Positions 1 through 64,000 of a stretch of DNA of 64,000 bases are shown piece by piece (the first letter of the stretch is position 1; each line of letters opens with the position of its first letter). The position numbers and the translations under genes are program-made. Where the stretch lies: positions 1,536,001 through 1,600,000 of the forward strand of contig CAVWCF010000001.1 of NCBI GenBank assembly GCA_963753435.1. The letters run 5' to 3'. The DNA comes from an uncultured Actinomycetota bacterium. GTDB taxonomy: Bacteria > Actinomycetota > Actinomycetes > CAVWCF01. The notes beneath the pieces were generated by a model. That model was not told the origin of the DNA, did not search any database, and worked only from the letters and a program-made list of their open reading frames with translations.

Positions 1-534
1 CGGCGTGCGGTGCACCGAGCCAACGGGCACGACGACTGACGCCGAAACCGGCGCGGGTGCGGACTCGGTCGCGGGCAGGGTGACGATCGGTGCGGTTCGG
101 CGCCACCACTGCGCCAGCACTGAGGTGAGCAGCGACAGAACCCGGTCGCCGAAGGCGAGCCACAGACCGACGCCGGCGGCCGCGGCCGCGTGGGCGAGCA
201 CCATGGGTGCGTGCGCCACGGTCAGGTCCTCACCGATGCGGTGCAGGGCGAGCGCCACGGGGTCGGTGATACCCGGGTCGGCGTGACCGTGGCCGGCGGT
301 GGCGGTGAGGAATCCGTGCACAAGCGCCTGGCCACCGACGGTGGCGAGCACCCATCCGGCAGCGCCGAGTCTGCGCGCCGTGAGTCGCCAGGCGGCGGCG
401 ATGGTGACTGCGACGAGCACGGCCAGCCACAGCGGCGCCGGAACTGCGCCGCCGGCAAGTGCGTGGAACCCAATGCCTAGGACGAGTACCGCGCTGCCCA
501 GCGACACCGCGCGGGTGCGGCGTGCGGTCGTCAC
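1..534 (-). CDS. His-containing membrane protein, partial (runs off window start)
   Basis: Not in the ORF track. Manual translation from GTG at 534 gives VTTARRTRAVSLGSAVLVLGIGFHALAGG...GGQALVHGFL...MVLAHAAAAAGVGLWLAFGDR, open to position 1. It has hydrophobic helices with the H..AGG / Q...H / M..AH pattern common in actinobacterial membrane proteins. Confidence 0.7.
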   Translation of the reverse strand, partial: MTTARRTRAVSLGSAVLVLGIGFHALAGGAVPAPLWLAVLVAVTIAAAWRLTARRLGAAGWVLATVGGQALVHGFLTATAGHGHADPGITDPVALALHRIGEDLTVAHAPMVLAHAAAAAGVGLWLAFGDRVLSLLTSVLAQWWRRTAPIVTLPATESAPAPVSASVVVPVGSVHRTP

Positions 535-613
535 GACGGCAGCGTACGTCCGGCCGGGATCAGGCTGAGCACGGCGGTGGACACCCCTGTCCCGCCGGTC
601 TCCGGTGACGAAA

Positions 614-1261
614 TCAGGTGGTGGCTTGCATGGCCACGATGCTCCAGCGCCGACCCGGTTGCGTCTCGGCCAGGCGCAGGCTGCCAACAGAAGCTGACTC
701 GATCATTGCTGTCGGGTCGTGGACGAACGTCCGGAAGGAGTTACCGCGCATTCGGAACCACAGGTTCTCGAAGGTGGTGACACTGCGGGTCCGCCAGTTG
801 CGGGGCGGGTGACTGAACACGAGCAGCCGACGGGCTCGACCGGCAGCGGCACTCAAGAGCCGGTCGTAGTCGGGGTAGCAGCAGACGACGCGGTGCAGGA
901 TCACGATGTCGTGGGGTGGGACGGCTTCGGGTTCCTCGGCCAGGTTGATGCGTTGGCGGGACATCCGGTCCGCCACCCCGGCAGTTGTTGCCAGTGCCCG
1001 CGCTTCGGCGTCGTAGGAGTCAACGAGCTCCAAGTTTGTGGAAGCGGCCGCGCCCTGCTGCAGCAGCTCGATCTGCAACTGCCCGACGCCGCCGCCGACC
1101 TCGAGCACCGTCATGCCTTCGACGCCCCGCTCGGAGACGGCGTTGAGCAGCCGCGCCGCCGGCTTGGTCAGACCCTTGCGGCGGTATCTCTTGGCGGTCT
1201 GCCGGGAAAACCGATCGCCGAACATCCGTTGGTAGTCATCGGGGTCGCAGCAGGAGTTCAC
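614..1261 (-). CDS. Class I SAM-dependent methyltransferase
   Basis: Motif I VLEVGGGVG and HDIVILHRVVCCYPD. Probable GTG start at 1261; the ORF extends to 1330. Confidence 0.85.
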   Translation of the reverse strand: MNSCCDPDDYQRMFGDRFSRQTAKRYRRKGLTKPAARLLNAVSERGVEGMTVLEVGGGVGQLQIELLQQGAAASTNLELVDSYDAEARALATTAGVADRMSRQRINLAEEPEAVPPHDIVILHRVVCCYPDYDRLLSAAAGRARRLLVFSHPPRNWRTRSVTTFENLWFRMRGNSFRTFVHDPTAMIESASVGSLRLAETQPGRRWSIVAMQATT

Positions 1262-1351
1262 CGCTTTAGTGTCCACCGCCGCAGCGGCGGGTGGGCGCCT
1301 TCGATCCGAAGCACTGCCGATGGCGGCCATAGACTCCAGCCCGCAACGGGC

Positions 1352-1424
1352 GGGCCTCTAGCTCAATTGGCAGAGCAGCGGACTTTTAATCCGCGGGTTC
1401 GGGGTTCGATCCCCCGGGGGCCCA
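1352..1424 (+). tRNA. tRNA-Lys (anticodon UUU)
   Basis: Cloverleaf: acceptor GGGCCTC/GGGGCCC-A, D arm AGCTCAATTGGCAGAGC, anticodon arm GCGGA-CTTTTAA-TCCGC, T loop GGTTCGATCCC. CCA is not encoded. Confidence 0.97.
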
Positions 1425-1608
1425 CTGAATCAGTGTCCAGTTTCGGCTGGTCGGCTACTGCTACTTCGGTTGGTTGGTGACGCTCCGCACTTAGGGGAGT
1501 GCGACTGCTGCAGCCCACCAAGCTGAGCTGGGATCGGGTGTACTGCGGTGTTCCCGGTCGGGACCATCGGCCCCCAACATTCCCGAGAGTTCTCGGTACA
1601 TTTCGATT

Positions 1609-1914
1609 GTGATCGAATCGATCGGCATCGAACCAACGCTAGCGTCGCAGGCCGAGGCTGGCGTCTTGCTGACCGCGGTGGCGGACCCGGTCCGCTGGCG
1701 ACTGCTGGACGAACTCGCCCGGCGAGGCACACGGTGCGTGTGCGACCTGCAGCCCATGGGCGGCGTCGCTCCCAACGTGCTCTCGTACCACTTGAAGGTG
1801 CTGCGTGATGCCGGCCTGGTCACGGCCACGCGACGTGGGCGGTGGATGGACTACGAGTTGATTGATGGCGCCCTCGATCGGCTGCATGCCGCCCTGCCGG
1901 GGACTCCGCCGTGA
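1609..1914 (+). CDS. arsR: ArsR/SmtB family metalloregulator
   Basis: ADPVRWRLL, CVCDL metal-binding motif, LSYHLKVLRDAGLV, RRGRW..Y wing. Confidence 0.88.
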   Translation: MIESIGIEPTLASQAEAGVLLTAVADPVRWRLLDELARRGTRCVCDLQPMGGVAPNVLSYHLKVLRDAGLVTATRRGRWMDYELIDGALDRLHAALPGTPP

Positions 1915-2966
1915 GCGTGGCCGCCCGTCCGCGGGCGCCGGGGCCAGCCGATACCGGTCGGCTGTGGCTGGCCATGGTCGGGAGCGGATCGCTGTGGGCA
2001 TTGCTGTACGTCCTGAATGAGCGCTTGTGGCCGGTGCTGCTGGGCGACGTGTTCGGCGTGGACATGGACAGCCGGGTTGGTGAGAGCCTGGCGTTCTTCT
2101 TCTACGACACCGTCAAGATCATGCTGCTCCTGGTCGGGCTGATCTTCGTGGTCGGCATGCTGCGCACGACGTTGTCCCCGGAGCGGGTGCGCGACGTGCT
2201 GGCGGGGCGAGGCCTGCTGGTGGGGCTGGTGCTGGCGGCACTCCTCGGTGCGGTTACGCCATTCTGCTCGTGCTCGTCGATTCCACTGTTCATCGGCTTT
2301 GTCGCGGCAGGGGTGCCGCTGAGCATCACATTGAGTTTCTTGATCGCCTCGCCGTTGATCAACGAGGTCGCCGTCGTCATGCTGGGTGGAACCTTCGGCT
2401 GGGGCGTCACGGCCATCTACGTCGGCGCCGGGCTGGCGCTAGCAATCTCGGCGGGATGGACGTTCTCGCGCTTTGACCTGGATCGCTGGGTGGAGCCCTT
2501 CGTGTTCTCCACACCCGTCGCGGCGCTGAGCGCAGAGGGCGGCTCGCCTTCGTTGGCTGCCCGGGTGGAGGCGGCCCGGGCCGAGACTCGCGACATCGTC
2601 GGCAAAGTCTGGCCCTACGTGCTCGTGGGGGTCGGCATCGGAGCGGCAATCCACGGATGGGTGCCAGCGGACTTCTTCGCCCGCTACGGGGGCTCGGATA
2701 ATCCGCTCACAGTGGTGCTCGCCACTTTGGCCGGTATCCCCTTGTACGCCAACGCCGCGGGAGTCATTCCGCTGGCAGAGGCGCTGTGGGCAAAGGGGGT
2801 CCCCCTGGGCACGGTTACGTCCTTCATGATGGCGGTGGTCGCCCTGTCGGTGCCTTCACTGGTCATGCTCGGACGCGTGCTGCGCATGCCGCTCCTTGTG
2901 CTGTTCACCACCATCGTCACCGTCGGCATCGTCGCCATCGGTCTTCTGCTCAACCTCGTCACCTGA
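1911..2966 (+). CDS. DUF318/ArsP family permease
   Basis: TPFCSCSSIPLF, FLIASPLINEV, GIPLY motifs; multiple TM helices; GTGA overlap with arsR. Confidence 0.9.
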   Translation: MSVAARPRAPGPADTGRLWLAMVGSGSLWALLYVLNERLWPVLLGDVFGVDMDSRVGESLAFFFYDTVKIMLLLVGLIFVVGMLRTTLSPERVRDVLAGRGLLVGLVLAALLGAVTPFCSCSSIPLFIGFVAAGVPLSITLSFLIASPLINEVAVVMLGGTFGWGVTAIYVGAGLALAISAGWTFSRFDLDRWVEPFVFSTPVAALSAEGGSPSLAARVEAARAETRDIVGKVWPYVLVGVGIGAAIHGWVPADFFARYGGSDNPLTVVLATLAGIPLYANAAGVIPLAEALWAKGVPLGTVTSFMMAVVALSVPSLVMLGRVLRMPLLVLFTTIVTVGIVAIGLLLNLVT

Positions 2967-2980
2967 CTACGGAGGACACT

Positions 2981-3232
2981 GTGAACGTAAAGATCCTCGG
3001 GCCCGGCTGCAAGAACTGTCGGCATCTTGAGACCCGCACCCGCGAAGCACTTGAGGGCCTGGGCCTGCAAGCGGAGGTCGAGAAAGTCACCGACTACGGC
3101 GAGATCGCCTCCTACGGAATCATGAGTACGCCGGGGCTGGTCGTCGATGACCAGGTCCTTGTCTCCGGGCGGGTGCCCGACACCCGGGAACTTGGTGAAC
3201 TCATAAGTGCTGCGACCGCGGATCGACGCTAG
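2981..3232 (+). CDS. MTH895/ArsE-type small thioredoxin-like redox protein
   Basis: GGAGG RBS then GTG at 2981; VKILGPGCKNC...YGIMSTPGLVVD...GRVP. Confidence 0.9.
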   Translation: MNVKILGPGCKNCRHLETRTREALEGLGLQAEVEKVTDYGEIASYGIMSTPGLVVDDQVLVSGRVPDTRELGELISAATADRR

Positions 3233-3234
3233 CC

Positions 3235-3595
3235 GCACGCGCCGCCGCTGGCGACCCGAAGCCGCGCTGGTCTCTTGGCGCGTCTTGCCACGCTTCGCGG
3301 GAGGCCCCTCGGCGCTCCCGTCATCAGGTCGCCAAGTGTGCTGGCGTCCCGCTTGGGGATCTCGTCGAACCTGCTGGCGCACCACCTGAACGTGCTGGAG
3401 TCGGCCGGGCTTGTGAACCGGGTGCGGTCCGAGGGCGACCGACGCCGGTCCTACCTTCGGCTGGAGTCCGCCGTCTTGGCGAGCCTGGCGCCGGTTGATC
3501 GCATGCCCGCGAGTGAACTCCGCGACCTGGCCGAGGTCGCAACCATCGCTGCCCGACTACATGCCGGCAGTCGCGAACGTGGCCGAAATAGGTGA
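3235..3595 (+). pseudogene. Degraded ArsR-family HTH, resembling the N-terminal domain of actinobacterial ArsR-ArsC fusions
   Basis: SPSVLASRLGISSNLLAHHLNVLESAGLV.R.RSEGDRRRSYLRL is intact. The N-terminal helix appears only as an out-of-frame AAGDP remnant, and no reductase domain follows. Confidence 0.55.
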
Positions 3596-3677
3596 GGCCG
3601 CTTGTGACCCCTTCGATTGCACCACGTCGCTACTCACCGTCGGCCGCTAGCGTTGCTGCCACTACTGGGGGTTGCAG

Positions 3678-4007
3678 ATGGTGATCGTGGTTTCGCACGC
3701 GTGGACCAAGGACGACGGCGAGCACGCCGACGCCTACGTTGCGTTGAGCGAGGAGTTCGCCCGCTTCTTCGCCGACCACCCGGGTTTCCGGGGCCGGCAG
3801 TTGCTGCGCGGAGTCGAGGACCGGACGCACTTCACCAACCTGCGCTGGTTCGAGTCGTTGGACGACTACACCGAGTGCACGCAACGTGACGGCTACGTGG
3901 AGCACACGCAGAAGATGTATGAGCACCTGCGGCCCTATGACTCCTACCCCCGGGAGTTCATGGAGGTCGTCCTGGGCGCCGACAGCCTGGTCGTCCCCGG
4001 CCCGTGA
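3678..4007 (+). CDS. Antibiotic biosynthesis monooxygenase (ABM) domain protein
   Basis: About 110 aa with HPGFRGRQLL...FTNLRWFESLDDY...H, the ABM pattern. Confidence 0.75.
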   Translation: MVIVVSHAWTKDDGEHADAYVALSEEFARFFADHPGFRGRQLLRGVEDRTHFTNLRWFESLDDYTECTQRDGYVEHTQKMYEHLRPYDSYPREFMEVVLGADSLVVPGP

Positions 4008-4032
4008 GCCCACGCGAAGCGAGCGATGCCCG

Positions 4033-4689
4033 GTGACGCGGTTCGTCCTCGTTCACGGCGCCTTCCGGGTCGGCGAGCATTGGCGTTTCGTCGCTGACGC
4101 GCTGGTGGCCGCCGGACATGAGGTCGCCGCACCCACGCTGACCGGGGATTCGTTGGTGGGCTGGGCCCGCCAGGTCGCGGCGGCGATCGGCGCTGAACCG
4201 GCCGTGCTGGTCGGCCACAGCCAGGGCGGGGTGGTGGCGCAGCTGGCCGCCACCTTGCGCCCGGAGGCAGTTTCCAGGCTCGTGCTCCTGGATTCCCCGC
4301 TGCTGAAGGCGGGGCAGCGCATGGTCGATGCGATCCCCGAAGAGGTTCAGCAGGCCTGGGGCGGCCCGCCACCGCCTGACTCCGTGTTGCAGCCGCGCCC
4401 CATCGAACCCGAGGGGGAGTTGGATGCTGCGCGTGCCGCGTGGGCGAACTCCCTGCTGCGGCCGGAACCGGTGGCCCCTGCATATGAGGAGGTCTCCGCG
4501 CCTCCGGACGTCCCGACTTCGATCTGGTTCTGTTCGGGGACTCCAGCAGGCGTCCCGGCGTACTACGCCCGGCTGCTGTCGCAAGAACAGGGTCGAGACC
4601 ACTTGCTCATCGACTCCGGCCACGACGCCCCACTGGTCGCGCCCAGTGCGGTGGCGAAGGAGTTGTTGAAGTTGCCCGCGGTCCGTTAG
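4033..4689 (+). CDS. Alpha/beta hydrolase (esterase-like)
   Basis: FVLVHGAF, nucleophile elbow GHSQGG, C-terminal SGHD. Confidence 0.88.
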   Translation: MTRFVLVHGAFRVGEHWRFVADALVAAGHEVAAPTLTGDSLVGWARQVAAAIGAEPAVLVGHSQGGVVAQLAATLRPEAVSRLVLLDSPLLKAGQRMVDAIPEEVQQAWGGPPPPDSVLQPRPIEPEGELDAARAAWANSLLRPEPVAPAYEEVSAPPDVPTSIWFCSGTPAGVPAYYARLLSQEQGRDHLLIDSGHDAPLVAPSAVAKELLKLPAVR

Positions 4690-4766
4690 GAGGAACGGGG
4701 TTGGCGCGAGTGTCGGTTCCGGGGAGCGCGGTGCGTGAGCGGCGCGTCCATGTAGGCGTGAAGACC

Positions 4767-5561
4767 ATGCGCTACGGCCTGGTGGTGATGTTGGCTGTGG
4801 GGCTACTGAGCGCGTGCGCGGCCGGCTCATCCGGCGGCGGAGACGGCGGCCTGGAGGATCTCGACGGGCGCAGCTTCGTTTCCACGGCGGTGACCGATGC
4901 CGGGGCGGCGCGGCCGCTGGTTGCCGGGACCCAGATCAGACTCGATTTCGCCGACGGCGTGCTGGGCGCGGGTGCGGGCTGCAACTCCATGAGCGGGCCG
5001 TACCGACTCGACGGCGACACCCTGACCATGCCGGAGGGGTTGGCCACCACCGAGATCGGCTGCGAGCCGGCGTTGATGGATCAGGACGCTTGGCTGGCGC
5101 AGCTGCTCCTCGACCAACCCACCCTGCGGGTCGCTGGCGACGTCTTGACCGTGACCGGAGGTACGACCGTGGTGACGCTTCAGGATCGAGAGACTGCCGA
5201 ACCGCAGCCGCCGGTTGTCGGCACAGCCTGGGTGCTGGACGGAATCATCGACGGCGAAACGGTTTCGTCCGTGCCAGCGGGAGTGACGGCAAGCCTGCAG
5301 ATTGAGGAGCAGCCGGACGGCTCGCTGCGCGCTTTGGTCGCCGATGGCTGCAATCGGGGCAACGGCACGGTCACCGTGGATGAGCAGACCATGACTTTCG
5401 GGGTGCGGGCCACCACGCTGATGGCTTGCGCCGAAGCCCAGGAGGAAGTGGCAATCGTCGTCAACTCCGTGCTGACCGGCACGGTCGGCTACGAAGCAGC
5501 TGACGCGACCCTGACAATCACATCCCCTGAGCGCGGTCTCGTCTTCCGCGCCGACGGCTGA
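4767..5561 (+). CDS. META domain lipoprotein (two META/HslJ domains)
   Basis: Lipobox LSAC; GCN...TEIGC and GCN...TLMAC repeats. Confidence 0.88.
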   Translation: MRYGLVVMLAVGLLSACAAGSSGGGDGGLEDLDGRSFVSTAVTDAGAARPLVAGTQIRLDFADGVLGAGAGCNSMSGPYRLDGDTLTMPEGLATTEIGCEPALMDQDAWLAQLLLDQPTLRVAGDVLTVTGGTTVVTLQDRETAEPQPPVVGTAWVLDGIIDGETVSSVPAGVTASLQIEEQPDGSLRALVADGCNRGNGTVTVDEQTMTFGVRATTLMACAEAQEEVAIVVNSVLTGTVGYEAADATLTITSPERGLVFRADG

Positions 5562-5602
5562 CGACACCGCTTGGCCCAACGTGACCCCGCGGGCCTGATG
5601 GG

Positions 5603-6373
5603 ATGAGCCCCGTGTCCGCTCTGATCCCACCGCAGCACGGGGCGTGGGCTTTCCTGGCCTTGCCGCTGGCGCTGGGCGCGGCAGCAGCTCCCGCGGACCC
5701 GGTTCAGGTCCTGCTCGCGGTCACCTGGGTCGTGGCCTACCCCTGGTCCTACGCCGCGCTGGGGGTGTCCCGACCGCGGGTGCGCAGCCAGTTCCTGCGG
5801 CCCCTCGCGATCTGGTCGGTGCTGCTGATCCCGGCTGCGCTGGCTTTGTGGGTCGCGCGCCCGTGGCTGATCTGGGTCGGCCTGGTCTACGCAGCGCTGT
5901 TCGTGGTCAACATCGCCTATGCCCGGCGACGCGACGAGCGGTCGCTGGCCAACGGTGCGGTGTTCATCGTCGAGTGCGCCGGGATCGTCCCGCTGATGTG
6001 GGCGGTCGCCGTCGGCGGCCGCGACTGGGCGATGCCGCCTCTTGGCCAGGCCCCCGCGCAGGTGTGGATCCTGACCCTTGTCTGTCTGCTCGTGCTCACC
6101 GGATCGACGTTGCACGTGAAGTCGCTGATCCGGGAGCGGTCCGACCCCCGCTACGCCCGGTTCTCGCGCGCGTTCGCCCTCGCGTCGCTGCCGGCCGCCG
6201 TCGCGTTGGCGGCCTGGTGGGGCCGGCCAGCCGGCTGGTGGCTGCTGGTGCCGTTCGCCGCGTTGGCGGTGCGTGCCTACGCCGTGCGTCAGCCCATCCG
6301 CGCCGGGCTGATCGGCGCGGTTGAACTGCTCGTCTTCGTGCTCGCGGCCGCGGCCGCATTCCTGGCTGTCTAG
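5603..6373 (+). CDS. YwiC-like membrane protein
   Basis: [11 protein letters not shown]-terminus, [13 protein letters not shown]. Confidence 0.85.
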
Positions 6374-7257
6374 GCCACCGAAGCGGCGTAGATGCTGGCG
6401 ATGGAGGCGTCCAGCGTCGCGTCGAACTCGGCCTCGGTCTGGTTGGCCGACAGTCCCTCAACGAGGGCCCGGGAGAAGCTGGCGATGAGTCCGGGGTTGC
6501 GGGCGAGGCGCTCGTTGGCCTCATCCCGGCTGTAGCCGCCGGATAGTGCCACGACCCGAAGGACCGCAGGGTTGGCGATGACGTCGGAGTAGAAGCCGTC
6601 CTCGCTGGGGATGGTCAGCTTCAGCATCACCTGCTCACCCGCGGGCAGCGCGGCCAACTGCTCGTTGAGTTGCTCGTGCAGCAGCACCTCGGCCTGGGCC
6701 TTGTCGGCGGCGTTGATGTCCACCTCCGGCTCGATGATGGGCATGAGGCCAGCGGCCAGGATCTCCTTGCCGACGTCGAACTGCTGCTTGACGATCGCGG
6801 CAACCCCGGCCGGGTTGGCCTCCTTGATGACCGAGCGCATCTTGGTGCCGAAGACTGCGTTTTCGTTGGCGCGCGCCAACAGGGCACCCAACTCGGGCAT
6901 CGGCTTCATCAACTGCACGCCGTCGGCGACGTCGGCCAGCCCCTTGTCGACCTTCAGGAACGGCACGACCTGCTTCTTGTTCCACAGGAAGGAAGCTGAC
7001 GGCTCACCGTCGATCTGCCGGTCCATGGTGCCCTCGAACAGGATGGCGCCGAGGATCCGGTCGCCGCCGAAACTGGGGCTGCTGACGATGCGGGTCCGCA
7101 TCGCGTGGACGAGATCGAACATCTCCTCGTCGTTGCTGAATGCCGAGGATTCAATCCCGTAGTGCGCCAGCGCCTTGGGGGTGCTGCCCCCGCTCTGGTC
7201 CAGCGCGGCGATGAAGCCCTTGCCGGTTGCGACCTTGTCCCGCATCTCAGAGTTCAT
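6370..7257 (-). CDS. fda: Fructose-bisphosphate aldolase, class I
   Basis: [46 protein letters not shown]. Confidence 0.95.
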
Positions 7258-7324
7258 GGTTCAGCCCTTTCGTCGATCCGCATGATGGCACGGTGGCCTC
7301 GGGGGCGAACAAGGGAGGAAGGTC

Positions 7325-7696
7325 ATGGATCAGGCAACCGACCGCGCCGACGTTCAGAAACTGCTGCGGGAGTACCAGCGGATGGGTGAGCACGCGTTCG
7401 ACCGCAACCGGATCTTCGGGGATCCCGTGACTCACGGTGACGTGGTCCTGGTGCCGGTGGGCTGGGTTGCCGGTGGCGGCGGCGGTGGCGAAGGGCAGGC
7501 CCCGAAGGTCACGCCGGGCGCGGACGACGCCGAAGGTTCCGGCCACGGCTGGGGGATGGTCGGGCAGGCGATCGGTGCCTACGTGATCCGGGACGGGCAG
7601 GTCAGTTTCGTCCCCGCGATCGACGTGACCAAGTTGGCGGCCATCGGGATGGCCGGCCTGGTGCTGCTGACCCTGCTCAAACGGCGGCGCAGGTGA
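7325..7696 (+). CDS. YtfJ/GerW-like protein
   Basis: FGDPV...VLVPV...GGGGGGEG...GAYVIRDGQV.FVPAID followed by a C-terminal TM and a basic tail. Confidence 0.75.
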   Translation: MDQATDRADVQKLLREYQRMGEHAFDRNRIFGDPVTHGDVVLVPVGWVAGGGGGGEGQAPKVTPGADDAEGSGHGWGMVGQAIGAYVIRDGQVSFVPAIDVTKLAAIGMAGLVLLTLLKRRRR

Positions 7697-8319
7697 CCAC
7701 CCGCGTCGTCCTGCTGCTGTTCGACCGGATGGACCTGCTCGACTTCGGCGGTCCGTACGAGGTGTTCCTGACGGCCTCCCGCCTGGCCAACCGCCAGGGC
7801 CAGCCGGAACCGTTCGAAGTGCTGACCGTGTCCCCTGACGACAACCCAGTCACCGCCTACGGCGGCGTGGGCCTGTCCCCGTCGCATCGCCTCGACGAGG
7901 TCGGGACCGCCGACGTGGTCGTCGTCCCCGGGGCCATCGACATCGAAGCAGTGGCTGCCGACCCCCAGGTTCAGGCGGCAGTCCGACGGCTCAGCGAGGC
8001 CGCCGCGGTCACCACCAGCGTCTGCACCGGTGCGTTCCTGCTGTCCGATGTCGGCCTGCTCGATGAGCGACCCTTCACCACGCACTGGGAGGACGTGTCC
8101 GAGCTGGGCCGCCGCGTCGGGTCCGCGCAGCGGGCACAGGTCAGCCGTTGGGTCGACGCCGGTGAGGTGGTGACCGCCGGTGGCCTGTCCAGCGGCATCG
8201 CGATGGCGCTGCACCTGGTGGACCGGATGGTGGGGCGTGCAACCGCCGTGGCCACCGCGCGACAGTTGGACTACGTCTGGGACCCCGACGACCCAGCGGC
8301 TGGTGTGGCCCAGCCCTGA
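7693..8319 (+). CDS. DJ-1/PfpI family protein
   Basis: LDFGGPYEVF, SVCTGAF, TTHW, VTAGGLSSGI. Confidence 0.9.
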   Translation: MTTRVVLLLFDRMDLLDFGGPYEVFLTASRLANRQGQPEPFEVLTVSPDDNPVTAYGGVGLSPSHRLDEVGTADVVVVPGAIDIEAVAADPQVQAAVRRLSEAAAVTTSVCTGAFLLSDVGLLDERPFTTHWEDVSELGRRVGSAQRAQVSRWVDAGEVVTAGGLSSGIAMALHLVDRMVGRATAVATARQLDYVWDPDDPAAGVAQP

Positions 8320-9510
8320 GGCGCCAGCTGCACCAGGTCCGCCAGCGCCTTGGTGACCTCGGCGAGCAGTTCGAAGTCGAGTACGTCCGGCACGTCGTCG
8401 GGGGAATGCGCGACCTGCCCGAGCGCCGCGTCGAAGTCCGCACTGGTGAGAGCCAGCGCCGGCAGACCCCGTTGCACGAACACGGCGTGGTCACTCTGAA
8501 ACCACTCCGGTCCAGGCACCAGGCAGCGGTGCTGTTGCGCCCACGACTCGATCAGTTCGCTCGCTTTCGCGGTGAGTCCGTAGGTGGAGTAGGCCGCCCG
8601 GCCGCCACGCAGGCCCACACCGTCGAGGTTGATGACAAGGCCGATGGAGTCGAGGTCGCAGTCCTGCAGATACGCGATCTCCCCGGAGGCGGCGTAGTAG
8701 TCCTCGCCGTTGACCAGCAGTACCTCCACAGCTGACTCGTCCCTGTTGAGACCCAACATGCGCGCCAGCTCCAGCAGCGTCGCCACCCCTGCGCCGTTGT
8801 CCAGGGCTCCCGGAGTCCCCGGTTTTGTGTCGATGTGGGCCACGAGCAGAACGCGCTTGTCTTCGGAACCGGACGTCGCGATCACATTGCGGGCCGTTGC
8901 CGGACGCCTGACCCCGGTGAACTGCACAACCACCTCGGACCCGGCTGATGCGAGTCAACCCGGCCGCGTCGCCCGGCCGCACGTTGGCTGTGGGAACGGC
9001 GAACGTGCCGTCCTCGATCCACGGGAACGGGTCCAGGGAGCCGGCGAGATCCCGGTGGCGCCCGGTCACCGCCAACACCACTGCGGCGCCGCTGTTCTCC
9101 AGGGCCGACAGCAGCCGCTCGTCGTCCGGGCTGGAGTAGAAGGGGTAGCCGCGTGGAGTCAGCGGTGCCTGCGTTAGGGCGCCGGTGGCAACGACGACGT
9201 CGCCGGCGCGGACGTCGGCCAGGCCCGAAGCGTCCTCAAGAACGGTCACCCGGCCACGGGTAGTCGCTCCCAGTGCGTAAGGGCTGACCGTGACCGGGAT
9301 GCGGTCTGGACCGGCTTGCACCCAACCGTCAGCACCCCGCCAGTCGACGACCGGGAACTCGGGGGTGCGGACCGACCAGCCGTATGCACGTAGCGCATCG
9401 GCGCAGTAGTCGACGGCAGCCTGATTGCCTGACGAACCCGGTCGCCGGTCCGGCTGCACCGAGCAAAGGGTCGTGACGTGCGCGCGGATGCGGTCGGGCG
9501 TCGCTGTCAC
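8271..9510 (-). CDS. M28 family metallopeptidase, split by a +1 frameshift near 8956
   Basis: The N-half is ORF 8491-9510 (R.PGS.GN, PA-like region). The C-half is ORF 8271-8933 (AHIDT, GALDNGAG, NGEDY, INLDG, SDH, H...D). Removing one base gives continuous ...AGLLASAGSEVVVQF. Confidence 0.8.
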
Positions 9511-9520
9511 TGCTGCCGGC

Positions 9521-9997
9521 TCACTGCTTCGGTGACTCCAACTCGGTTACGTCGGCGATGGTGGCGCCGAGTGCGGAGCTCATCGCGTCGGCGTCCACCA
9601 GGATCGCGACTCCGTGCGCACCGCTGCCCATGCTCACCCGACGACCGGCCAGGGCAGCGTCGGCGATCACTGGCCAGGCCGTCGTGGAGCCGAAAGGCGT
9701 GATCGTGCCGCGTTTGTAGCCGGTCGCGGCGAATGCCTCGTCCGCATCGGGCAGGGACATGCGGTTGACGCCCAACTGTTGGCGCAACTTGGGCCAGGAG
9801 ATCGTGCGATCCCCGCCGACGAGCACGAACACGTAGTCGTCGGCACCGCGGCGCACGACCAACGTCTTGACGACGTCGCGCGGTTCCTGGCCGCGCGCTT
9901 CGGCGGCTTCGGCGAGGCTGCGCACCGGTCCGTGGCTGATGACCTCCACGTCCAGACCAAGCGCGCGCGCCGCGTCCACCGCCGGTTGTTCGCTCAT
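9521..9997 (-). CDS. YbaK/EbsC aminoacyl-tRNA deacylase
   Basis: MSEQPAV...VVKTLVV...ATGYKRGTITPFG...MGSG.HG. Confidence 0.88.
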   Translation of the reverse strand: MSEQPAVDAARALGLDVEVISHGPVRSLAEAAEARGQEPRDVVKTLVVRRGADDYVFVLVGGDRTISWPKLRQQLGVNRMSLPDADEAFAATGYKRGTITPFGSTTAWPVIADAALAGRRVSMGSGAHGVAILVDADAMSSALGATIADVTELESPKQ

Positions 9998-10060
9998 GCG
10001 CTGAATGTGGCACGGTGAGGGGCGGATGGCCATGTGTACGGGCGAAGGAGGTGGCAGCCG

Positions 10061-10948
10061 GTGAGCGAACTGATCACCTGGCGCGACCCGCGGCCCGGTG
10101 CAGCCGCGGTGATGCTGCACAGCCTGCAGGGATTCCTGGACGCCGGCTCGGCCGGTCGCCTCGCGGTGGAACGGATCCTCGCCGAATGCCCCAACCGGAT
10201 CGTCGCGGAGTTCGACGTCGACGACCTGTACGACTACCGGGCGCGACGGCCCCGGATGACGTTCCTGTCCGACCACTACGGGCAGGTGGACCTGCCGCAA
10301 CTGGTGGTGCACGAGGTCAGCGACCTGACCGGCACGCCGTTCCTGCTGCTGCACGGCCCGGAGCCGGACTTCCGCTGGCAGCGGTTCGTGGCCGCAGTCC
10401 GGCACGTGGTCGAAGAGCTCAAGGTGCAACGGGTGGTGGGCATGCACGCGGTGCCGTGGCCGGCCCCGCACACCCGCCCGGTCGGCATCACCGCGCACGC
10501 CACCGACCGGTCGATGATCCCGGATGCGACTTCCTGGGTTGGGGCGTTGGAGGTCCCCGGTCACGTCGCCGGGATGTTGGAGTTGTCGCTGGGCGAGCAC
10601 GGCCACGACGCGATGGGCTTCGCCGCGCACGTGCCGCACTACCTGGTCAACGTCGAGTACCCGCGAGCTGCCCTCGCGCTGCTGGAGGCCACCGCCGCTT
10701 CGACCGGGCTGGTGCTGCCCTTCGACGCGCTGCGCGAGTCCGCGGCGCGGTCGGATGCGGAGATCGCCGCGCAGGTGGCTAGCGACCCGGACAACGTCGA
10801 AGCCGTGCAGGCGATGGAAGTCCAGTACGACGCGCTGGTCCAGCAACGTGGTCTGCCGGTCGTCGATGAGGAACTGCCCAGCGGCGACGAGATCGCCGCC
10901 CAGGTGGAGCAGTTCCTGGCGGACCGCCGCGACGGCGAGCCCCAGTAG
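10061..10948 (+). CDS. PAC2 family proteasome assembly chaperone-like protein
   Basis: GFLDAG, DYRARRP, GPEPDFRW, PHTRP, HVPHYL. Confidence 0.9.
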   Translation: MSELITWRDPRPGAAAVMLHSLQGFLDAGSAGRLAVERILAECPNRIVAEFDVDDLYDYRARRPRMTFLSDHYGQVDLPQLVVHEVSDLTGTPFLLLHGPEPDFRWQRFVAAVRHVVEELKVQRVVGMHAVPWPAPHTRPVGITAHATDRSMIPDATSWVGALEVPGHVAGMLELSLGEHGHDAMGFAAHVPHYLVNVEYPRAALALLEATAASTGLVLPFDALRESAARSDAEIAAQVASDPDNVEAVQAMEVQYDALVQQRGLPVVDEELPSGDEIAAQVEQFLADRRDGEPQ

Positions 10949-11048
10949 CCCAACCCCAGTGGCCGACCGGTTGTCGGCGCCTAGCGGCGCGCATCCCGGG
11001 GCCGCGGCCTCAGCCGGGCTAGCGTGATGGCCCGGCAAGGAGGTAGGC

Positions 11049-12290
11049 GTGACCACAGAGGCGACTGGGCCCGACGCGACTGAGGCTAGGCCAGCGCGCG
11101 AGGACTTCCCGAGAGCGCCGGCCCCGGACAGCCCGCAAGTCCGGTTCATCGCCTACCAGCCGGGCTGGTTGCGGCGCGCGATCATCCTCGCCCTGGCGCT
11201 GTTCGCGGGTTACCTGGCGCTGGCGTGGATGTGGAAGAGCCTCGGCGGCTTCCTGTTCAGCCTGTTCCTGGCTTGGCTGGGCGCCATCGCCATCGAACCG
11301 GTGGTGGGCTTGCTGTCGCGCCGGGGAATGCGCCGGGGACTGGCGACCGGACTGACCTTGCTCGCACTTTTCGTCTTCGCGATCGTGTTCTCCGTCGTGT
11401 TCGGCAAGCTGTTCTTCGAGCAGACCGCACAGTTGATCCGATCCTTCCCGGCCTTGCTGGACTCCGCCTTGGAATGGGTCAACGACACCTTTGACACCGA
11501 TTTCGACGTCAACTCCGCATTGGAGCAACTCGGGCTTGGGCCCGGTGACATTGCCGCCTATGCCTCGGATATCGCCGGCGGCCTGTTCGGGATCGTGACG
11601 GCGACCGTGGGGCTGGTGTTCCAGTTCTTCACGTTGCTGCTGTTCCTCTTCTACTTCTCCGCCGAAATGCCGTCGGTGAAGCGCTGGATCGGTTCGCTGC
11701 TGCCGGCCCGGCGGCAGGAGTTGTTCGCCCAGACCTGGGACCTGGCGGTGAACAAGACCGGCGGGTTCGTTATCTCCCGCATCGGACTGGCGGCGCTGAG
11801 CTCCTTCTTCCACGCCATCTTGTTCCTCATCCTGGACGTGCCCTACTGGCTGCCGTTGGCGTTGTGGGTCGGCATCGTCAGCCAGTTCGTGCCCACAGTC
11901 GGGACGTACCTGGCGATCGCGCTGCCAGCGGTGATCACGCTGGTTCAGGGCGACGTAGCGGACACCGTCATCATCATCGCGTTCGCCACCGCCTACCAGC
12001 AGGTGGAGAACTACTTCTTCTCACCGAAGTTGAGCCAGAAGACGATGGAGATCCACCCGGCGGTCGCGTTCGGGTCGGTGATCGTGGGCGCCACGCTGTT
12101 CGGGGCTATCGGCGCGTTGATCGCGATCCCGGTGGCGGCGTTCCTGCTGGCCATCTTCGACGCCTACAGCAACCGCTACGAACTCGTGCCCGAGTTGGCG
12201 GCGATGGAGGCCGGCGAGAAGGCCGCGGCTGCCCAACGCAAAGCTGCGCGCACCAACGGCGCTGCTTCTGGCACAGAGCCGCTCTCATAG
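11049..12290 (+). CDS. AI-2E family transporter
   Basis: Multi-TM; YQQVENY...P, IHPAV, G.IGALIAIP. Confidence 0.9.
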   Translation: MTTEATGPDATEARPAREDFPRAPAPDSPQVRFIAYQPGWLRRAIILALALFAGYLALAWMWKSLGGFLFSLFLAWLGAIAIEPVVGLLSRRGMRRGLATGLTLLALFVFAIVFSVVFGKLFFEQTAQLIRSFPALLDSALEWVNDTFDTDFDVNSALEQLGLGPGDIAAYASDIAGGLFGIVTATVGLVFQFFTLLLFLFYFSAEMPSVKRWIGSLLPARRQELFAQTWDLAVNKTGGFVISRIGLAALSSFFHAILFLILDVPYWLPLALWVGIVSQFVPTVGTYLAIALPAVITLVQGDVADTVIIIAFATAYQQVENYFFSPKLSQKTMEIHPAVAFGSVIVGATLFGAIGALIAIPVAAFLLAIFDAYSNRYELVPELAAMEAGEKAAAAQRKAARTNGAASGTEPLS

Positions 12291-12310
12291 CGCTAGACCG
12301 GAATTCAGGC
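12271..12310. repeat. Dispersed REP-like repeat, family A (single arm)
   Basis: GCACAGAGCCGCTCTCATAGCGCTAGACCGGAATTCAG closely matches the reverse complement of 40749-40786. Confidence 0.75.
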
Positions 12311-12328
12311 GCACAGTCGGGAGGAAAC

Positions 12329-13069
12329 GTGGGGAAGTTCGACGGGCAAGTGGCGCTGGTGACCGGCGCGTCCCGGGGCATCGGGGAGGCCACGGCGCGC
12401 GCCCTGGCGGCGGCGGGGGCGCACGTGTTGGTTTCGGACGTGACCGACCCCAGCGCGGTCGCCGGTGAGATCAACGGCACGGCGGTCCCGTTGGACGTGC
12501 GCGATTCGTCCGGCTGGGCGGAGATCGCCGCCCAGTGGCCGGTGGACATCGCCGTGCTCAACGCCGGTGTCGGGCTGCGCAAGCCCTACCTGGAGGTCAC
12601 CGACGACGAGTTGGACCACGTGCTGGATGTGAACCTGCGCGCGGTGATGATCGGCACCCGGGAACTGGCCCGGTCGATGGCGGCGCGCGGCGGTGGGGCC
12701 ATTTCGGTGACGGCGTCGATGGGCGGTCTGGTGCCGCACCCGCAGAGCCCGGTGTATGCGACCACGAAGTGGGGTGTCATCGGGTTCGTGCGGTCGGTGG
12801 CAGCGGAATTGGCGCAGTCCGGCGTGCGGCTGACGGCGGTGAGCCCGGCGCTGGTGGACACCCCGATCCTGGGCCCAGGCATGGCCGATCAGTTGCGCGG
12901 CTGGGGGATGAAGTTGCTGACGGCCGATGAGGTGGCTGCCGCGCACCTGGAGGCGCTGGCCGCCGAACCCGGCTCGGTGCTGGCCGTGCAGGTTGGCCGA
13001 GGCGTGAACCTGGTCGAGCCGATGGAGGTCGAGGGTTACCAGTCCGGCCCGCCGCCCTCTGCTTCCTGA
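12329..13069 (+). CDS. SDR family oxidoreductase
   Basis: TGASRGIG, NAG, YATTK; GGAGG RBS. Confidence 0.92.
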   Translation: MGKFDGQVALVTGASRGIGEATARALAAAGAHVLVSDVTDPSAVAGEINGTAVPLDVRDSSGWAEIAAQWPVDIAVLNAGVGLRKPYLEVTDDELDHVLDVNLRAVMIGTRELARSMAARGGGAISVTASMGGLVPHPQSPVYATTKWGVIGFVRSVAAELAQSGVRLTAVSPALVDTPILGPGMADQLRGWGMKLLTADEVAAAHLEALAAEPGSVLAVQVGRGVNLVEPMEVEGYQSGPPPSAS

Positions 13070-13102
13070 TCCGGTTTCGGCGGACCGGCGGCCTGGTGGA
13101 CA

Positions 13103-14224
13103 ATGCGTCTCGTGATGAGCGTCGGGGGACGGCTGGGGTTGGCTGCCGCAATGGTGGCGGTCGTGGTGGTGCCCGCCTCGCCGGCGCAAGCGGATTCCGA
13201 CCTTCCCGAGGTCGGACTCTGCTACGACGGGCAGGCGGCGGTTGCGCTGATCGACCCGGAGGCGTTCGACGCTGCCGGGCTGTCGATGACGATCGACGGC
13301 GTACGGGGACTTCGACGACTTCGTTCTGTCGAAGTCCGGGGTGGACCCAAGCACCGGCGAGGTGCTGCTGACGTCCTTCCTGGAGTTCGACCCGGACTCC
13401 AACCCGACGTGGTCAAGCAGATCCGCTGCAAGGGCCGAACCGGCGAATCACTGGACCAGGGCGCCTGGCCGGACGGGTCGGACAACAACTCGCCGGGCTT
13501 TGAACGGCCCCCGTTCTTCGGCTTCGGTGAGGTTGCCGACGGGGTCTCGGGCGGCCGCGGAACGTGCGAACCGGTGAACCAGCAGATCATTGATGACGTT
13601 TGGGAGTCCCTCACACCTGCGGAGCAGGCTTCAGCGAAGTACAGCCCTGAGGACGGCACTTTGGTGACCGTTCCCGATGAGGAGGCGGTCTTCGGGCCGG
13701 TGTGGACGAGTCCGTTCGAGCCGACAGAGGTCGTGGGGGACACGTTGCAGGTGCGATCCAAGTCCCTTTACGCACCCACGACCGACACCTCCGGGATCGG
13801 GGCACGGTTCCTCGGGGCGCACTACTGCACGTTCGTCGGACCGCAGTACTTGCTGGGCCTGCTGGAGGTGTCGGCGGCCTCGCCGAGTCCGAGCCCAACT
13901 CCGTCTGCGTCAGCCAGCCCGTCGCCAACGCCTTCGGCTACCGCGACTTCGTCGCCGACCACGACGCCCGCATCTGATGTGTCCCCCGTGGCCAGCGATA
14001 CCGGCGCCGCCGAGCTGGCCAACACCGGCTCCTCGGACACACTTCGCACTGTGCTCGTCGGGCTTATCGCTGTGCAGATCGGGCTGATCGTGGCCGTCAG
14101 GTCTCGCCGGGAGGCACTCGGGACGTTTCCGATCCGCCAAAGGGGTTCATTTCCGGAAACGTGTCAGGTAGCGTCCGGGCATCGCGGCGTTCCACCTAGT
14201 GGTATGCCGTTTCGGAGGGAGTAG
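13103..14224 (+). CDS. Secreted, sortase-anchored protein of unknown family, with two compensating frameshifts at ~13295 and ~13405
   Basis: Signal peptide ending AQA, Ser/Pro/Thr stalk, then LANTG + TM + RSRR. Paralogous to 14228-15031. Confidence 0.7.
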   Translation: MRLVMSVGGRLGLAAAMVAVVVVPASPAQADSDLPEVGLCYDGQAAVALIDPEAFDAAGLSMTIDGVRGLRRLRSVEVRGGPKHRRGAADVLPGVRPGLQPDVVKQIRCKGRTGESLDQGAWPDGSDNNSPGFERPPFFGFGEVADGVSGGRGTCEPVNQQIIDDVWESLTPAEQASAKYSPEDGTLVTVPDEEAVFGPVWTSPFEPTEVVGDTLQVRSKSLYAPTTDTSGIGARFLGAHYCTFVGPQYLLGLLEVSAASPSPSPTPSASASPSPTPSATATSSPTTTPASDVSPVASDTGAAELANTGSSDTLRTVLVGLIAVQIGLIVAVRSRREALGTFPIRQRGSFPETCQVASGHRGVPPSGMPFRRE

Positions 14225-14227
14225 GGG

Positions 14228-15031
14228 ATGCGACGCAGGCTCGGCGTCGGGCTGGCCCTGGCGGGGCTGCTCGGGGGCGGACTCGTTGCTGCCCAGGTCG
14301 CCGGGGCGGCACTCCAGCCGGCTGACTTCGCCAAGCCGATCGGGTTCTACCGATTCTGCGCCGACGCTCAACTCCAGATCGCTCAGATCGACGAGGCGGC
14401 GCTGAGCAACGCTGGTCTTTCGATCGGTGGGGAGTTCTATGAGGAATTCGACGCTTTCGTGCTCTCCAAGTCTGGAGCAGACCCAAATAGCGGCGCCATC
14501 CTGACCACCTCGTTCGTTGAATACGCGGATGCCGGCAAGACGCAGCCGAAGCAGTTCCGCTGCAAGATGCGGACATCGGAGAGCCTCACCGCCGGCGCGT
14601 GGCCGCCGGGCTCGTCGAACAACAGCCGGGGTATCGAGCGGCCGGAGTACTTCGGCTTCGGTTCGGTCGGCAGCTGGGGTATCTGGCGGGAACCGGCGAC
14701 GTGCCGTGACATCAACCAGAACACGATCGACTGGGGTCTGGTCCGAGCTCTCGCCGACAGATCAGGCGGAACGCGCAGTTCTCGCCGCTAGGAACGTCAC
14801 CCGACCCTCGTCAGCGGACCCCAGACGTGACAGTCGTTGGCGGGGCCCAATGGGTATCCAGTTTCCCGACGCTCACTGTTGAGGACGGCTGCCGTACTCG
14901 AGGTGCCGAGCAAGGCCCTGTACGTCCCGACCGGCCTCGCGGGTACAGCCGCCTGGGAGGGCGCGCACTACTGCACCTTGGTCGCCCCTGACCACCTGCG
15001 GAATGTCCTACTCGGGCTGGCCACGCCATGA
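14228..15031 (+). CDS. Secreted protein of unknown family (paralog of 13103), multiple frameshifts at ~14733-14890
   Basis: Signal peptide. Shares FVLSKSG.DP, RCK.RT.ESL, ERP..FGFG, SK.LY.PT and GAHYCT.V.P with the upstream gene across different frames. Confidence 0.65.
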
Positions 15032-16245
15032 ACTTGTGGAGCCGTCTTGCCCGGGTGTTGGTAGCGGGAGCCGTTGCCGCTGTTTCGCTAGTCGCGCTGG
15101 CCGCACCGGCCGAAGCGCGCGCCCAGAACTTCACTGTTGACTACGACTGTCGGCCGACCCTGTTCGGCATCCAGTACGTCCCCGCGGCACCGCAATCGTT
15201 CACTGTGAACGTTTCGGTTCCCGACACCGTGGTCGCCGGGGATCCCATCGCAATCGACTTCGACATCACCGGCACGCCAACCAACGGCCCGATCGCACTC
15301 GGAAACGTTGTGACCGAGTTCCAACCGACGGTAGTGGTGACACGAGCCGGTTCGCCGTTCGCGATCGGCTCGGGAACCGGACCGGCGAGTGCACCCACGA
15401 GCGTCCCCGCCTACGGCGCCTTTCCGCTGGTCGACCCAGTGACCCTCTCCGCCCCCACGTTCGGTGCGGGCGGGGGTGACCGGTTGGTGATCCGTCCCGG
15501 TGACTTCACTCTGTCGATCGTTTCCGGCGACGATTCCATCGCAGGTGGCTACGTCTCGTGTTCACTCGTCAATGAGCCGAGCGCCTCTACGTTCGTAGAC
15601 GTCACCGGGGCACCTGTGGCTGACACGCCTTACAAGTGCACCGCGGAACAAGGCAACACGTCCGGCAACGGTTGTGACACAACTCAGTCGGTCGTTTTCG
15701 ACCTACTTGAGGGCAATCTCACCCAGCTCGCGGTGAAGACCGGAACCAACCCGGACGCGACGCTCGTGGACCTCGGGTCGATCACCACCCCGTTTGTAAG
15801 CAGCACCCTGACTGGTGATCTGAACACAATCCAGGTCCAGGACAACCGCGGCGGCAGCTTCGGTTGGAGCCTGAGCGCCACCATGACGGACTTCGCCGCA
15901 GTCGGCGGCGCCACCATGGACAACGGCCAGTTGGTTGTCGCCCCGAGTTGCACTGACGCCAGCACTATCTACGACTACACGGCCTACGTGGACTCCACTT
16001 TGATTCCGCCGGTTCTTGGACCTGTGAGCGCCGCATCGCAGGCGCCGGGCATCGCGGCCGGCACCGCCGGGCAGGATCTTGGCGGCACGGTCACTCTTTG
16101 CACCAAGAACACCGACACCAATGCCACAACACAGAGCAGCGGCGGTGTGTATGACGTTGCTGTCCCATTGACACTCACCGTCCCGGCGTTCCAGTCAGCC
16201 GACACGGACTACACGGCAACGATGACCATCACCCTGGTCGGCTGA
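15028..16245 (+). CDS. Secreted WxL-like cell-surface protein
   Basis: Signal peptide; beta-rich; C-terminal DNRGGSFGWSLSA...YTATMTITL matches the WxL domain pattern. Confidence 0.72.
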   Translation: MNLWSRLARVLVAGAVAAVSLVALAAPAEARAQNFTVDYDCRPTLFGIQYVPAAPQSFTVNVSVPDTVVAGDPIAIDFDITGTPTNGPIALGNVVTEFQPTVVVTRAGSPFAIGSGTGPASAPTSVPAYGAFPLVDPVTLSAPTFGAGGGDRLVIRPGDFTLSIVSGDDSIAGGYVSCSLVNEPSASTFVDVTGAPVADTPYKCTAEQGNTSGNGCDTTQSVVFDLLEGNLTQLAVKTGTNPDATLVDLGSITTPFVSSTLTGDLNTIQVQDNRGGSFGWSLSATMTDFAAVGGATMDNGQLVVAPSCTDASTIYDYTAYVDSTLIPPVLGPVSAASQAPGIAAGTAGQDLGGTVTLCTKNTDTNATTQSSGGVYDVAVPLTLTVPAFQSADTDYTATMTITLVG

Positions 16246-17200
16246 CCTCCCGCGAGGTCTCGGCAAGGTAGACGCCCGCGATCACTATCGCGGCTCCGGC
16301 GATCTGACCAGGTTCAAGGGATTCCCCGAGCACGATCCAGGCCGCCGCGAACGCAAGTACGGGCTCCAGCATCCCCAGGGCCGAGGCCCCGGTAGCCGAC
16401 AAGTGCCGCAGCGAACCGACAACTAGCAAGAACGGCGCGATGGTGCCAAGCAGGACCATCCAGATCGCCAAGGTCCAAACCGGCACGGAGTCCAGGCCAC
16501 CCAGAGTCGCCACCTCACCCATCACCGACCAGGGGAATTCCCACCACGGGGTGACGACGGCCAAGACCAGCGAAGCGACTCCGAACCCGTAGCAGGTGAG
16601 CACTACCGGATCTCGGCGCTCGGTGACAGTGAGCCGTTCCCCAAGTAGGAAGTACACGGCCAGCGATATGGCGGCAGCGAACCCGGCCACTACGCCCAAC
16701 CGGTTCAGGCCCCCTCCGGATTGCCAAACCTGCGCCACCAGCGACAACCCGAACAGGGCCAGCGCCAGCGCTGCCCAGAACCTGGCGCGGATTGGACGGT
16801 GCTGACCGAAGCGCACCCAGAGCGCGATGAAGATCGGTGCGGTGAACTCAAGCAGAAGTCCGACCCCCACGGGCAACTCGCGGATCGCGACGAAGTAGAA
16901 GGCCTGGACGAATGCGAAGCCGATGATTCCGTAGACCGCCAGCAGGGGCAGGTCTCGCCTCGACACCTGCAGTTTGGCCCGGGCGGTTAGGAGCAGAAAG
17001 CCGAGGATGGCGACGAACGCTCCGAGGGAGCGCAGTTGGGTCAGTTGTATGGCAGGAACCCCAGCCAACAGGATCGGCTTGGAGACGACACCGTTGACCG
17101 CGAAGAGGATTGCCCCCGCTACCACCATGACGACGCCCCGCCGGCGGTTGGGGTGCGCGGAAGTGGGTTCGCCTCCGGGGACCACGACCGCGTCAGTCAC
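16229..17200 (-). CDS. EamA/DMT family transporter
   Basis: Ten TMs in two EamA repeats; LEFTAP, MLEPV, LGE. Confidence 0.9.
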   Translation of the reverse strand: MTDAVVVPGGEPTSAHPNRRRGVVMVVAGAILFAVNGVVSKPILLAGVPAIQLTQLRSLGAFVAILGFLLLTARAKLQVSRRDLPLLAVYGIIGFAFVQAFYFVAIRELPVGVGLLLEFTAPIFIALWVRFGQHRPIRARFWAALALALFGLSLVAQVWQSGGGLNRLGVVAGFAAAISLAVYFLLGERLTVTERRDPVVLTCYGFGVASLVLAVVTPWWEFPWSVMGEVATLGGLDSVPVWTLAIWMVLLGTIAPFLLVVGSLRHLSATGASALGMLEPVLAFAAAWIVLGESLEPGQIAGAAIVIAGVYLAETSREVSRPG

Positions 17201-17269
17201 GGTCGGACGCTAACGGCGCCCCGGTTGTTGCGGTGCTGTCTTCAGCGGCCGAGTTCTGGCACGCTGCCG

Positions 17270-18313
17270 CTACGGCTGGTTCGACTCACGCTGGGGTACG
17301 ACGCCGCCGACCACGATGAGTGGATCTTGCGCGGCACCATTCGGAGTGCCTGCTCCTGCTGGCCCGATCAGGTCCAAGACCGTGGCGGTTCCGAAGTCTC
17401 GGGGTGGAACGACCAGGTCCTCGATACGCCGGCTCAACGGGTCCTCGGGGGCAGCTGCCTCGGGCTTGCGCCGCCAGAGCCCCAGGAGCGGGATCTGGAT
17501 CAGCAGCCATCCGATCACGATTAACGCCCACGGGTAGGACGACGTCGTGGATGTAGCCGAGGTGGGCTCGTCCAGCCCGGCAAATGAGGTGAGCACCGTC
17601 AATCTTCCGAAGGTGAACGCCGGGAACTCGATGGGTATTTGTGCTGTCACCGTCTGGCCGGGCGCGATGAGGCCGAGGTCGGGTCGTGCGACGACGTCGG
17701 TCGGGTCGTCGCCGGTTCCGGCCGTGACCCGCACATCCGGGTTCTCAAGAGTGGTCGAACCAGTGTTGGTCACTTCTAGGTCAAGGGTTCGTTCGGCTCC
17801 CGCGCCGAACCAGGAGGTAATCGGACCGATCCCGCTGAGCGACTGCTTTGCCTCAACCGATCGAGTAGTGATTTGCAGGGTCGGCTGGGCGGTCTCCGCG
17901 CCAATCACCTCGAACGGGACATCGTTGGCGTCGTTGTTCTCCGGACTGGACACGTGGACAACGCAGGGGCAGGGCTTGGGCGGAATGCCGACGACGATCT
18001 GAGTTGAGAACGTTCCCTCCGGCGTCACCACTGTGGTGTTGGCTCGGGTGGGGTCGCAGTCGCCGATTCCGCCTAGGAACAGGTTCCCGCAAAGGACAGC
18101 CTGCACCTGGACGCCTGGTTCCCAACCGGAGCCAGTTACTCGCACTGGCGTGCCGGGCTCGCCCAATGGCGGTGAGGCGACTGCGGACAGGCTCTCGTCT
18201 CGAGGTGCGCTCGGTTCGTCTTCTGCCCGCGCAACGCCCGCCGGGCCCACCACGGCGGCGCACAGCGCTGCCGCGGCGAGTCCGCCGGCGAGGCGACGCG
18301 AGCGTCGGCTCAT
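17270..18313 (-). CDS. Membrane-anchored secreted protein with Cys-rich neocarzinostatin-like Ig domain
   Basis: Signal peptide; V.V.GSGW, LCG...CD, PPKPCPCVVHV; C-terminal TM + RRK; coupled to the DUF916-like gene. Confidence 0.65.
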   Translation of the reverse strand: MSRRSRRLAGGLAAAALCAAVVGPAGVARAEDEPSAPRDESLSAVASPPLGEPGTPVRVTGSGWEPGVQVQAVLCGNLFLGGIGDCDPTRANTTVVTPEGTFSTQIVVGIPPKPCPCVVHVSSPENNDANDVPFEVIGAETAQPTLQITTRSVEAKQSLSGIGPITSWFGAGAERTLDLEVTNTGSTTLENPDVRVTAGTGDDPTDVVARPDLGLIAPGQTVTAQIPIEFPAFTFGRLTVLTSFAGLDEPTSATSTTSSYPWALIVIGWLLIQIPLLGLWRRKPEAAAPEDPLSRRIEDLVVPPRDFGTATVLDLIGPAGAGTPNGAAQDPLIVVGGVVPQRESNQP

Positions 18314-19329
18314 GACGCGGGCGTATCCGCGACGTATCGACGACGAACTGTTGCGTCGTCATTCTCGATCTCAGCCGGACGCTGTGACCGCATCCGTCGC
18401 CAGATGGCGTAGCCAATGAGTGCCAACAGGATCAGCGCGAGGATCAGCCAGGGAACGAACCAGACACTCTTGTCCGCTCGTGCTGACTGGTCTTCCCCGT
18501 AGGTCAGATCTACCGCGACCGTGACTCGGTCGATGAACGGCGGGTTGTCCCAAATCTCCTGCAGGGTGACCGACTCCCCGGGCAGGATCTCGACCGTCGG
18601 GCGTTCGACCTGGAGCAGTTCGCGTCCGAAGAGGCCTGTCGCTGCCACGTTTGCGGTAGGCCGCTGTCGGGTGTTTCCGACGTTGGAGACCGTGTACTCG
18701 ATTACGACGCGCTCAGGGGCGGTGACACCGAAGATGCCACCTTCCTTCTTGACCTCCAGGGACGTGATCTGGAGCTCCGACGTCAGCGGCCCGTTTACGC
18801 GCGCGTATAGCCGGACCCCGACCGCGTTCTGCACGCGGAGTTGTGCGCCGTCCGGCGCCTGGCCGGCTTCCGGTACTGGGTTCAGCGTCACGATTCCGCC
18901 GACGTGGTCACCGGGGGTGGCGTTGTCGGGAACAACCATCGTGAAGGGCACATCCACGGACGCGTCCGGTTCGAGGGTTACCTCGGACTCGCTCATGGTG
19001 ATCCACGAACCCACGTCAGTGTTCTCTACGTCGATCCCGTTGATCGCGTACGCGCCCCCGCCGGTCGCGTTGTAGGCATCGCCGGCCCAAGTCTGGAGGC
19101 GCAGGATGGCCTGCGACTTGTTGGTGATGGTGACCGAGTCCTCAATGGTGGCCCCCGGCGCGACCTCGTAGTTGAAGAACTCCCGGCTGGTCGCTGTTCC
19201 CTCACCGGTCGAGGTTGGGCTTACATCCCAGGTCCCGTTATCCACGGCCTGAGCCGACCCCGGTACCAGGAGCAGGCCTCCGGCCAGGGCGACCGTGCTG
19301 GCGAAGACGGCAGATGTCCGTCGGAGCAT
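18310..19329 (-). CDS. DUF916 (WxL-interacting protein)-like membrane-anchored protein
   Basis: Signal peptide; F.YEVAPG.TI.D.V.ITN, W.GDA, VG.W, VP..ATPGDH.GGI, VGVRLY.RV.G, N.GN; C-terminal TM + WRR. Start is uncertain (19329 or 19344). Confidence 0.8.
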   Translation of the reverse strand: MLRRTSAVFASTVALAGGLLLVPGSAQAVDNGTWDVSPTSTGEGTATSREFFNYEVAPGATIEDSVTITNKSQAILRLQTWAGDAYNATGGGAYAINGIDVENTDVGSWITMSESEVTLEPDASVDVPFTMVVPDNATPGDHVGGIVTLNPVPEAGQAPDGAQLRVQNAVGVRLYARVNGPLTSELQITSLEVKKEGGIFGVTAPERVVIEYTVSNVGNTRQRPTANVAATGLFGRELLQVERPTVEILPGESVTLQEIWDNPPFIDRVTVAVDLTYGEDQSARADKSVWFVPWLILALILLALIGYAIWRRMRSQRPAEIENDDATVRRRYVADTPAS

Positions 19330-19390
19330 GGTGCGCGAAATCATTGCGGTAGGGCGTCCCCTCGTGAGTCCGGCAGGCTCGAGCGTGCCT

Positions 19391-19407
19391 GTTCCGGTAG
19401 GCGGACC
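19391..19407. promoter_or_regulatory. Putative IclR operator (degenerate)
   Basis: GTTCCG-gtagg-CGGACC upstream of the DUF916-like gene. Confidence 0.45.
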
Positions 19408-19529
19408 GTACCCGCGGACAGCGGAACGAAACAAGGTTTGCTCCTTATGATCACCGGAACGGGAAGACCGCGTACCGTCGTCCCATTGACACTGTATGGA
19501 CGTGGTTTCTACGCTCGGAGTTCACTTGT

Positions 19530-19552
19530 AACGCCGTTCCGTAGAGTGGAAC
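19530..19552. promoter_or_regulatory. Putative IclR operator upstream of ABC operon
   Basis: AACGCC-GTTCCG-tagag-TGGAAC, the reverse-complement match to the sites at 35165 and 49108. Confidence 0.65.
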
Positions 19553-19570
19553 AAAGGGGAGAGCGGGCTG

Positions 19571-20963
19571 ATGGGGACCAGCATGCGCTCGCGACGGGCG
19601 CTTCCGGCGATTTTGGCTGCCAGCGCACTCGCTCTGAGCGGCTGTATTGGCGCGGCCAGCGCCGACGGTGTCTTCACCAACGTCAACGGTGGTGGCGACG
19701 GCAACTCCAACGGCGGTGCAGTTGCCGCGCCTGGGGTCACCGACAGTTCGGTCAAGCTCGTCTACATCGAGAACCAGCTAGGTGCCCTCGCCGACCAACT
19801 GGGCTTCATCCAGCCGGACCGCGGCGACCCGGTCGCACAGTTCGAAGCGATGGTCGCCTGGGCGAATGAGAACGGCGGCATCGCCGGCCGTCAGATCGAG
19901 CCGGTCGTCAAGCCGTACATCGCGTCCACCGACTCGCCCGAGGCCGTCGACGCCCTGTGCAACGCGATCACGCAGGACGAGCAGGCGTTCGCCGTCATCC
20001 TCAACGGCCAACTGCAGCCCAACGCCCGCCCCTGCTACGCCAAGCGCTCCACGCTCATGCTTGAGGGCGGCGTCATCCCGATGGACACCCAGGGCTTCGC
20101 CGACCTCGCACCGTTCTACTGGGCGCCGAGCCTGCCGGAGTACGACGAGTACCTGACCGGGCTCCTGCAAGAACTCGAAGCGAACGGCTTCTTCGAAGGC
20201 TCGGCGGGCGTGGGTCTGGTCGCCAACGATGACCCAGTCGTGGACCGGGTCACCGAAGAAATCGTCAAGCCGAAATTGGCCGAACTCGGCTTCGACAACC
20301 CGCCCGTCTACAGCATCGACCCGTCCAACGTCGGCAACATCAACAAGAGCCTCGAGCAGGCCGTGGTCGGCTTGATCAGCGCCGGCGCGGACCGGGTCCT
20401 CTTCCTCGGTGACAGCCGTCTCGGCCCCTTCTACATCACGATCGCCGACATCCAGCAGTACAACGGCCGCCTGGCTATCGGCTCCTACGACAGCCCGCGC
20501 TTCCTGGCCGACAACGGCACCCAGTCCCCGCCGCTGATCCCGCAGAAGTACCTGACCGACTCCCAGGGGATCAGCCTGCTTCCGGTCACCGACGTCCGCG
20601 ACGACCAACTGCCGTTCCCGGCCACCGAGGGCGAGCAGGAGTGCCTCGACATCTATAAGGCCAAGGGTCTTGAGTTCGCCGGCCGTGGCGAGGCGCAGTT
20701 CGCGTTCATCACCTGCGACCAGGTCCGCTTCCTCAAGGAAGCCGCAGACAAGGGCGGCGACGACCTGTCCGCCCGCAGTGTGGAGTCCGGGGCCTGGCAA
20801 CTCGGTGAGGACTTCAAGTCCGCAATCTCGCCGAAGTCGCGGTTCGAGGAAGGCCGCTACGCCGGCACCGTCGCCTACCGGAACCTGCGCTTCGACACAG
20901 GGCGCCGGCGCCTACGTCTACGACAGCCTCGACCTGCTCGACCTGCCGGAGGTCGAGTCGTGA
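19571..20963 (+). CDS. ABC substrate-binding lipoprotein (LivJ/K-like), +1 frameshift near 20899
   Basis: Lipobox LSGC; APGVT...VKL, N..GGIAGRQI. The natural C-terminus GAGAYVYDSLDLLDLPEVES* lies in another frame, with a GTGA stop/start overlap at 20960-20963. Confidence 0.8.
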
Positions 20964-23824
20964 GCGAGGCGGGTCTCCCCGCTCATCTCGATTACGCCTC
21001 GCGCGTCGCCCTCGGGGTGACGGGCGAGCGCAGCGTTGCCGGCTACCTACGCGCCGCCGGCGCGCGCGGCCGGGCCCGCGTCACGAGCCTGTCCCGATTG
21101 TCATTCGCTGATGCCGCACCCACCGCTGCGGTGGTCCTGCTCGTCAGTGCGGCGGCCGAAGACCTTGGTCTGTCCGCCGGTCAGGTGGTCACCGCGCTGC
21201 TGATCGGCGGCCTCGGGCTGGTCGCCGGCGCCATCCTCGGAATCAATGTCGCCGACAGCGGACGTCGGCTGAAGGTCGCTGTGGCCGTCGGCACCAACGC
21301 CGGCATCCTCGCCATCCTCATTGCCCAACTCAGCGCCTTCTGGCTGCTGGCGGTGCTGTTCGCCGCCCGCGGCGTGCTGCTCGGATACGGACAAGCCGTC
21401 CAACGCCCCCTGGTGATGGACGTCGTCCCGCCGGAGGCGCGCATCCGCGCCTTCGCCCGCTGGCGTGGCGCCGCGATCTTTGCCGCCGCAGCCGCCGCCG
21501 GATCGGCGGCGTTGGTGCTTTCCGGACCGCAGTGGTCCTGGAGCACCGTCGTCACCTTCCTCGGCGCCCTGGCGATCGTGCTGGGCCTGGCCGTCGCCTT
21601 CGTCGACGACCCCGGGGCCGGGGGCCTGGAGCAGGATCGACTGCGCCGCGTAGTCACCGAGGAGGGCGCTCCCTCGGCCGTCATCAACGGTGCCGGGGCC
21701 TCATTCGGGGTGCTGGCGCGCACCCCCGCCGCCCGGATCTCGCTGTCCAGTTACGTCGGAGTGGGCGCGGCGACGCTGGCCCCGCTGCCAGTGGGCTTCT
21801 CCGTGGCTCAGGAACGTGGCTACACCGCCGGCTCGGCCCTCCTCGGCCTGGCCCTGGCGTACCTGGTGGCCGCGGGAGTGGTCGTCTTCGCCGCAGACGG
21901 ACTGGACGCGCGGCGGCAGGCCGGATGGGACCGGCTGGCCAAGGTCGTCCCGGTGCTACTCGCGGTGGCCGCCGTGGGCGTGATCGTCGCCGCATCTGTC
22001 GCGTCCCCGATCGCCGTCATCGTCGGCGTCGGCGTGGCCGCGGCCGCCGCCGGGCTCACCGCTGCATCTCTGGACGGGGTTGCACTTTCGGCCGTCTGGG
22101 CTTCGGACCGGCCGGGGGTCAGCGGGTACAGCACCATCTCGACACTCGCCGGCGGGCTCCTGGGTCTGGCTCTCGCTTACTGGCTTGGTGGCCCGGGCGG
22201 CTTTGCCGCGGTCGGTCTGTTGATCGCCCTGACGGCCGGCTTGTCGCTGCGGCTACCCAAGGCAGCCGCCGAATCGTTCGTCGACTCCCTGCGCGCCCTC
22301 GGGCTCGCCTACGAGAAGGTCTACGGGCCCGCGCTGAACCGGGTCGGCCCGCCGGAGTGGGCGACCAACAGCGCCGGCTTCACCCCGCCCGGATACGGCT
22401 GGGGTCCCACCGCGCTACCTGGTGGTGCGGCCTGGGCCGCTCAGACAGCGGGCGGCGTCGGCTACGCGGCGCCCGGTTACGGGACGCCCACCTACGCCGA
22501 TCAGCCCGTCGGTGGCTACCCGAGCCCGACCGCACCGGGGGACTACCCGCTTTACGCACCAGTCGACGGCGGGCTGTCCGGTGCCGGTGTCGCCGGCGCC
22601 GGAGCCGCCGCGGGCGCCGCACTGTGGGCGTCCGGTTGGAGCACCGACGGCGCCGACGCCCTGAGCAGCCCCACGATCCCGGGTGAGGCCACCCCGGCCG
22701 AACCGGCGGCGTGGACCCCCGGCGACGACCTGACCCAGCCCGCTAGCGCCTACCTCGGCGGGGCCGCGAACGCCCCCGAGGAGCCGGCCGAACCGACCTA
22801 CGTCCAGCCACAGTCGTGGACCCCGGTGTGGGAGTTCCTCCCGGCCGCACCGCTGGCGCTTGCCGCCGCGCCGGCGTCTACCAACGGACACGCTGCCGAT
22901 GCCCTGTCCGCACCCGCGGCGTTCACCCAGCCGAGCGCCACTCCTCAGGCCGCAGCAGCCGCGCCAGCTGCGGCCGCAGCAGTGGCCGCTGTGGCCGCCA
23001 CCACCGTCACCGAGCCCGCCCCGGCCCCGGCCGGCGGCGTCCCGACGTTGCACCACCCGGCCAACGGCGGCGTCCACATCCTGGAGGGACGCGGCGTTTC
23101 CTACTCCTACGGCTCGGTGCAGGTGCTGTTCGACGTCAACCTCTACGTGCAGCGCGGCGAGCTGGTGGCCCTGCTCGGACCGAACGGCGTCGGCAAGACC
23201 ACGTTGCTGCGCGTGCTGTCCGGCTTGGCGCGAGCAGACGAGGGCCAGGTCATCCTCGACGGCCAGGACGTTTCCCGCGTCCCCGCGTCCAAGCGGGTCG
23301 CCATGGGCCTCAGCGAGATCGTCGGTGGCGAGGCCGTCTTCGGGTCCATGACGGTCGCGGAGAACCTGCGGATGTACGGGTTCAGCATGGCCAAGGACAA
23401 GCAGTCCGTGGACGCCGGCATCCAGGCCGCCTATGACCAGTTCCCGCGGCTGGCGGACCGCCGCAACCAACTCGCCAGCACCCTGTCCGGTGGCGAGAAG
23501 CAGATGCTCGGCCTGTCCAAGGCGCTGATCGTCAAGCCGCAGATCCTCATGGTCGACGAGTTCTCCCTCGGTCTGGCCCCGGTCATCGTCGGGGAGCTGA
23601 TGGGCCTGGTCCGTCGCCTCAACGCCGAAGGCACCGCGGTGCTCCTGGTGGAGCAGTCGGTCAACGTCGCACTGTCGCTGGTGCACCGCGCCTACTTCAT
23701 GGAGAAGGGGCGCCTGGTGTTCGAAGGGCTGGCTGAGGAGTTGCGCGGCCGCCCCGACCTGGTCGCGGAGATCACCCTCGGCGGGCACGCCGATGCGCTG
23801 GCGAGCGCGGAGGCGGCGGCATGA
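20960..23824 (+). CDS. MFS-like domain fused to LivF-type ABC ATPase
   Basis: About 12 TM helices, a long Pro/Ala/Gly-rich linker, then GPNGVGKT, LSGGEKQM, MVDE, VEQ. Confidence 0.8.
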   Translation: MSEAGLPAHLDYASRVALGVTGERSVAGYLRAAGARGRARVTSLSRLSFADAAPTAAVVLLVSAAAEDLGLSAGQVVTALLIGGLGLVAGAILGINVADSGRRLKVAVAVGTNAGILAILIAQLSAFWLLAVLFAARGVLLGYGQAVQRPLVMDVVPPEARIRAFARWRGAAIFAAAAAAGSAALVLSGPQWSWSTVVTFLGALAIVLGLAVAFVDDPGAGGLEQDRLRRVVTEEGAPSAVINGAGASFGVLARTPAARISLSSYVGVGAATLAPLPVGFSVAQERGYTAGSALLGLALAYLVAAGVVVFAADGLDARRQAGWDRLAKVVPVLLAVAAVGVIVAASVASPIAVIVGVGVAAAAAGLTAASLDGVALSAVWASDRPGVSGYSTISTLAGGLLGLALAYWLGGPGGFAAVGLLIALTAGLSLRLPKAAAESFVDSLRALGLAYEKVYGPALNRVGPPEWATNSAGFTPPGYGWGPTALPGGAAWAAQTAGGVGYAAPGYGTPTYADQPVGGYPSPTAPGDYPLYAPVDGGLSGAGVAGAGAAAGAALWASGWSTDGADALSSPTIPGEATPAEPAAWTPGDDLTQPASAYLGGAANAPEEPAEPTYVQPQSWTPVWEFLPAAPLALAAAPASTNGHAADALSAPAAFTQPSATPQAAAAAPAAAAAVAAVAATTVTEPAPAPAGGVPTLHHPANGGVHILEGRGVSYSYGSVQVLFDVNLYVQRGELVALLGPNGVGKTTLLRVLSGLARADEGQVILDGQDVSRVPASKRVAMGLSEIVGGEAVFGSMTVAENLRMYGFSMAKDKQSVDAGIQAAYDQFPRLADRRNQLASTLSGGEKQMLGLSKALIVKPQILMVDEFSLGLAPVIVGELMGLVRRLNAEGTAVLLVEQSVNVALSLVHRAYFMEKGRLVFEGLAEELRGRPDLVAEITLGGHADALASAEAAA

Positions 23825-26800
23825 ACACCGGGCTTGCGGCTGCCACCATCGCCGGCTTCGACCTGTCCGCCGGGCGGCTGCTGCTCGGCATCCTGAACGG
23901 TTTGATCTACGGGTTGCTCGCCGTCGGGCTGGTGCTGACCTACCGGGCCAGCCGGTTCATCAACTTCGCCTACGGCGGCATCGGCCTGTTCGGCGCGGCC
24001 ATCCTCGGTGTGACCGTGGGCAAGTTCGGCATCCCCTACTGGGTCGGCTTCGTCCTGGCACTGATCGCCGGTGCAGCGATCGCGGCGTTCACCGAAGCGG
24101 GGCTGGTCCGGCGGCTGGAGAAGGCGCCCCGCGTCCTCGGCACCATCGTCACGCTCGGCTTCGGCCAGTTCCTGGTGATCGTGGCGCTGCTGATCAACAA
24201 GGACAACTCCGGCGGCCGGTTCTTCCCGTCCCCGTCGGGGCTGCCGGAGTTCAAGGTCAGCGGGATCGTCATCTCCGCGCCCTTCGTGGCGATGCTCATC
24301 TTCACGCCGATCCTCATGGCCTCGCTGTCGGTGTTCCTCAAGCGCAGTCGCTACGGCCTGGCGATCCGCGCGGCCGCGGACAACCCCGATGCCGCGTCCC
24401 TGGCCGGTGTCACCGCATCGCGAATGGTCACGTTGTCGTGGGCCATCTCCGGCGGTATCGCGGCGTTCTCGGCCTCGCTGGTCCTGCCCACCCAGGGCAC
24501 GCCGTCGATCGAGACCATCGGCCCCACGCTGCTGCTGTTCGGTTTGGCCGGTGCGGTCATCGGTCGGCTGCAGAACATCCCGGTGGCGTTCCTGTCCAGC
24601 CTCGGCATCGGCGTGGTGGAGCAGGTCGTCCGCTCCAAGGACCCGACCAGTGGGCTGGCGGAGTTGGTGCTGGGTTCGATCATCATCCTGGCGCTGCTGC
24701 TGCAGCCGAAGCTGTCCACCCGGGTTGAGGTCAAGAGCGACTGGGCCCTCGTTACCCCGCGCCGACTGCCGAGCGCGTACCAGAAGGTGTTCCTGATCCG
24801 CTGGCTGCCGCGGTTGGCGCTGTACGGGGTGCTGGGCTACCTGGCCTACCTGGCGTTCGTGGTCAACAACGAGACCGCGTCCAAGCTGACCGTGTTCGTC
24901 GGCTACGCGATCATCGGCTTGTCCGTGCTGCTGGTCACCGGCCTCGGCGGACAGCTGTCGCTGGGCCAGGTGGCGTTCGCCAGCATCGGTGCGGTTGCCA
25001 GCGTCAAGGTCGCCGAAGCCACCGGCTACTTCGACCTGGCGCTGATCGCCGCCGCCTTCGTGGCCGCCGTGGTGGCGATCCTGGTCGGCATCCCGGCACT
25101 GCGGTTGTCCGGTCTGGCGTTGGCAGTGAGCACGCTGTCGTTCTCGCTGATAACCGCCACCTGGCTGTTGCGGCAGGACTGGGCCTTCGGCAACGGCGTC
25201 GACCCGTTGCGGCCGGTGATCGCCGGTCTGGGCTTCTTCAGCTCCAAGGGGTTCTACCTGTTCTCCGTTGGCGTGCTGGTGGTCGCGTTCTTCCTGGTGG
25301 GCAGCCTGCGCCGGTCCTCCTTCGGGCGGATCTCCATCGCGTTGCGTGACAACGAACAGGCCGCCCGCGCCTTCACCGTGCCGAGCAACCGCCGCCGGTT
25401 GCAGCTCTATGGCGCGGCCGGTGCCATCGCCGGCCTCGGTGGCGCGGTCATCGGCCACGGCCAGTCGAACCTGACGTTCGCGGCCTTCCCGGCCCAGGCG
25501 AACATCGACGTGGTCGCCGAAGCGGTTGTCGGTGGTCTGACCGTGCTGATCGGCCCGGTCCTGGGTGCTCTCTACATCGTGGGCCTGCCGTCGCTGCTGA
25601 GCCTGAGCACCATCGGGATCGCGATCCTGACGCTCGGCTGGCTGGTTCTGATCATCCTCATTCCGACTGGAATCGGCGGGGTGCTGCTGAACCTCTGGGG
25701 CAGCCTCGCCGATGGCATCGCCCGGCTGCGGGGGATCAACCCGGCGGTGGCGCGGGCGGCCGACGCCGGCGGCGCGCTGGAACGATCCGCAGAATCCCTG
25801 GACCTCACCCATTTCCGCCGCGCGGACCTGGCTCCGGCGGGGACCAACGGGTCGGGTCCCGCCGGTCAACCGGCCGCCGAGCAGATCCCCGGCGCCCCGA
25901 GCGCGGAGACCGTGGTCCCGGGCGGGCAGTGGATGCCGCCGTCGGCCCAGACCGGTCAGGCCCTGCCCATGGGCGTGGAGTACCCGCAGGTCTCGACCCA
26001 GCCGATGCCGCCGGTTGCCCAGCCGGTGCCGCAGCGCGCCGCCCCGGCAACGGTCCGCGAGGTGCAGTTGTCGGTGCGCAACATCAGCCGCTCCTTCGGC
26101 GGGGTGCGGGCCGTCGTCGACGTTTCGCTGGACGTCTACCGCGGCGAGATCCTCGGCATCATCGGCCCCAACGGTGCGGGCAAGACGACCTTCTTCGAGA
26201 TCCTCACCGGCTTCACCTCAGCCGATGCCGGCAACGTGGTCTTCGAGGGCCGCGACATCACCAAGTCCTCCCCGGAGCGGCGTGCCCGCGCGGGCCTGGT
26301 CCGGTCCTTCCAGTCCAGCGCCCTGTTCCCGACCCTCACCGTGCTGGAGACCGTGATGGTCGCCGAGGAGCGCACCGTCCCGACGGGGACGTTGGAGTCG
26401 GTGACGGGCATCAGCCGCAAGGAGGGCAAGCGGCGTGCGCGGTCAATGGAACTGCTGGACGTCATGGGGTTGCGCTCCCTGGCCTACCGGCAGGTGAGCG
26501 GGCTGTCCACCGGGCAGCGGCGCATGGTGGAACTGACCTGCATGCTGGCGCTGGAGCCGCGGACCCTGCTGCTGGACGAGCCGGCCGGTGGCCTGTCGAC
26601 GGCCGAGGGCGACCAACTCGTGGAGCTGTTCACTGCGATCCGACGCGACCTGGGCACGACGCTGGTAATCGTCGAGCACGACCTGCCGCTGCTGAACCGC
26701 ACCGTGGACCGCATGGTCGCCATGGAACTGGGCGCGATCATCGCCGTCGGCACCCCGGAGGAGGTGCGCAACCACCCCGATGTGGTCCGCTCCTACCTGG

Positions 26801-26850
26801 GCACCGAAGCCGCAGCGGTCGAGCGCAGCGGCTCCCTCACCCCCGCCTGA
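23821..26850 (+). CDS. LivH-LivM permease fused to LivG-type ATPase
   Basis: INFAYG, G.AIRA.ADN, GQLSLGQ, ALRDNE; GPNGAGKT, LSTGQRR, LLDEP, VEHD, V.RSYLG. Confidence 0.88.
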   Translation: MNTGLAAATIAGFDLSAGRLLLGILNGLIYGLLAVGLVLTYRASRFINFAYGGIGLFGAAILGVTVGKFGIPYWVGFVLALIAGAAIAAFTEAGLVRRLEKAPRVLGTIVTLGFGQFLVIVALLINKDNSGGRFFPSPSGLPEFKVSGIVISAPFVAMLIFTPILMASLSVFLKRSRYGLAIRAAADNPDAASLAGVTASRMVTLSWAISGGIAAFSASLVLPTQGTPSIETIGPTLLLFGLAGAVIGRLQNIPVAFLSSLGIGVVEQVVRSKDPTSGLAELVLGSIIILALLLQPKLSTRVEVKSDWALVTPRRLPSAYQKVFLIRWLPRLALYGVLGYLAYLAFVVNNETASKLTVFVGYAIIGLSVLLVTGLGGQLSLGQVAFASIGAVASVKVAEATGYFDLALIAAAFVAAVVAILVGIPALRLSGLALAVSTLSFSLITATWLLRQDWAFGNGVDPLRPVIAGLGFFSSKGFYLFSVGVLVVAFFLVGSLRRSSFGRISIALRDNEQAARAFTVPSNRRRLQLYGAAGAIAGLGGAVIGHGQSNLTFAAFPAQANIDVVAEAVVGGLTVLIGPVLGALYIVGLPSLLSLSTIGIAILTLGWLVLIILIPTGIGGVLLNLWGSLADGIARLRGINPAVARAADAGGALERSAESLDLTHFRRADLAPAGTNGSGPAGQPAAEQIPGAPSAETVVPGGQWMPPSAQTGQALPMGVEYPQVSTQPMPPVAQPVPQRAAPATVREVQLSVRNISRSFGGVRAVVDVSLDVYRGEILGIIGPNGAGKTTFFEILTGFTSADAGNVVFEGRDITKSSPERRARAGLVRSFQSSALFPTLTVLETVMVAEERTVPTGTLESVTGISRKEGKRRARSMELLDVMGLRSLAYRQVSGLSTGQRRMVELTCMLALEPRTLLLDEPAGGLSTAEGDQLVELFTAIRRDLGTTLVIVEHDLPLLNRTVDRMVAMELGAIIAVGTPEEVRNHPDVVRSYLGTEAAAVERSGSLTPA

Positions 26851-26854
26851 ACCC

Positions 26855-26900
26855 CTTGAATGCGGCTTTCAGGCGAATAGACCGCCGATTAGCCGCCTCA
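26855..26900. repeat. REP-like repeat, family B (degenerate)
   Basis: CTTGAATGCGGCTTTCAGGCG... resembles the reverse complement of 50035-50083; lies between convergent genes. Confidence 0.5.
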
Positions 26901-26914
26901 CCGGGTGGAACAGC

Positions 26915-27304
26915 TCAGGACGGTGAGGATTCGCCCGTTGTGGATTCGGCGGCAGTGGCCTCGTTCTCGTCGGGGGCCGGGACCTCGACCTCACGAACGG
27001 CCTCGATCAATTGCCGCAGCGCCGGCTCGGGCAGCGCGCCGGCCTGGCTGAAGACCACCGTGCGGTCCTTGACCGCCACCAGCGTGGGGATGGCCGACAC
27101 GTTGAAGGCGCCCGCGAGTTCCGGCTGCGCTTCGGTGTCCACCTTGGCGAACAGGATGTCCGGGTTCTCCTCGGACACACGCTCGAAGACCGGCGCGAAT
27201 CCGCGGCACGGCCCACACCACTCGGCCCAGAAGTCAATGATCGTGATCGGCGAACCGGTCACGGACTCGGTGAACGTTTCCTTCGTCAGGGCCTGCGTGG
27301 CCAT
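26915..27304 (-). CDS. trxA: Thioredoxin
   Basis: IDFWAEWCGPC, KVDTE, SAIPTL. Confidence 0.9.
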   Translation of the reverse strand: MATQALTKETFTESVTGSPITIIDFWAEWCGPCRGFAPVFERVSEENPDILFAKVDTEAQPELAGAFNVSAIPTLVAVKDRTVVFSQAGALPEPALRQLIEAVREVEVPAPDENEATAAESTTGESSPS

Positions 27305-27378
27305 GATCATCCTCTCGTTGGTCGGTACCCCTACGGGTATGCCAACATGTGCCCCGAATCAAACATTCCGGAGGAATT

Positions 27379-27780
27379 GTGAGCACTGACACATCGAACG
27401 GCCTGGCCACCCTCATCGAGCACGACCTGGCCGAAACCGAGGAGCGAGTAACTGCCGCCCTCGCCGCGGAGGGATTCGGTGTCCTGACCCGGATCGATGT
27501 GTCCGAGACCCTGCGGAACAAGATCGGCGCCGAGATCGAGGAGTACGTGATCCTCGGCGCCTGCAACCCGCCGCTGGCGCACCGGGCCCTGGAGCACTCC
27601 CGCCGAGTCGGGCTGCTGCTGCCGTGCAACGTGGTGCTGCGGGCCGTCGACGGCGGCACCCAGGTGGAGGCGGTCGACCCGCGCACGCTGCTGCCCGCCG
27701 ACGACCAGGCGATGTGTGATCTGGCCGACGACGCCGCCGGCCGGCTGAGCCGGGCGCTCAGCGCCGCGGCAGCCTCCTGA
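27379..27780 (+). CDS. DUF302 domain protein
   Basis: GFGVLTRID, ILGACNP..A, GLLLPCNVV. Confidence 0.9.
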   Translation: MSTDTSNGLATLIEHDLAETEERVTAALAAEGFGVLTRIDVSETLRNKIGAEIEEYVILGACNPPLAHRALEHSRRVGLLLPCNVVLRAVDGGTQVEAVDPRTLLPADDQAMCDLADDAAGRLSRALSAAAAS

Positions 27781-27806
27781 ACAGCGCCCCAGGGCAGCAA
27801 CTGAAA

Positions 27807-27843
27807 GACCGGCGCCCCCACCGAATCCGGTAGGGGCGCCGTC
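27807..27843. terminator. GC-rich hairpin between convergent genes
   Basis: GGCGCCCCCACCG-AATC-CGGTAGGGGCGCC. Confidence 0.65.
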
Positions 27844-27860
27844 CTCAGGGGAGGAACGTC

Positions 27861-28607
27861 TCAGAACTCCTCGAACATCCGCCCGAAGCCGTACAACTTG
27901 TCCTGGATGCCGTTGTCGCGCAGGGCCATCCACCAGGTCGCCGCGTTGATCGCGATGACCGGCTTGTGCAGCCACCGCTCCGCCTCGGCGGCCAGGCGCA
28001 GCATCGACAGGTTGGTGCCGACCTGAACGAGCGCGTCCGGCTCGGTGCGGTCCAACTCCAGCAGTGACTCACGCAACTGGTCCTGGGTGGTGTGCGCGAT
28101 CGAAACCGCGGTCGGGCGCTTGAGCCCGATCAGCTTCGTCACGTCGAACCCGAGCTCGTTGAAGAACTTGATGACCTGCTCGTCGCCGTTGGGCTGGTAG
28201 GGGGTCACCACGCCGATGGTCTTGACCCCGAACTTGTGCAGGACGCGTTCGCAGGCCTCCGCACCGGTGGCAACGTCCAGGCCGCCGGAACGATCCTTGA
28301 TCCGCTGCTTGAACGCCTCGTTGCCGGCTTTGCCGTCCCAGAAGGTCTCCGCCGACATGCCCATGACCATGTAGTCGACCTCGGCCGTGCAAACACGGTC
28401 GATCGCGGAGTCGATCTCCTGGTCCAGCTGAACGCGCAGGTACTCCATCTGCGACTCAGAACTCAGGTCCTGGTCGCGGATGTGGATGCGGCTGAACAGC
28501 GGTGTCACACCGGGAACGCCCATCGCGTTGAAGTCCGGCTCCACGATGCTGTTGGTGCTCGGCGCCAAGACTCCGAACTTCTTGCGCCACGCCAACTGGT
28601 CGCCCAT
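27861..28607 (-). CDS. Maleate isomerase/arylmalonate decarboxylase (Asp/Glu racemase superfamily) homologue
   Basis: G.LAPSTN..VE, SRI, MGMSAETFW, VVTPY, QVGTNL, PVIAIN. Confidence 0.85.
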   Translation of the reverse strand: MGDQLAWRKKFGVLAPSTNSIVEPDFNAMGVPGVTPLFSRIHIRDQDLSSESQMEYLRVQLDQEIDSAIDRVCTAEVDYMVMGMSAETFWDGKAGNEAFKQRIKDRSGGLDVATGAEACERVLHKFGVKTIGVVTPYQPNGDEQVIKFFNELGFDVTKLIGLKRPTAVSIAHTTQDQLRESLLELDRTEPDALVQVGTNLSMLRLAAEAERWLHKPVIAINAATWWMALRDNGIQDKLYGFGRMFEEF

Positions 28608-29266
28608 CAGGTCCCCTCCATCACCAACTCAGAGGATGCGCGGACCTTCCGCCACACCCGCCACGCCCCGAACGCGAAAGCGCCTTGAGCGACGGTGTTC
28701 ACGCTCTGCTCCGTCCACTGCAGCGCGAGGGTCTGCTCCTCGAAACTCTGCAGCCGGGTCAGCACGAACACACCGGCCAACTGAACAGCGAAGGCCACAA
28801 CTGCGGCAGGGTCCTTGGTCCGTACTGCCCAGGTAATCGCGAGGATGGTCGTGGTGAGGCTGGCCAGGACGGCGATTCCAAACAGCGGGACGACGTCGCC
28901 GATGGCGAATGCGCCGATCGTCGCCACCGCCAGTACCGCGGCGAACGGCCACCAGGGCAGCAACTTCGAACGCAGCCCGGACCAGACCGCCCACGCCACC
29001 AACGTGAACCCGAAGGACAGCAGTGGGAACAGGAACTCGTCGATGATCGTGTCCGGCCCGCCGGACGCCACGATCAGCTTCCAGGTGGCCTTGGAGGCCC
29101 CGCCGGCCACCAACAGCACCACGCCCAGGTAGCCGACTCGGGCGACCTCGGGTACCCGGCTGATCGCCGTGCGCACGAGTAGCAGGCAGCCCAGTCCGCT
29201 CAGCAGGACGGGGACGTAGTCCTCCAGCGCCAGCGGGATCGTGTAGCCGTACGGATTCGCGTCCAT
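28607..29266 (-). CDS. Hypothetical membrane protein (~7 TM)
   Basis: Hydrophobic helices; 1-nt overlap with the downstream gene. Confidence 0.75.
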   Translation of the reverse strand: MDANPYGYTIPLALEDYVPVLLSGLGCLLLVRTAISRVPEVARVGYLGVVLLVAGGASKATWKLIVASGGPDTIIDEFLFPLLSFGFTLVAWAVWSGLRSKLLPWWPFAAVLAVATIGAFAIGDVVPLFGIAVLASLTTTILAITWAVRTKDPAAVVAFAVQLAGVFVLTRLQSFEEQTLALQWTEQSVNTVAQGAFAFGAWRVWRKVRASSELVMEGT

Positions 29267-29347
29267 GGGCAGACGGTAGGTCGCCGGGGACCTGGTCAGC
29301 CTGCCGATGGCGCCGGGGACCTGACGCTCGGTGAGTTGTTGGCGCGG

Positions 29348-30157
29348 TTACTGCGAGGAAGTGGGGACCTCGACGCCTTCGAACAGGTCGCGCTTCTTGA
29401 ACGCCGCCGTGGCGAACCGGCCGGCCGCCTTGGGGCCGGACAGCCAGGCCACCCGACCGCCGTTCTTGGTGCCCTTGAGCAGGCCATCGGCCAGCATCGG
29501 GGTCACCGTCTCGACCTTGTCGCCGAGGATGTTGAAGATGCGCTTGGCCTTCTCAAAGCCCTCCGGGTCATCGGCGTAGTCACCGACAAGCAGGTCGGTC
29601 ACCACGATCCCCGGGGACAAGTGGTGGATCGACACCGGGCCGCCGTCCAGCTCCTTGGCGACCGAGTTGGTGAAGTACGTCAACGCCCGCTTGGTCGAGC
29701 CGTAGGGGGCCAGCCCGTCGGCCTTCTGGCCGCCGGAGCCGAAGCCCTCCATGTTCCAGATGTCGCCGAAGCCCTGTTCCTTCATGCCCTTCAGCGCCAC
29801 GTGCGTGCCGTTCATGGCGCCGAGCAGGTTGATCCGCACGATCTTCTCGAAGTCGGCCGGGTCCGATTCCGCCAGCGGCTTGCGGGGCAGGCCGATGCCG
29901 GCGTTGTTCACCCAGGAGTCGACCTTGCCGAACGTCGCAACCGCGAAGTCCCACAGCGCCTGCTGGTCGGCGTAGGAGGACACCTCGCACGCCTTGCCGG
30001 CGACGTTCGGAGCCCCGCCGAGCTCAGCGACGACCTTGTCCACGGCCTCCTGCGAGCGGCCGGAGACGACCACCTGCGCGCCCCGCTTGAGCAGGTTCTG
30101 CGCGATGCCGTGGCCGATGCCGCGGGTGGAACCGGTGACGACGAAGACCTTGCTCAT
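29348..30157 (-). CDS. SDR resembling chlorophyll(ide) b reductase NOL/NYC1
   Basis: TGSTRGIG, WVNNAG, IWNMEGFGS, YGSTKRA, HHLSPGIVVTDLL, FNILGD. As I recall them, plant NOL motifs are IFN.DGAGS, YGATKR and HNLSPGMVTTDLL. Confidence 0.75.
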   Translation of the reverse strand: MSKVFVVTGSTRGIGHGIAQNLLKRGAQVVVSGRSQEAVDKVVAELGGAPNVAGKACEVSSYADQQALWDFAVATFGKVDSWVNNAGIGLPRKPLAESDPADFEKIVRINLLGAMNGTHVALKGMKEQGFGDIWNMEGFGSGGQKADGLAPYGSTKRALTYFTNSVAKELDGGPVSIHHLSPGIVVTDLLVGDYADDPEGFEKAKRIFNILGDKVETVTPMLADGLLKGTKNGGRVAWLSGPKAAGRFATAAFKKRDLFEGVEVPTSSQ

Positions 30158-30203
30158 GCGGCGTTCCCTTCGGTGAATCCGATCAGTGGCGCGATGCGCC
30201 GGT

Positions 30204-31175
30204 TCAGCCCTGCGGTTCCCAATTCAGCACACCGTGAATCACGTGGCGCAGGATGTTGCCCTCGAATGCCTGCCAGGTGACGGCGTACTGCTGGGTCTCC
30301 GGGTCCAGGAGGAACTCCCGGCCCTTGATCTTCCAGACGTCCGGGCCGGTGAAGTGCTGTGACACGTACAGCGCGCGGCCGTAGGCCTTGGCGTTGCCGA
30401 ACAGGTCCGGGCCCTCGTAGGTGGTGATGTTGGACCGGCGCGTGCGCTCGAAGGAGTAGCGGCGGCTCAGCAGCCCGTCCCAGGTGACCGTCTGGCGGTA
30501 GCGGGTCAGGTTGATCGGCTCATGAGCGATCTCGACCGAGATCGTGCCTTCCTGCTTCTGGTCGGCACCCCACACCTCAAGCTCGCCACGCCAGGAGCCA
30601 CGGTCCTTGGTCGGCAGCACCTGCGGGGTGTTGCCGATGCGCTTCTCCTTGTCGCAGAAGGCGTCGATGCGAGCCTTGGTCTCGGGGTTGGTCTCGTAGT
30701 CGTGGGCGACCAGGTAGATGCCGTTGAACACCGCGGCCACGGTCCAGCCGTCGGTGAGCACCGAGGAATACACCTGGGTCTCGCCGTCGGGGAGGATGTG
30801 GTTCCACGTCGTCAGGTCCGCCAGCCAACCGGTGGAGTAGTAGTGGCTGTCGACGAACGTGCCGTACGGCTGCCCGGTGCCGTAGAAGTCCGGGCCCATG
30901 TAGACGCGGTTGGAGTCGGAGTCGATGACGCCGAAGTCGAACTGTGCGCCCAACTCGAAACGGTTGCGGATGGGGCCAGTGACCTCGGACAGGTCGGTGC
31001 GCATCCAGTAGCGGGTCTCGCCGTTCTCGAACACCGAGGCGCGGGAGACGTTCTCGTAGCCGACGTGGTTGCCGTCAGGGTCGAAAACGCTCGGCCGCCC
31101 GTACCAGGATCCGGTGATCTTCTTCTGCCACTCCGACGGTTCCGGGGTCTCGGTGGTCTCCGGCGCTGCACTCAT
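30204..31175 (-). CDS. Hypothetical protein, probable tandem beta-barrel (FABP/lipocalin-like)
   Basis: Internal duplication: GSWYG...Y.GPDFYG.G..YG and GSWRG...YEGPDLFGNA..YG. Confidence 0.7.
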   Translation of the reverse strand: MSAAPETTETPEPSEWQKKITGSWYGRPSVFDPDGNHVGYENVSRASVFENGETRYWMRTDLSEVTGPIRNRFELGAQFDFGVIDSDSNRVYMGPDFYGTGQPYGTFVDSHYYSTGWLADLTTWNHILPDGETQVYSSVLTDGWTVAAVFNGIYLVAHDYETNPETKARIDAFCDKEKRIGNTPQVLPTKDRGSWRGELEVWGADQKQEGTISVEIAHEPINLTRYRQTVTWDGLLSRRYSFERTRRSNITTYEGPDLFGNAKAYGRALYVSQHFTGPDVWKIKGREFLLDPETQQYAVTWQAFEGNILRHVIHGVLNWEPQG

Positions 31176-31945
31176 GCTGATTGCTCCGTCAGTTCGTTCT
31201 TCTCAAGGTTGATGCGGTTCAACTCCGACGCCTCCGCGCCGACCAGCGGGATGATGTTGTTCCACACCGGGTCGACGTCGGCGTTGAAGATGAGGCCGCG
31301 GTTCTTCGCGTCGCGGTCCGGCAGGTCGGTGTCCGACACCTCGGCGAGCACCTCGTCCGACAGGCCGCCTTCGAGCAGGTTGAACCACTGGTCCAGGTAC
31401 GCGTTCACGTGCTCGTCCAGGTTGGCGTACGCCGTCGGCGTGGCCCGGTAGGCGCACATGTAGGGGCTCATGATGGAGCGCTGGCGTGGGTCGAGCTCGG
31501 CCTCGCTGATGCCCTCCATGGCCCGGACGGCCTTGTAGTTGGCCAGGATCGGCTCGTACACCTCGTCGATGTACTTCATGTGCGTGCCGATGTCGACGCG
31601 CGGGATGAAGTCCAGGTGGAAGGCGTGCGTGTCCAGGTCCAACCGCTCGACGGAGTCCAGCGTGAAGTGCGGGACGGCGGAGTCCGGCGCGGTGAACGCG
31701 AAGATCATGTGGCTGTCCAGGTCGATCACCCCGGGCACGGTGGCCTGGATGCCGGCGTAGACGACCTTCTTGACCGGTCCGTCGCCCATCCAGATCCGCA
31801 ACTCACCGACGGACTGACCGGATCGGCTGTTCACGAACGGAAGGAACGGTCCACCGTCTGCACCCTGCACCTCAGACACCTTGGACCGGCTCGTAAGCCG
31901 GTCCAAGGTTCGAAGGCAGAGCCCCTGCGCCAGGCGCTCGCCCAT
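31172..31945 (-). CDS. RCCR/ferredoxin-dependent bilin reductase-like protein
   Basis: S.VPHFTLD, FHLDFIPRVD, Y...Y, RSIMSP, YLDQW, RD..R; distant paralog of 34329-35141. Confidence 0.65.
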   Translation of the reverse strand: MGERLAQGLCLRTLDRLTSRSKVSEVQGADGGPFLPFVNSRSGQSVGELRIWMGDGPVKKVVYAGIQATVPGVIDLDSHMIFAFTAPDSAVPHFTLDSVERLDLDTHAFHLDFIPRVDIGTHMKYIDEVYEPILANYKAVRAMEGISEAELDPRQRSIMSPYMCAYRATPTAYANLDEHVNAYLDQWFNLLEGGLSDEVLAEVSDTDLPDRDAKNRGLIFNADVDPVWNNIIPLVGAEASELNRINLEKNELTEQSA

Positions 31946-31956
31946 GAAGTTCTCCT

Positions 31957-33222
31957 TTATGCCCCTGAGCCGACGCCCTCCGCGTCGTCCTCCGGAACAC
32001 TACCGAGTTCGGTTTGGCCGGCTGCGCCGAGGCCCTTGTGCTCGTCCTTCTCGAACTGGGCCGCGCCACCGTGCGACTTCTTGCTGCGGATCTTGGCGGA
32101 CTCGACCTCCTTGTGCACCCACGCGTTGGCCAACTCCGGGTTGTTGGTGCGCGCCGGGCTCGGGATGACCACAGCCAGGTCGCGGGGGCCGTCGCCGACG
32201 ATCTGGTGGGTGTCGATGCCCCAACCCTGGTCGATCAGCTGGTTGCGCCGACGCCGGTAAGCCACCTGCAGCGAGTCGGAGCGCACGTGCATCTCGTCGG
32301 ACAGGTCGTAGGGCAGCAACTCCGGACGCTGCAGGCTGATGACGTCGTCGTCCTGCTTGAAGATGTAGTGCACGCGCTTGATCGCGTCCTTGTCGGCCCA
32401 GTCGCCCTTGAGGAACGTGCGGCACGCGATGAACAGCGAACGGGTCTCCTTCTCCGAGACCGGGACGTTGGCGTCGATCAGCAGCATCGTGCCGAACGGC
32501 AGCGGCACCTGGAGGATGTTGATGTTCGGCAGGTAGAAGCCGGCCTTGGTCGGGATCTGCACCGGGGTGTCCACGTCCTCAACGGACTTGCGGAACAACT
32601 TGCCCCAGGCGCCCTTGGGCTGGCCCGGCGGCGGGTACAGCGGGATCGTCGCCAGGCCGGACCACTCCGTCAGCACGACGTCGAAGTCGCCGACCTCGGG
32701 CTTGTCCAGGTTGCCGAACCGGTTGCCGTGCACGAACGGTGCGTGGCTGGGGTCCATGGCGTTCTCAAGGGCGCGCTCGTAGTTGACCGGCCACCAGTAC
32801 TCGCCGTAGACCTTCTTGAACTGCGGGTCCTCCAGCTCCGGGATCTCCGGCAGCGGGTGCCGCTCGGACTCCGGCAGGTCGCCGAGGAACACGAAGACGA
32901 GGTTGTACTTCTCCTTGACCGGGTAGGAGTCGACGCGGGCCTTCTTCGGGATGCCGCGCTCGGGGTGCGCCGGGATCTTCTCGCAGTCGCCGTCGCCGTT
33001 GAACTCCCAGCCGTGGTACGGGCAGACGACGCACGAAGCGTCCTCGGACAGCCAGCCGCCGGCCAACGACCCACCGCGGTGCACGCACAGGTCGGAAAGG
33101 CAGTGGATCTCGCCCTTCTTGTCACGCCAGAGCACGAACTTCTGACCCAAGGCCTGCATCGACAGGGGCTTGGTGGTGACGTTGTGGCTGAACTCCACGG
33201 CGTACCACATGTTCTTCAGCAT
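31957..33222 (-). CDS. Rieske non-heme iron oxygenase
   Basis: N.WY, CVHRG...CPYHGW Rieske motif, ENAMDPSHAPFVH iron motif, C-terminal QDD. Confidence 0.92.
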   Translation of the reverse strand: MLKNMWYAVEFSHNVTTKPLSMQALGQKFVLWRDKKGEIHCLSDLCVHRGGSLAGGWLSEDASCVVCPYHGWEFNGDGDCEKIPAHPERGIPKKARVDSYPVKEKYNLVFVFLGDLPESERHPLPEIPELEDPQFKKVYGEYWWPVNYERALENAMDPSHAPFVHGNRFGNLDKPEVGDFDVVLTEWSGLATIPLYPPPGQPKGAWGKLFRKSVEDVDTPVQIPTKAGFYLPNINILQVPLPFGTMLLIDANVPVSEKETRSLFIACRTFLKGDWADKDAIKRVHYIFKQDDDVISLQRPELLPYDLSDEMHVRSDSLQVAYRRRRNQLIDQGWGIDTHQIVGDGPRDLAVVIPSPARTNNPELANAWVHKEVESAKIRSKKSHGGAAQFEKDEHKGLGAAGQTELGSVPEDDAEGVGSGA

Positions 33223-33274
33223 CGGTCTTTCCTCCTGTGGGGGCCGGTTGGGTCGGCCGGTCGTCGGTAAATGC

Positions 33275-34270
33275 TCACCCGGTTGCCGCCGGAGCGCGAC
33301 GGACCAAGGTCACTAGTTCGTCCCGGGTATCGGAACGCTGCACCAAGCGGGCTCCCGCGTCGGGGTCCTGCAGCACCGCATGGCGCAGGAAGTCGATCAT
33401 GAGGCCGGCCATGGATTCCCGCGCGGCGACCGGGTCGGCGATCGCCGCACCGTCCAGGAATCCGCGCGCGCACGTGGGGTCCTCGGGGTCGCCGGGAAGG
33501 AAGTGGTTGGAACCGGTGAAATCGCCCCACCAGGCCTCAACGTCCGGGGAGATCGCGTCGGCGAACGTCCGCTCGACCGGGTTCTGGCGCTCCTGGCCCT
33601 CCTGGCCGTAGCGAACCGCCGAGGCGGCCATGATCCCGTCCTCGGTCCCGGACATCAGCAGCACCGGTACGTCGACCGGGGAGGCCAGCAGCGCGCCAGG
33701 TTCGTAGCCGAGGACCGTCGCCGGCTGCGTGTGCGCACCGAACGTGGCGGCGGCCATCAGCTCGGGGAACCAGCGGCGGCTGGCCGACTGCAGCGTGATC
33801 GTGCCTCCGGCCGAATGGCCGAACAGCGCGACCCGGCCGGTGTCCAGGACATCAGGGAACGGCCCGGTGGCGTTCGCTTCGGCCACCGCGTCCAGGATCG
33901 AACGCAGGGCGCCGGCGGGCGGGCTTTGCCCGTAGGTGTCCGGCGTGATCGCACCCAGGTCGATGCCTGGGGAGATGCCGAACTGGCCGGGCATCAGATC
34001 GGTGACCAGGTCGAAGGTGACCGCGGCAAACCCGGACTCGACCAGCCGGATCGCCAGCCAGCGGTAGGCGTCCTGCCCGACATTCACCCCCGGCATGATC
34101 ACCACCACCGGGTACGGCGCGCCGGAGCGGTCCGCGGGGATGAACCCGCTCATCCGTTCCGCCAGCGAACCGGTGAACTGCGCGGGGTAGTAGATCTTCA
34201 GGTGCGCGGTGTCGAACGGCGCCGGTGCCCCGGGAACCCGGGTCGCCCACCAGAACGAGCGAACAGTCAC
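33275..34270 (-). CDS. Alpha/beta hydrolase, chlorophyllase/dienelactone hydrolase-like
   Basis: KIYYPA, PYPVVVIMPG, D..RVALFGHSAGG, PVLLMSG.ED, G.NH. Confidence 0.75.
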   Translation of the reverse strand: MTVRSFWWATRVPGAPAPFDTAHLKIYYPAQFTGSLAERMSGFIPADRSGAPYPVVVIMPGVNVGQDAYRWLAIRLVESGFAAVTFDLVTDLMPGQFGISPGIDLGAITPDTYGQSPPAGALRSILDAVAEANATGPFPDVLDTGRVALFGHSAGGTITLQSASRRWFPELMAAATFGAHTQPATVLGYEPGALLASPVDVPVLLMSGTEDGIMAASAVRYGQEGQERQNPVERTFADAISPDVEAWWGDFTGSNHFLPGDPEDPTCARGFLDGAAIADPVAARESMAGLMIDFLRHAVLQDPDAGARLVQRSDTRDELVTLVRRAPAATG

Positions 34271-34328
34271 TGGTGGGCTGACCTCCGTCGGTTGCGCAGT
34301 CCCGCGGGTGCGGGACCCATGCTCTGGT

Positions 34329-35141
34329 TCAGGCGCCGGCGTGGGGCAGCACGCGCTGCGACCCGGTGAGCGCCACAACCAGTTTGTCCACGATCTCCTT
34401 GCCGAACAGCCGCTCGCCCACGGAGTTGGCCGGGTCGAGCTCGGCGATCCGGCTACGCATGTCGATGGTGTGCTGCAGCATCGCCGGCTGCTCGTCGGCG
34501 GGCACCGGGTCGGCGTTGTCCCACCAGGACAACCACAGGTCCAGTTTGTCGCTGGCCTGCTTCATGATGATGTCGACGGTCTCCTGCGTCATGGGACCGG
34601 AGTAGCAGAAGGCGGTGGGGCTGGTGACCGCGCGGATGTAGGCCATCGGGCTGGTGAACCAGTCCAACTGCGGGTTGTTGCGGCGGGTCTCCAGCCACTC
34701 CTCGTTCTGGGACTCGAAGTACTTGAAGTGGTAGTCGGTGTTCGTGCACAGGTCCCGGCGGGGCAGGTGGTCGATGTACGCCCACGGCCGCGCGCCGAAG
34801 TTGGCGAACGCCATGCCGAAGAACGGGATGTCCGTCTGCGGTCCGGGGGAGATGGTCAGGTGCAGGTTCGCGAACCCACCCTTGGGGTCGGCCATCCAGG
34901 AGTAAACGAGCCAGTCGATCTCGGGGCCGGCGAAGCACTGCACCTGCCCGTGGATGCCGGAACCGATCTCGCCGGCGACCTCGAGGCCGTTGGTGGACGG
35001 GTCCTGCTTGAGCTCGAACCTTTCGTTGACCTTGGCCATGAGCTTGGCCAGTTCGTCGCGCCACTGCTCGTAGATCCAAGTGACGTCGATCGGGCCGGAC
35101 TCGTCGATGAGTTCCTGGACCGTGCTGAGCGTTTCGCCCAC
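34329..35141 (-). CDS. Red chlorophyll catabolite reductase (RCCR)-like protein
   Basis: IDWLVYSW, DHLPRRDL..N.DY..KYF, FTSPMAYIRAVTSPTA and RLFGKEIVDKLV parallel, in the same order, the plant RCCR motifs as recalled: IDFVIGSW, DLPHRKDLVLNPDYL, YVSPSLFVRSAFSPTA, RMFGEEV. Confidence 0.8.
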   Translation of the reverse strand: MGETLSTVQELIDESGPIDVTWIYEQWRDELAKLMAKVNERFELKQDPSTNGLEVAGEIGSGIHGQVQCFAGPEIDWLVYSWMADPKGGFANLHLTISPGPQTDIPFFGMAFANFGARPWAYIDHLPRRDLCTNTDYHFKYFESQNEEWLETRRNNPQLDWFTSPMAYIRAVTSPTAFCYSGPMTQETVDIIMKQASDKLDLWLSWWDNADPVPADEQPAMLQHTIDMRSRIAELDPANSVGERLFGKEIVDKLVVALTGSQRVLPHAGA

Positions 35142-35164
35142 GTCTTGCCTCCCTCAGTGCGCCA

Positions 35165-35186
35165 TTCCGTTGCGCGGAACGGCGTT
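35165..35186. promoter_or_regulatory. Putative IclR operator upstream of RCCR-like operon
   Basis: TTCCG-ttgcg-CGGAAC-GGCGTT. Confidence 0.65.
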
Positions 35187-35286
35187 GCAGAACCGTACGG
35201 TGGTGTTGCGCAGCGTGCCACGGCGGGGGGCACGCGGTCAGGGAGCGTGGACCCATGCATTGGGGACTTTGGTCCCGACTTTGGGC

Positions 35287-35982
35287 CTAGCCGGGCGCGG
35301 GCGCGGGTGCGGTCCCGCCGAGGCGGGCCGGCTGCCACCACTGGCCGGCGCCGTCGTCCGGGTAGGTCTCCTGGGCGACGTGGACCATCTCGGTGATGCG
35401 ACTGCGCAGTTGCTCGGTGGCGACCTCGGGGTCGCCGGCGCTGTCAATGGGTTCGCCGACGATGACGGTGATGGGGACGCCGCGCTGCTTGAGGCTGGAG
35501 TGCTCGTCGTAGGTCCACAGCCGCTGCGTCCCCCACAAGGCCACCGGCACGATCGGCGCCTTGCCGCCCTTGGCGATACGCACCGCTCCGGTCTTGAACT
35601 CCTTGGGCTCAAACGACCGGGAGATGGTCGCCTCCGGGAAGATGCCGACCGCTTCACCGGCGCGCAGCGCGCCCAGCGCTTCCCGGATGCTGGCCGTTCC
35701 CGCGTCCCGGTCGACCGGGATGTGGTGCATCCCGCGCATCAGCGGCCCGCCGATCCGGTGCTCGAACACCGACTTCTTGGCCATGAACCGCACGTAGCGC
35801 TTGGCCGGCCGGGCGGCCAGCCCGGCAAAGATGAAGTCCAGGTGGCTGATGTGGTTGCTGGCGACCACCAACGGTCCAGTTCGGGGCACCTTCTCCGCGC
35901 CGCGCAGGTCGATCTTCAGCCCGAGGGCGAAGAACGAGCCGCGCAGCGCGGCAACAACCGGGGGGTAGACGAAATCGGCCAC
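35287..35982 (-). CDS. Lysophospholipid acyltransferase (PlsC family)
   Basis: NHISHLD, FMAK, IFPEATISR, FKTGA. Confidence 0.9.
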   Translation of the reverse strand: MADFVYPPVVAALRGSFFALGLKIDLRGAEKVPRTGPLVVASNHISHLDFIFAGLAARPAKRYVRFMAKKSVFEHRIGGPLMRGMHHIPVDRDAGTASIREALGALRAGEAVGIFPEATISRSFEPKEFKTGAVRIAKGGKAPIVPVALWGTQRLWTYDEHSSLKQRGVPITVIVGEPIDSAGDPEVATEQLRSRITEMVHVAQETYPDDGAGQWWQPARLGGTAPAPAPG

Positions 35983-36097
35983 GCCCAGAGACTAGGACGC
36001 GCGACGGCGCCCGGCTGCGGAGTTCCCAGGTGTACGGCTAAGCGGTGACGGTGATCTCGTGGATCTCTTCGAGGGCGGTCTCGTCCGAGTGCGGTCC

Positions 36098-37835
36098 TCA
36101 GTTGGTGATTGCGTCCATCAGTTGCCACGGACGGCCGTCGACCAGGTCGGTGCCGCGGGAGACCATGCGGTTGGTCGCTTGCGCGGGGGACACCTCCACC
36201 AGCGTGATCTCGGCGTTCGGGTCGACCAACACCGGGTCGGGACGGGAGATCACCCCGTTGAACGGCTCGGTGCGCTCGGTGGACCAGAGCGTGAACTCGC
36301 CACTGAGCGGGATCACCACGCTGGCACCGGCCGGACCGGGACGGGTCGCCGCGACCAGGTTCAGTCGATTCTCCGCAGCGCGCTCCACCAGACCGGTCCG
36401 TAGTTCCCAGGACTCCGCAACGCTGAACGGCAGCGCAACCACGTCGGCGTCCGCCAGCGCCGCCAGCCGGAACGTCTCCGGGTAGACCGCATCGTCACCG
36501 ACGACCAGCGCCAGGCGGCCCCACGGCAGCTCGACGATGTTCAGGCCGTCACCGAGGTCAGTGACCCAGCGGATGCCGGGCGACGGCATGCAACTGGCGT
36601 TGCCGGGCCACGATGCCGTCGGCACCGATGAGCACTGCCTCGTGCGCGGCGCCGGCGGGCAGGCTGGTGACCACGTGCGCCGAGCCCGCTACTGCCGCGA
36701 TGGCAGCAACGGCTGCGGCCGACCGGGCCTCGGCCGCGGCGGCGTCCACGTCCACAACGCCCCCGGCGAAGCAGAACAACTCCGGCAGCACGACCAGCTG
36801 AGCGCCGTCGGCGACCGCCTGCGCCACTGCCGTAGCGGCGGCGGGGATGGCGTCGGGTCCGTCGGCGGCGGGCTGAACCACGGCGGTGCGCAGCACCGGT
36901 GACCCCGCGGGAGCCTGCCGGCCCTTGGGGGCGTCGGCGAGCGCGGCGTACAACTCCGGCCGCCGGTTGGCGAACACGTCGGTGCCGTCCGGTCGGGTCT
37001 TGGCATCGGCGAGCGCGACGTCGATGTCGGCCACGACCACCGCCTCACCGGTCAGCGGCCCTTGGGCGACGACAGTGCCATCGGGGGCCACGATCTGGCT
37101 CTCCCCGGCACCGTGTAGCCGCTCCACCGGGACGCCGACACCGGTGCTGACCTGCTCGATGTTGCCCGGCGGGATCAGCGGGCCGACCTTGTTGGCCGCG
37201 ACGATCCAGACCCGGTTCTCCGGGGCGCGCACCGGGATGTGCAGGTTCGCCTCGTCCAGGGCGAAGGAGTTGAGGCTGTTCAGCAGCACCTGCGCGCCGC
37301 GCAGCGCCAGGCCGCGCGGGGTCTCGTTGATGACGCCGTCCATGCAGGAGTACATGCCGAAGCGCGCCAGTTCGGTCTCGACGATCGGACCGGTGCTGAT
37401 CGCGTCGTCCAGGTGCAGGCGCTCGCTGCCCATGAGGACCTGCTTGTCGGAGTCGGCGACGACGGCGCCTTGCGGACTGCACAGCACGTTGGTGCCGGTC
37501 GTGCGGCCGTCCTCGCGGGCGACCACCACGTTGACCATGACGTAGGCGGCGTGCTCCTTGGCCTTGGCGGCGATGGCGCCGACGAACGGCCCGTCGAGGG
37601 TCACGGCCATGCGCCGGGAGTGCTCGCGGTCGTCGTACCAGGACACGTGGTTGCAGAACTCCGGCAGGACGATCACCTGCGCGCCCTCGGCCGCGGCAGC
37701 GTCGATCATGCGCAGGCAGGTGGCGAGGTTCTCGTCAACGTCCGTGCCGACAGCGAACTGGACTGCGGCCACCCGTAGGTGGCCGTGCGCCGGCGTTTCG
37801 CCGTCGACGGAGCGCACCACCACCGGCTCGCTCAC
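36098..37835 (-). CDS. Two-domain carbon-nitrogen hydrolase (nitrilase superfamily), +1 frameshift near 36570
   Basis: Domain 1 has LPEF/DKQ/SCMDG (E-K-C triad). Domain 2 has LPEL/RQLH/VGDD and RAAENR. One extra C separates ARHP from WVTDLG. Confidence 0.82.
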
Positions 37836-38743
37836 GCGGCCGCCTTCGGGAAGTCCCCTGCCTTGCTGACCAGAGCGGGGGTTGGTCGGCCCATCACCTC
37901 GCCGAGCCAGTCGGAGGCTGCGATCAGCGCTTCCAGGTCCGTGCCGGTTTCGTAGCCGCTGCGGTGCAGCAGGTAGACGAGGTCCTCGGTGGCGATGTTG
38001 CCGGTGGCCTTGGGGGCGAACGGGCAACCGCCGATGCCGCCCAGGCTGGCGTCCAGGACCGTCACGCCGTTCTCCACTGCGGTCAAGGCGTTGGCGTAGC
38101 CGGTGTTGCGGGTGTTGTGGAAGTGGGCGCGCAGTTGCACGTCGCCGATCGCGGCCTTGACCGCGGTCACGCGTTCGCGAACGTCCGGCGGTACCGCGAC
38201 CCCGATGGTGTCCGCCAGCGCGATCTCGTCGACGCCGATGCCGGCGATGCGCTCGGCCATGGCAACGATCCGTGAAACCGGCACCTCGCCCTCGAAGGGG
38301 CAGCCGAAGGAAGCACCGATGGTCACCGACGTCTTCAGGCCGGCGGCGCGAGCCAAGGGCGCGATCTTCTCGACGCCGTCGATCGTCTCGTCGGAGGTCA
38401 TGTTCTGGTTCTTGCCTGCGAACGTGTCCGTGCTTACGACGACCAGGTTGATCTCGTCCACCCCGGTCGGCTGGGCGCGCACAAACCCGCGCTCGTTGAC
38501 CACCAGGCCGATGGCGGAGAAGCGGTCGCGGTCCGGTCGGGCCGCCAGTCCGGCCATGACTTCCTCGGCGTCGGCCATCTTCGGGACGGCCTTGGGGCTC
38601 ACGAACGAAGTGGCCTCTGCGCGCCGGATGCCGGCGTCGAAAGCGCGGTTGATCAGCTCGACCTTCTGCGCCGTCGTCAGGTCGGCGGGGTCGTTCTGCA
38701 GGCCGTCGCGCGCGGCGACCTCGACGATCTGAACGGCGGTCAT
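37832..38743 (-). CDS. Hydroxymethylglutaryl-CoA lyase family protein
   Basis: EV.ARDGLQN, SFVSPK.VP.MAD, LADTIG, HFHNTR, GGIGGCPFAP.ATGN. Confidence 0.92.
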   Translation of the reverse strand: MTAVQIVEVAARDGLQNDPADLTTAQKVELINRAFDAGIRRAEATSFVSPKAVPKMADAEEVMAGLAARPDRDRFSAIGLVVNERGFVRAQPTGVDEINLVVVSTDTFAGKNQNMTSDETIDGVEKIAPLARAAGLKTSVTIGASFGCPFEGEVPVSRIVAMAERIAGIGVDEIALADTIGVAVPPDVRERVTAVKAAIGDVQLRAHFHNTRNTGYANALTAVENGVTVLDASLGGIGGCPFAPKATGNIATEDLVYLLHRSGYETGTDLEALIAASDWLGEVMGRPTPALVSKAGDFPKAAA

Positions 38744-38854
38744 CTCCGGGATCCTCCTGCTGTTGCGGTCAAGCGCGGCACGCCCCAGCGGGGCTGCGGC
38801 AGCGAAGCGATCCTAGACTCGGCGATCAGATCGCCTAGGCCCGGGGAGGACCCG

Positions 38855-39136
38855 TTGATCACCCACGTCGTGCTGATGAAGTTCGCCGACTCTGCCAACG
38901 CCGCCGAGACCAAGAGCCGCTTGGAAGCGCTACCGGCGACGATCCCGCACATCAAGACGTTGCACGTCGGGCTCGATGTGATCCGCAGTGAGGTCTCCTT
39001 CGACCTGTGCCTGACCACGACCCACGACTCGGTTGAAGAGCTGAAGGCCTACCAGGGTCACCCCGATCACCTTGAGGTCGGCGCCTGGCTGCGCCCGTTG
39101 CTGGAAGCGCGCGCCACCGTCGACTACGAGTCCTGA
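38855..39136 (+). CDS. Dabb family stress-responsive alpha/beta barrel protein
   Basis: ITHVVLMKF, L...IP.I, Y..HPDH, VDY. Confidence 0.85.
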   Translation: MITHVVLMKFADSANAAETKSRLEALPATIPHIKTLHVGLDVIRSEVSFDLCLTTTHDSVEELKAYQGHPDHLEVGAWLRPLLEARATVDYES

Positions 39137-40590
39137 CCGGCGGTCTGGTCCTTCATCGGGATGGCGCCGGCCACTCCCACGTCGTGGGCGATGTCCTCGT
39201 CCGCGGCGTAGCGGTTCGGGATGATGCTCTTGCGCACGATCAGGCCGTAGATGGCGACGATGCCGGCCATGATGCCGAACAGAACGAACGGGGCGGCCGG
39301 TCGCCAGGCGTCGAACAGGATCCCGCCGACACCTAGCGCGATCATGATCCCCACCCCGCCGAACAGGGCGAACATGCCGATCACCGCGCCCCGGATCATC
39401 GGCGGCGCCTGTTCGGCAACGAGCACGTTGCTGGAGATGACTGCGCTCACCTGGCCCACGCCGATCAGCGCGGCGATTGCGAAGCCTTGGGCGCTGAACG
39501 GGTCGGAGATGGCCAAGGTGGCCGTGTAGCCGATCGCGGTGACCACCAGGGAGATGATCACGGCGTCCGTGCGGCCGATGCGGTCGGCGAGTATGCCCGT
39601 GACCGGTGCGGCCAGCAGCGCGGTGCCGTTGGCGACCGCCAGCAGGATCCCGGCCTTGGCCGTCGCCTCGCCGGTGGTCAGGCCGATGCTCTCGCCGTAC
39701 TGCTGCGCCCACAGGATCAGGAAGGCGCCCACCAGCGCCAGGTCGGCGCGAGCGACGAACGCTGCGGCGTAGGACAGGGAAAGGCCGGAGTCCTTGCCGG
39801 CCTTGAGGCCCTTGCCCACCAACTCGCGGATGGAGGGTTCGTCGGTCCGGGCGAACGCCTTGCCGCCGCGCAGCCCGACCCGCATGAGCACCGCTGTCAT
39901 GGCGGCCAGTCCCGCACCGACGAGGTACGTGGCGCGCAGCGCGGCGACCTCGCCGAGCCCGGCGCTCTCAAAGACGCTGGGGAGTTGCAGCAGCGCGGTG
40001 AACGTGATCAGTGCACCGATCCCGTTTGCGAAGCCCAGGATGCCGTTGGCCGTACCGCGCGTTTCGTCCCGCACGTAGTCGGTGACGATGGCGGTGATCA
40101 TCCCGGTGATGATGGCGATACCGATGCCGGCGACAGCCCGAGACGCGGTCAAGGACAAGACGTTGCCGACGAACGGGGTCAGCCCGATGCCGAGTGCGAT
40201 GAGGGCGTAGCCGAGAACCGCGACCGGGCGGCGCCCAACGCGGTCGGACCACGCGCCGGAAACCGCGACGACAACGATGAGGATGATCTCGCCCACCAGG
40301 CCGAGCAGGCCGGTGATGCGGCCTTGCTCGTCCTCGGGGATCTCCAGGATTGTCGTCAGCAGCCCGGCCTGCAGCGCGGGGACGAGCGTGAACAGCATGA
40401 TCGACGACAACGCCAGCCAGTAGTACGTGGCGACGTTGCCGCGAGTGGTGCCGCGGGTCAGCTTCAGTGGACCGAACTTCGGTGCGACCGCAGTGGCCGT
40501 ACCGCCGGTGCCCCCGTCGGCGGCGGGCGCCGATGCGTCCGGTTTGTCGCTAGCGGGTGGCTCGCCGCCACCTGCGCTGTGTCGTCCCAC
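39124..40590 (-). CDS. MFS transporter
   Basis: 12 TMs; G.WSDRVGRR and LADRIGR motif A. Confidence 0.9.
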   Translation of the reverse strand: MGRHSAGGGEPPASDKPDASAPAADGGTGGTATAVAPKFGPLKLTRGTTRGNVATYYWLALSSIMLFTLVPALQAGLLTTILEIPEDEQGRITGLLGLVGEIILIVVVAVSGAWSDRVGRRPVAVLGYALIALGIGLTPFVGNVLSLTASRAVAGIGIAIITGMITAIVTDYVRDETRGTANGILGFANGIGALITFTALLQLPSVFESAGLGEVAALRATYLVGAGLAAMTAVLMRVGLRGGKAFARTDEPSIRELVGKGLKAGKDSGLSLSYAAAFVARADLALVGAFLILWAQQYGESIGLTTGEATAKAGILLAVANGTALLAAPVTGILADRIGRTDAVIISLVVTAIGYTATLAISDPFSAQGFAIAALIGVGQVSAVISSNVLVAEQAPPMIRGAVIGMFALFGGVGIMIALGVGGILFDAWRPAAPFVLFGIMAGIVAIYGLIVRKSIIPNRYAADEDIAHDVGVAGAIPMKDQTAGQDS

Positions 40591-40663
40591 GCTGTCCCCC
40601 TCGGATCCAGTTGCGACAGTCTGCCGTGCTGGCAACTGACGCGCTCGCCGAACCCCCTTCTCG

Positions 40664-40786
40664 GCACAGAGCCGCTCTCATAGGGCTCCACCGGAACGGT
40701 GCCGCACAGTGGCGTGGTTCGCCGAGACGGGCGCGCAGCAGTGAGCGGCTGAATTGCGGCCTAGCGCTATGAGAGCGGCTCTGTGC
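40664..40786. repeat. Inverted-repeat element, family A (REP doublet/MITE-like)
   Basis: Perfect 20-bp terminal inverted repeats GCACAGAGCCGCTCTCATAG / CTATGAGAGCGGCTCTGTGC. Confidence 0.8.
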
Positions 40787-40789
40787 GGG

Positions 40790-42232
40790 TTAGGTACCGG
40801 GGTAGGCGGTTGCGCTCGTCGGCGTCTCGGCGCCGGGGCGGAAGGCCGCCGGCGCGTTCACCACGCAGGTCTGCACGTACTCCAGCAGCCCCTCGTCGCC
40901 GTACTCGCGGCCGAAGCCGGAGCGCTTCACGCCGCCGAACGGCGCCCGCAGCGCCATCCCGGTCCGGTTGTGAGTGTTGATGAACCGGAACCCGGCTTCG
41001 AGCCGCTGGGCGACCGCGAAGGCGTGCTCCTCATCGGCCGACCACACCGACGCACCCAAGCCCAGGTCACCGGCGTTGGCCCGGCCGATGACCTCATCCT
41101 CGGTGTCGAATACCTGGATCGGTACCAGCGGTCCGAACTGCTCCTCGGCCACCAGTCGGGCAACGTCGGGTAGGCCGGTGACGAGCGCCGGGCGAACGAA
41201 GTACCCCTCGTCCAGCAGTTCCTGGTCCGGCACCGACCCCAAGTCAACGGCCCTGCCCCCGGCGGCTACCGATTCCGCTCGCAGGCCGAGCAGCCGGTCG
41301 CGGGCAGCGGCGTTGATCACCGGGCCCATCGTCACGCCTTCCGCCAACGGATCGCCGACCACAAGCACCTCGGCAGCGGCGGCAGTGAACGCCTCCACGA
41401 ACTCCTCGAACCGGGACGCGTGCACGTACAGCCGCTTGCTGGCCATGCACACCTGGCCGCTGGTGGCGAAGGTGGCGATCACGGCCCGCGCCATGGCCGC
41501 GTCATCGATGACCGCGTCGGCGAGGAACACCGCCGGGTCGTTGCCACCCAGTTCCATGACGGTCGGGGTGATCCGCTCCGCCGCAGTGCGACCGATTGCC
41601 GTCGCCGTCACCCCGCCGCCGGTGAACGCGATCTTGCGGGTGAGTTCATGCCCCACGAGCGCAGCCCCGGCTTCGGCGTCACCGTGAATGACCTGCAGCA
41701 GTCCGGCGGGCAGCCCGGCCGCCACCTGCGCATAGAGATCTGTCACCGCCAGCGGTGCCAGCGGGGACGGCTTGACCACGATCGAGTTGCCCGTGACCAG
41801 AGCCGGAGCCACCTTGAGCATTGACAGGATCACCGGTGCGTTCCACGGCGTGATCGCGGCTACGACGCCGTACGGCACGTGCTGCAGCAGCATCCGCCCG
41901 CTGGCGTCGTCCACCTCCGAGTCGGTCACGACCTCCGGAGCGCGATCGGCGACGAACCCACCGAACATCCGCGCAAAGCCGATCTCGCCGCGGCAGTCCG
42001 GCAACGGTTTGCCCATCTCCCGGGCGAGCAGGGTCGCGAGCCGATCCGTCTCGGCCTCCAGGGGCGCGAGGGCTGCGCGAACGCGGTCGGCGCGCTCGGT
42101 CAGGGGCAGTTGGGCCCAGTCCCGCTGCGCCGCGTCGGCGGCGCGAACTGCCGTGTCGACGGCGGCCGCATCGGAGGTGGCGACCTCGCCGACGATCTCG
42201 CTGGGATGCGTCGGGTTCTCCCGGACGATCAT
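40790..42232 (-). CDS. Aldehyde dehydrogenase
   Basis: ITPWN, KPS, FTGG, ELGGN, GQVC, EQFGP, PFGG.K.SG. Confidence 0.93.
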   Translation of the reverse strand: MIVRENPTHPSEIVGEVATSDAAAVDTAVRAADAAQRDWAQLPLTERADRVRAALAPLEAETDRLATLLAREMGKPLPDCRGEIGFARMFGGFVADRAPEVVTDSEVDDASGRMLLQHVPYGVVAAITPWNAPVILSMLKVAPALVTGNSIVVKPSPLAPLAVTDLYAQVAAGLPAGLLQVIHGDAEAGAALVGHELTRKIAFTGGGVTATAIGRTAAERITPTVMELGGNDPAVFLADAVIDDAAMARAVIATFATSGQVCMASKRLYVHASRFEEFVEAFTAAAAEVLVVGDPLAEGVTMGPVINAAARDRLLGLRAESVAAGGRAVDLGSVPDQELLDEGYFVRPALVTGLPDVARLVAEEQFGPLVPIQVFDTEDEVIGRANAGDLGLGASVWSADEEHAFAVAQRLEAGFRFINTHNRTGMALRAPFGGVKRSGFGREYGDEGLLEYVQTCVVNAPAAFRPGAETPTSATAYPGT

Positions 42233-42267
42233 CACGCCTCCTGTTTTCCGCGCCGCTGCTGAGCTGA

Positions 42268-43011
42268 TCAGAACTGCCGCAGCAGGCTGCCGGCCCCTTC
42301 GATGCGATCGTCGAAGCCGAGTGTTCGCAGGGTGTGCCACAAGGTGGCGGCGTTGATGGCGATGACCGGCTTGCCCAAGTAGCCCTCAAGTGCATCGGCC
42401 TGTGCCACGAACGACAAATTGGTGCCCACCTGCACGACGGCGTCGACGTCGGGGGCGTCGATCGCCCGGATCGTTTCGCCGATCTCAGCCGGGGTGACCT
42501 CGGCGATCGCGGTGGCCGACTTGCACCGCAGCCCGGTGATGGCGGCCACGTCGAAACCGGCCTCAGTGAAGTAGCGACCGACCTCGACATCGGCGATCGG
42601 TTGGTACGGCGAGAACACCGAGATCCGCTTCGCACCGAACTTCTGCAGGGCCTCGGAACAGGACCGGGCTCCGGTGGAGACCCGTAGGCCGGTCTGGTCG
42701 TGGATTCGCTGCTCGAACGCGGCATTTCCGGCCACTCCGCCCCAGAACGTCTCCGCGGACATGCCCATCAGCATGTAGTCGGGCTTGCACGTCATCACCG
42801 AGTCGACGGCGTCGGTGATCGAGGCGCGGATCTGGGTCAGGAGCGCCGTGAAGTCCGCGTCTGAGGCGAGGTCGGGCTCGGTGATGAGCATGCGCCCGGC
42901 GTGAAACGTCACGCCGGGAGGTCGCAGCACCGCCAGGTCGTGCTCGACCACCGTGTTCGTCGAAGGGACGATCGCGGCGATCTTGGCCCGCCAGCCGGTG
43001 ACGTCGGGCAT
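42268..43011 (-). CDS. Maleate isomerase/arylmalonate decarboxylase homologue (paralog of 27861)
   Basis: VPSTNTVVE, MGMSAETFWGG, SPYQP, QVGTNL, KPVIAINAAT. Confidence 0.85.
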   Translation of the reverse strand: MPDVTGWRAKIAAIVPSTNTVVEHDLAVLRPPGVTFHAGRMLITEPDLASDADFTALLTQIRASITDAVDSVMTCKPDYMLMGMSAETFWGGVAGNAAFEQRIHDQTGLRVSTGARSCSEALQKFGAKRISVFSPYQPIADVEVGRYFTEAGFDVAAITGLRCKSATAIAEVTPAEIGETIRAIDAPDVDAVVQVGTNLSFVAQADALEGYLGKPVIAINAATLWHTLRTLGFDDRIEGAGSLLRQF

Positions 43012-43015
43012 CGCC

Positions 43016-44215
43016 TCAGACGATCCCGCGCTCGGTCAGGTCGGCCACGTCGTCGGCGGACTTGCCCAGCACCTCGGTCAGGACCTCGTTGGTGTGCTCG
43101 CCGAGCTCCGGACCCACCCAGCGGACCTTGCCCGGGGTTTCCGACATCTTCGGCGCGGTGTTCTGCATGGCGATCTCGCCGTATTCGGGGTGCATGATCC
43201 GGATGATCGCCTCGCGCGCGGCGAAGTGCGGGTCGGCCAGCATCTCCGGGGCGCGGTACACCTTGCCGCAGGGGACACCCGCCTCGGCCATGATCTTCTC
43301 GACGTCCTCGGCGGTGTGCTGCCGCGTCCACGCGGAGACGATCTCGTCGAGTTCCGTCTGGTTCTCACCGCGAGCGGCGTGCGTCTTGTAGCGGGGGTCC
43401 TCAGCCAGTTCCGGCTGGCCCATCGCCTCGGCCATGCGGGCGAAGACGGTGTCCTGGTTGCCCGCGATCAGGATGTCCGCGCCTTCGGAGGTCGGGTAGG
43501 CGTTCGACGGCGCGATCTTCGGCAGGATCGAGCCGGTGCGCGGTCGGATGTAGCCGGAGACGTCGTAGTCGGTAACCAGCGACTCCATGACGTTGAGCAC
43601 GGCCTCATACAGCGTGGAGTCGACCACCTGACCCTTGCCGGTGCGCTCGCGGTGGTGCAGCGCCATCATCCCGCCGAGCGCTGCGTGGATTGCCGCCAGC
43701 GTGTCGCCGATGGAGATGCCGGCGCGCGCCGGCGGCCGGTCCGGTTCGCCGGTCACGTAGCGGAGTCCACCCATCGCCTCGCCGATGGCGCCGTAGCCGG
43801 CCTGCTTGCTCATCGGGCCGGTCTGGCCGAAGCCGGACACGCGCAGAATGATCAGGCCGGGGTTGTCCTCCCACAGGACCTCGGGTGCCATGCCCCAGCG
43901 CTCCAGCGTCCCGGGGCGGAAGTTCTCAATGAGGATGTCCGCGGTCTTGATCAGGTCCTTGGCCAGTTGCTGACCCTCCTCCTCGCGGAGGTTGATCGTC
44001 ACCGACTTCTTGCCGCGGGCGACCACGCTCCACCACAGGGCCTTGCCGTCAACGCGCTCCCGGCCCCACTGCCGCATCGGGTCGCCGGTGCCGGGGGCTT
44101 CGACCTTGATGACCTCAGCACCGAAGTCGGCGTACAGCTGCCCGGCGAACGGGCCGGCCAGCAGTTGGCCCATCTCGACGACGCGCAGGTCGGTCAGGGG
44201 TCCGGTGTGAGTCAT
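43016..44215 (-). CDS. CaiB/BaiF family III CoA-transferase
   Basis: GPL..LRVVE, AGP, GAEVIKVE, ENFRPG, SGFGQTGP, GD, LGEHT. Confidence 0.93.
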   Translation of the reverse strand: MTHTGPLTDLRVVEMGQLLAGPFAGQLYADFGAEVIKVEAPGTGDPMRQWGRERVDGKALWWSVVARGKKSVTINLREEEGQQLAKDLIKTADILIENFRPGTLERWGMAPEVLWEDNPGLIILRVSGFGQTGPMSKQAGYGAIGEAMGGLRYVTGEPDRPPARAGISIGDTLAAIHAALGGMMALHHRERTGKGQVVDSTLYEAVLNVMESLVTDYDVSGYIRPRTGSILPKIAPSNAYPTSEGADILIAGNQDTVFARMAEAMGQPELAEDPRYKTHAARGENQTELDEIVSAWTRQHTAEDVEKIMAEAGVPCGKVYRAPEMLADPHFAAREAIIRIMHPEYGEIAMQNTAPKMSETPGKVRWVGPELGEHTNEVLTEVLGKSADDVADLTERGIV

Positions 44216-44368
44216 GACGGCTCCTTGCTTGGTGTGTGCACCGGTGCTTGCGTGGATCGGGGGTGATTGTGTCCGGCGCCACGATGGGCACAACCGGCGG
44301 GGTTGACGCCCGCCGGGCGGTCCGCGCGTCAAGCGCAGCGGACCGCCCAGCGGGTCCTGGGCGAGCGG

Positions 44369-45865
44369 TCAGCCGGCCAAGTGGCCGGCCAGCATCCCCT
44401 CGACCCCCACGACCCGTGTGTTGCAGAAGAACTGAAACGTCTCCGCGGTCCCCTCCTCCGCGTAGCCGCTCAGTCCCCAGGCGGGACGTGGAGCCATGAT
44501 GTCCAGGCTGAGCACCGTGGACCCGTTTACCTTCACCCCGCCGGCGTGGACCTGGCGGGCGACGTTCATCGCCCGGTCGGTGTCCGTGCCGAACACGTAG
44601 CCCTCCAGGCCGTACGGGGTGCCGTTGGCCAAAGCGATGGCTTCGGCGTCGGTTCGGAACTGGTGCACCGTGGCAACCGGTCCGAAGATCTCGTGCAGGG
44701 CGTCCTCCGGGGAGACGCCCGTGACCAAAGTCGGCGACAAGAAGTAGCCGGGCAGGTCCGGCAGGTTGCCGGGGGCGACGACGGTGCCACCGGCGGAGTC
44801 CAACTCGGCGATGCGGTCCTGCAGCAACGCCAGGTGGGCTGCGTGCACCATCGGGCCGAGGTCGGTGTCCAGCGACAGGCTGTCCCCGATGCGCAGCGCC
44901 GCGATCTTGTCCGCCATCGCGGCCACCAGGTCGTCGGCCAGTGACTCGTGCACGATCAGACGGCCCAGCGCCCGGCACCACTGGCCGTTCAACTGGGTCA
45001 GCAGGTCAACCGCGCCCTGGGCGGCGTACTCGACGTCGGCGTCCTCCAAGACGACTACCGGGTTGTTGCCGCCCAGTTCCAGCTGTGCCGGCTTCATGTC
45101 GTAGGCGCAGGCGGCAGCGATGGCCCGCCCGCCAGCCAAACCACCGGTGAAGGAAACCGCCCGGATCCGCGGGTCCTGGACCAGGGTCGCGCCCTGCTTG
45201 GGTCCACCTTGGATCAACTGGAAGGTGCCGGCGGGGGCCCCGGCGGCGTCCAGGGCTTCGGCGATGGTCTCGGCCAGCACGGAGGTGCCCAGCGGCGCGT
45301 ACTCGCTGGGCTTGAGGATCGTGGGGCAGCCGGCGGCCAGCGCGTTGGCGACCTTGTGCGCGGCCATCGGCGCCGGGGCGTTCCACGGCACCAGGCAAAG
45401 CGCCGGGCCGAACGGCAAGCGGTGTACCTCGACCTCGTTGCCGGACTCGGCGGTGATGCTCGAGTTGGTCCACCCGGACCGAAGCTGCATGGCGGCCAGG
45501 CGGAACGAGCCGCCATTGATGATCGTCAGCATGCCGGTCATCCGGCGGATCGCACCGGTGCCCAGTGACTCCAGGTCGGCGATGCGATCGGCGACCGGGT
45601 CCAGCGCGTCGGCAACCGCCTCGAGGATTCCGGCGCGCTCGTCGGCGCTGAGCCCGGACCAGTCTCCGGCCGCGTGCAGGTTGCTGGCGGTGTCGGCAAC
45701 TGCCTCCAGCGCATCGTCTGCGGTGGCGACCTGTTTGCCGATCAGTTCGGCGGTGTTGGGATTGTGCAGTTCACCGCCCAGGTCGGTCGACGGATCGGCC
45801 CACTGTCCGTTGACGAGTTCCCGCAGTGCGGGGACCTCGACGTTTTGCGACGGTGTCGCGGTCAT
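44369..45865 (-). CDS. Aldehyde dehydrogenase
   Basis: VPWN, KPSE, FTGG, ELGGN, GQWC, EIFGP. Confidence 0.93.
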   Translation of the reverse strand: MTATPSQNVEVPALRELVNGQWADPSTDLGGELHNPNTAELIGKQVATADDALEAVADTASNLHAAGDWSGLSADERAGILEAVADALDPVADRIADLESLGTGAIRRMTGMLTIINGGSFRLAAMQLRSGWTNSSITAESGNEVEVHRLPFGPALCLVPWNAPAPMAAHKVANALAAGCPTILKPSEYAPLGTSVLAETIAEALDAAGAPAGTFQLIQGGPKQGATLVQDPRIRAVSFTGGLAGGRAIAAACAYDMKPAQLELGGNNPVVVLEDADVEYAAQGAVDLLTQLNGQWCRALGRLIVHESLADDLVAAMADKIAALRIGDSLSLDTDLGPMVHAAHLALLQDRIAELDSAGGTVVAPGNLPDLPGYFLSPTLVTGVSPEDALHEIFGPVATVHQFRTDAEAIALANGTPYGLEGYVFGTDTDRAMNVARQVHAGGVKVNGSTVLSLDIMAPRPAWGLSGYAEEGTAETFQFFCNTRVVGVEGMLAGHLAG

Positions 45866-46470
45866 TTGTTCTCCTCGCGATAGACGGTCGTCTGGGCTGA
45901 CCCGTCGTGCACCGGTCCGTCCGCACCGCGGGGGTCCCACGGCAACCGACGGGTCGGGTCTTCGCTGATGCGGGTCGCGTTGGCGGTGAGGGTACGGACC
46001 AGCACACCGTGCCGGTACAGCGCGGTAGTCCGCGTGCGCTGGTCGCTGCCGAGGTAGCGGACCCAGTCCGGCTCGGCGTAGCGGGCGGCGGGGCCGTCCA
46101 GCCGCGTCGGTCCGAAGACGACTGTTCCGGGACCGGCGCTGACCCCGACGATGTCCGGCGCCCCTTCGGGGAGGTCGAAGTGCAGGACCCCATCGACGAT
46201 GCGGCCGGTGAAGGTTCGCGTGTGGGCCGGGCGGCCGCGGACTACCACGTTGGTCTGCTGGTAGTCGTCGCCGTCCAGGTCCAGGTACACGAGTTGTTCG
46301 AAAGGCAGCGGCCCCGGACGCGCAGCTTCGGGGTCGTCGGTGAGCTCAGTGCCGTCGCAGTCGTAGCCGGCTACGTGCTCGTGCCACACGCCGCGCAGCA
46401 GCCGCAGGGTCTGTGCCACCGAGGCTGACTCAGCGGCGCCCTGGGTCTGCGCGTGTGTGGTCGTACTCAC
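45862..46470 (-). CDS. Hypothetical protein (possible beta-barrel)
   Basis: Translationally coupled (ATGA) in the operon; begins L.GVW; beta-strand pattern. Confidence 0.65.
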   Translation of the reverse strand: MSTTTHAQTQGAAESASVAQTLRLLRGVWHEHVAGYDCDGTELTDDPEAARPGPLPFEQLVYLDLDGDDYQQTNVVVRGRPAHTRTFTGRIVDGVLHFDLPEGAPDIVGVSAGPGTVVFGPTRLDGPAARYAEPDWVRYLGSDQRTRTTALYRHGVLVRTLTANATRISEDPTRRLPWDPRGADGPVHDGSAQTTVYREENK

Positions 46471-46483
46471 CGCCGGCTACGAG

Positions 46484-47759
46484 TCACTTCTCGTTGATGG
46501 TGGTGAAGCCGCCCCAGCCCTGACCGTCGACGATCATCTTCGCCAGGTCGAGCTTGCCGCGCTCGGCCGGGAATGCTTGCAGCAGGCCCATCGAGGCGTC
46601 GCGGAAGTTACGGCCGATCTCGTTGTCCATGAGTGCGCCGGACGTGCCGCACATCTTCAGCGCCAGGGTGGTCACGTCGAACGAACGCTCACACACCGTG
46701 CCCTTGGTCAGCCGCCACATCTTCACGACGTCCTGCTTGGACATGAGCTCGGGGTCCGCGGTCTCCAACTGCACCTGCCGGCGTCCCCACAGGTGCGCGT
46801 CCTCCAGCGCCTGCTCCGCCTCACCGATCAGCACCTGGTGCATCGGGGAGGAGGCAACCGACTTGCCGGTGTCGGCGAACGGGGTGTTCATGACCTTGTT
46901 GAGGGCGTACTCGTAGGCGCCGCGGGCGATGCCGATGTAGATCGCGCCGATGGCGACCTGGTTGCCGACCCATGAGCCGCGCGCCACCTTGGTGGCCGTC
47001 ATGAATGCGCCGGGGATGGTCAGCGCCATGTCGTCGGGGACGAAGCAGTCCTCCAGGACGATGCCGTGGTTGCCGCTGGCCCGCATGCCCAGGCCGTTCC
47101 AGTTGATGCGTGCGCGCACGCCCTCCTTGCGGCGATCTACGAGGAACAGTGCCAGCGACTCCATGCCTTCGTAGTCGGCGCAGGCGCGCGGTGACCATGT
47201 AGTAGTCGGCGGTGTCGGTGAGGCAGCCGAAGGACTTCTCCCCGTTCAGCAGCCAGCCGCCGTCGGTCTTGGTGGCGGTGGTGCGGATGAGCACGTTGGC
47301 GTTCTCGGCTTTGACGGCCTCGGACGCGAAGTTGCCGATCCATTTGCCCTCGGCACCCATCAGCGTCAGAACCTTCTCGCCGAAAGCCCGGACTGTGGGC
47401 ACGTCCTTCTCGTCGTACAGGCCGGCGTCGATGGCGCCGAGCGGCAGCAGGCCGCGCGAACTCGACGAGCAGTGGAAGAAGTACGCAAGCGCGGTTGAGC
47501 CGCAGGCGGTCCCAAGCGCGTAGGTGGTGGCGGCCAGGTCACGCAACGTGCCGCCCATGCCGCCGTACTCGGTCGGCACGACCAGGCCGAGCAGGCCGGA
47601 CTCGCTGAACATCTTCAGGTGCCGCTCGGGGAACTCCGCCCTGGCGTCAGCCTCGGCGGCGGCCTCACGCACTGCCGGAAGGATCGAGTCGACGACCTCC
47701 TGGCGTGCCCGCTCCTCGGGCGTCAGGTCCTCAATGAGTCGTTCTGCGGTCAGGGCCAT
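46484..47759 (-). CDS. Acyl-CoA dehydrogenase-fold flavoprotein (possible two-component monooxygenase), +1 frameshift near 47181
   Basis: VP.EYGGMG, GGWLLNGEKSF, WNGLGMRASG, A.YIGIARGA, R.FRDA. One extra C splits TARL from ADYEGMESL. Confidence 0.85.
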
Positions 47760-47768
47760 GTCTGCTCC

Positions 47769-49058
47769 CTAGGTGGTGACGGCCGGTGTTGGCAGGGTGC
47801 CGGTGCGGGACCGCAGCGGCGCGTTGCTGATGTGAGCGAGTGCGGTCGCCGCCTGCAGGACTGCGTCGCGATCGGCGGGCGCAGAAACCTCGAGGGTGGC
47901 GATCAGGTAGAGCAGGTCTTCCAGCGGCGAAACCCCGTCGAGGCCGCCGAGCGTTGCGTGGAACCGGCGCACTCCGCTCTTCAGTGCGGTGAGCGCGTTG
48001 GCCAGCGCCAATCCGGTGGAGTCACCCAGACGCAGCGCCAACGGCACCGGCCGGACGCGCGGTACCGCCTCTTGAAGGAACACCCGCATCGACAGCGGGT
48101 TGGCCGCGGACGTGGAGTCATCGAGGCAGATCTCGTCGACCCCGAGGGCGGCAACGCGCTCGCAGGCGGCGATCGCCTCCTCCTGGTCTGCGCTGAAGAC
48201 GTTTCGCAGCGTTACCGAGACCGCCAGTTCGGCCGCCTTCGCGGCGGCGACGAGCGACTCCACTTCGGCAACATCGCCGTTGACGTCGGCCACCACCTCG
48301 GCGACACCGATGCCTAGGTCGGCGGCCCGGGCGACGTGCTCGGGCGCTGCGATCACCGCGGTGGCAGTGCCCGGCCCGGCGTCCCGGTCGGCGCCGAGGA
48401 CGGCAAGTTCCAGGTCGGTCGGTGGGTGGCCGGCCAGGTCCAGAACCCGGACTGCCACTCCGGCGGCGCGCAATGTGCTGACCACCTCGGTCACCCGACC
48501 CGGGGCCGCCCCGGCGCGACGCAGCACCTCGGTGGTGCCGGTGTCCATGACTGCGGCGTCCTCCGGCAGTAGGTCTGCGAACTGGCCCCAGGCGCGGGAG
48601 TGGAACAGGAGTGGAGCCGTCAACCTCGGGGTGTCCGCGGCGAGGACCTCACCCACGAAGATCGTGTGGTCGCCACCGTCATATGCGTGCCGCACCTCGC
48701 AGTCCAGCCAGGCCAGCGCGTCGGGGATGAGCGGTGCGCCGGTGGCGGCGGTCTTGGCTTGCACGTCGAAGAACCGGTCAGTCACCTCCGGCTGCTGCCC
48801 GGCGAAGCGCTTGCCCAGGTGCGCCTGGTCCTTGGCGAGGATGTTCACGGCAAAGTGCCCGCTCGCCTCGATCAGCGAGTGCGTGAAGATGGTTTTGGCC
48901 AGGCACACCGAAACCAGCGGCGGGTCCAGGCTGACGCTGCTGAATGAGCTGGCCGTCATGCCGTGCAAGGTGCCGTCGTCGGCGGTGGTGGTGACGACGG
49001 TGACGCCGCTAGGCCACTGGCCAAGAGCCGAACGGAACGTCGCGGCGTCGATGGGCAC
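47769..49058 (-). CDS. Flavin reductase (HpaC-like) fused to degenerate HMG-CoA-lyase-like barrel
   Basis: FRSALG.W.SGVTVVTT, SSFSSVSLDPPLV, GGDHTIFVGEV; then EICLDDSTS.ANP, GLALANAL.A, TLGGL.G, EDLLY. Confidence 0.8.
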   Translation of the reverse strand: MPIDAATFRSALGQWPSGVTVVTTTADDGTLHGMTASSFSSVSLDPPLVSVCLAKTIFTHSLIEASGHFAVNILAKDQAHLGKRFAGQQPEVTDRFFDVQAKTAATGAPLIPDALAWLDCEVRHAYDGGDHTIFVGEVLAADTPRLTAPLLFHSRAWGQFADLLPEDAAVMDTGTTEVLRRAGAAPGRVTEVVSTLRAAGVAVRVLDLAGHPPTDLELAVLGADRDAGPGTATAVIAAPEHVARAADLGIGVAEVVADVNGDVAEVESLVAAAKAAELAVSVTLRNVFSADQEEAIAACERVAALGVDEICLDDSTSAANPLSMRVFLQEAVPRVRPVPLALRLGDSTGLALANALTALKSGVRRFHATLGGLDGVSPLEDLLYLIATLEVSAPADRDAVLQAATALAHISNAPLRSRTGTLPTPAVTT

Positions 49059-49107
49059 GAGGGGTCCTTCCCGGTCAATCCAGCCACCCGGTCCACGCCA
49101 ACGACGT

Positions 49108-49130
49108 GTTTCGGCAGGCGGAACGGCGTT
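49108..49130. promoter_or_regulatory. Putative IclR operator
   Basis: GTTTCG-gcagg-CGGAAC-GGCGTT in the divergent intergenic region. Confidence 0.65.
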
Positions 49131-49205
49131 TCCGCACGCTACTCAGCGCGTTTCCGGGGTGTCAATGTGCCAAAGTCCCGTCTCCTTCCCGACACCCGGA
49201 CTACC

Positions 49206-49222
49206 GTTCCGCCCAGCGGAAC
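49206..49222. promoter_or_regulatory. Putative IclR operator (perfect palindrome)
   Basis: GTTCCG-cccag-CGGAAC just upstream of the IclR gene. Confidence 0.7.
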
Positions 49223-49244
49223 TGTCTGCAGGAAGGGAGGTGAC

Positions 49245-50030
49245 GTGGCCGCCGAGCCCACCAAGCCGAAGTCGAGTCAGTCGATCGCCGCGGTCGAGCG
49301 CGCCCTCGACGTCCTCCTGCTCTTCGTGAACACCGGCTCCAAGGATCTGGGCGTAACCGAGATCTCCGGCGAACTCGGCCTGTCCAAGGCGGCCGTCCAC
49401 CGAATCCTGACGTCGTTGCGGTCCCGGGACCTGGTCAACGTCGACGAAGACAGCCGCCGCTACACGCTCGGGCCCGGTGCGCTGGCCCTGGGCCAGGCGT
49501 ACCTGTCCCGTCTGGACATCCGGGCGCTGGGCCGACCCGAGTTGGAGGCTCTCTCCGCGGCCACCCGCGAGACGGCCACCATGTCGCTGCGATCGGGGAC
49601 GCAGCGGGTGTACGTGGCCCAGGTGGTGCCGCCACGCGAGGTGCGCATGGAGGTACCTCTGGGTGTGCCGTATCCGATTCACGCTGGCGCCAGCAGCAAG
49701 GCCTTCCTGGCATTTCTGCCGCCCACGGAGTTGGAGCCGCTGCTCACCGGATCGCTGCCCAAAGTGACGCCGGAGACCGTGACCGACCCGGTCGAGCTGC
49801 GCAAGGAGTTGGCCGAGATCCGCGCCCGTGGTTACGCGCTAAGCCTCGGGGAGCGGCAGGCCGGCGCCGGTTCGGTGGCCGCACCGATCCGGGATGCGGA
49901 CGGCTACCCGGTGGCTGTGGTCAGCGTGAGCGGGCCGCTGGACCGTTTCGCCGAGGAGGTGCCGCAGTGCACCGACCTGCTGCTCGCGGCGGTGAAACGC
50001 CTGTCCAGCCGCATGGGCTACCGCGGCTGA
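49245..50030 (+). CDS. IclR family transcriptional regulator
   Basis: VERALDVL, GVTEIS..LGLSKAAVHRIL, ETA, HAGASSKA, RGYA, SVAAPI, SVSGP. Confidence 0.95.
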   Translation: MAAEPTKPKSSQSIAAVERALDVLLLFVNTGSKDLGVTEISGELGLSKAAVHRILTSLRSRDLVNVDEDSRRYTLGPGALALGQAYLSRLDIRALGRPELEALSAATRETATMSLRSGTQRVYVAQVVPPREVRMEVPLGVPYPIHAGASSKAFLAFLPPTELEPLLTGSLPKVTPETVTDPVELRKELAEIRARGYALSLGERQAGAGSVAAPIRDADGYPVAVVSVSGPLDRFAEEVPQCTDLLLAAVKRLSSRMGYRG

Positions 50031-50034
50031 TTGG

Positions 50035-50083
50035 CTTGAATGCCGCATTCACGCGACTAGAGCGCCCGAATGCCGCATTCAAG
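50035..50083. repeat. REP-like palindromic element, family B / possible bidirectional terminator
   Basis: CTTGAATGCCGCATTC...GAATGCCGCATTCAAG, between convergent genes. Confidence 0.65.
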
Positions 50084-50102
50084 GCTTGCAGCCCGGGCTG
50101 GG

Positions 50103-50966
50103 TCAGCCGAAGCGGCCGGAGATGTAGTCCTCGGTGCGCTTGTCCGCCGGTGACGTGAAGATCGTGTGGGTGTCGTCGATCTCCACGAGCCGCCCGTGCC
50201 GCACGCCGTGGGAGTCCACCTCGGCGGTGAAGAACGCGGTCCGGTCCGAAACGCGAGCGGCCTGCTGCATGTTGTGAGTGACGATGATGATCGTGTACTC
50301 CGTCGCCAGGTTTTGCATCAGGTCCTCGATCTTCTGTGTGGCGATCGGGTCCAGTGATGCGCACGGCTCATCCATCAGGATCACGTCGGGCTGCACGGCG
50401 ATGCAGCGGGCGATGCACAGCCGCTGCTGCTGACCACCGGACAACGCGTACGCGTTCTTGTCCAACTGGTCCTTGACCTCGTCCCACAGGGCCGCCCGCG
50501 TCAACGCCTCCTCGACGAGGTCGTCCATGCTGTCGATCTTCCAGCCGTTTACCCGTGGGCCGTAGGCGATGTTGTCGTAGATGGACTTGGGGAACGGGTT
50601 CGGCTTCTGGAACACCATGCCGACGCGGCGACGCAACTCGATCACGTCGACCTCAGGGGCGTACAGGTCCTGACCGTGATACGTGATCTTGCCGGTGATG
50701 TGAGCGCCCGGGATCAGGTCGTTCATGCGGTCGAAGCAGCGCAGCACCGTGCTCTTGCCGCATCCGGACGGACCGATCATCGCGGAGATCTGGTTGGCGT
50801 AGAACGTCATGTCCACGTTGCGCACGGCCTCGTAGTCCTCGTAGAAGACGGACAGGTCGTGCGTCTGCATAACGGCTGTGCTGTCTCCGGTTGCACGGTC
50901 CCGCGCGGCCACCTGTGGCGTCTTGGCCAGGTCCTTCGGGTCGTGCTCGGGGGTAACCGTGGTCAT
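50103..50966 (-). CDS. pstB: Phosphate ABC transporter ATPase
   Basis: [41 protein letters not shown]. Confidence 0.96.
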
Positions 50967-50971
50967 GGCCG

Positions 50972-51874
50972 TCACCACTTCTTCGTGTATCGGTTGCGGA
51001 CGATGATCGCGATCGAGTTCATGATGAGCAACAGCACCAAGAGAACCACGATCGTTGCCGAGGCGAGCGTCTGGAACTCCTCGCGGGGGTCCTTGACCCA
51101 GTTGAAGATCTGAATCGGCAACGTCGTGTAGGCGCTGTCGAATCCGCTCGGATTGAATCGGATGAAGCCGGCGGCGCCGATCAGCAGCAGCGGAGCCGCC
51201 TCGCCGATGGCCCGCGACAGCGCCAGGATGGAACCGGTCGCCATGCCGGGGATGGCGCTGGGCAGTACCTGCCGCCAGGTCGTCTGCCACTTGGACGCGC
51301 CGAGCGCGAGGGATCCGAGCCGGATCTCCTGCGGTACCGCGCGGATCGCCTCGCGGGAGGCGATGATCACGACCGGCAGCACGAGCAGCGCCAGGGTTAT
51401 GGACGCCGTGGCGACGGTGAAGCCAAAGCCGAATCCGCGGGCGATGACCCCGAGGCCGAGGATGCCGTAGATGATCGACGGAACGGCCGCGAGGTTGGCG
51501 ATGTTCACTTCGACGAAAGTGAAGAACTTGTTCGCCGGGTTGCCGTACTCCTCCAGGAAGATGGCGGCAGCGATGCCGATCGGGATGGCCAACAGGGCGG
51601 TCCCGGACATCACCCAGATCGTGCCCAGGATGGCGGACTGAGCTCCGGAGTTCTCCGCGCTCACCTGGGACGGCTGGTTTGTGAACAGTCGCGAGTCCAG
51701 CCGGTCCCAGCCGTCGATGACGACGGTGGTCAGCAGGACCGCGATGAAGATGACGCCAACGCAAAGTGCGGCGAAGAGGACGTATCGGAACACCCGGTCG
51801 GCCGGGCTCTCCTTGTTGCCGGCGATGAGCCGGGAGATGTCCGGTGCGCGATAGGCCTTGGTCGGCGTGGACAT
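50972..51874 (-). CDS. pstA: Phosphate ABC transporter permease
   Basis: [31 protein letters not shown]. Confidence 0.94.
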
Positions 51875-52806
51875 CAGTAGGCCTTCCGCAAACGGCGAAC
51901 CAGGCGGATGCTGACCAGGTTCATCGCCAGCGTCATCACGAACAGCAGTGCGCCGACGGCAAAGATGGTGTCGTACTCGACGGTGCCCACCGGTACATCG
52001 CCGGAGCCGGCCTGAGCGATGTAGCCGGTCATGGTCTGCATGGCCTCCAGCGGGTTCCAGGAAAGGTTGGGCAGGTTGCCGGCCGCGATCGTCACGATCA
52101 TGGTCTCCCCGACGGCCCGGGAGATGCCGAGGACCAGGGCCGCGGTGATGCCGGAGATGGCAGCCGGGAAGACCACGTTCAGGGTGATCTGGCGCTTGGT
52201 GGCGCCGAGGGCGTAGCCGCCGTTGCGCAGGGCGTCCGGCACCGCATGCATCGCGTCCTCAGCGAGGGACGCGACGGTTGGAACGATCATGATGCCGACC
52301 ATCAGGCCGGCCGACAGCGCGTTGAAGATCTGGGTGGAGGGGAACACCGTCTGCAGGATCGGTGTCACGAACTCCAGGGCGAAGAAGCCGAACACCACGG
52401 TGGGAATGCCGGCCAGTAGTTCCAGGATGGGCTTGAAGGTCTTGCGGACCCGCGGCCCGGCGTACTCGGACAGGTACATCGCGGATGCCAAGCCGATCGG
52501 CGCGGCTACGACCATGCCGATGAGGGAGATCAGCAGCGTCGCGGTGACCAGCGGGATAACGCCGTACGACGGCGGCTCGAAGAGAGGTGACCAGTTCGTT
52601 CCCGTGATGAAGTCGGAGAACGGGACAAGCGTGAAGAATTCTGCGGCTGGTACGAACAGTGAGATAACGATGCCGAGGGTCGTCGCCACCGATACCAAAG
52701 CCGCGACCACGAGGGTCGACTCGACGATCCGGTCGCCCCACCGAACCTGCTTCCGGTCCAGAGACGGGGTCTCTGGACCGGAAGCCTGGTCAGCCAGCAG
52801 TGTCAC
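51874..52806 (-). CDS. pstC: Phosphate ABC transporter permease
   Basis: [26 protein letters not shown]. Confidence 0.94.
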
Positions 52807-52842
52807 GTCGACAGTCTTGCGTTAGTCGGGTCGTCGGCGCTA

Positions 52843-53805
52843 TCAGCTACCGGAGATCGACGCCCAGGTCGACTCCAGTTCGGCCCGCTGGTCATCGTTC
52901 AGCGGGATGTAGCCGGCAGCCTCGGCGATCTCGGCGTCGTTGGCGACGACGAAGTCGAAGAAGGCCTTGACTGCCTCGTTCTCGGCCACGGCGTTTGTGC
53001 TCGGGTAGATGAACAGCGGGCGGGACAGCGGGGTGTAGGAGCCGTCCTGCGCGGTCTCAGCGCTTGGGGTCACGCAGCCGGCGCCGCTGTCGATCTGAAC
53101 GGCCTTCAAGGTGTCGGCGTTCTCCTCGAAGTACGTGTAGCCGAAGTAGCCGAGGCCGCCCTTGCTGCCCTGCACGCCCTTGACGATCACGTTGTCGTCT
53201 TCTGACGGCTGGAAGTCGGTGCGGCTGGCGCCTTCTTCGCCGTTGATCTCGTCGGTGAAGTAGTCAAAGGTGCCGGAGTCGGTGCCGGGGCCGAACAGGG
53301 CCAGCGGCTCGTCGGGGAAGCCGTCACGGATGTCCGCCCAGCTGGTGGCCGTCGAGTCGGGCCCCCACATGACGTTCAGCTCCTCGACGGTGAGGCACTC
53401 GGCCCAGTCGTTCTCGGTGTTCACAACGACCGTCAGCGCGTCCACGGCGACAGTGAGCTCCTCGAACTCCACACCGTTCTCGGCGCAGATCGCAGCCTCT
53501 TCGTCCTTGACCGGCCGGGAGGCGTCGTTTGCGTCCGTCTCTCCGACGCAGAACTTCTCGAAGCCACCGCCGGTGCCGGACGTGCCGACGGACACCTGCA
53601 CACCGGGCTGCTCCTCGCCGAAGAACTCCGCTGCTGCGGAGGTGAAGGGAGCGACGGTGCTGGAACCGTCGATGCGGACCGAGCCGGTCAGGTCCCCGCC
53701 GCCGGTTTCGCCATTGTCGTCACTGCTGCAGCCGGCGGTGATCAGGCCCAGGGCCAGCACGGCTGCGGCGGGCGCCAGCGCCCGACTTGTCCTGCGGAGA
53801 TTCAC
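52843..53805 (-). CDS. pstS: Phosphate ABC transporter substrate-binding lipoprotein
   Basis: Lipobox TAGC; DGSSTV, GTGGGF, DSGTFDYF, YTPLSRPLFIY. Confidence 0.95.
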   Translation of the reverse strand: MNLRRTSRALAPAAAVLALGLITAGCSSDDNGETGGGDLTGSVRIDGSSTVAPFTSAAAEFFGEEQPGVQVSVGTSGTGGGFEKFCVGETDANDASRPVKDEEAAICAENGVEFEELTVAVDALTVVVNTENDWAECLTVEELNVMWGPDSTATSWADIRDGFPDEPLALFGPGTDSGTFDYFTDEINGEEGASRTDFQPSEDDNVIVKGVQGSKGGLGYFGYTYFEENADTLKAVQIDSGAGCVTPSAETAQDGSYTPLSRPLFIYPSTNAVAENEAVKAFFDFVVANDAEIAEAAGYIPLNDDQRAELESTWASISGS

Positions 53806-53886
53806 GCGATTGGTCCCTTCGTTGTGACCGCGAAACCCCTGCGGTCGACGTTGTTGTCATCGGGACCGTAGGGGTGCCAGGTGGCC

Positions 53887-53919
53887 GGTCCGGGAACGGT
53901 GGATGAACGGCCGGTGAAC
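53887..53919 (-). promoter_or_regulatory. PHO box (PhoP/RegX3-type), three 11-nt direct repeats
   Basis: Minus strand reads GTTCACCGGCC GTTCATCCACC GTTCCCGGACC upstream of pstS. Confidence 0.85.
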
Positions 53920-53943
53920 GAAAGGAAGCAGTCGGGGAACGGG

Positions 53944-54828
53944 TCAGCGCGCCACCGAGCCGAGCGGCGCGGGTTCGGGTGCAGCGTGGGTTTCGACCGC
54001 CACTGGGATGCCGTCGGCCAGGTGCACCACGTGGGCGGCGGCCAGGTCCAAGCCGCCGATGGGCACGTCGAGGGCTGCGCCCAGCGCGGGGAACAACGGA
54101 CGGTGGGTGCAGACGGCAGTGGGGGTGCCGGACGCAGCCAGCGCGCGGATGCGCCCTCCCGCTGCCTCCGGGTGCCTTTCGAAGGCCGCCTCCGACAGCG
54201 CCGGTTCCACTTCCAACGTGACGCGGGCCTGTTCGCAGTAGGGCGTCACCGTGCGCAGGCAGCGGTCCGCGTCGGAGGAGACCACCCGGGTGACCCCGTA
54301 GGCACGCAACAGCCCGGTCAACGCCAGAGCCTGACGCTGCCCCTCCTCCGTCAGCGGTCGCAGGTCGTCCGGTCCGTCCCAGTCCCCCCGCCGAACCGCT
54401 CGCGCGTGGCGCACCAGCAACAGCGGAGCGGAGTCAGCGTCCGCGGCCCATTCGTGCAACAGGTCCGCGTCCCGCGACCACGTCAGGGTGCGGGCGGCTT
54501 CGGGAACCGGCAGCCAGCGCAGGTCGTCCACCTCCGCATGCGCAGTGAACCGGCCGACGCCGGCCCGACCGGACCAGTAGTGCACGTGCTTGGTTCGGCC
54601 GTTGACCAGGTATTCCTGCATCGATAGCGGTCGACCGAGGGTCACTGCGTGGCCGGTCTCCTCGGCTGTCTCGCGCACCGCCGTGGCCCACAACGGCTCG
54701 CCGGCTTCGGTCTTGCCCTTGGGCAGGCTCCAGTCGTCGTATTTGGGCCGGTGCACTAGTGCGACTTCCCGGCCGCGACTGGAGTCGCGCCACAGGACCA
54801 CCCCGGCGGCCAGGATCGGTTCAGCCAC
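53944..54828 (-). CDS. NUDIX hydrolase-histidine phosphatase fusion (MutT1-like)
   Basis: HRPKYDDWSLPKGK, A.RE..EETG, LVRHA.A. Confidence 0.9.
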   Translation of the reverse strand: MAEPILAAGVVLWRDSSRGREVALVHRPKYDDWSLPKGKTEAGEPLWATAVRETAEETGHAVTLGRPLSMQEYLVNGRTKHVHYWSGRAGVGRFTAHAEVDDLRWLPVPEAARTLTWSRDADLLHEWAADADSAPLLLVRHARAVRRGDWDGPDDLRPLTEEGQRQALALTGLLRAYGVTRVVSSDADRCLRTVTPYCEQARVTLEVEPALSEAAFERHPEAAGGRIRALAASGTPTAVCTHRPLFPALGAALDVPIGGLDLAAAHVVHLADGIPVAVETHAAPEPAPLGSVAR

Positions 54829-54870
54829 TGTCCCTCACTGGTGTTGGACCTTCGCGCTTCGACGGGGGAG

Positions 54871-56457
54871 TCATTGTGCGCCGAGCCACCGGCGGTGGCG
54901 GGGGTGGGCGGCTTGCGGCCAGCGCTTCAAGAAGCGACGACGAACCGCGGCGCAGGCGTCCCGTTGCAGTCCGTACAACTCCCCGAGGGCGAACCCAGCC
55001 GACCCGGACACATGCGGCCGGTGGGCCAGCGCGTGCACTTCATCTGCGGCAACAGCGGCGTCCTGGTGCTCGCCGAGCAACTCAGTGAGTGACTCCATGC
55101 GCTCGGCGAATTGGGCCGCATCCGCACCGAGAGTGGGTGCCACCGCCTCGGCCGCGTACCGCACGCGCTTGGCCGCTATCCGCGTTTCGTGCCAGGGCTC
55201 GTCCGGCGAGCGCAGTCCGAGCTTGCGCACGTCCTTGGCTAGTCGCGTCCAGGACTTGGCTACCAAGGGCGGCAGCACGTCCTTCGCCGGATCCGCCGCC
55301 GCCTGCGTCAGCGGCGGATCGTTCGCGGCCCGCAGGAGGGAGTCCAGCAGCGCCAGGTAGCGCGGCGAGCGAAGGGCGGCGAGAGCCTGTGCGCGTGCGT
55401 CCGCCATCCCGTCTTCCAGCGCGGCCACCACGACCGCCGACGCCTCGTCCGCCTCGGCGTGCTCAGGCAAGCGCTGCAGATCCCGCAACAGTCGGGCTTC
55501 AAGCACCTCCCGGTCCCGCGCCGCTCCCAGGGCCCCTGCCAGCCACGCCAATTCCGCGCGCAGCGGGTCGGACCAGTCTGCGTCCAGCAACGGTGCGAAC
55601 ACCTTCATGCCACTGCGCATGCGGCGCGCGGCCACGCGCATCTGGTGCACTGCGTCATCCAGTCCCAGCCGAACCCGTGGGTCCTGGCGCAGCAGCGCCC
55701 GAACCTGGGTTGCCAGGTATGCACGCACGGCGTCGCCGGCCGGGTCGTTGGGCGTGGCTGCGGGAACGTCGGGAACGTCCGGTGGGGCCGCCGAAGCCGG
55801 ACCTAGGGCCCGGCTGACCTTGGACGTGAAGGTGCCCTGGATTGCGCCGGCGTGCCTTAGTCGGGCGTCCAGGTCGTCGAGAGTTTGGCTGGTGACCCTC
55901 CCGCTGATCTCGACCTCCACCTCGCGGAACCGGGCCGCGACGTGGTCACCGTCCAGCACCGAAACCGTGTCGTCGGTCAGTTCGGCCAGGAGGTCGTTGC
56001 CCCCGCTGAGCAACTCGTAGGCGCGCCGCTCGGTGCGCAATGTGGCCACCGGCTGCAGCGCGGCCGACCGGCACCAAGCCGTCGTCAGCTCCCGAAGGGA
56101 CTCGGGGATCGACGGTCCTGCCTGCAGTGGCACCTGATGTTCGGTACGCGCACCCGGCTCGTTTTCGGGCAACTTGAGGTGCCAACCGTCGTCCACGCCG
56201 CCTTCACGACGGCGCAGGGTGATGCCGGACCGGGCCAGGCGCAGGTCCTCGGTGTCGTAGTAGACGGCCAGCAGTTCCATCGGTGGCAACGCGCGAACGG
56301 TTTCGACGTCCGGCAGTTCGCCAAGCGGCGGCAGCCGGAACAGCCCGTGCACCTTGTACTTGCGCTCAACCTCCAGGTGCTGGGTCGGCGAATCCTCAGT
56401 CGTGGTGATACCCGCATCGGTTGAGTCGGTTGGTTGCACCTGGCTCACGGAGCCCAA
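54871..56457 (-). CDS. CYTH + CHAD domain protein
   Basis: EVERKY, YYDT.DLRL, D.GWHLK; VHQMRVA.RR.RS, H..RI.AKR.RY, LGEHQD. Confidence 0.92.
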
Positions 56458-58538
56458 CCGCGGTTCTGCAGGAGAACAGCCTGAATGTCGGTTAGCCGCT
56501 CTCCGGAAGCCGTGGTGGCGATGCGTTGCCAGGTGTCATCCGGTTGCAGGTGCCAGGCGTCCACGTCGTCGGACAACCCCAGGTCGAGCAGTTGCGTCAG
56601 CCGCTGCACGTGCTCGGGGTCGGCGATGCTGACCAGCGCCTCTACCCGCCGATCGAGGTTGCGGTGCATCAGATCGGCGCTGCCGATCCAGACCTGTGGA
56701 CGCCCGCCGCTGGCGAACCAGTAGATGCGCGAATGCTCCAGGAACCGCCCCAAGATGCTGCGGACCTTCAGGTTGGACTCGCTCAGGTCGGGGACTCCGG
56801 CCCGAAGCCCGCAGATGCCACGTACCCAGACCTCCACCGGGACGCCGGCGTCAGCGGCGGCGTAGAGGGCGTCCATCGTGCGCTCGTCCACGATCGAGTT
56901 CACCTTGAAGCGGATACCGGCAGGTCGACCGGCCCGATGGTGCTCGATTTCGGATTCGATCCGTTCGATCAGCCCGTCGCGGATGGAATGCGGGGCGACC
57001 AGCAGCCGTCCGTACTCGGTGTGCCGGGAGTACCCGGACAGCACGTTGAAGAGGTGGGTGACGTCGTCGGCCACCATGGGATCGGCGGTGATCAGCCCGA
57101 GGTCTTCGTATAGACGTGCCGTCTTGGGGTGGTAGTTGCCAGTGCCGATGTGGGTGTACCGGCGGATGGTGTCGCCTTCCCGCCGAACCACCAGCGACGC
57201 CTTGCAGTGCGTCTTGAGGCCGACCACTCCGTAGACGACGTGGCAGCCGGCCTCCTCAAGTTTGCGGGCCCGGCGGATGTTGGCCTGCTCGTCGAAGCGG
57301 GCTTTGATCTCGACCAGAGCCAGCACCTGCTTGCCCGCGTCCGCGGCGTCGATCAACGCGTCGACGATGGGGGAGTCGGCGCTGGTTCGGTACAGCGTCT
57401 GCTTGATGGCGAGGACGTCCGGGTCCCGCGCCGCCTGCTCCAGGAACGCCTGCACCGACGTGCTGAACGACTCGTAGGGGTGATGCAGCAGGATGTCCCG
57501 GTCGCGGGCGACCGCGAAGATGTCGGGCACCTCGGACGTCTCCACCTCGGACAGGTCGAAACTGGTGCGCGGCACGAATGGCGGGTCTTTGAGGTCGCCG
57601 CGGTCGACGCTGTGCAGCGCCCAAAGGCCGGTGAGGTCCAGCGGTTCGGGCAGCGCGAACACCTCGTGCTCGTGCACGCCGAGTTCGCGGATCAGCAGGT
57701 CGAGGACGTGGGGGTCCATGTCCTCGCCGATCTCCAGGCGAACCGCCGGCCCGAACCGGCGGCGGGTCAGCTCGGTCTCCATCGCGTGCAGCAGGTTCTC
57801 CGCGTCGTCCTCCTCGACGGAGACGTCCTCATTCCGCGTTACGCGGAAGGTGTAGTGGCTGAGCACCTGCATGCCGGGGAAGAGCTGGTCCAGGTGCGCA
57901 GCGATCACGTCCTCCAGCGGAACGAATCGCTGCTCGTTGACCCGGTAGAAGCGCGGCAGCAGCTGGGGCACCTTCACCCGGGCGAAGTGCTCGCCGCGCG
58001 TTTCCGGGTTGCGCACCACGACTGCGAGGTTCAGCGACAGCCCGGAGATGTACGGGAACGGGTGGGCGGGGTCCACCGCCAGCGGCGTCAGAACTGGGAA
58101 GACCTGGTCGATGAACAGCTGTTCCATGCGCTTGCGTTCGTCATCGGTCAACGCCCGCCAGCGGACCACCTCGATGCCTTCCTCGGCGAGGGCCGGCGCG
58201 ATCTCGTCGCGGTAGGTGATCGCGTGCTGGCGCATCTGCTCGCGGGCTTCGGTCAGGATGGCCGCGTACACGTCGCGCGGGGCGTCCCCGCTGGCGTTGC
58301 GCACGGCGATGCCGGCGCTGATCCGGCGCTTGAGACCGGCAACCCGGACCATGAAGAACTCGTCGAGGTTCGAGGCGTAGATGGCGCAGAACTTGGCCCG
58401 CTCCAGCAACGGCTGCGCCGGGTCCTGCGCCAATTCCAGTACGCGGCGGTTGAACGCCAACCAGGACTGTTCCCGGTCGGAGTACCGCCGTACGGATGGT
58501 GTGGATTCGTCGCTGACCGATGGGGAAGCCGATGCCAT
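56445..58538 (-). CDS. ppk1: Polyphosphate kinase 1
   Basis: [51 protein letters not shown]. Confidence 0.96.
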
Positions 58539-58608
58539 GGACGTAGCGTGACACGGTCTCTGCTTGGGCGACCAGAGCGTCCCCAGGTACTCGTGGCGGC
58601 GAGACCAC

Positions 58609-59598
58609 TCAGGGGTGGGCCTGGAACTCCACGTCGGTGTCCCAATGGGTGAAACCCAACTGTTCGTACAGGCGGATGGCCGGCTTGTTGTCGGCATCCA
58701 CGTAGAGCATCGCCGTGGCTAGTCCGGCCGAGCGCAGATGGGCGAGGCCGGCCAGCACCAAGGCGCGACCCAGGCCGGTGCCGCGCTCGGCGGGAAGCAC
58801 CCCCACCACGTACACCTCGCCCAGCCGTTCGTGACCGTGATCGCTGTCGGTACCGGGCGCGGCCGGTGACTCGTGGGGCTCGCCTGAGTGTGCCTCCGGC
58901 GTGTGCGGCTCGGCGCCGTGCACTTTGGTCCAGTGGAAGCCGACCAGGTCCGAGCCGCGTTCGGCCAGGAGGAACCCGCTGGGGTCGAACCAGGACTCCG
59001 CCTGCCGCCGGGACAGGTCCTCGGCACTCCACCGGCCCTGTTCGGGGTGCTCGGCGAAAGCGGCTGCGTTCACGGCCAGCCAGGCCGCGTCGTCCTGACC
59101 GGGAACGAAGGTGCGGATCCGTACGCCGGGCGGCAACTGCGCCGGCGGCAGCGGAGCCCACAGCGACCGTCGCATTTGCCACAGTTCCCGCTGGGAGTCG
59201 AACCCGAGGGTCCCGGCCAGGAACTCCCCGGCCGGATGCAGCCCGTGGGCCCAAACCCGGAGGCCGGCGCCCGTGGTCTCGGTTCGAAGCGCCTCCACCA
59301 ATTGGCGACCCAGGCCCTGCCGGCGGTAATCGGGGTCGACGACCAACTCGGCGCTGGGTCCACGCACCTCATCGGTCGGGTCCAGGTGGGCGTATCCGAC
59401 CAGACGTTCGCCGGCATCGGTCGGCGCGTACAGCAGCAGGCTGCGGTCGCCGTAGTCCCCGCCGTGGCGCAGGTGCAGCGCTACGTGCTCGCTCAGCGGA
59501 CGCACCCCATCGACCTCCGTGGCGCGTTCGACGAGCAGCGCGACGGCCTCGACTTCGGCAGGTTCGAGGTTCGGGACGACCTCAAGCCGCAGGGTCAA
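58609..59598 (-). CDS. mshD: Mycothiol synthase
   Basis: Two GNAT domains; [35 protein letters not shown]. Confidence 0.95.
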
Positions 59599-60293
59599 GG
59601 CGTTACCGGCTGGGCCTCGGCCGAATCGGCCTCCACGAACCGGTAGCCGACACCGCGAACGGTGCCGATGAGCGCCTCATGCTCGGTGCCCAGTTTCGCT
59701 CGCAGTCGGCGGACGTGGACGTCGACCGTGCGGGTGCCGCCGTAGTAGTCGTAGCCCCAAACTTCCTGAAGCAACTGTCCGCGCGTGAAGACGCGTCCGG
59801 GGTGTTGCGCCAGGTACTTCAGCAATTCGAACTCCTTGTACGTGAGGTCGAGAGCGCGGCCGCGCACACTCGCCGTGTACAGCGCCTCATCGACCCGCAC
59901 GTCGCCTCTGGTGATCGCGTCCGGTGCCTCGTCCCCCTCGGCGGTGGCGCGCCCGATGGCCAGGCGGATCCGCGCCTCCAGCTCGGCGGGGCCGGCTTCG
60001 GCGAGCACCACGTCGTCGACGGTCCAGTCGGCGTTGATCGCGGCCAGGGCGCCTTCAGTCACCACGGCGATGAGCGGGGCATCCGTGCCGGTGGTGGTCA
60101 GGAGCCGGCACAGTTCCTTGCGCTGAGTGAGGTGGGCGCGCGCATCAACGAGAATGACGTCGGCCGGTTCGGTGTCCAGCAGTGCGGAGACTTCCGCGGG
60201 CGCGACCCGGACGTGATGCATGAGCAGGTCCAGCGCCGGCAGAACTGAGGCGGACGGGCCGGAGTCGTCTGTCAGCAGGAGTAGCTGCGCCAC
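59595..60293 (-). CDS. glnR: GlnR-type OmpR family response regulator
   Basis: LLLLT...[38 protein letters not shown]; syntenic with mshD. Confidence 0.88.
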
Positions 60294-60329
60294 GGCGACC
60301 TCCGTCCTTGAAGCGGGAGGATACGCCAC

Positions 60330-61094
60330 GTGGCGGAAACGGTTCGGCGTCGACTGATCGCCGACGACGGCTCGGTGATCGCGGCGACGCACCACCGCGG
60401 ACCCGTCGGCGCACCGGCGGTGGTGCTCGCGCACGGCTTCACCGGATCGCATGCCCGGCCGGAAGTGCAGGCCATCGTCGAGCAGGTGCAGCGGCGCCTG
60501 TCCGTGATCGCGGTGGACCTGCGCGGTCACGGTCAGTCCGGCGGTTGGAGCACTTTGGGCCACCGCGAGGTGGCCGATGTGCAGGCAGCAGTCCAGTGGG
60601 GCCGCCTGCTCGGCCACGAGCGCATCCTCAGCCTGGGTTTCTCGATGGGCGGGGCGGTCGTGGTCCGGCACGCCGCTGCGTACGGCGGGGTTGACGCGGT
60701 GGCCTCGGTCAGCGCCCCCGCACGCTGGAACTACCGCGGCACAAGGCCGATGCGCACCGCCCACTGGGCCGTGTCCGGCCGGGCGCAGCGAGCCCTACTC
60801 AGCCGCACCCGCGGCACCCGGGTGGACATGCGGGTTTGGGAGACACAGCCATGGCCGGCCGATCCGCGCACGGCGGCAGCGGGGCTGAGCGTGCCCCTGC
60901 TGGTAGTGCACGGTGATGCCGACCATTACTTCCCCGTCGATCACGGTGAGCAGTTGGCCGCCGGCCCGTCGGCGGTCCTTTGGCTTGAAGCGGGCTTCGC
61001 TCACGCCGAAAGCGGCATCGGCCCGGACCTGCTGGAGCGGATCATCGACTGGTTGGCGAACTTGGGCGCAACCGACGACCAGCAGTTACCGTGA
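60330..61094 (+). CDS. Alpha/beta hydrolase
   Basis: [26 protein letters not shown]. Confidence 0.88.
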
Positions 61095-61525
61095 TCGCCG
61101 TGGAGGCGACTGGCGTAGTCGTGGTCGTTGCGGTGCTGCTCGCGGCGATGGCGTTCGCGGCCTACCGCAGACGGACCGACGGACGTGTCCGCGACGTCGC
61201 GGAGCCGGCTGCCGTGGACGCGCTCACCGCCGACCTGCTCGGGCATCCGCTGGGGAATCGAGCGACGCTGGTTCAGTTCTCGACGTCGTTCTGCCAGCCA
61301 TGCCGGGCCACCCGGACCATCCTTGGCGAGGTTGCGGAGTTGGTCGACGGGGTCGAACACGTGGAAATCGATGCGGAGAGCCGGTTGGACCTGGTCCGGC
61401 AGTTGGACGTGATGCGCACGCCGACCGTCTTCGTCTTGGACGCGAACGGCGCGGTGGTCAAGCGCGCGGTCGGTCAGCCGCGCAAAGCAGACGTGGTTGC
61501 GGCCTTGGGTGTCGCCATCTCCTGA
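61091..61525 (+). CDS. Membrane-anchored thioredoxin-like protein
   Basis: N-terminal TM; LVQFST.FCQPC, TPTV. Confidence 0.88.
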   Translation: MIAVEATGVVVVVAVLLAAMAFAAYRRRTDGRVRDVAEPAAVDALTADLLGHPLGNRATLVQFSTSFCQPCRATRTILGEVAELVDGVEHVEIDAESRLDLVRQLDVMRTPTVFVLDANGAVVKRAVGQPRKADVVAALGVAIS

Positions 61526-61659
61526 CCAAGCACGCGATCGGGGCCCAGCCGGCCTTGTCGCGAGGGCCCAGTTATTGCGTATAGTTCGCAAGATGAGACA
61601 GGTGTCTCGCTATGTGGACACCTGGTGACACCGGCGGGTCGTCTTCTTACCCTTCAGCC

Positions 61660-61740
61660 ATGCATTCGCAGGCAGCGCTGACAAAGCGGCGCGCGGTCGA
61701 CCTGTGCCGCGTGGCCACCTGCCTGTGTCGAATGCCCTGA
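61660..61740 (+). CDS. Cys-rich leader peptide (Ms5788A-type), leaderless
   Basis: MHSQAALTKRRAVDLCRVATCLCRMP*; TACCCT -10 element 6 nt before the ATG; precedes DUF4395 and the sulfurtransferase. Confidence 0.85.
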   Translation: MHSQAALTKRRAVDLCRVATCLCRMP

Positions 61741-61816
61741 CGGGCGGCGTCCCCTGATCAGTTAGGCCTACGCCGTCCTGCCGCGCCCATTCCAGTAGCG
61801 CCCGTCAGGAGTAGTC

Positions 61817-62254
61817 ATGCAGATCGATCCCCGAGGTACCCGTTTCGCAGCCGCCGTAACCAGTGGTGTGCTCGCTCTCGTCCTCATCACCGGCAGCCCG
61901 TGGTTGCTGTTGGCCCAGTTGGCGGTCTTCGCCGTTGGCGCCTTCGCCGGCCCGGCCAAGTCGCCGTACGGACTGCTGTTCGCCCGCACGGTGCGGCCGC
62001 GCCTGGCGCCGCCGACCGAACTCGAGGATGCCCGGCCGCCGCAGTTCGCGCAGTTGGTCGGCTTCGGCTTCGCGGCCGTTGGCGTTGCTGCGTTCGCACT
62101 CGGGGCCACGGCGGTGGCCTTCGTTGCGGTGGCCGCAGCGCTGGCCGCTGCGTTCCTGAACGCTGCCTACGGCTACTGCCTCGGCTGCGAGATGTACCTG
62201 CTCGGCCGCCGACTGCTGAACCGGCCGGTGCCGGCTGGCGTCGCTGCCGACTGA
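61817..62254 (+). CDS. DUF4395 membrane protein
   Basis: IDPRG.RF, PPQFAQ.VG, LNAA.GYCLGC. Confidence 0.9.
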   Translation: MQIDPRGTRFAAAVTSGVLALVLITGSPWLLLAQLAVFAVGAFAGPAKSPYGLLFARTVRPRLAPPTELEDARPPQFAQLVGFGFAAVGVAAFALGATAVAFVAVAAALAAAFLNAAYGYCLGCEMYLLGRRLLNRPVPAGVAAD

Positions 62255-62334
62255 CGCCTCGCACTGTCGCACCTCAGTTCCACTCACCCAACTCGTACCG
62301 ATGGCGCATTCGCGCCTGCCAGGAAAGGAACACC

Positions 62335-63198
62335 ATGAGCCGCAGCGACGTCCTCGTAGACGCCGACTGGGTGGAGGCCCACCTCGACGACCCCTCGGTC
62401 GTCGTGGTCGAGGTCGATGAAGACACCTCCGCCTACGACAAGAACCACATCCGCAATGCCATCCGCATCGACTGGAAGTCGGACCTGCAGGACCCGGTCC
62501 GGCGCGACTTCGTAAGCCAGCAGCAGTTCGAGGCACTTCTGAGCGCCAAGGGCATCGCGAACGACAACACGGTCGTGCTGTACGGCGGCAACAACAACTG
62601 GTTCGCCTCGTACGCGTACTGGTACTTCAAGCTCTACGGTCACGGCGACACCAAGCTGCTCGACGGCGGGCGCAAGAAGTGGGAACTGGACTCGCGCGAG
62701 CTCGTCGCCGAGGTTCCCACTCGGCCGGCCACCAACTACACGGCCAAGCCGCAGGACACGTCGATCCGGGCGTTCCGTGACGACGTGCTGGCTGCGATCG
62801 GCTCGGCCAACCTTGTCGATGTCCGCAGCCCCGACGAGTACGCCGGTCGGCTGTTGGCCCCGGCGCACTTGCCGCAGGAGCAGAGCCAGCGCCCCGGGCA
62901 CGTACCGACCGCCGCCAACATCCCGTGGAGCAAGGCTGCCAACGACGACGGCACCTTCCTGGCCGACGATGACCTGCGCACGCTGTACTCGCAGGCCGGC
63001 GTGGACCTCGCGACCGACACGATCGCCTACTGCCGTATCGGCGAACGGTCCGCGCACACGTGGTTCGTCCTGCACGAGTTGCTGGGCGTGACGAACGTGA
63101 AGAACTACGACGGGTCGTGGACGGAGTACGGATCACTGGTGGGCGTTCCGGTCCAGGTCGGCGACGCTCCGGGTACCCCCGAAGGCGGTGCGGCCTGA
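62335..63198 (+). CDS. Thiosulfate sulfurtransferase (CysA2/SseA-type rhodanese)
   Basis: EVDED, YGGNNNWFA, DVRS..EY.G, YCRIGERS, YDGSW.EYG. Confidence 0.95.
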   Translation: MSRSDVLVDADWVEAHLDDPSVVVVEVDEDTSAYDKNHIRNAIRIDWKSDLQDPVRRDFVSQQQFEALLSAKGIANDNTVVLYGGNNNWFASYAYWYFKLYGHGDTKLLDGGRKKWELDSRELVAEVPTRPATNYTAKPQDTSIRAFRDDVLAAIGSANLVDVRSPDEYAGRLLAPAHLPQEQSQRPGHVPTAANIPWSKAANDDGTFLADDDLRTLYSQAGVDLATDTIAYCRIGERSAHTWFVLHELLGVTNVKNYDGSWTEYGSLVGVPVQVGDAPGTPEGGAA

Positions 63199-63497
63199 TG
63201 TGCGGCGCCAGCACCGGTGGACTCTCCACGGAAGGCATCGACGTGACCAAGGAAGCCGTCATCCAGGGCGTGGTCTCGCGCGACGGTGAGCCCGTCGGCA
63301 ACGCCTACGTGCGGCTGCTCGACGCCAGCGGTGAGTTCACCGCCGAGGTGCCGACGAGCGCGACCGGGCACTTCCGGTTCTTCGCCGCGCCGGGTCAGTG
63401 GACCCTGCGCACGCTGGCTCCGGGCAGCAGCGTCGACCGGTCGGTGCACGCGCAGCAGGGCGCAGTGGCCGAGGTCGAAGTCGCGCTGCCGTCCTAA
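63198..63497 (+). CDS. sseC: DUF1416 (SseC) protein
   Basis: MCGA, YVRLLD.SGEFTAEV, FRFFAAPG.W. Confidence 0.88.
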   Translation: MCGASTGGLSTEGIDVTKEAVIQGVVSRDGEPVGNAYVRLLDASGEFTAEVPTSATGHFRFFAAPGQWTLRTLAPGSSVDRSVHAQQGAVAEVEVALPS

Positions 63498-63545
63498 TCC
63501 GGTGCCGTCCGTCGGATTCGTACCTCGATCCGGTCGGCAACGGTG

Positions 63546-63905
63546 TCAGTAGATGAGCGGACGGACGTCCGGGGCGGTGGCCTCCTCCACGAAGGCTGCC
63601 GCTCCGGCGATCCGAACGCCGGGCAGCAAATCGTCTGTAGTGATCCCGCGCCGCTGCGCGCACTGGGTGCACACGGTCATCGTCGCGTTGGCACGGACGA
63701 CATCGCGCAATTGCGCCAGGGGCGCGCTGTGGGGCAGCTCAAACATCTCGGCGCGGTCCGGCAGGGCCAACCAGGCCGCCTCGCCGGTCAACCAGAGCGA
63801 CACATCCACGCCGGCAGTGACCGCGGTCGCCGCAACGGTGAACGCCTGTGCGCAGCGCTCCGGGTCGTCGGCTCCCGCAGTGACCTTGACCAGCAGGGAT
63901 GGCAT
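63546..63905 (-). CDS. DsrE family protein
   Basis: PERC.QAFTVA, SLWLTGE, CTQCA.RR, GAA.F. Confidence 0.88.
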   Translation of the reverse strand: MPSLLVKVTAGADDPERCAQAFTVAATAVTAGVDVSLWLTGEAAWLALPDRAEMFELPHSAPLAQLRDVVRANATMTVCTQCAQRRGITTDDLLPGVRIAGAAAFVEEATAPDVRPLIY

Positions 63906-63928
63906 GGCCGCAACGTTAGACTCCGGCC

Positions 63929-64000
63929 GTGACGGACCTGAGCGCCTACAACGAACTGCCCAGCGAGTTGCTGCCCATGGGCTTCCTGGTCGGCACGTGG
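63929..64000 (+). CDS. FABP/nitrobindin family protein, partial
   Basis: VTDLSAYNELPSELLPMGFLVGTW (L.P...L.G.W start motif); usual neighbour of DsrE in actinobacteria. Confidence 0.6.
   Translation, partial: MTDLSAYNELPSELLPMGFLVGTW

Follow-up and report, generated by a model that had tools for sequence, protein, structure and literature searches.

Chlorophyll is made and degraded in an amount of about 10^12 kg each year (excerpt of PMC7318184), and no description of bacterial genes that consume its breakdown products came up in a literature search. A 64,000-nt stretch of DNA from an uncultured actinobacterium (the window; all coordinates are positions within it, and features lie on its minus strand unless marked otherwise) raises the question of whether such genes exist: six of its genes had been read as an operon of homologues of plant chlorophyll-breakdown enzymes, serving a dedicated pathway for chlorophyll or a related tetrapyrrole. 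As in the plant PAO/phyllobilin pathway (NYC1/NOL, PPH/CLH, PAO, and RCCR; AtRCCR, PDB 2ZXL, 3AGA, and 3AGB), an RCCR-fold reductase, a Rieske oxygenase, a serine hydrolase, and an SDR occur here in one set. The host itself is non-photosynthetic; the sequence-only reading had noted no photosynthesis genes in the window, and no photosynthetic reaction-centre match was obtained across the 98%-complete genome.

The six co-oriented ORFs hold in position, order and frame, each with a GC3-biased frame and accompanied by Shine-Dalgarno-like purine runs, and they are separated, across the core, by 58, 52, 11, −4, and 46 nt. As the limits of an operon, however, the proposed boundaries were too narrow: the unit extends downstream to 27861, through a membrane protein gene and an arylmalonate decarboxylase (AMDase)-like gene, and upstream to 49058, with the six genes at the heart of a catabolic cluster of ~20 genes (27861–49058). 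Co-occurrence of the core genes in other genomes, originally suggested as a test, was found, with the exact six-gene order kept in 71 of 80 GTDB loci, and the arrangement is therefore not due to chance; the same order occurs in 7 of 27 long metagenome loci, and core genes stay linked in rearranged loci with TonB-dependent receptors (L104). A promoter scan gave 0 sites (0.8 expected), a terminator scan gave a chance-level count only, and a plasmid search with the first core protein gave no match. In 4 of 14 listed runs, RNA-library contigs match parts of the core (97–99% identity), and one spans the junction of the second reductase gene and the barrel gene (both described below); a control stretch was also covered, under a stricter threshold, so these contigs are evidence that close strains were present and do not amount to evidence of induction or co-transcription.

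The first core gene (34329..35141) encodes a protein of 270 aa of the RCCR/bilin-reductase fold (type A). It passes the gathering cut-off of Pfam RCC_reductase (PF06405; 46.8 bits, cut-off 24.9), scores 28 bits against the bilin-reductase family, and has Arabidopsis RCCR as its best PDB sequence match (E 4.8e-6; 3.3e-16 by profile); judged by sequence, RCCR is its nearest characterised family. Its structure model (pLDDT 89.6), an alpha/beta/alpha sandwich, matches PebB (Z 24.6), HY2 (Z 23.6), and RCCR (Z 22.6; 2ZXK, rmsd 3.1 over 236 residues), which bears out the fold predicted earlier, and in the modelled structure PebB and HY2 fit type A as well as RCCR does. All 45 solved entries at Z ≥ 12 to the model are bilin reductases, RCCR or coproporphyrinogen oxidase, termed tetrapyrrole-binding families in an excerpt of PMC13193486, and the next match lies at Z 5.0. 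Restriction of these matches to tetrapyrrole enzymes, with RCCR nearest by sequence, counts in favor of a chlorophyll-derived substrate. Among type A members, His94 and Asp236 are invariant (Asp236 in 24/24). Asp236 occupies the position of Asp291 of plant RCCR, which we take to be, together with Glu154, a catalytic acid; at the Glu154 position type A has an invariant Ala111 and the acid is absent. The RCCR assignment thus stands at the level of the family but not for the Glu154-equivalent acid, and this absence, with the rank of PebB and HY2 above RCCR by structure, counts against a chlorophyll-derived substrate.

The second reductase gene (31172..31945; type B, 257 aa) was also described as RCCR-like. 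Type B scores 19.1 bits against PF06405, under the cut-off, although 14 of 36 homologues match this family at E ≤ 0.01, and homology is upheld by profile-profile comparison of the type B and type A families (97.6%, E 2.6e-12, 223 columns); on sequence grounds it is a second, divergent subfamily of the fold. Asp97, at the plant Glu154 column, and Asp225 (36/36), at the plant Asp291 position, are invariant, so that the latter position is kept as Asp in both types. Ferredoxin-dependent bilin reductases (PebA, PebB, HY2, PcyA, PebS), and pre-PcyA of heterotrophic bacteria (excerpt of PMC10151467), share the fold at Z 21–25; they also have in common with the window proteins a DP motif, which in types A and B is closer to PebB/HY2 than to plant RCCR, and the tandem reductase pair recalls PebA/PebB. 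They differ in that the window proteins fall below the PF05996 cut-off, that no heme oxygenase or ferredoxin was seen in the loci, and that the window neighbors are catabolic, not biosynthetic. Five genes of this fold are encoded in the 2.17 Mb genome, including a third paralogue without both catalytic acids. Type A and plant RCCR group together in the best trees (support 94–96), which are quick trees whose outgroup consists of Schekmanbacteria-like rows without true bilin reductases; since an AU test rejected neither plant RCCR with type B (p 0.49) nor type A with type B (p 0.48), the placement of type A closest to plant RCCR is not secure. The RCCR outgroup in PMC10151467 may already hold such bacterial sequences.

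Between the type B and SDR genes lies the proposed duplicated beta-barrel (30204..31175), which the predicted structure confirms (pLDDT 88): the model matches DUF3598 (PDB 2O62; Z 19.5, 249 residues, rmsd 4.2) and chloroplast BFA1 (PDB 5YVF; Z 18.8), while the internal repeat is weak by profile (E 2e-4). The protein is only 7–11% identical to these and has no Pfam family at E ≤ 0.05, and the DUF3598/BFA1 atlas lead reached only 0.87. As BFA1 serves in the assembly of ATP synthase, no function for the window barrel can be read from the fold. Its halves resemble the heme-binding nitrobindin (Z 13) and the bilin lyase CpeS (Z 11), which counts for a chlorophyll-derived substrate. F29 is weakly related to the double barrel, and kinship was not shown for F27, F28 or a conserved 202 aa protein encoded further upstream.

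For the remaining core enzymes, the plant labels are weaker than first proposed. The Rieske non-heme iron oxygenase (31957..33222) retains its ligands Cys46/His48/Cys67/His70 and His160/His165/Asp291 in 24 of 24 members, all of which match VanA_C and none of which matches the PaO domain (PF08417) at E ≤ 0.1; a PaO-family protein was likewise not found in the genome by a search that detected its positive control. Of the pheophorbide a oxygenase label, what holds is a Rieske oxygenase with intact ligands, outside the PaO family. The best PDB matches are SxtDiox, SxtT, NdmA, and DdmC, and the solved relatives are demethylases and hydroxylases; a complex prediction with type B (score 0.01, mark 0.32) weighs neither for nor against an interaction. 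The alpha/beta hydrolase (33275..34270, 331 aa), which most likely starts at GTG 34270 rather than 34378, is a serine hydrolase with a triad Ser153-Asp211-His256 invariant in 18/18 and matches PF12740 (32 bits, cut-off 28), presumably the family formerly named Chlorophyllase2. It does not match chlorophyllase PF07224, to which 10 of 18 homologues match weakly (best E 8.4e-8), and lies in the PETase/chlorophyllase/dienelactone-hydrolase neighborhood: PETases head its PDB list, and its matches to PETase, PAF-AH, and DLH are as good as those to chlorophyllase. Membership of the chlorophyllase family is not supported. The classical SDR (29348..30157; Pfam, homologue search), whose motifs may be NOL-like, has relatives fused to MFS transporters in 36/36 long matches. 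Since the Rieske protein is not of the PaO type, the hydrolase lacks a PF07224 match and type A lacks the Glu154 acid, homology to the four plant enzymes is firm for the RCCR fold and loose for the rest; the Rieske subfamily and the equally good matches of the hydrolase to other families count against a chlorophyll-derived substrate.

Downstream of the core lie genes for a hydrophobic, probably membrane protein without family (28607..29266; 44/80 GTDB loci) and for a protein of the AMDase/maleate isomerase superfamily (27861..28607; PF17645, 54 bits; family in 75/80 loci). Upstream are a tandem carbon-nitrogen hydrolase (amidase/nitrilase; 36098..37793), with a frame change near 36570 where relatives have a single ORF of ~565–580 aa, an HMG-CoA lyase family C-C lyase (37832..38743; NF004283, 297.8 bits, cut-off 246), a Dabb alpha/beta barrel protein (38855..39136, plus strand; 43/80 loci), an MFS transporter (39124..40635; close relatives in 5/27 long metagenome loci) and, by family search, two aldehyde dehydrogenases (40790..42340 and 44369..45940), a second AMDase-like protein, 47% identical to the first (42268..43011), and a family III CoA-transferase (43016..44332). 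These are followed by the 202 aa protein, which has no family (45862..46470; 8/27 long metagenome loci), an acyl-CoA-dehydrogenase (ACAD)-fold flavoprotein, possibly a two-component flavin monooxygenase (46484..47760), whose gene shows a frame change near 47180 and is one base shorter at 47181 in one RNA-library contig, and a flavin reductase fused to an HMGL-like domain (47769..49058; same fusion in L103 and L148). A convergent branched-chain-type ABC importer on the plus strand (19571..26850; family search), a candidate uptake system, adjoins the cluster in close relatives, and we infer that it is linked to it. A reading of the AMDase-like genes as maleate isomerases was dropped, as both window paralogues lack both catalytic cysteines (of 11 aligned rows, 5 carry Cys at the second site and 0 at the first).

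Similar genes recur with the core elsewhere: the 80 GTDB loci contain the tandem carbon-nitrogen hydrolase (73), aldehyde dehydrogenase (69), FAD monooxygenase (63), ACAD-fold protein (60), and CitE-type lyase (29), and the 27 long metagenome loci contain isochorismatase (12), cyclic amidohydrolase (9), isocitrate-lyase-family (7), and LeuC/DmdA-type hydratase (6) genes. Flanking the core in this way, the amidases, aldehyde dehydrogenases, flavin oxygenases, lyases, and transporters suggest that the pyrrole rings are broken down completely, and the genes of this pyrrole-degrading lower pathway, absent from the earlier note, argue most strongly that the cluster is catabolic. Counting against a chlorophyll-derived substrate, pathways for pyridine and other N-heterocycles also use amidase, isochorismatase, and lyase genes, and nicotinate catabolism has maleamate and dimethylmaleate routes (NicF, NicE; DmdAB, dimethylmalate lyase). 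With these routes the related loci share an isochorismatase-family amidase, a LeuCD/DmdAB-type hydratase, and an isocitrate-lyase-family lyase, but they part from them in AMDase-like proteins without the maleate-isomerase cysteines, in the patchy occurrence of those lower genes and in unrelated upstream enzymes.

Tetrapyrrole breakdown is the best reading of the locus, given its catabolic surroundings, and a tetrapyrrole substrate is quite probable. On balance we lean toward a cluster for uptake of chlorophyll-derived pigments (pheophytin, pheophorbide or ring-opened forms) and their mineralisation to central metabolites, based on the gene families, intact catalytic motifs, kept gene order and co-occurring amidases, oxidases, lyases, and transporters. 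Pigment would be imported by ABC, MFS or TonB-dependent systems, perhaps with the aid of a secreted hydrolase in soil actinomycetes; the alpha/beta hydrolase would take off an ester (phytyl or ring-E methyl ester), the SDR would reduce a formyl group and the Rieske enzyme, though of another subfamily, would open the macrocycle at a meso bridge like plant PAO. Types A and B would then reduce distinct double bonds in the ring-opened tetrapyrrole, held by the double barrel, and flavin oxygenases may cleave it to single pyrroles, with formyl ends oxidised by the aldehyde dehydrogenases. Amidases would open lactam or imide rings and free ammonia, and hydratases, the CoA-transferase, and C-C lyases would cleave the skeletons, which are of a substituted maleate type. 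Among the products of heme/chlorophyll breakdown, an excerpt of PMC7318184 lists methyl-ethyl and methyl-vinyl maleimides and hematinic acid. Compared with the plant pathway, the cluster has two reductase subfamilies rather than one, a VanA-type rather than PaO-type Rieske enzyme, no SGR found, and linked importers; it also has a lower pathway for pyrrole degradation, where the plant route ends at phyllobilins. Searches for SGR Mg-dechelatase (none in 6 genomes) and for rhodopsin (none found) were run without positive control, and a search of the loci for a ferredoxin motif gave none. Heme oxygenase was not found in 4 of 6 cluster-bearing genomes, which counts for a chlorophyll-derived substrate; the AMDase-like genes without cysteines, the failure to find SGR and a ferredoxin motif, and the rarity of the cluster (in a sample of 400 other genomes of the phylum, 2 have it) count against it.

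The cluster might instead degrade tetrapyrroles of another origin than chlorophyll, such as biliverdin, metal-free porphyrins or the phycobilins of phycobiliproteins; in that case the Rieske enzyme would cut or hydroxylate a linear bilin or porphyrin. The structural rank of PebB and HY2, the DP motif, and the CpeS-like barrel half all fit this, and the lower pathway would be identical whatever the pyrrole source; we nevertheless consider it unlikely, as profiles score RCCR higher than the bilin-reductase family, a non-exhaustive scan of annotated neighbors turned up neither heme oxygenase nor a heme-uptake family, and an esterase, with a ring-type oxygenase and a carbonyl reductase, would suit a closed esterified chlorin and be superfluous for a free bilin. 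It is likewise doubtful that the RCCR-fold proteins were recruited to a non-tetrapyrrole, such as an N-heterocyclic alkaloid or another aromatic compound, and that the resemblance to the plant pathway is a coincidence of common families. Characterised members of the fold among the structural matches act on tetrapyrroles only, and two subfamilies are retained side by side with invariant pocket residues; on the other side, Rieske, SDR, and alpha/beta hydrolase enzymes are common in aromatic catabolism, the solved Rieske relatives act on saxitoxin, caffeine, and dicamba, type A lacks one catalytic acid and the third paralogue both, and structure-function links in the family are described as poorly predictable (excerpt of PMC13193486). 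That the core makes or detoxifies a pigment (e.g., by quenching phototoxic pheophorbide) that is not food, with the flanking genes a separate pathway, is very improbable: plant RCCR is a detoxifying enzyme (excerpt of PMC9306834) and several lower-pathway genes sit elsewhere in this genome, but in 60 to 75 of 80 loci, and through rearrangements, the core is accompanied by carbon-nitrogen hydrolase, aldehyde dehydrogenase, ACAD-fold, and AMDase-like genes, and importers flank it.

Breakdown of chlorophyll-derived pigments would make this the first gene cluster for their bacterial mineralisation, to which we give an even chance, with an independently recruited ring-opening Rieske enzyme, two new RCCR-fold reductase subfamilies that act one after the other and a lower pathway from pyrroles to central metabolism, spread among actinobacteria of soils, freshwater, and estuaries and among some other phyla; plant RCCR may stem from the bacterial pool to which its reductases belong. 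The earlier statement that no bacterial operon of this kind is characterised agrees with a literature search, with most subscription journals outside its coverage, that found no description of the cluster. What is new is the pathway taken as a whole, provided that its substrate is a tetrapyrrole; the single enzymes belong to known superfamilies. If the account is true, the cluster supplies markers by which to follow pigment turnover in soils and waters, adds two enzyme subfamilies to the bilin-reductase fold and offers a clue to where plant RCCR came from. The question is directly testable, because the cluster is present in cultured Actinoplanes, Nonomuraea, Actinomadura, and Streptomyces strains.

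The six minus-strand genes at window positions 29348–35141 are a real and widely conserved feature. All six ORFs lie on that strand, as the sequence-only reading had claimed for an operon, with short intergenic gaps and ribosome-binding-like runs preceding the genes. They encode type A, an RCCR/bilin-reductase-fold protein (34329–35141); a hydrolase (33275–34270, its start codon most likely at 34270); a Rieske protein (31957–33222); type B, a second protein of the reductase fold (31172–31945); a duplicated beta-barrel (30204–31175); and an SDR (29348–30157). A type A relative occurs in 348 of 359 candidate GTDB stretches, the best 80 of which were fetched and counted; these loci are all actinobacterial by title and many are Nocardia, so the counts are not independent. 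The predicted co-occurrence was borne out: exact six-gene order is kept in 71 of these 80 (Rieske 77, type B 76, hydrolase 76, SDR 75) and in 7 of 27 metagenome loci, where counts from a type B scan (181 relatives, 80 loci) cover only loci of at least 10 kb. The Rieske gene adjoins type B in 22 of the 27, and several carry the same set rearranged. The cluster is rare within the phylum (2/400 other genomes), and type B occurs in 3 of 40 relatives' genomes, including both from the same family. The nearest named locus is a Candidatus Nanopelagicales MAG, and named relatives of type A come, among others, from Temperatibacter marinus and a Chloroflexi MAG. One locus (L104) carries two TonB-dependent receptors. 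Eight others (L148, L150, L153, L154, L164, L166, L167, and L122) have an insertion ahead of the core that consists of GntR, DUF3891 and three proteins belonging to no family, of which one is weakly related to the double barrel; in some, type A is absent within the fetched stretch. L008, titled Bifidobacterium breve, is nearly identical in layout to L009 (an unclassified actinobacterial MAG) and is probably a mislabelled bin.

Type A exceeds the PF06405 cut-off, and Arabidopsis RCCR is its first PDB match by sequence. Its structural model (pLDDT 89.6) also retrieved RCCR first by Foldseek E-value, although PebB (Z 24.6) and HY2 (23.6) rank ahead of RCCR (22.6) by Z-score. Because all 45 entries with Z of at least 12 are tetrapyrrole enzymes (next entry, Z 5.0), with PebB and HY2 above RCCR, the modelled fold points to a tetrapyrrole, not specifically to chlorophyll. 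The claim of two RCCRs held for type A, whereas type B falls under the Pfam cut-off and stands as a homologue of type A by profile-profile comparison; RCCR topped its own profile search weakly (E 0.016). Mapped onto 3AGB (chain position + 43, verified at the F218V site), type A retains Asp291 with Ala in place of Glu154, and type B retains acids at both positions, which have a catalytic role in plant RCCR. The invariant His94 of type A may, by our mapping, be the counterpart of PcyA His88, a residue that section 5 of PMC10151467 calls catalytic.

The other enzymes agree with the sequence-only reading in part. The Rieske protein has all its iron ligands, but it is VanA-type (solved relatives SxtDiox, SxtT, NdmA and DdmC) and PaO was matched by 0/24 members. 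The hydrolase, described as chlorophyllase-like, has an invariant triad and exceeds the PF12740 cut-off, but PETases match it best, and among 18 homologues weak chlorophyllase matches (10) are about as common as DLH (10) and PAF-AH (9). The barrel protein has the expected duplicated architecture, a DUF3598/BFA1 fold with halves resembling nitrobindin and CpeS. Close SDR relatives are named from Halioglobus, Anaerolineales and Woeseiaceae, and MFS-fused forms also occur.

Around the core, AMDase-like proteins are present in 75 of the best 80 GTDB loci and a tandem C-N hydrolase in 73; others carry aldehyde dehydrogenases (69; counts for such broad families possibly take in non-orthologues), FAD monooxygenase (63), ACAD-fold flavoprotein (60), flavin reductase and CitE-type lyase (29 each), and neocarzinostatin-like anchored proteins (34). 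A further hydrolase, whose start resembles a signal peptide, is present in 49. Long metagenome loci add isochorismatase (12/27), cyclic amidohydrolase (9/27), isocitrate-lyase-family lyase (7/27) and LeuC/LeuD-type hydratase (6/27 and 5/27), and the host genome has isochorismatase, FAD monooxygenase, amidohydrolase and CitE relatives away from the cluster. The flanking activities would suit a pathway in which lactams or imides derived from pyrroles are opened and substituted maleates are split, the latter as in the dimethylmaleate route. Three AMDase/maleate-isomerase superfamily paralogues (window 27861–28607 and 42268–43011; G000:C1:294997–295776 on a host contig) have highly conserved active-site loops but lack the maleate-isomerase cysteines; they may, for instance, catalyse a decarboxylation.

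This gene content makes tetrapyrrole catabolism a probable function, and we consider it slightly likelier than even that the cluster takes up and breaks down a chlorophyll-derived pigment, which would be imported, de-esterified, opened oxygenolytically, reduced twice and mineralised as pyrroles. A free bilin is less favoured than a closed, esterified chlorin because the core includes an esterase and an oxygenase; absence of heme oxygenase from 4 of 6 genomes tested was counted likewise. Counted against the chlorophyll reading were the failed family tests described above, the lack of a Mg-dechelatase match in 6 genomes (a search without positive control) and of a ferredoxin motif in selected ORFs of 121 loci of at least 4 kb. 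The cluster is apparently undescribed; the sections of PMC10151467, PMC13193486, PMC9306834, PMC8621299, PMC7318184 and PMC10060970 drawn on here deal with RCCR of plants, SGR homologues of bacteria, pre-PcyA, and sequences from Schekmanbacteria that fall between RCCR and the bilin reductases, and contain no description of such a cluster.

In quick trees of 85, 40 and 27 rows (near-full-length homology matches plus locus proteins, fragments excluded), type B forms a separate clade and type A groups with streptophyte RCCR (support 94–96), a grouping that is suggestive only because AU tests rejected neither plant+B nor A+B. Proteins of Chlorella vulgaris and Coccomyxa elongata (P0283, P0338) score 29.2 and 25.2 bits, above the cut-off of RCC_reductase, although according to PMC9306834 chlorophytes apparently have no RCCR orthologues.

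Searches of the host genome (2.17 Mb, 98% complete) for reaction-centre, PaO and heme-oxygenase genes found none, with positive controls, in keeping with the absence of photosynthesis genes from the window noted from sequence. Three further RCCR-fold genes lie outside the cluster. One (G000:C1:1302701–1304344; L172:2202–3845) encodes a 547 aa fusion of an NAD(P)-binding Rossmann domain to a type B domain, followed by a PNPOx/flavin-reductase-like gene as in G401 and G409, and may be an NAD(P)H-fed form needing no ferredoxin. Another, a divergent type B gene, is overlapped by a Rieske paralogue (G000:C1:808492–810215; L171:2493–4216) that lacks the [2Fe-2S] domain and retains VanA_C; the pair recurs in G401. 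The third, related to type A and beside glutamine synthetase (G000:C2:126917–127774), lacks His94 and the Glu154-position acid; it belongs to a subclade that contains a 493-member cluster in which Woeseia is the name of one member.

A PlsC-like acyltransferase gene at window 35287–35982, between nitrilase and type A, is found in none of the best 80 GTDB loci and is a lineage-specific insertion. Two genes that are single ORFs in relatives show frame changes here, the tandem nitrilase at 36570 and the ACAD-fold gene at 47180. Assembly indels are the probable cause, as a base at 47181 is missing from one RNA-library contig. A single 1417 aa ORF at 19571–23824, joining a lipoprotein-like binding domain, an MFS domain and an ABC ATPase, could be a genuine fusion or an assembly artefact.

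Follow-up and report, generated by a model that had tools for sequence, protein, structure and literature searches.

A minus-strand gene block linked to RCCR-like genes as a candidate lower arm of bacterial tetrapyrrole catabolism

Results

Organization of the gene block

The window, i.e., the whole stretch of 64,000 nucleotides analysed here, comes from an uncultured Actinomycetota bacterium and contains a block of ten genes. The order of these genes and their location on the minus strand, running from 49058 to 36098, agree with the description in the earlier note. The block and its adjoining features are made up as follows.

49245..50030, plus strand: IclR-family regulator (PF01614/PF09339), start taken from the sequence, divergent from the block
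47769..49058, minus strand: flavin reductase (PF01613, E 4e-48) with a degenerate HMG-CoA-lyase-like domain (PF00682)
46484..47759, minus strand: acyl-CoA-dehydrogenase-fold flavoprotein, 424 aa, Pfam N, M and C domains
45862..46470, minus strand: calycin-type beta-barrel protein, 202 aa, identified by model and fold comparison (the 'unknown' of the earlier note)
44369..45865, minus strand: aldehyde dehydrogenase (ALDH) 1, catalytic Glu and Cys motifs intact
43016..44215, minus strand: family III CoA-transferase (PF02515)
42268..43011, minus strand: protein of the arylmalonate-decarboxylase/maleate-isomerase fold (PF17645)
40790..42232, minus strand: ALDH 2, identified by domain match and actinobacterial orthologues
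39124..about 40635, minus strand: MFS transporter (PF07690), longest ORF, true start probably later
38855..39136, plus strand: Dabb-domain protein, 93 aa (PF07876, E 2e-22)
37832..38743, minus strand: HMG-CoA-lyase-family enzyme, predicted acyl-CoA lyase (NF004283, 298 bits against a cut-off of 246)
36098..37835, minus strand: two-domain C-N hydrolase, 578 aa (PF00795)

The plus-strand Dabb gene interrupts the run between the MFS and HMG-CoA lyase genes and is convergent on the former. The IclR-family protein is the likely regulator of the ten genes, and block genes in four other genomes are also adjoined by a divergent IclR gene (57-65%). A search for a sigma-70-type promoter at the block found none, and terminator-like sites were no commoner there than in shuffled sequence. 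A single surplus base disrupts the reading frame of the flavoprotein at about 47180, and another that of the C-N hydrolase at about 36571. The base at 47180/1 is absent from public short-read contigs in three of four runs and that at 36570/1 in two of four. Once both are removed, the products comprise 424 and 578 aa without internal stops; the frame breaks are one-base assembly errors.

The partner operon

Two plus-strand genes stand between the block and a second minus-strand operon that encodes RCCR-like proteins. In the following list and throughout, counts out of 80 refer to loci that carry the block's barrel gene.

34329..35141, minus strand: RCCR-like reductase 1 (PF06405 above cut-off)
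33275..34378, minus strand: alpha/beta hydrolase (longest ORF; PF12740/PF01738), 34/80 loci
31957..33222, minus strand: Rieske oxygenase, VanA_C type, 43/80 loci
31172..31945, minus strand: second, divergent RCCR-like protein (weak PF06405, E 8e-4), 39/80 loci
30204..31175, minus strand: probable double DUF3598/BFA1-type barrel protein, 323 aa (ESM look-alike at 0.87, a lead only), 40/80 loci
29348..30157, minus strand: SDR with algal homologues, 44/80 loci
28607..29266, minus strand: membrane protein
27861..28607, minus strand: second maleate-isomerase-fold protein lacking the Cys pair, 46% to the copy in the block

The RCCR-like family profile matches Arabidopsis RCCR with an E value of 8e-22, and bilin reductases at 3e-5 or weaker. 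The SDR shows 41% (E 2e-42) to a Cyanophora paradoxa protein that is extended at its N terminus, and presumably resembles the chlorophyll b reductase NOL. The best PDB matches of the Rieske protein are SxtT-type and NdmA oxygenases, and the PaO domain PF08417 had no match in the source genome, with the control matching in 2 of 14 genomes. Furthermore, no heme oxygenase was found in this genome, and a search for Staygreen (SGR Mg-dechelatase), run without a positive control, gave 0/1 for the source genome and 0/49 for the cluster genomes.

A putative two-component flavin monooxygenase

The best PDB matches of the flavoprotein are 5gj7/5z8t and the nitrososynthases KijD3/DnmZ. A model of an intact homologue aligned with 5gj7 over 372 residues (Z 38.4, rmsd 2.7), a comparison that fails to separate monooxygenases from dehydrogenases (Z 38.4 vs 37.5). 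The Glu of the C-terminal YEG motif, the catalytic base of acyl-CoA dehydrogenases, is absent here. VQAFP stands where dehydrogenases have QIYEGT, with QAFP invariant in 23 of 23 alignment rows, and RDARITQIYEGTS of 4n5f pairs with RDAAMGLVQAFPA of the flavoprotein. The acyl-CoA-dehydrogenase fold and the adjoining PF01613 NAD(P)H:flavin reductase gene are both group D traits, and the protein is likely a group D-type two-component monooxygenase.

The flavin reductase, whose domain is present in 26 of the 80 loci, is the predicted partner of this flavoprotein. Its C-terminal HMG-CoA-lyase-like domain has lost RDGLQ, HxH and GGCP in the window, and the same fusion in nine Chloroflexota loci keeps HxH and/or GGCP.

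The barrel protein

The 202-aa protein was modelled with a pLDDT of 92 as a ten-stranded calycin-type beta-barrel. Fold comparison places BFA1 (Z 15.3, rmsd 2.9, 145 aligned) and DUF3598 (Z 14.8) nearer than CpeS (Z 11.5, rmsd 3.5, 145 aligned), followed by nitrobindin (11.2) and UnaG (10.7). Its ESM look-alikes are DUF3598_N and CpeS, including an ESM cluster with 11% CpeS members at 0.90, and Pfam returned no match to the CpeS sequence family PF09367. The protein belongs to the BFA1/DUF3598/CpeS group and, judged from the model, may bind a pigment or its fragments or act as a lyase. The inclusion of CpeS, nitrobindin and UnaG in this fold group offers a tetrapyrrole hint. Neither of the top matches, BFA1 or DUF3598, is known to bind tetrapyrroles, and fold likeness alone shows no function.

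Dehydrogenases, CoA enzymes and hydrolase

ALDH 1 is a core gene, found in 44 of the 80 loci. ALDH 2 has 50-62% orthologues in actinobacterial clusters and occurs in 3/80 loci, with another ALDH in 24/80. Similarly, the CoA-transferase has 57-70% orthologues in eight other actinobacterial clusters; family III enzymes of its type are present in 5/80 loci and of any type in 25/80. The CoA-transferase, ALDH 2 and the stand-alone lyase are the actinobacterial version of the cluster, replaced in other phyla, where the CoA-transferase III genes are of different subfamilies. This lyase (37832..38743) retains RDGLQ, HxH and GGCP and is a member of the HMG-CoA lyase family.

The isomerase-fold protein has the Asp/Glu-racemase-type fold, and its best PDB matches are the maleate isomerases 4fq5 and 2xed (E 4e-13 to 4e-12). 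The second-site Cys of these enzymes pairs with the Gly of QVGTN, which is Gly in 25 of 25 rows. HMMER placed Cys75 of the window protein at the first Cys site with low confidence, and that column holds Cys in 10 of 25 rows. Across the family S-x-E-T, Y and G-T-N are nearly invariant and no Cys is, the best conserved being Cys163 (21/25). The conserved catalytic Cys pair is thus absent, and the protein is therefore no standard maleate isomerase (NicE/Iso). Arylmalonate decarboxylase has one catalytic Cys, located at the second site; that column is Gly here, and NF052327 scores 72 bits against a cut-off of 225. The protein is predicted to be a decarboxylase or tautomerase.

The MFS gene is present in 34 of the 80 loci, and in other bacteria it is fused to the SDR of the partner operon (36/36 long SDR homologues). 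The N-domain of the C-N hydrolase keeps the Glu-Lys-Cys triad (LPEFCNH, DKQ, CMDG) and its C-domain reads GDD, with Asp replacing Cys; an amidase or imidase is predicted.

Co-occurrence with RCCR-like genes

Co-occurrence with RCCR homologues across genomes, the check put forward in the earlier note, was borne out in three genome samples. The flavoprotein and RCCR-like profiles matched identical genome sets in each (8/301, 2/201 and 6/151), and the flavoprotein is the best marker gene of the cluster. Leaving out three seed genomes, both occur together in 13 of 650 genomes, with no discordant genome, and in the sample of 151 the C-N hydrolase profile picked out exactly the six genomes that have the RCCR-like gene. 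Many actinobacterial genomes hold two to four RCCR-like matches each. As kin share genes, these counts are not independent events.

Among 80 genomes with the barrel gene, 79 also have an RCCR-like gene. It lies within 10 kb of the barrel gene in 59 of the 80 loci (41 of 48 full-length loci) and elsewhere in the genome in 20 of the remaining 21. Gene order is shuffled and interleaved across six or more phyla, including Actinomycetota, Chloroflexota, Gammaproteobacteria, Myxococcota and Acidobacteriota. In five of the seven other positives of the class, the retrieved parts of the cluster showed no barrel gene.

The block is not common without the RCCR operon, the finding that the earlier note would have held against its own reading. 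Among 293 RCCR-negative genomes, the tail module of the block occurs in a single one, G137, which is 99% complete, lacks RCCR-like and flavoprotein matches and carries the module on its own. Homologues of the isomerase-fold gene (33-39%) were found in five further RCCR-negative genomes; of three neighbourhoods inspected, two place them beside TauD, FMN oxidoreductase and HMG-lyase genes, once with a CoA-transferase.

Enzymes added in related clusters

Two cross-module fusions, MFS-SDR and flavin reductase-HMG-lyase domain, link block and partner genes. In Chloroflexota, LeuCD-like and CoA-transferase genes usually come after the latter, often along with a hydantoinase-like gene. Isochorismatase-family amidases are found in 22, LeuCD-like genes in 19, isocitrate-lyase/PrpB-like genes in 12, hydantoinase-like genes in 10 and chlorophyllase-family genes in 5 of the 80 loci. 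Gammaproteobacterial clusters contain two PUCC-family transporters together with TonB receptors. The Pseudomaricurvus cluster has a module of MmgE/PrpD, citrate-lyase-like, MaoC and acyl-CoA dehydrogenase genes, like the itaconate/methylsuccinate cluster in the sections available of PMC12290011.

The added imidase-, maleamate-amidase-, LeuCD- and lyase-like enzymes would fit dialkyl-maleimide degradation (imide to maleamate, maleate, malate and CoA-lyase). The block contains no hydratase to act between the imide-derived diacid and the CoA-lyase, and the hydratase-type genes found elsewhere in the source genome are an apparent housekeeping leuCD and an aconitase-like match. A maleamate-amidase-like enzyme is also encoded elsewhere in this genome. 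Chlorophyll breakdown in leaves and lake sediments yields hematinic acid and maleimides, as stated in the accessible part of PMC7318184.

Discussion

Our main reading, with a probability of roughly 55%, is that the block forms the lower arm of an undescribed bacterial catabolic pathway for tetrapyrroles, probably chlorophyll-derived, leading to ammonia and central metabolites. The earlier proposal of a lower pathway for pyrrole and maleimide fragments gains from the RCCR-operon link and from the imide-, maleamate- and CoA-lyase-type enzymes of related clusters; it loses its standard isomerase, as the Cys pair is absent, and a block-encoded hydratase.

The analysis establishes what the genes are, that their frames are intact, which motifs they keep, and their co-occurrence and fusions; for the scheme that follows, we infer all substrates and the order of steps. 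The first step would be ring opening and bridge reduction, for which the plant PAO/RCCR pair suggests the Rieske oxygenase and RCCR-like reductases of the partner operon. Fold and fusion suggest that the pigment, or fragments of it, may enter through the MFS protein and be held by the barrel. The ALDHs could turn formyl-pyrrole ends into acids, which the isomerase-fold protein might perhaps decarboxylate or tautomerise. The reductase would then feed reduced flavin to the flavoprotein, whose sequence points to the monooxygenase type and whose presumed substrate is the pyrrole alpha-carbon; its oxygenation would give lactams or maleimides and split the bridges. Subsequently, the C-N hydrolase and the maleamate-amidase-like enzyme may open the imide and release ammonia. 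Dialkyl-malates, formed by a hydration for which the block has no gene, would finally be converted into pyruvate and acyl-CoA by the CoA-transferase and the HMG-CoA-lyase-like enzyme.

A bolder claim, to which we give slightly less than even odds, is that the block is the lower half of a pathway for the complete mineralisation of chlorophyll-type tetrapyrroles, which would be the first one described at gene level. Heterotrophic bacteria of lakes, seas, sediments and sludge would open the ring and use CpeS-like barrels and a new family of flavin monooxygenases to break the resulting chain into pyrroles and maleimides; all four nitrogens would leave as ammonia, and the alkyl-dicarboxylates would pass to CoA-lyase chemistry.

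The cluster might instead degrade another N-heterocycle, such as an indole-, pyridine- or polypyrrole-type natural product, with the RCCR-fold proteins as repurposed ferredoxin-dependent reductases and the block still a lower pathway. In its favour, the group D monooxygenase/reductase pair, amidases and maleate-isomerase fold are reminiscent of indole-acetate breakdown and of the nicotinate maleamate pathway, G137 has the tail module by itself, and the Rieske protein lacks the domain type of PAO. We nevertheless consider this unlikely: the multiple RCCR-like matches of actinobacterial genomes are closest to plant RCCR, the clusters also hold PUCC transporters, chlorophyllase-family genes and CpeS-group barrels, and tetrapyrroles are the substrates of the known proteins with the RCCR/FDBR/CPOX fold, according to the portion available of PMC10151467. 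Less probable still is that the core genes only modify or detoxify an intact linear tetrapyrrole by deformylation, end-group oxidation and export, leaving side products such as the phytol chain to the CoA-transferase, lyase and ALDH. The flavoprotein, ALDH 1, C-N hydrolase, MFS and barrel are indeed more constant than the phylum-varying CoA genes, the block lacks a hydratase, and the plant route halts at modified phyllobilins (PMC9306834, as far as its available sections go). However, three CoA-transferase III subfamilies have each been recruited beside an HMG-lyase, together with LeuCD-like, PrpB-like, amidase and hydantoinase-like genes, which fits nitrogen release and dicarboxylate cleavage, and an isoprenoid carboxylase is absent among the recurrent families.

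A role of the cluster in making or tailoring a pigment or cofactor of bilin type is very improbable. Cyanobacterial CpeS-group barrels and bilin reductases are biosynthetic, as are the nitrososynthases among the nearest flavoprotein structures, but catabolic clusters are where TonB receptors, an IclR regulator, amidases, CoA-lyases and dicarboxylate modules are typically found, and neither heme oxygenase nor globin is among the recurrent families. We give hardly any weight to a chance mosaic of generic leucine, aromatic or amino-acid catabolic genes beside the RCCR operon, with no common pathway. ALDH, CoA-transferase III, HMG-CoA lyase and MFS genes all belong to families that are very common, and the two intervening plus-strand genes do part block from operon; the identical genome sets in three samples, the interleaved orders across phyla and the two cross-module fusions have largely refuted this explanation already.

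Comparison with known systems places the lower-arm reading among several partial parallels. The partner operon, with its Rieske oxygenase, RCCR-type reductases, esterase and SDR with algal homologues, resembles the plant PAO/phyllobilin pathway (PAO, RCCR, NYC1/NOL, CYP89A9, MES16). In contrast to plants, the bacterial genomes encode at least two RCCR-like proteins each; the PaO domain is missing, and the Staygreen search, which lacked a positive control, gave no match. The plant route stops at linear phyllobilins and has no counterpart of the block in the available parts of PMC9306834 and PMC7318184.

Ring oxygenation, amide hydrolysis and maleate processing are shared with the nicotinate maleamate pathway (NicD, NicF, NicE) and the 2,3-dimethylmaleate route (DmdAB, Dml), as are the isochorismatase-family amidases, LeuCD-like and PrpB-like genes of related clusters. 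Unlike these routes, the recurrent families include no molybdenum hydroxylase or NicX, the isomerase fold lacks the Cys pair, a CoA-transferase would act with an HMG-lyase, and the RCCR-like link is strict. The flavoprotein resembles group D monooxygenases (the pyrrole-2-carboxylate enzyme, KijD3/DnmZ, DszC) in its acyl-CoA-dehydrogenase fold, adjoining HpaC-type reductase and missing dehydrogenase Glu, but no solved member exceeds 27% identity to it, and it has its own invariant VQAFP. The Rhodococcus pyrrole-2-carboxylate monooxygenase, a group D two-component flavin monooxygenase (PMC6165268, Table 1), is likened to it by class, not by sequence.

The CoA-activation and retro-Claisen logic proposed here is also that of the Chloroflexus (R)-citramalate CoA-transferase/lyase pair. 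In the itaconate/methylsuccinate cluster (Ict, Ich, Ccl, Mcd, MmgE/PrpD), a branched dicarboxylate is likewise CoA-activated and cleaved to pyruvate and acyl-CoA (available text of PMC12290011). Unlike both systems, the block has no hydratase and its lyase is of the HMG-CoA lyase family. Finally, the Nocardioides simplex riboflavin/lumichrome cluster takes a cofactor heterocycle to pyruvate-level products with about 25 actinobacterial genes. Its P450, thiamin enzyme and xanthine-oxidase-type enzyme do not recur here, and the accessible sections of its description, which cover these features, do not mention RCCR-like genes (PMC12746152).

Architecture and integrity of the gene block

The gene block is a minus-strand run of ten genes extending from 49058 to 36098, and ORF listing and family scans confirmed the content and order proposed in an earlier note: flavin reductase, flavoprotein, a 202-aa unknown protein (here called the barrel), aldehyde dehydrogenase 1 (ALDH1), family III CoA-transferase, isomerase-fold homologue, ALDH2, MFS transporter, HMG-CoA lyase and C-N hydrolase. 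Two stretches are tightly packed, one with gaps of 9 nt (reductase-flavoprotein) and 13 nt (flavoprotein-barrel) and a 4-nt overlap of barrel and ALDH1, the other with a 4-nt overlap of lyase and C-N hydrolase. Since a Dabb gene lies on the plus strand between the MFS and lyase genes, the ten genes are probably transcribed as more than one unit. A divergent IclR gene lies beside the block, and a promoter and terminator scan gave no signal above chance.

The genome is 2.17 Mb in size and 98% complete. In its assembly, the flavoprotein and C-N hydrolase genes each look split. At 47180/1 (three of four runs) and at 36570/1 (two of four), one base is missing from the short-read contigs of public sediment runs, and without the extra base the frames are unbroken, encoding 424 aa and 578 aa, respectively; pseudogene status was thus rejected for both. 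The best-matching run is possibly the source sample, and other runs give the same base difference; runs sharing <0.2 of words were left out, among them four RNA runs at 0.05-0.07.

Linkage to RCCR-like genes

One plus-strand gene parts the block from its partner operon:

27861-35141, minus strand: partner operon with RCCR-like 1, hydrolase, Rieske oxygenase, RCCR-like 2, 323-aa unknown protein, SDR, membrane protein and second isomerase-fold gene (family scan)
35287-35982, plus strand: acyltransferase-like ORF between block and RCCR operon, with an HxxxxD motif found by eye and no Pfam match

This ORF is missing at that site in the other fetched actinobacterial clusters. For the RCCR-like 1 profile, the E value against Arabidopsis RCCR is 8e-22, and against bilin reductases it is 3e-5 or weaker.

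The earlier note had suggested checking co-occurrence with RCCR homologues across genomes, and the association held in both directions. The 202-aa protein, used as query against GTDB genomes, gave 119 relatives, and counts were taken from 80 loci among the matches listed, which represent Actinomycetota, Chloroflexota, Gammaproteobacteria, Myxococcota, Acidobacteriota, Spirochaetales and Oligoflexaceae. These 80 listed loci carry, within 10 kb of the 202-aa gene, the flavoprotein (62), an RCCR-like gene (59), SDR and ALDH1 (44 each), Rieske (43), C-N hydrolase and the 323-aa unknown (40 each), MFS (34) and the isomerase fold (28), with block and operon genes interleaved in varying orders. Among the matches listed, 21 genomes have no RCCR-like gene in the locus, and 20 of them carry one elsewhere, 19 at E <1e-60.

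The reverse test sampled the genome's class (301 genomes), Chloroflexota (201) and one gammaproteobacterial family (151). A cut-off of E 1e-10 was set for the RCCR-like profile (E 1e-30 in the gammaproteobacterial sample), and that for the flavoprotein, E 1e-80, was chosen to shut out ordinary dehydrogenases. Both profiles match identical genomes, namely 8/301, 2/201 and 6/151; three of these 16 positives are seeds, and neither profile matches in the other 637 genomes. The C-N hydrolase matches the same six gammaproteobacterial genomes. As these counts include kin and are not independent, no p-value is given; the eight class positives span five families.

Furthermore, two fusions link the modules. 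The operon's SDR is joined to the block's MFS type in 36/36 long SDR homologues, and in Chloroflexota the flavin reductase is joined to a lyase domain with its motifs kept, after which LeuCD-like and CoA-transferase genes usually follow, and often a hydantoinase-like gene as well. The flavoprotein had no match in 72,556 plasmid records at E 1e-40. The pairing of the block with bacterial RCCR-like genes is real and conserved across several phyla, and we regard the block's link to the RCCR operon as close to certain.

Some components follow a looser pattern. In the class sample of 301, the isomerase-fold gene occurs in all eight RCCR-positive genomes and in six others; the five weaker of these six matches lie in other gene settings in the three contexts read. 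The remaining one, a 99% complete genome (G137), has a complete tail module without RCCR, and this module may take up small fragments of the ring or act on a different substrate. It (L132:5555-19724) comprises MmgE/PrpD, CoA-transferase, hydantoinase-like, FAD monooxygenase, amidase, PrpB-like lyase, isomerase-fold and C-N hydrolase genes. The window's CoA-transferase and ALDH2 types occur in 5/80 and 3/80 of the loci among the matches listed, all actinobacterial, and are kept at 50-70% in other actinobacterial clusters. No barrel was found in the fetched stretches of five of the seven other class positives.

Identity of the block proteins

By sequence and Foldseek, the closest PDB relatives of the flavoprotein are 5gj7/5z8t ('flavin-containing monooxygenase') and the nitrososynthases. 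Fold scores for monooxygenases and dehydrogenases are nearly tied, and the fold search did not separate them. The YEG glutamate is replaced within an invariant QAFP motif, on which grounds an acyl-CoA dehydrogenase was rejected. Judged from its sequence, and with a flavin reductase gene adjoining, the protein is likely a group D-type monooxygenase, a group for which Table 1 of PMC6165268 lists a pyrrole-2-carboxylate monooxygenase.

The 202-aa protein is predicted to form a calycin barrel (pLDDT 92), with BFA1 and DUF3598 as closest folds, then CpeS, nitrobindin and UnaG. The isomerase homologue keeps S-x-E-T, Y and G-T-N, and no cysteine is invariant across 25 aligned rows, so a standard maleate isomerase was rejected; our guess would be a cofactor-free decarboxylase or tautomerase. 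Catalytic motifs are kept in the two ALDHs, in the lyase and, for the C-N hydrolase, in the N-domain.

Genomic surroundings

No PaO domain or heme oxygenase was matched in the window's own genome, and a Staygreen search, run without a positive control, gave no match there or in 49 cluster genomes. Look-ups of the SDR (10 of 150 representatives) gave algal homologues with no source name attached, so our likening of it to NOL/NYC1, named by no sequence match, remains presumptive. Homologues of the operon's SDR include one glaucophyte and one red algal protein (P0317, P0361), from groups that lack chlorophyll b.

A branched-chain-amino-acid-type ABC system at 19571-26850 (plus strand), 1 kb past the RCCR operon, is a candidate uptake system. 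Its region includes a 1417-aa ORF in which a binding-protein-like N-terminus is combined with an MFS domain and with an ATPase, possibly as the product of another assembly frameshift. At 15028-19434, this actinobacterium carries WxL-domain and WxL-interacting-protein genes (PF13731, PF06030), families known mainly from Firmicutes.

Paralogues of cluster genes scattered over the same genome (contigs C1 and C2) include an amidase with FAD monooxygenase (C1:1349828-1352526), a second Rieske with RCCR-like gene (C1:808492-810215), an epimerase with RCCR-like gene (C1:1302701-1304344), a third RCCR-like gene (C2:126917-127774), a third isomerase-fold gene (C1:295024) and a second SDR (C1:226801). 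C1:62000-90000, possibly a second downstream module, encodes CoA-transferases, a hydantoinase-like protein and another IclR (52% to that of the block), and MmgE/PrpD-like ORFs were recognized there by eye.

Proposed pathway

Related clusters carry further enzymes. From 131 listed gene families, shadow ORFs were removed by eye and 34 representatives were run against Pfam. Among the matches listed (80 loci), isochorismatase-family amidases occur in 22, FAD monooxygenases in 21, LeuCD-like proteins in 19, PrpB/ICL-like in 12, hydantoinase-like in 10 and chlorophyllase-family in 5. The closest structures to the amidases are N-carbamoylsarcosine amidases, 4l07 and 3ot4/3uao, the last of which we take to be maleamate amidases. 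Gammaproteobacterial clusters hold TonB receptors, and the Pseudomaricurvus cluster region (L111:8881-11718; L113:1575-16533) holds two PUCC-family transporters by a second Rieske/SDR pair, and a C5-dicarboxylate module. CoA-transferase III genes from three unrelated subfamilies adjoin HMG-lyase in different phyla; this chemistry has therefore been recruited repeatedly.

The most economical reading is the following. The partner operon would perform ring opening and bridge reduction, after which aldehyde oxidation and decarboxylation would take place and pyrrole ends would be oxygenated in a flavin-dependent step. The resulting imides and amides would be hydrolysed, freeing ammonia, and hydration, CoA activation and retro-Claisen cleavage would follow. 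Methyl-ethyl- and hematinic-acid-type rings could thereby yield pyruvate and butyryl- or glutaryl-CoA.

The earlier note's interpretation of the block as a lower pathway for pyrrole/maleimide fragments stands in part: co-occurrence and fusions with RCCR-like genes speak for it, the isomerase homologue, with no invariant cysteine, is no standard maleate isomerase, and the lack of a hydratase in the block speaks against the interpretation. Gene identity, integrity, motifs and linkage were observed here, and we infer all substrates, the order of steps and chlorophyll, as opposed to heme or phycobilin, as source. The block's likely role is that of the lower arm in a so far undescribed route of tetrapyrrole catabolism. 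We consider a tetrapyrrole substrate quite probable, and give about 55% to the full reading, in which this lower arm leads, probably from chlorophyll-type tetrapyrroles, to ammonia and central metabolites.

If correct, this would provide marker genes for the recycling of pigment carbon and nitrogen, and would matter for sediment biomarker work that uses maleimides and chlorins. The question of tetrapyrrole degradation could be tested directly in cultured carriers, namely Parahaliea maris HSLHS9, Thalassotalea mangrovi ZS-4, Alkalimonas cellulosilytica MEB108 and Pseudomaricurvus hydrocarbonicus JCM 30134.

Comparison with known systems

The literature covered, subscription papers and supplements aside, holds no description of the cluster or of enzymes cleaving tetrapyrroles past bilins. 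In the accessible part of PMC10151467, RCCR-related bacterial sequences serve only as outgroup; its supplementary trees may include these RCCR-like proteins. Further comparison is offered by the accessible parts of work on plant phyllobilins (PMC9306834), maleimides and hematinic acid (PMC7318184), itaconate and methylsuccinate (PMC12290011) and riboflavin/lumichrome catabolism (PMC12746152), and of PMC8621299 and PMC13446030. Within this scope, the pathway as a whole is without a described counterpart, and its parts belong to known families.
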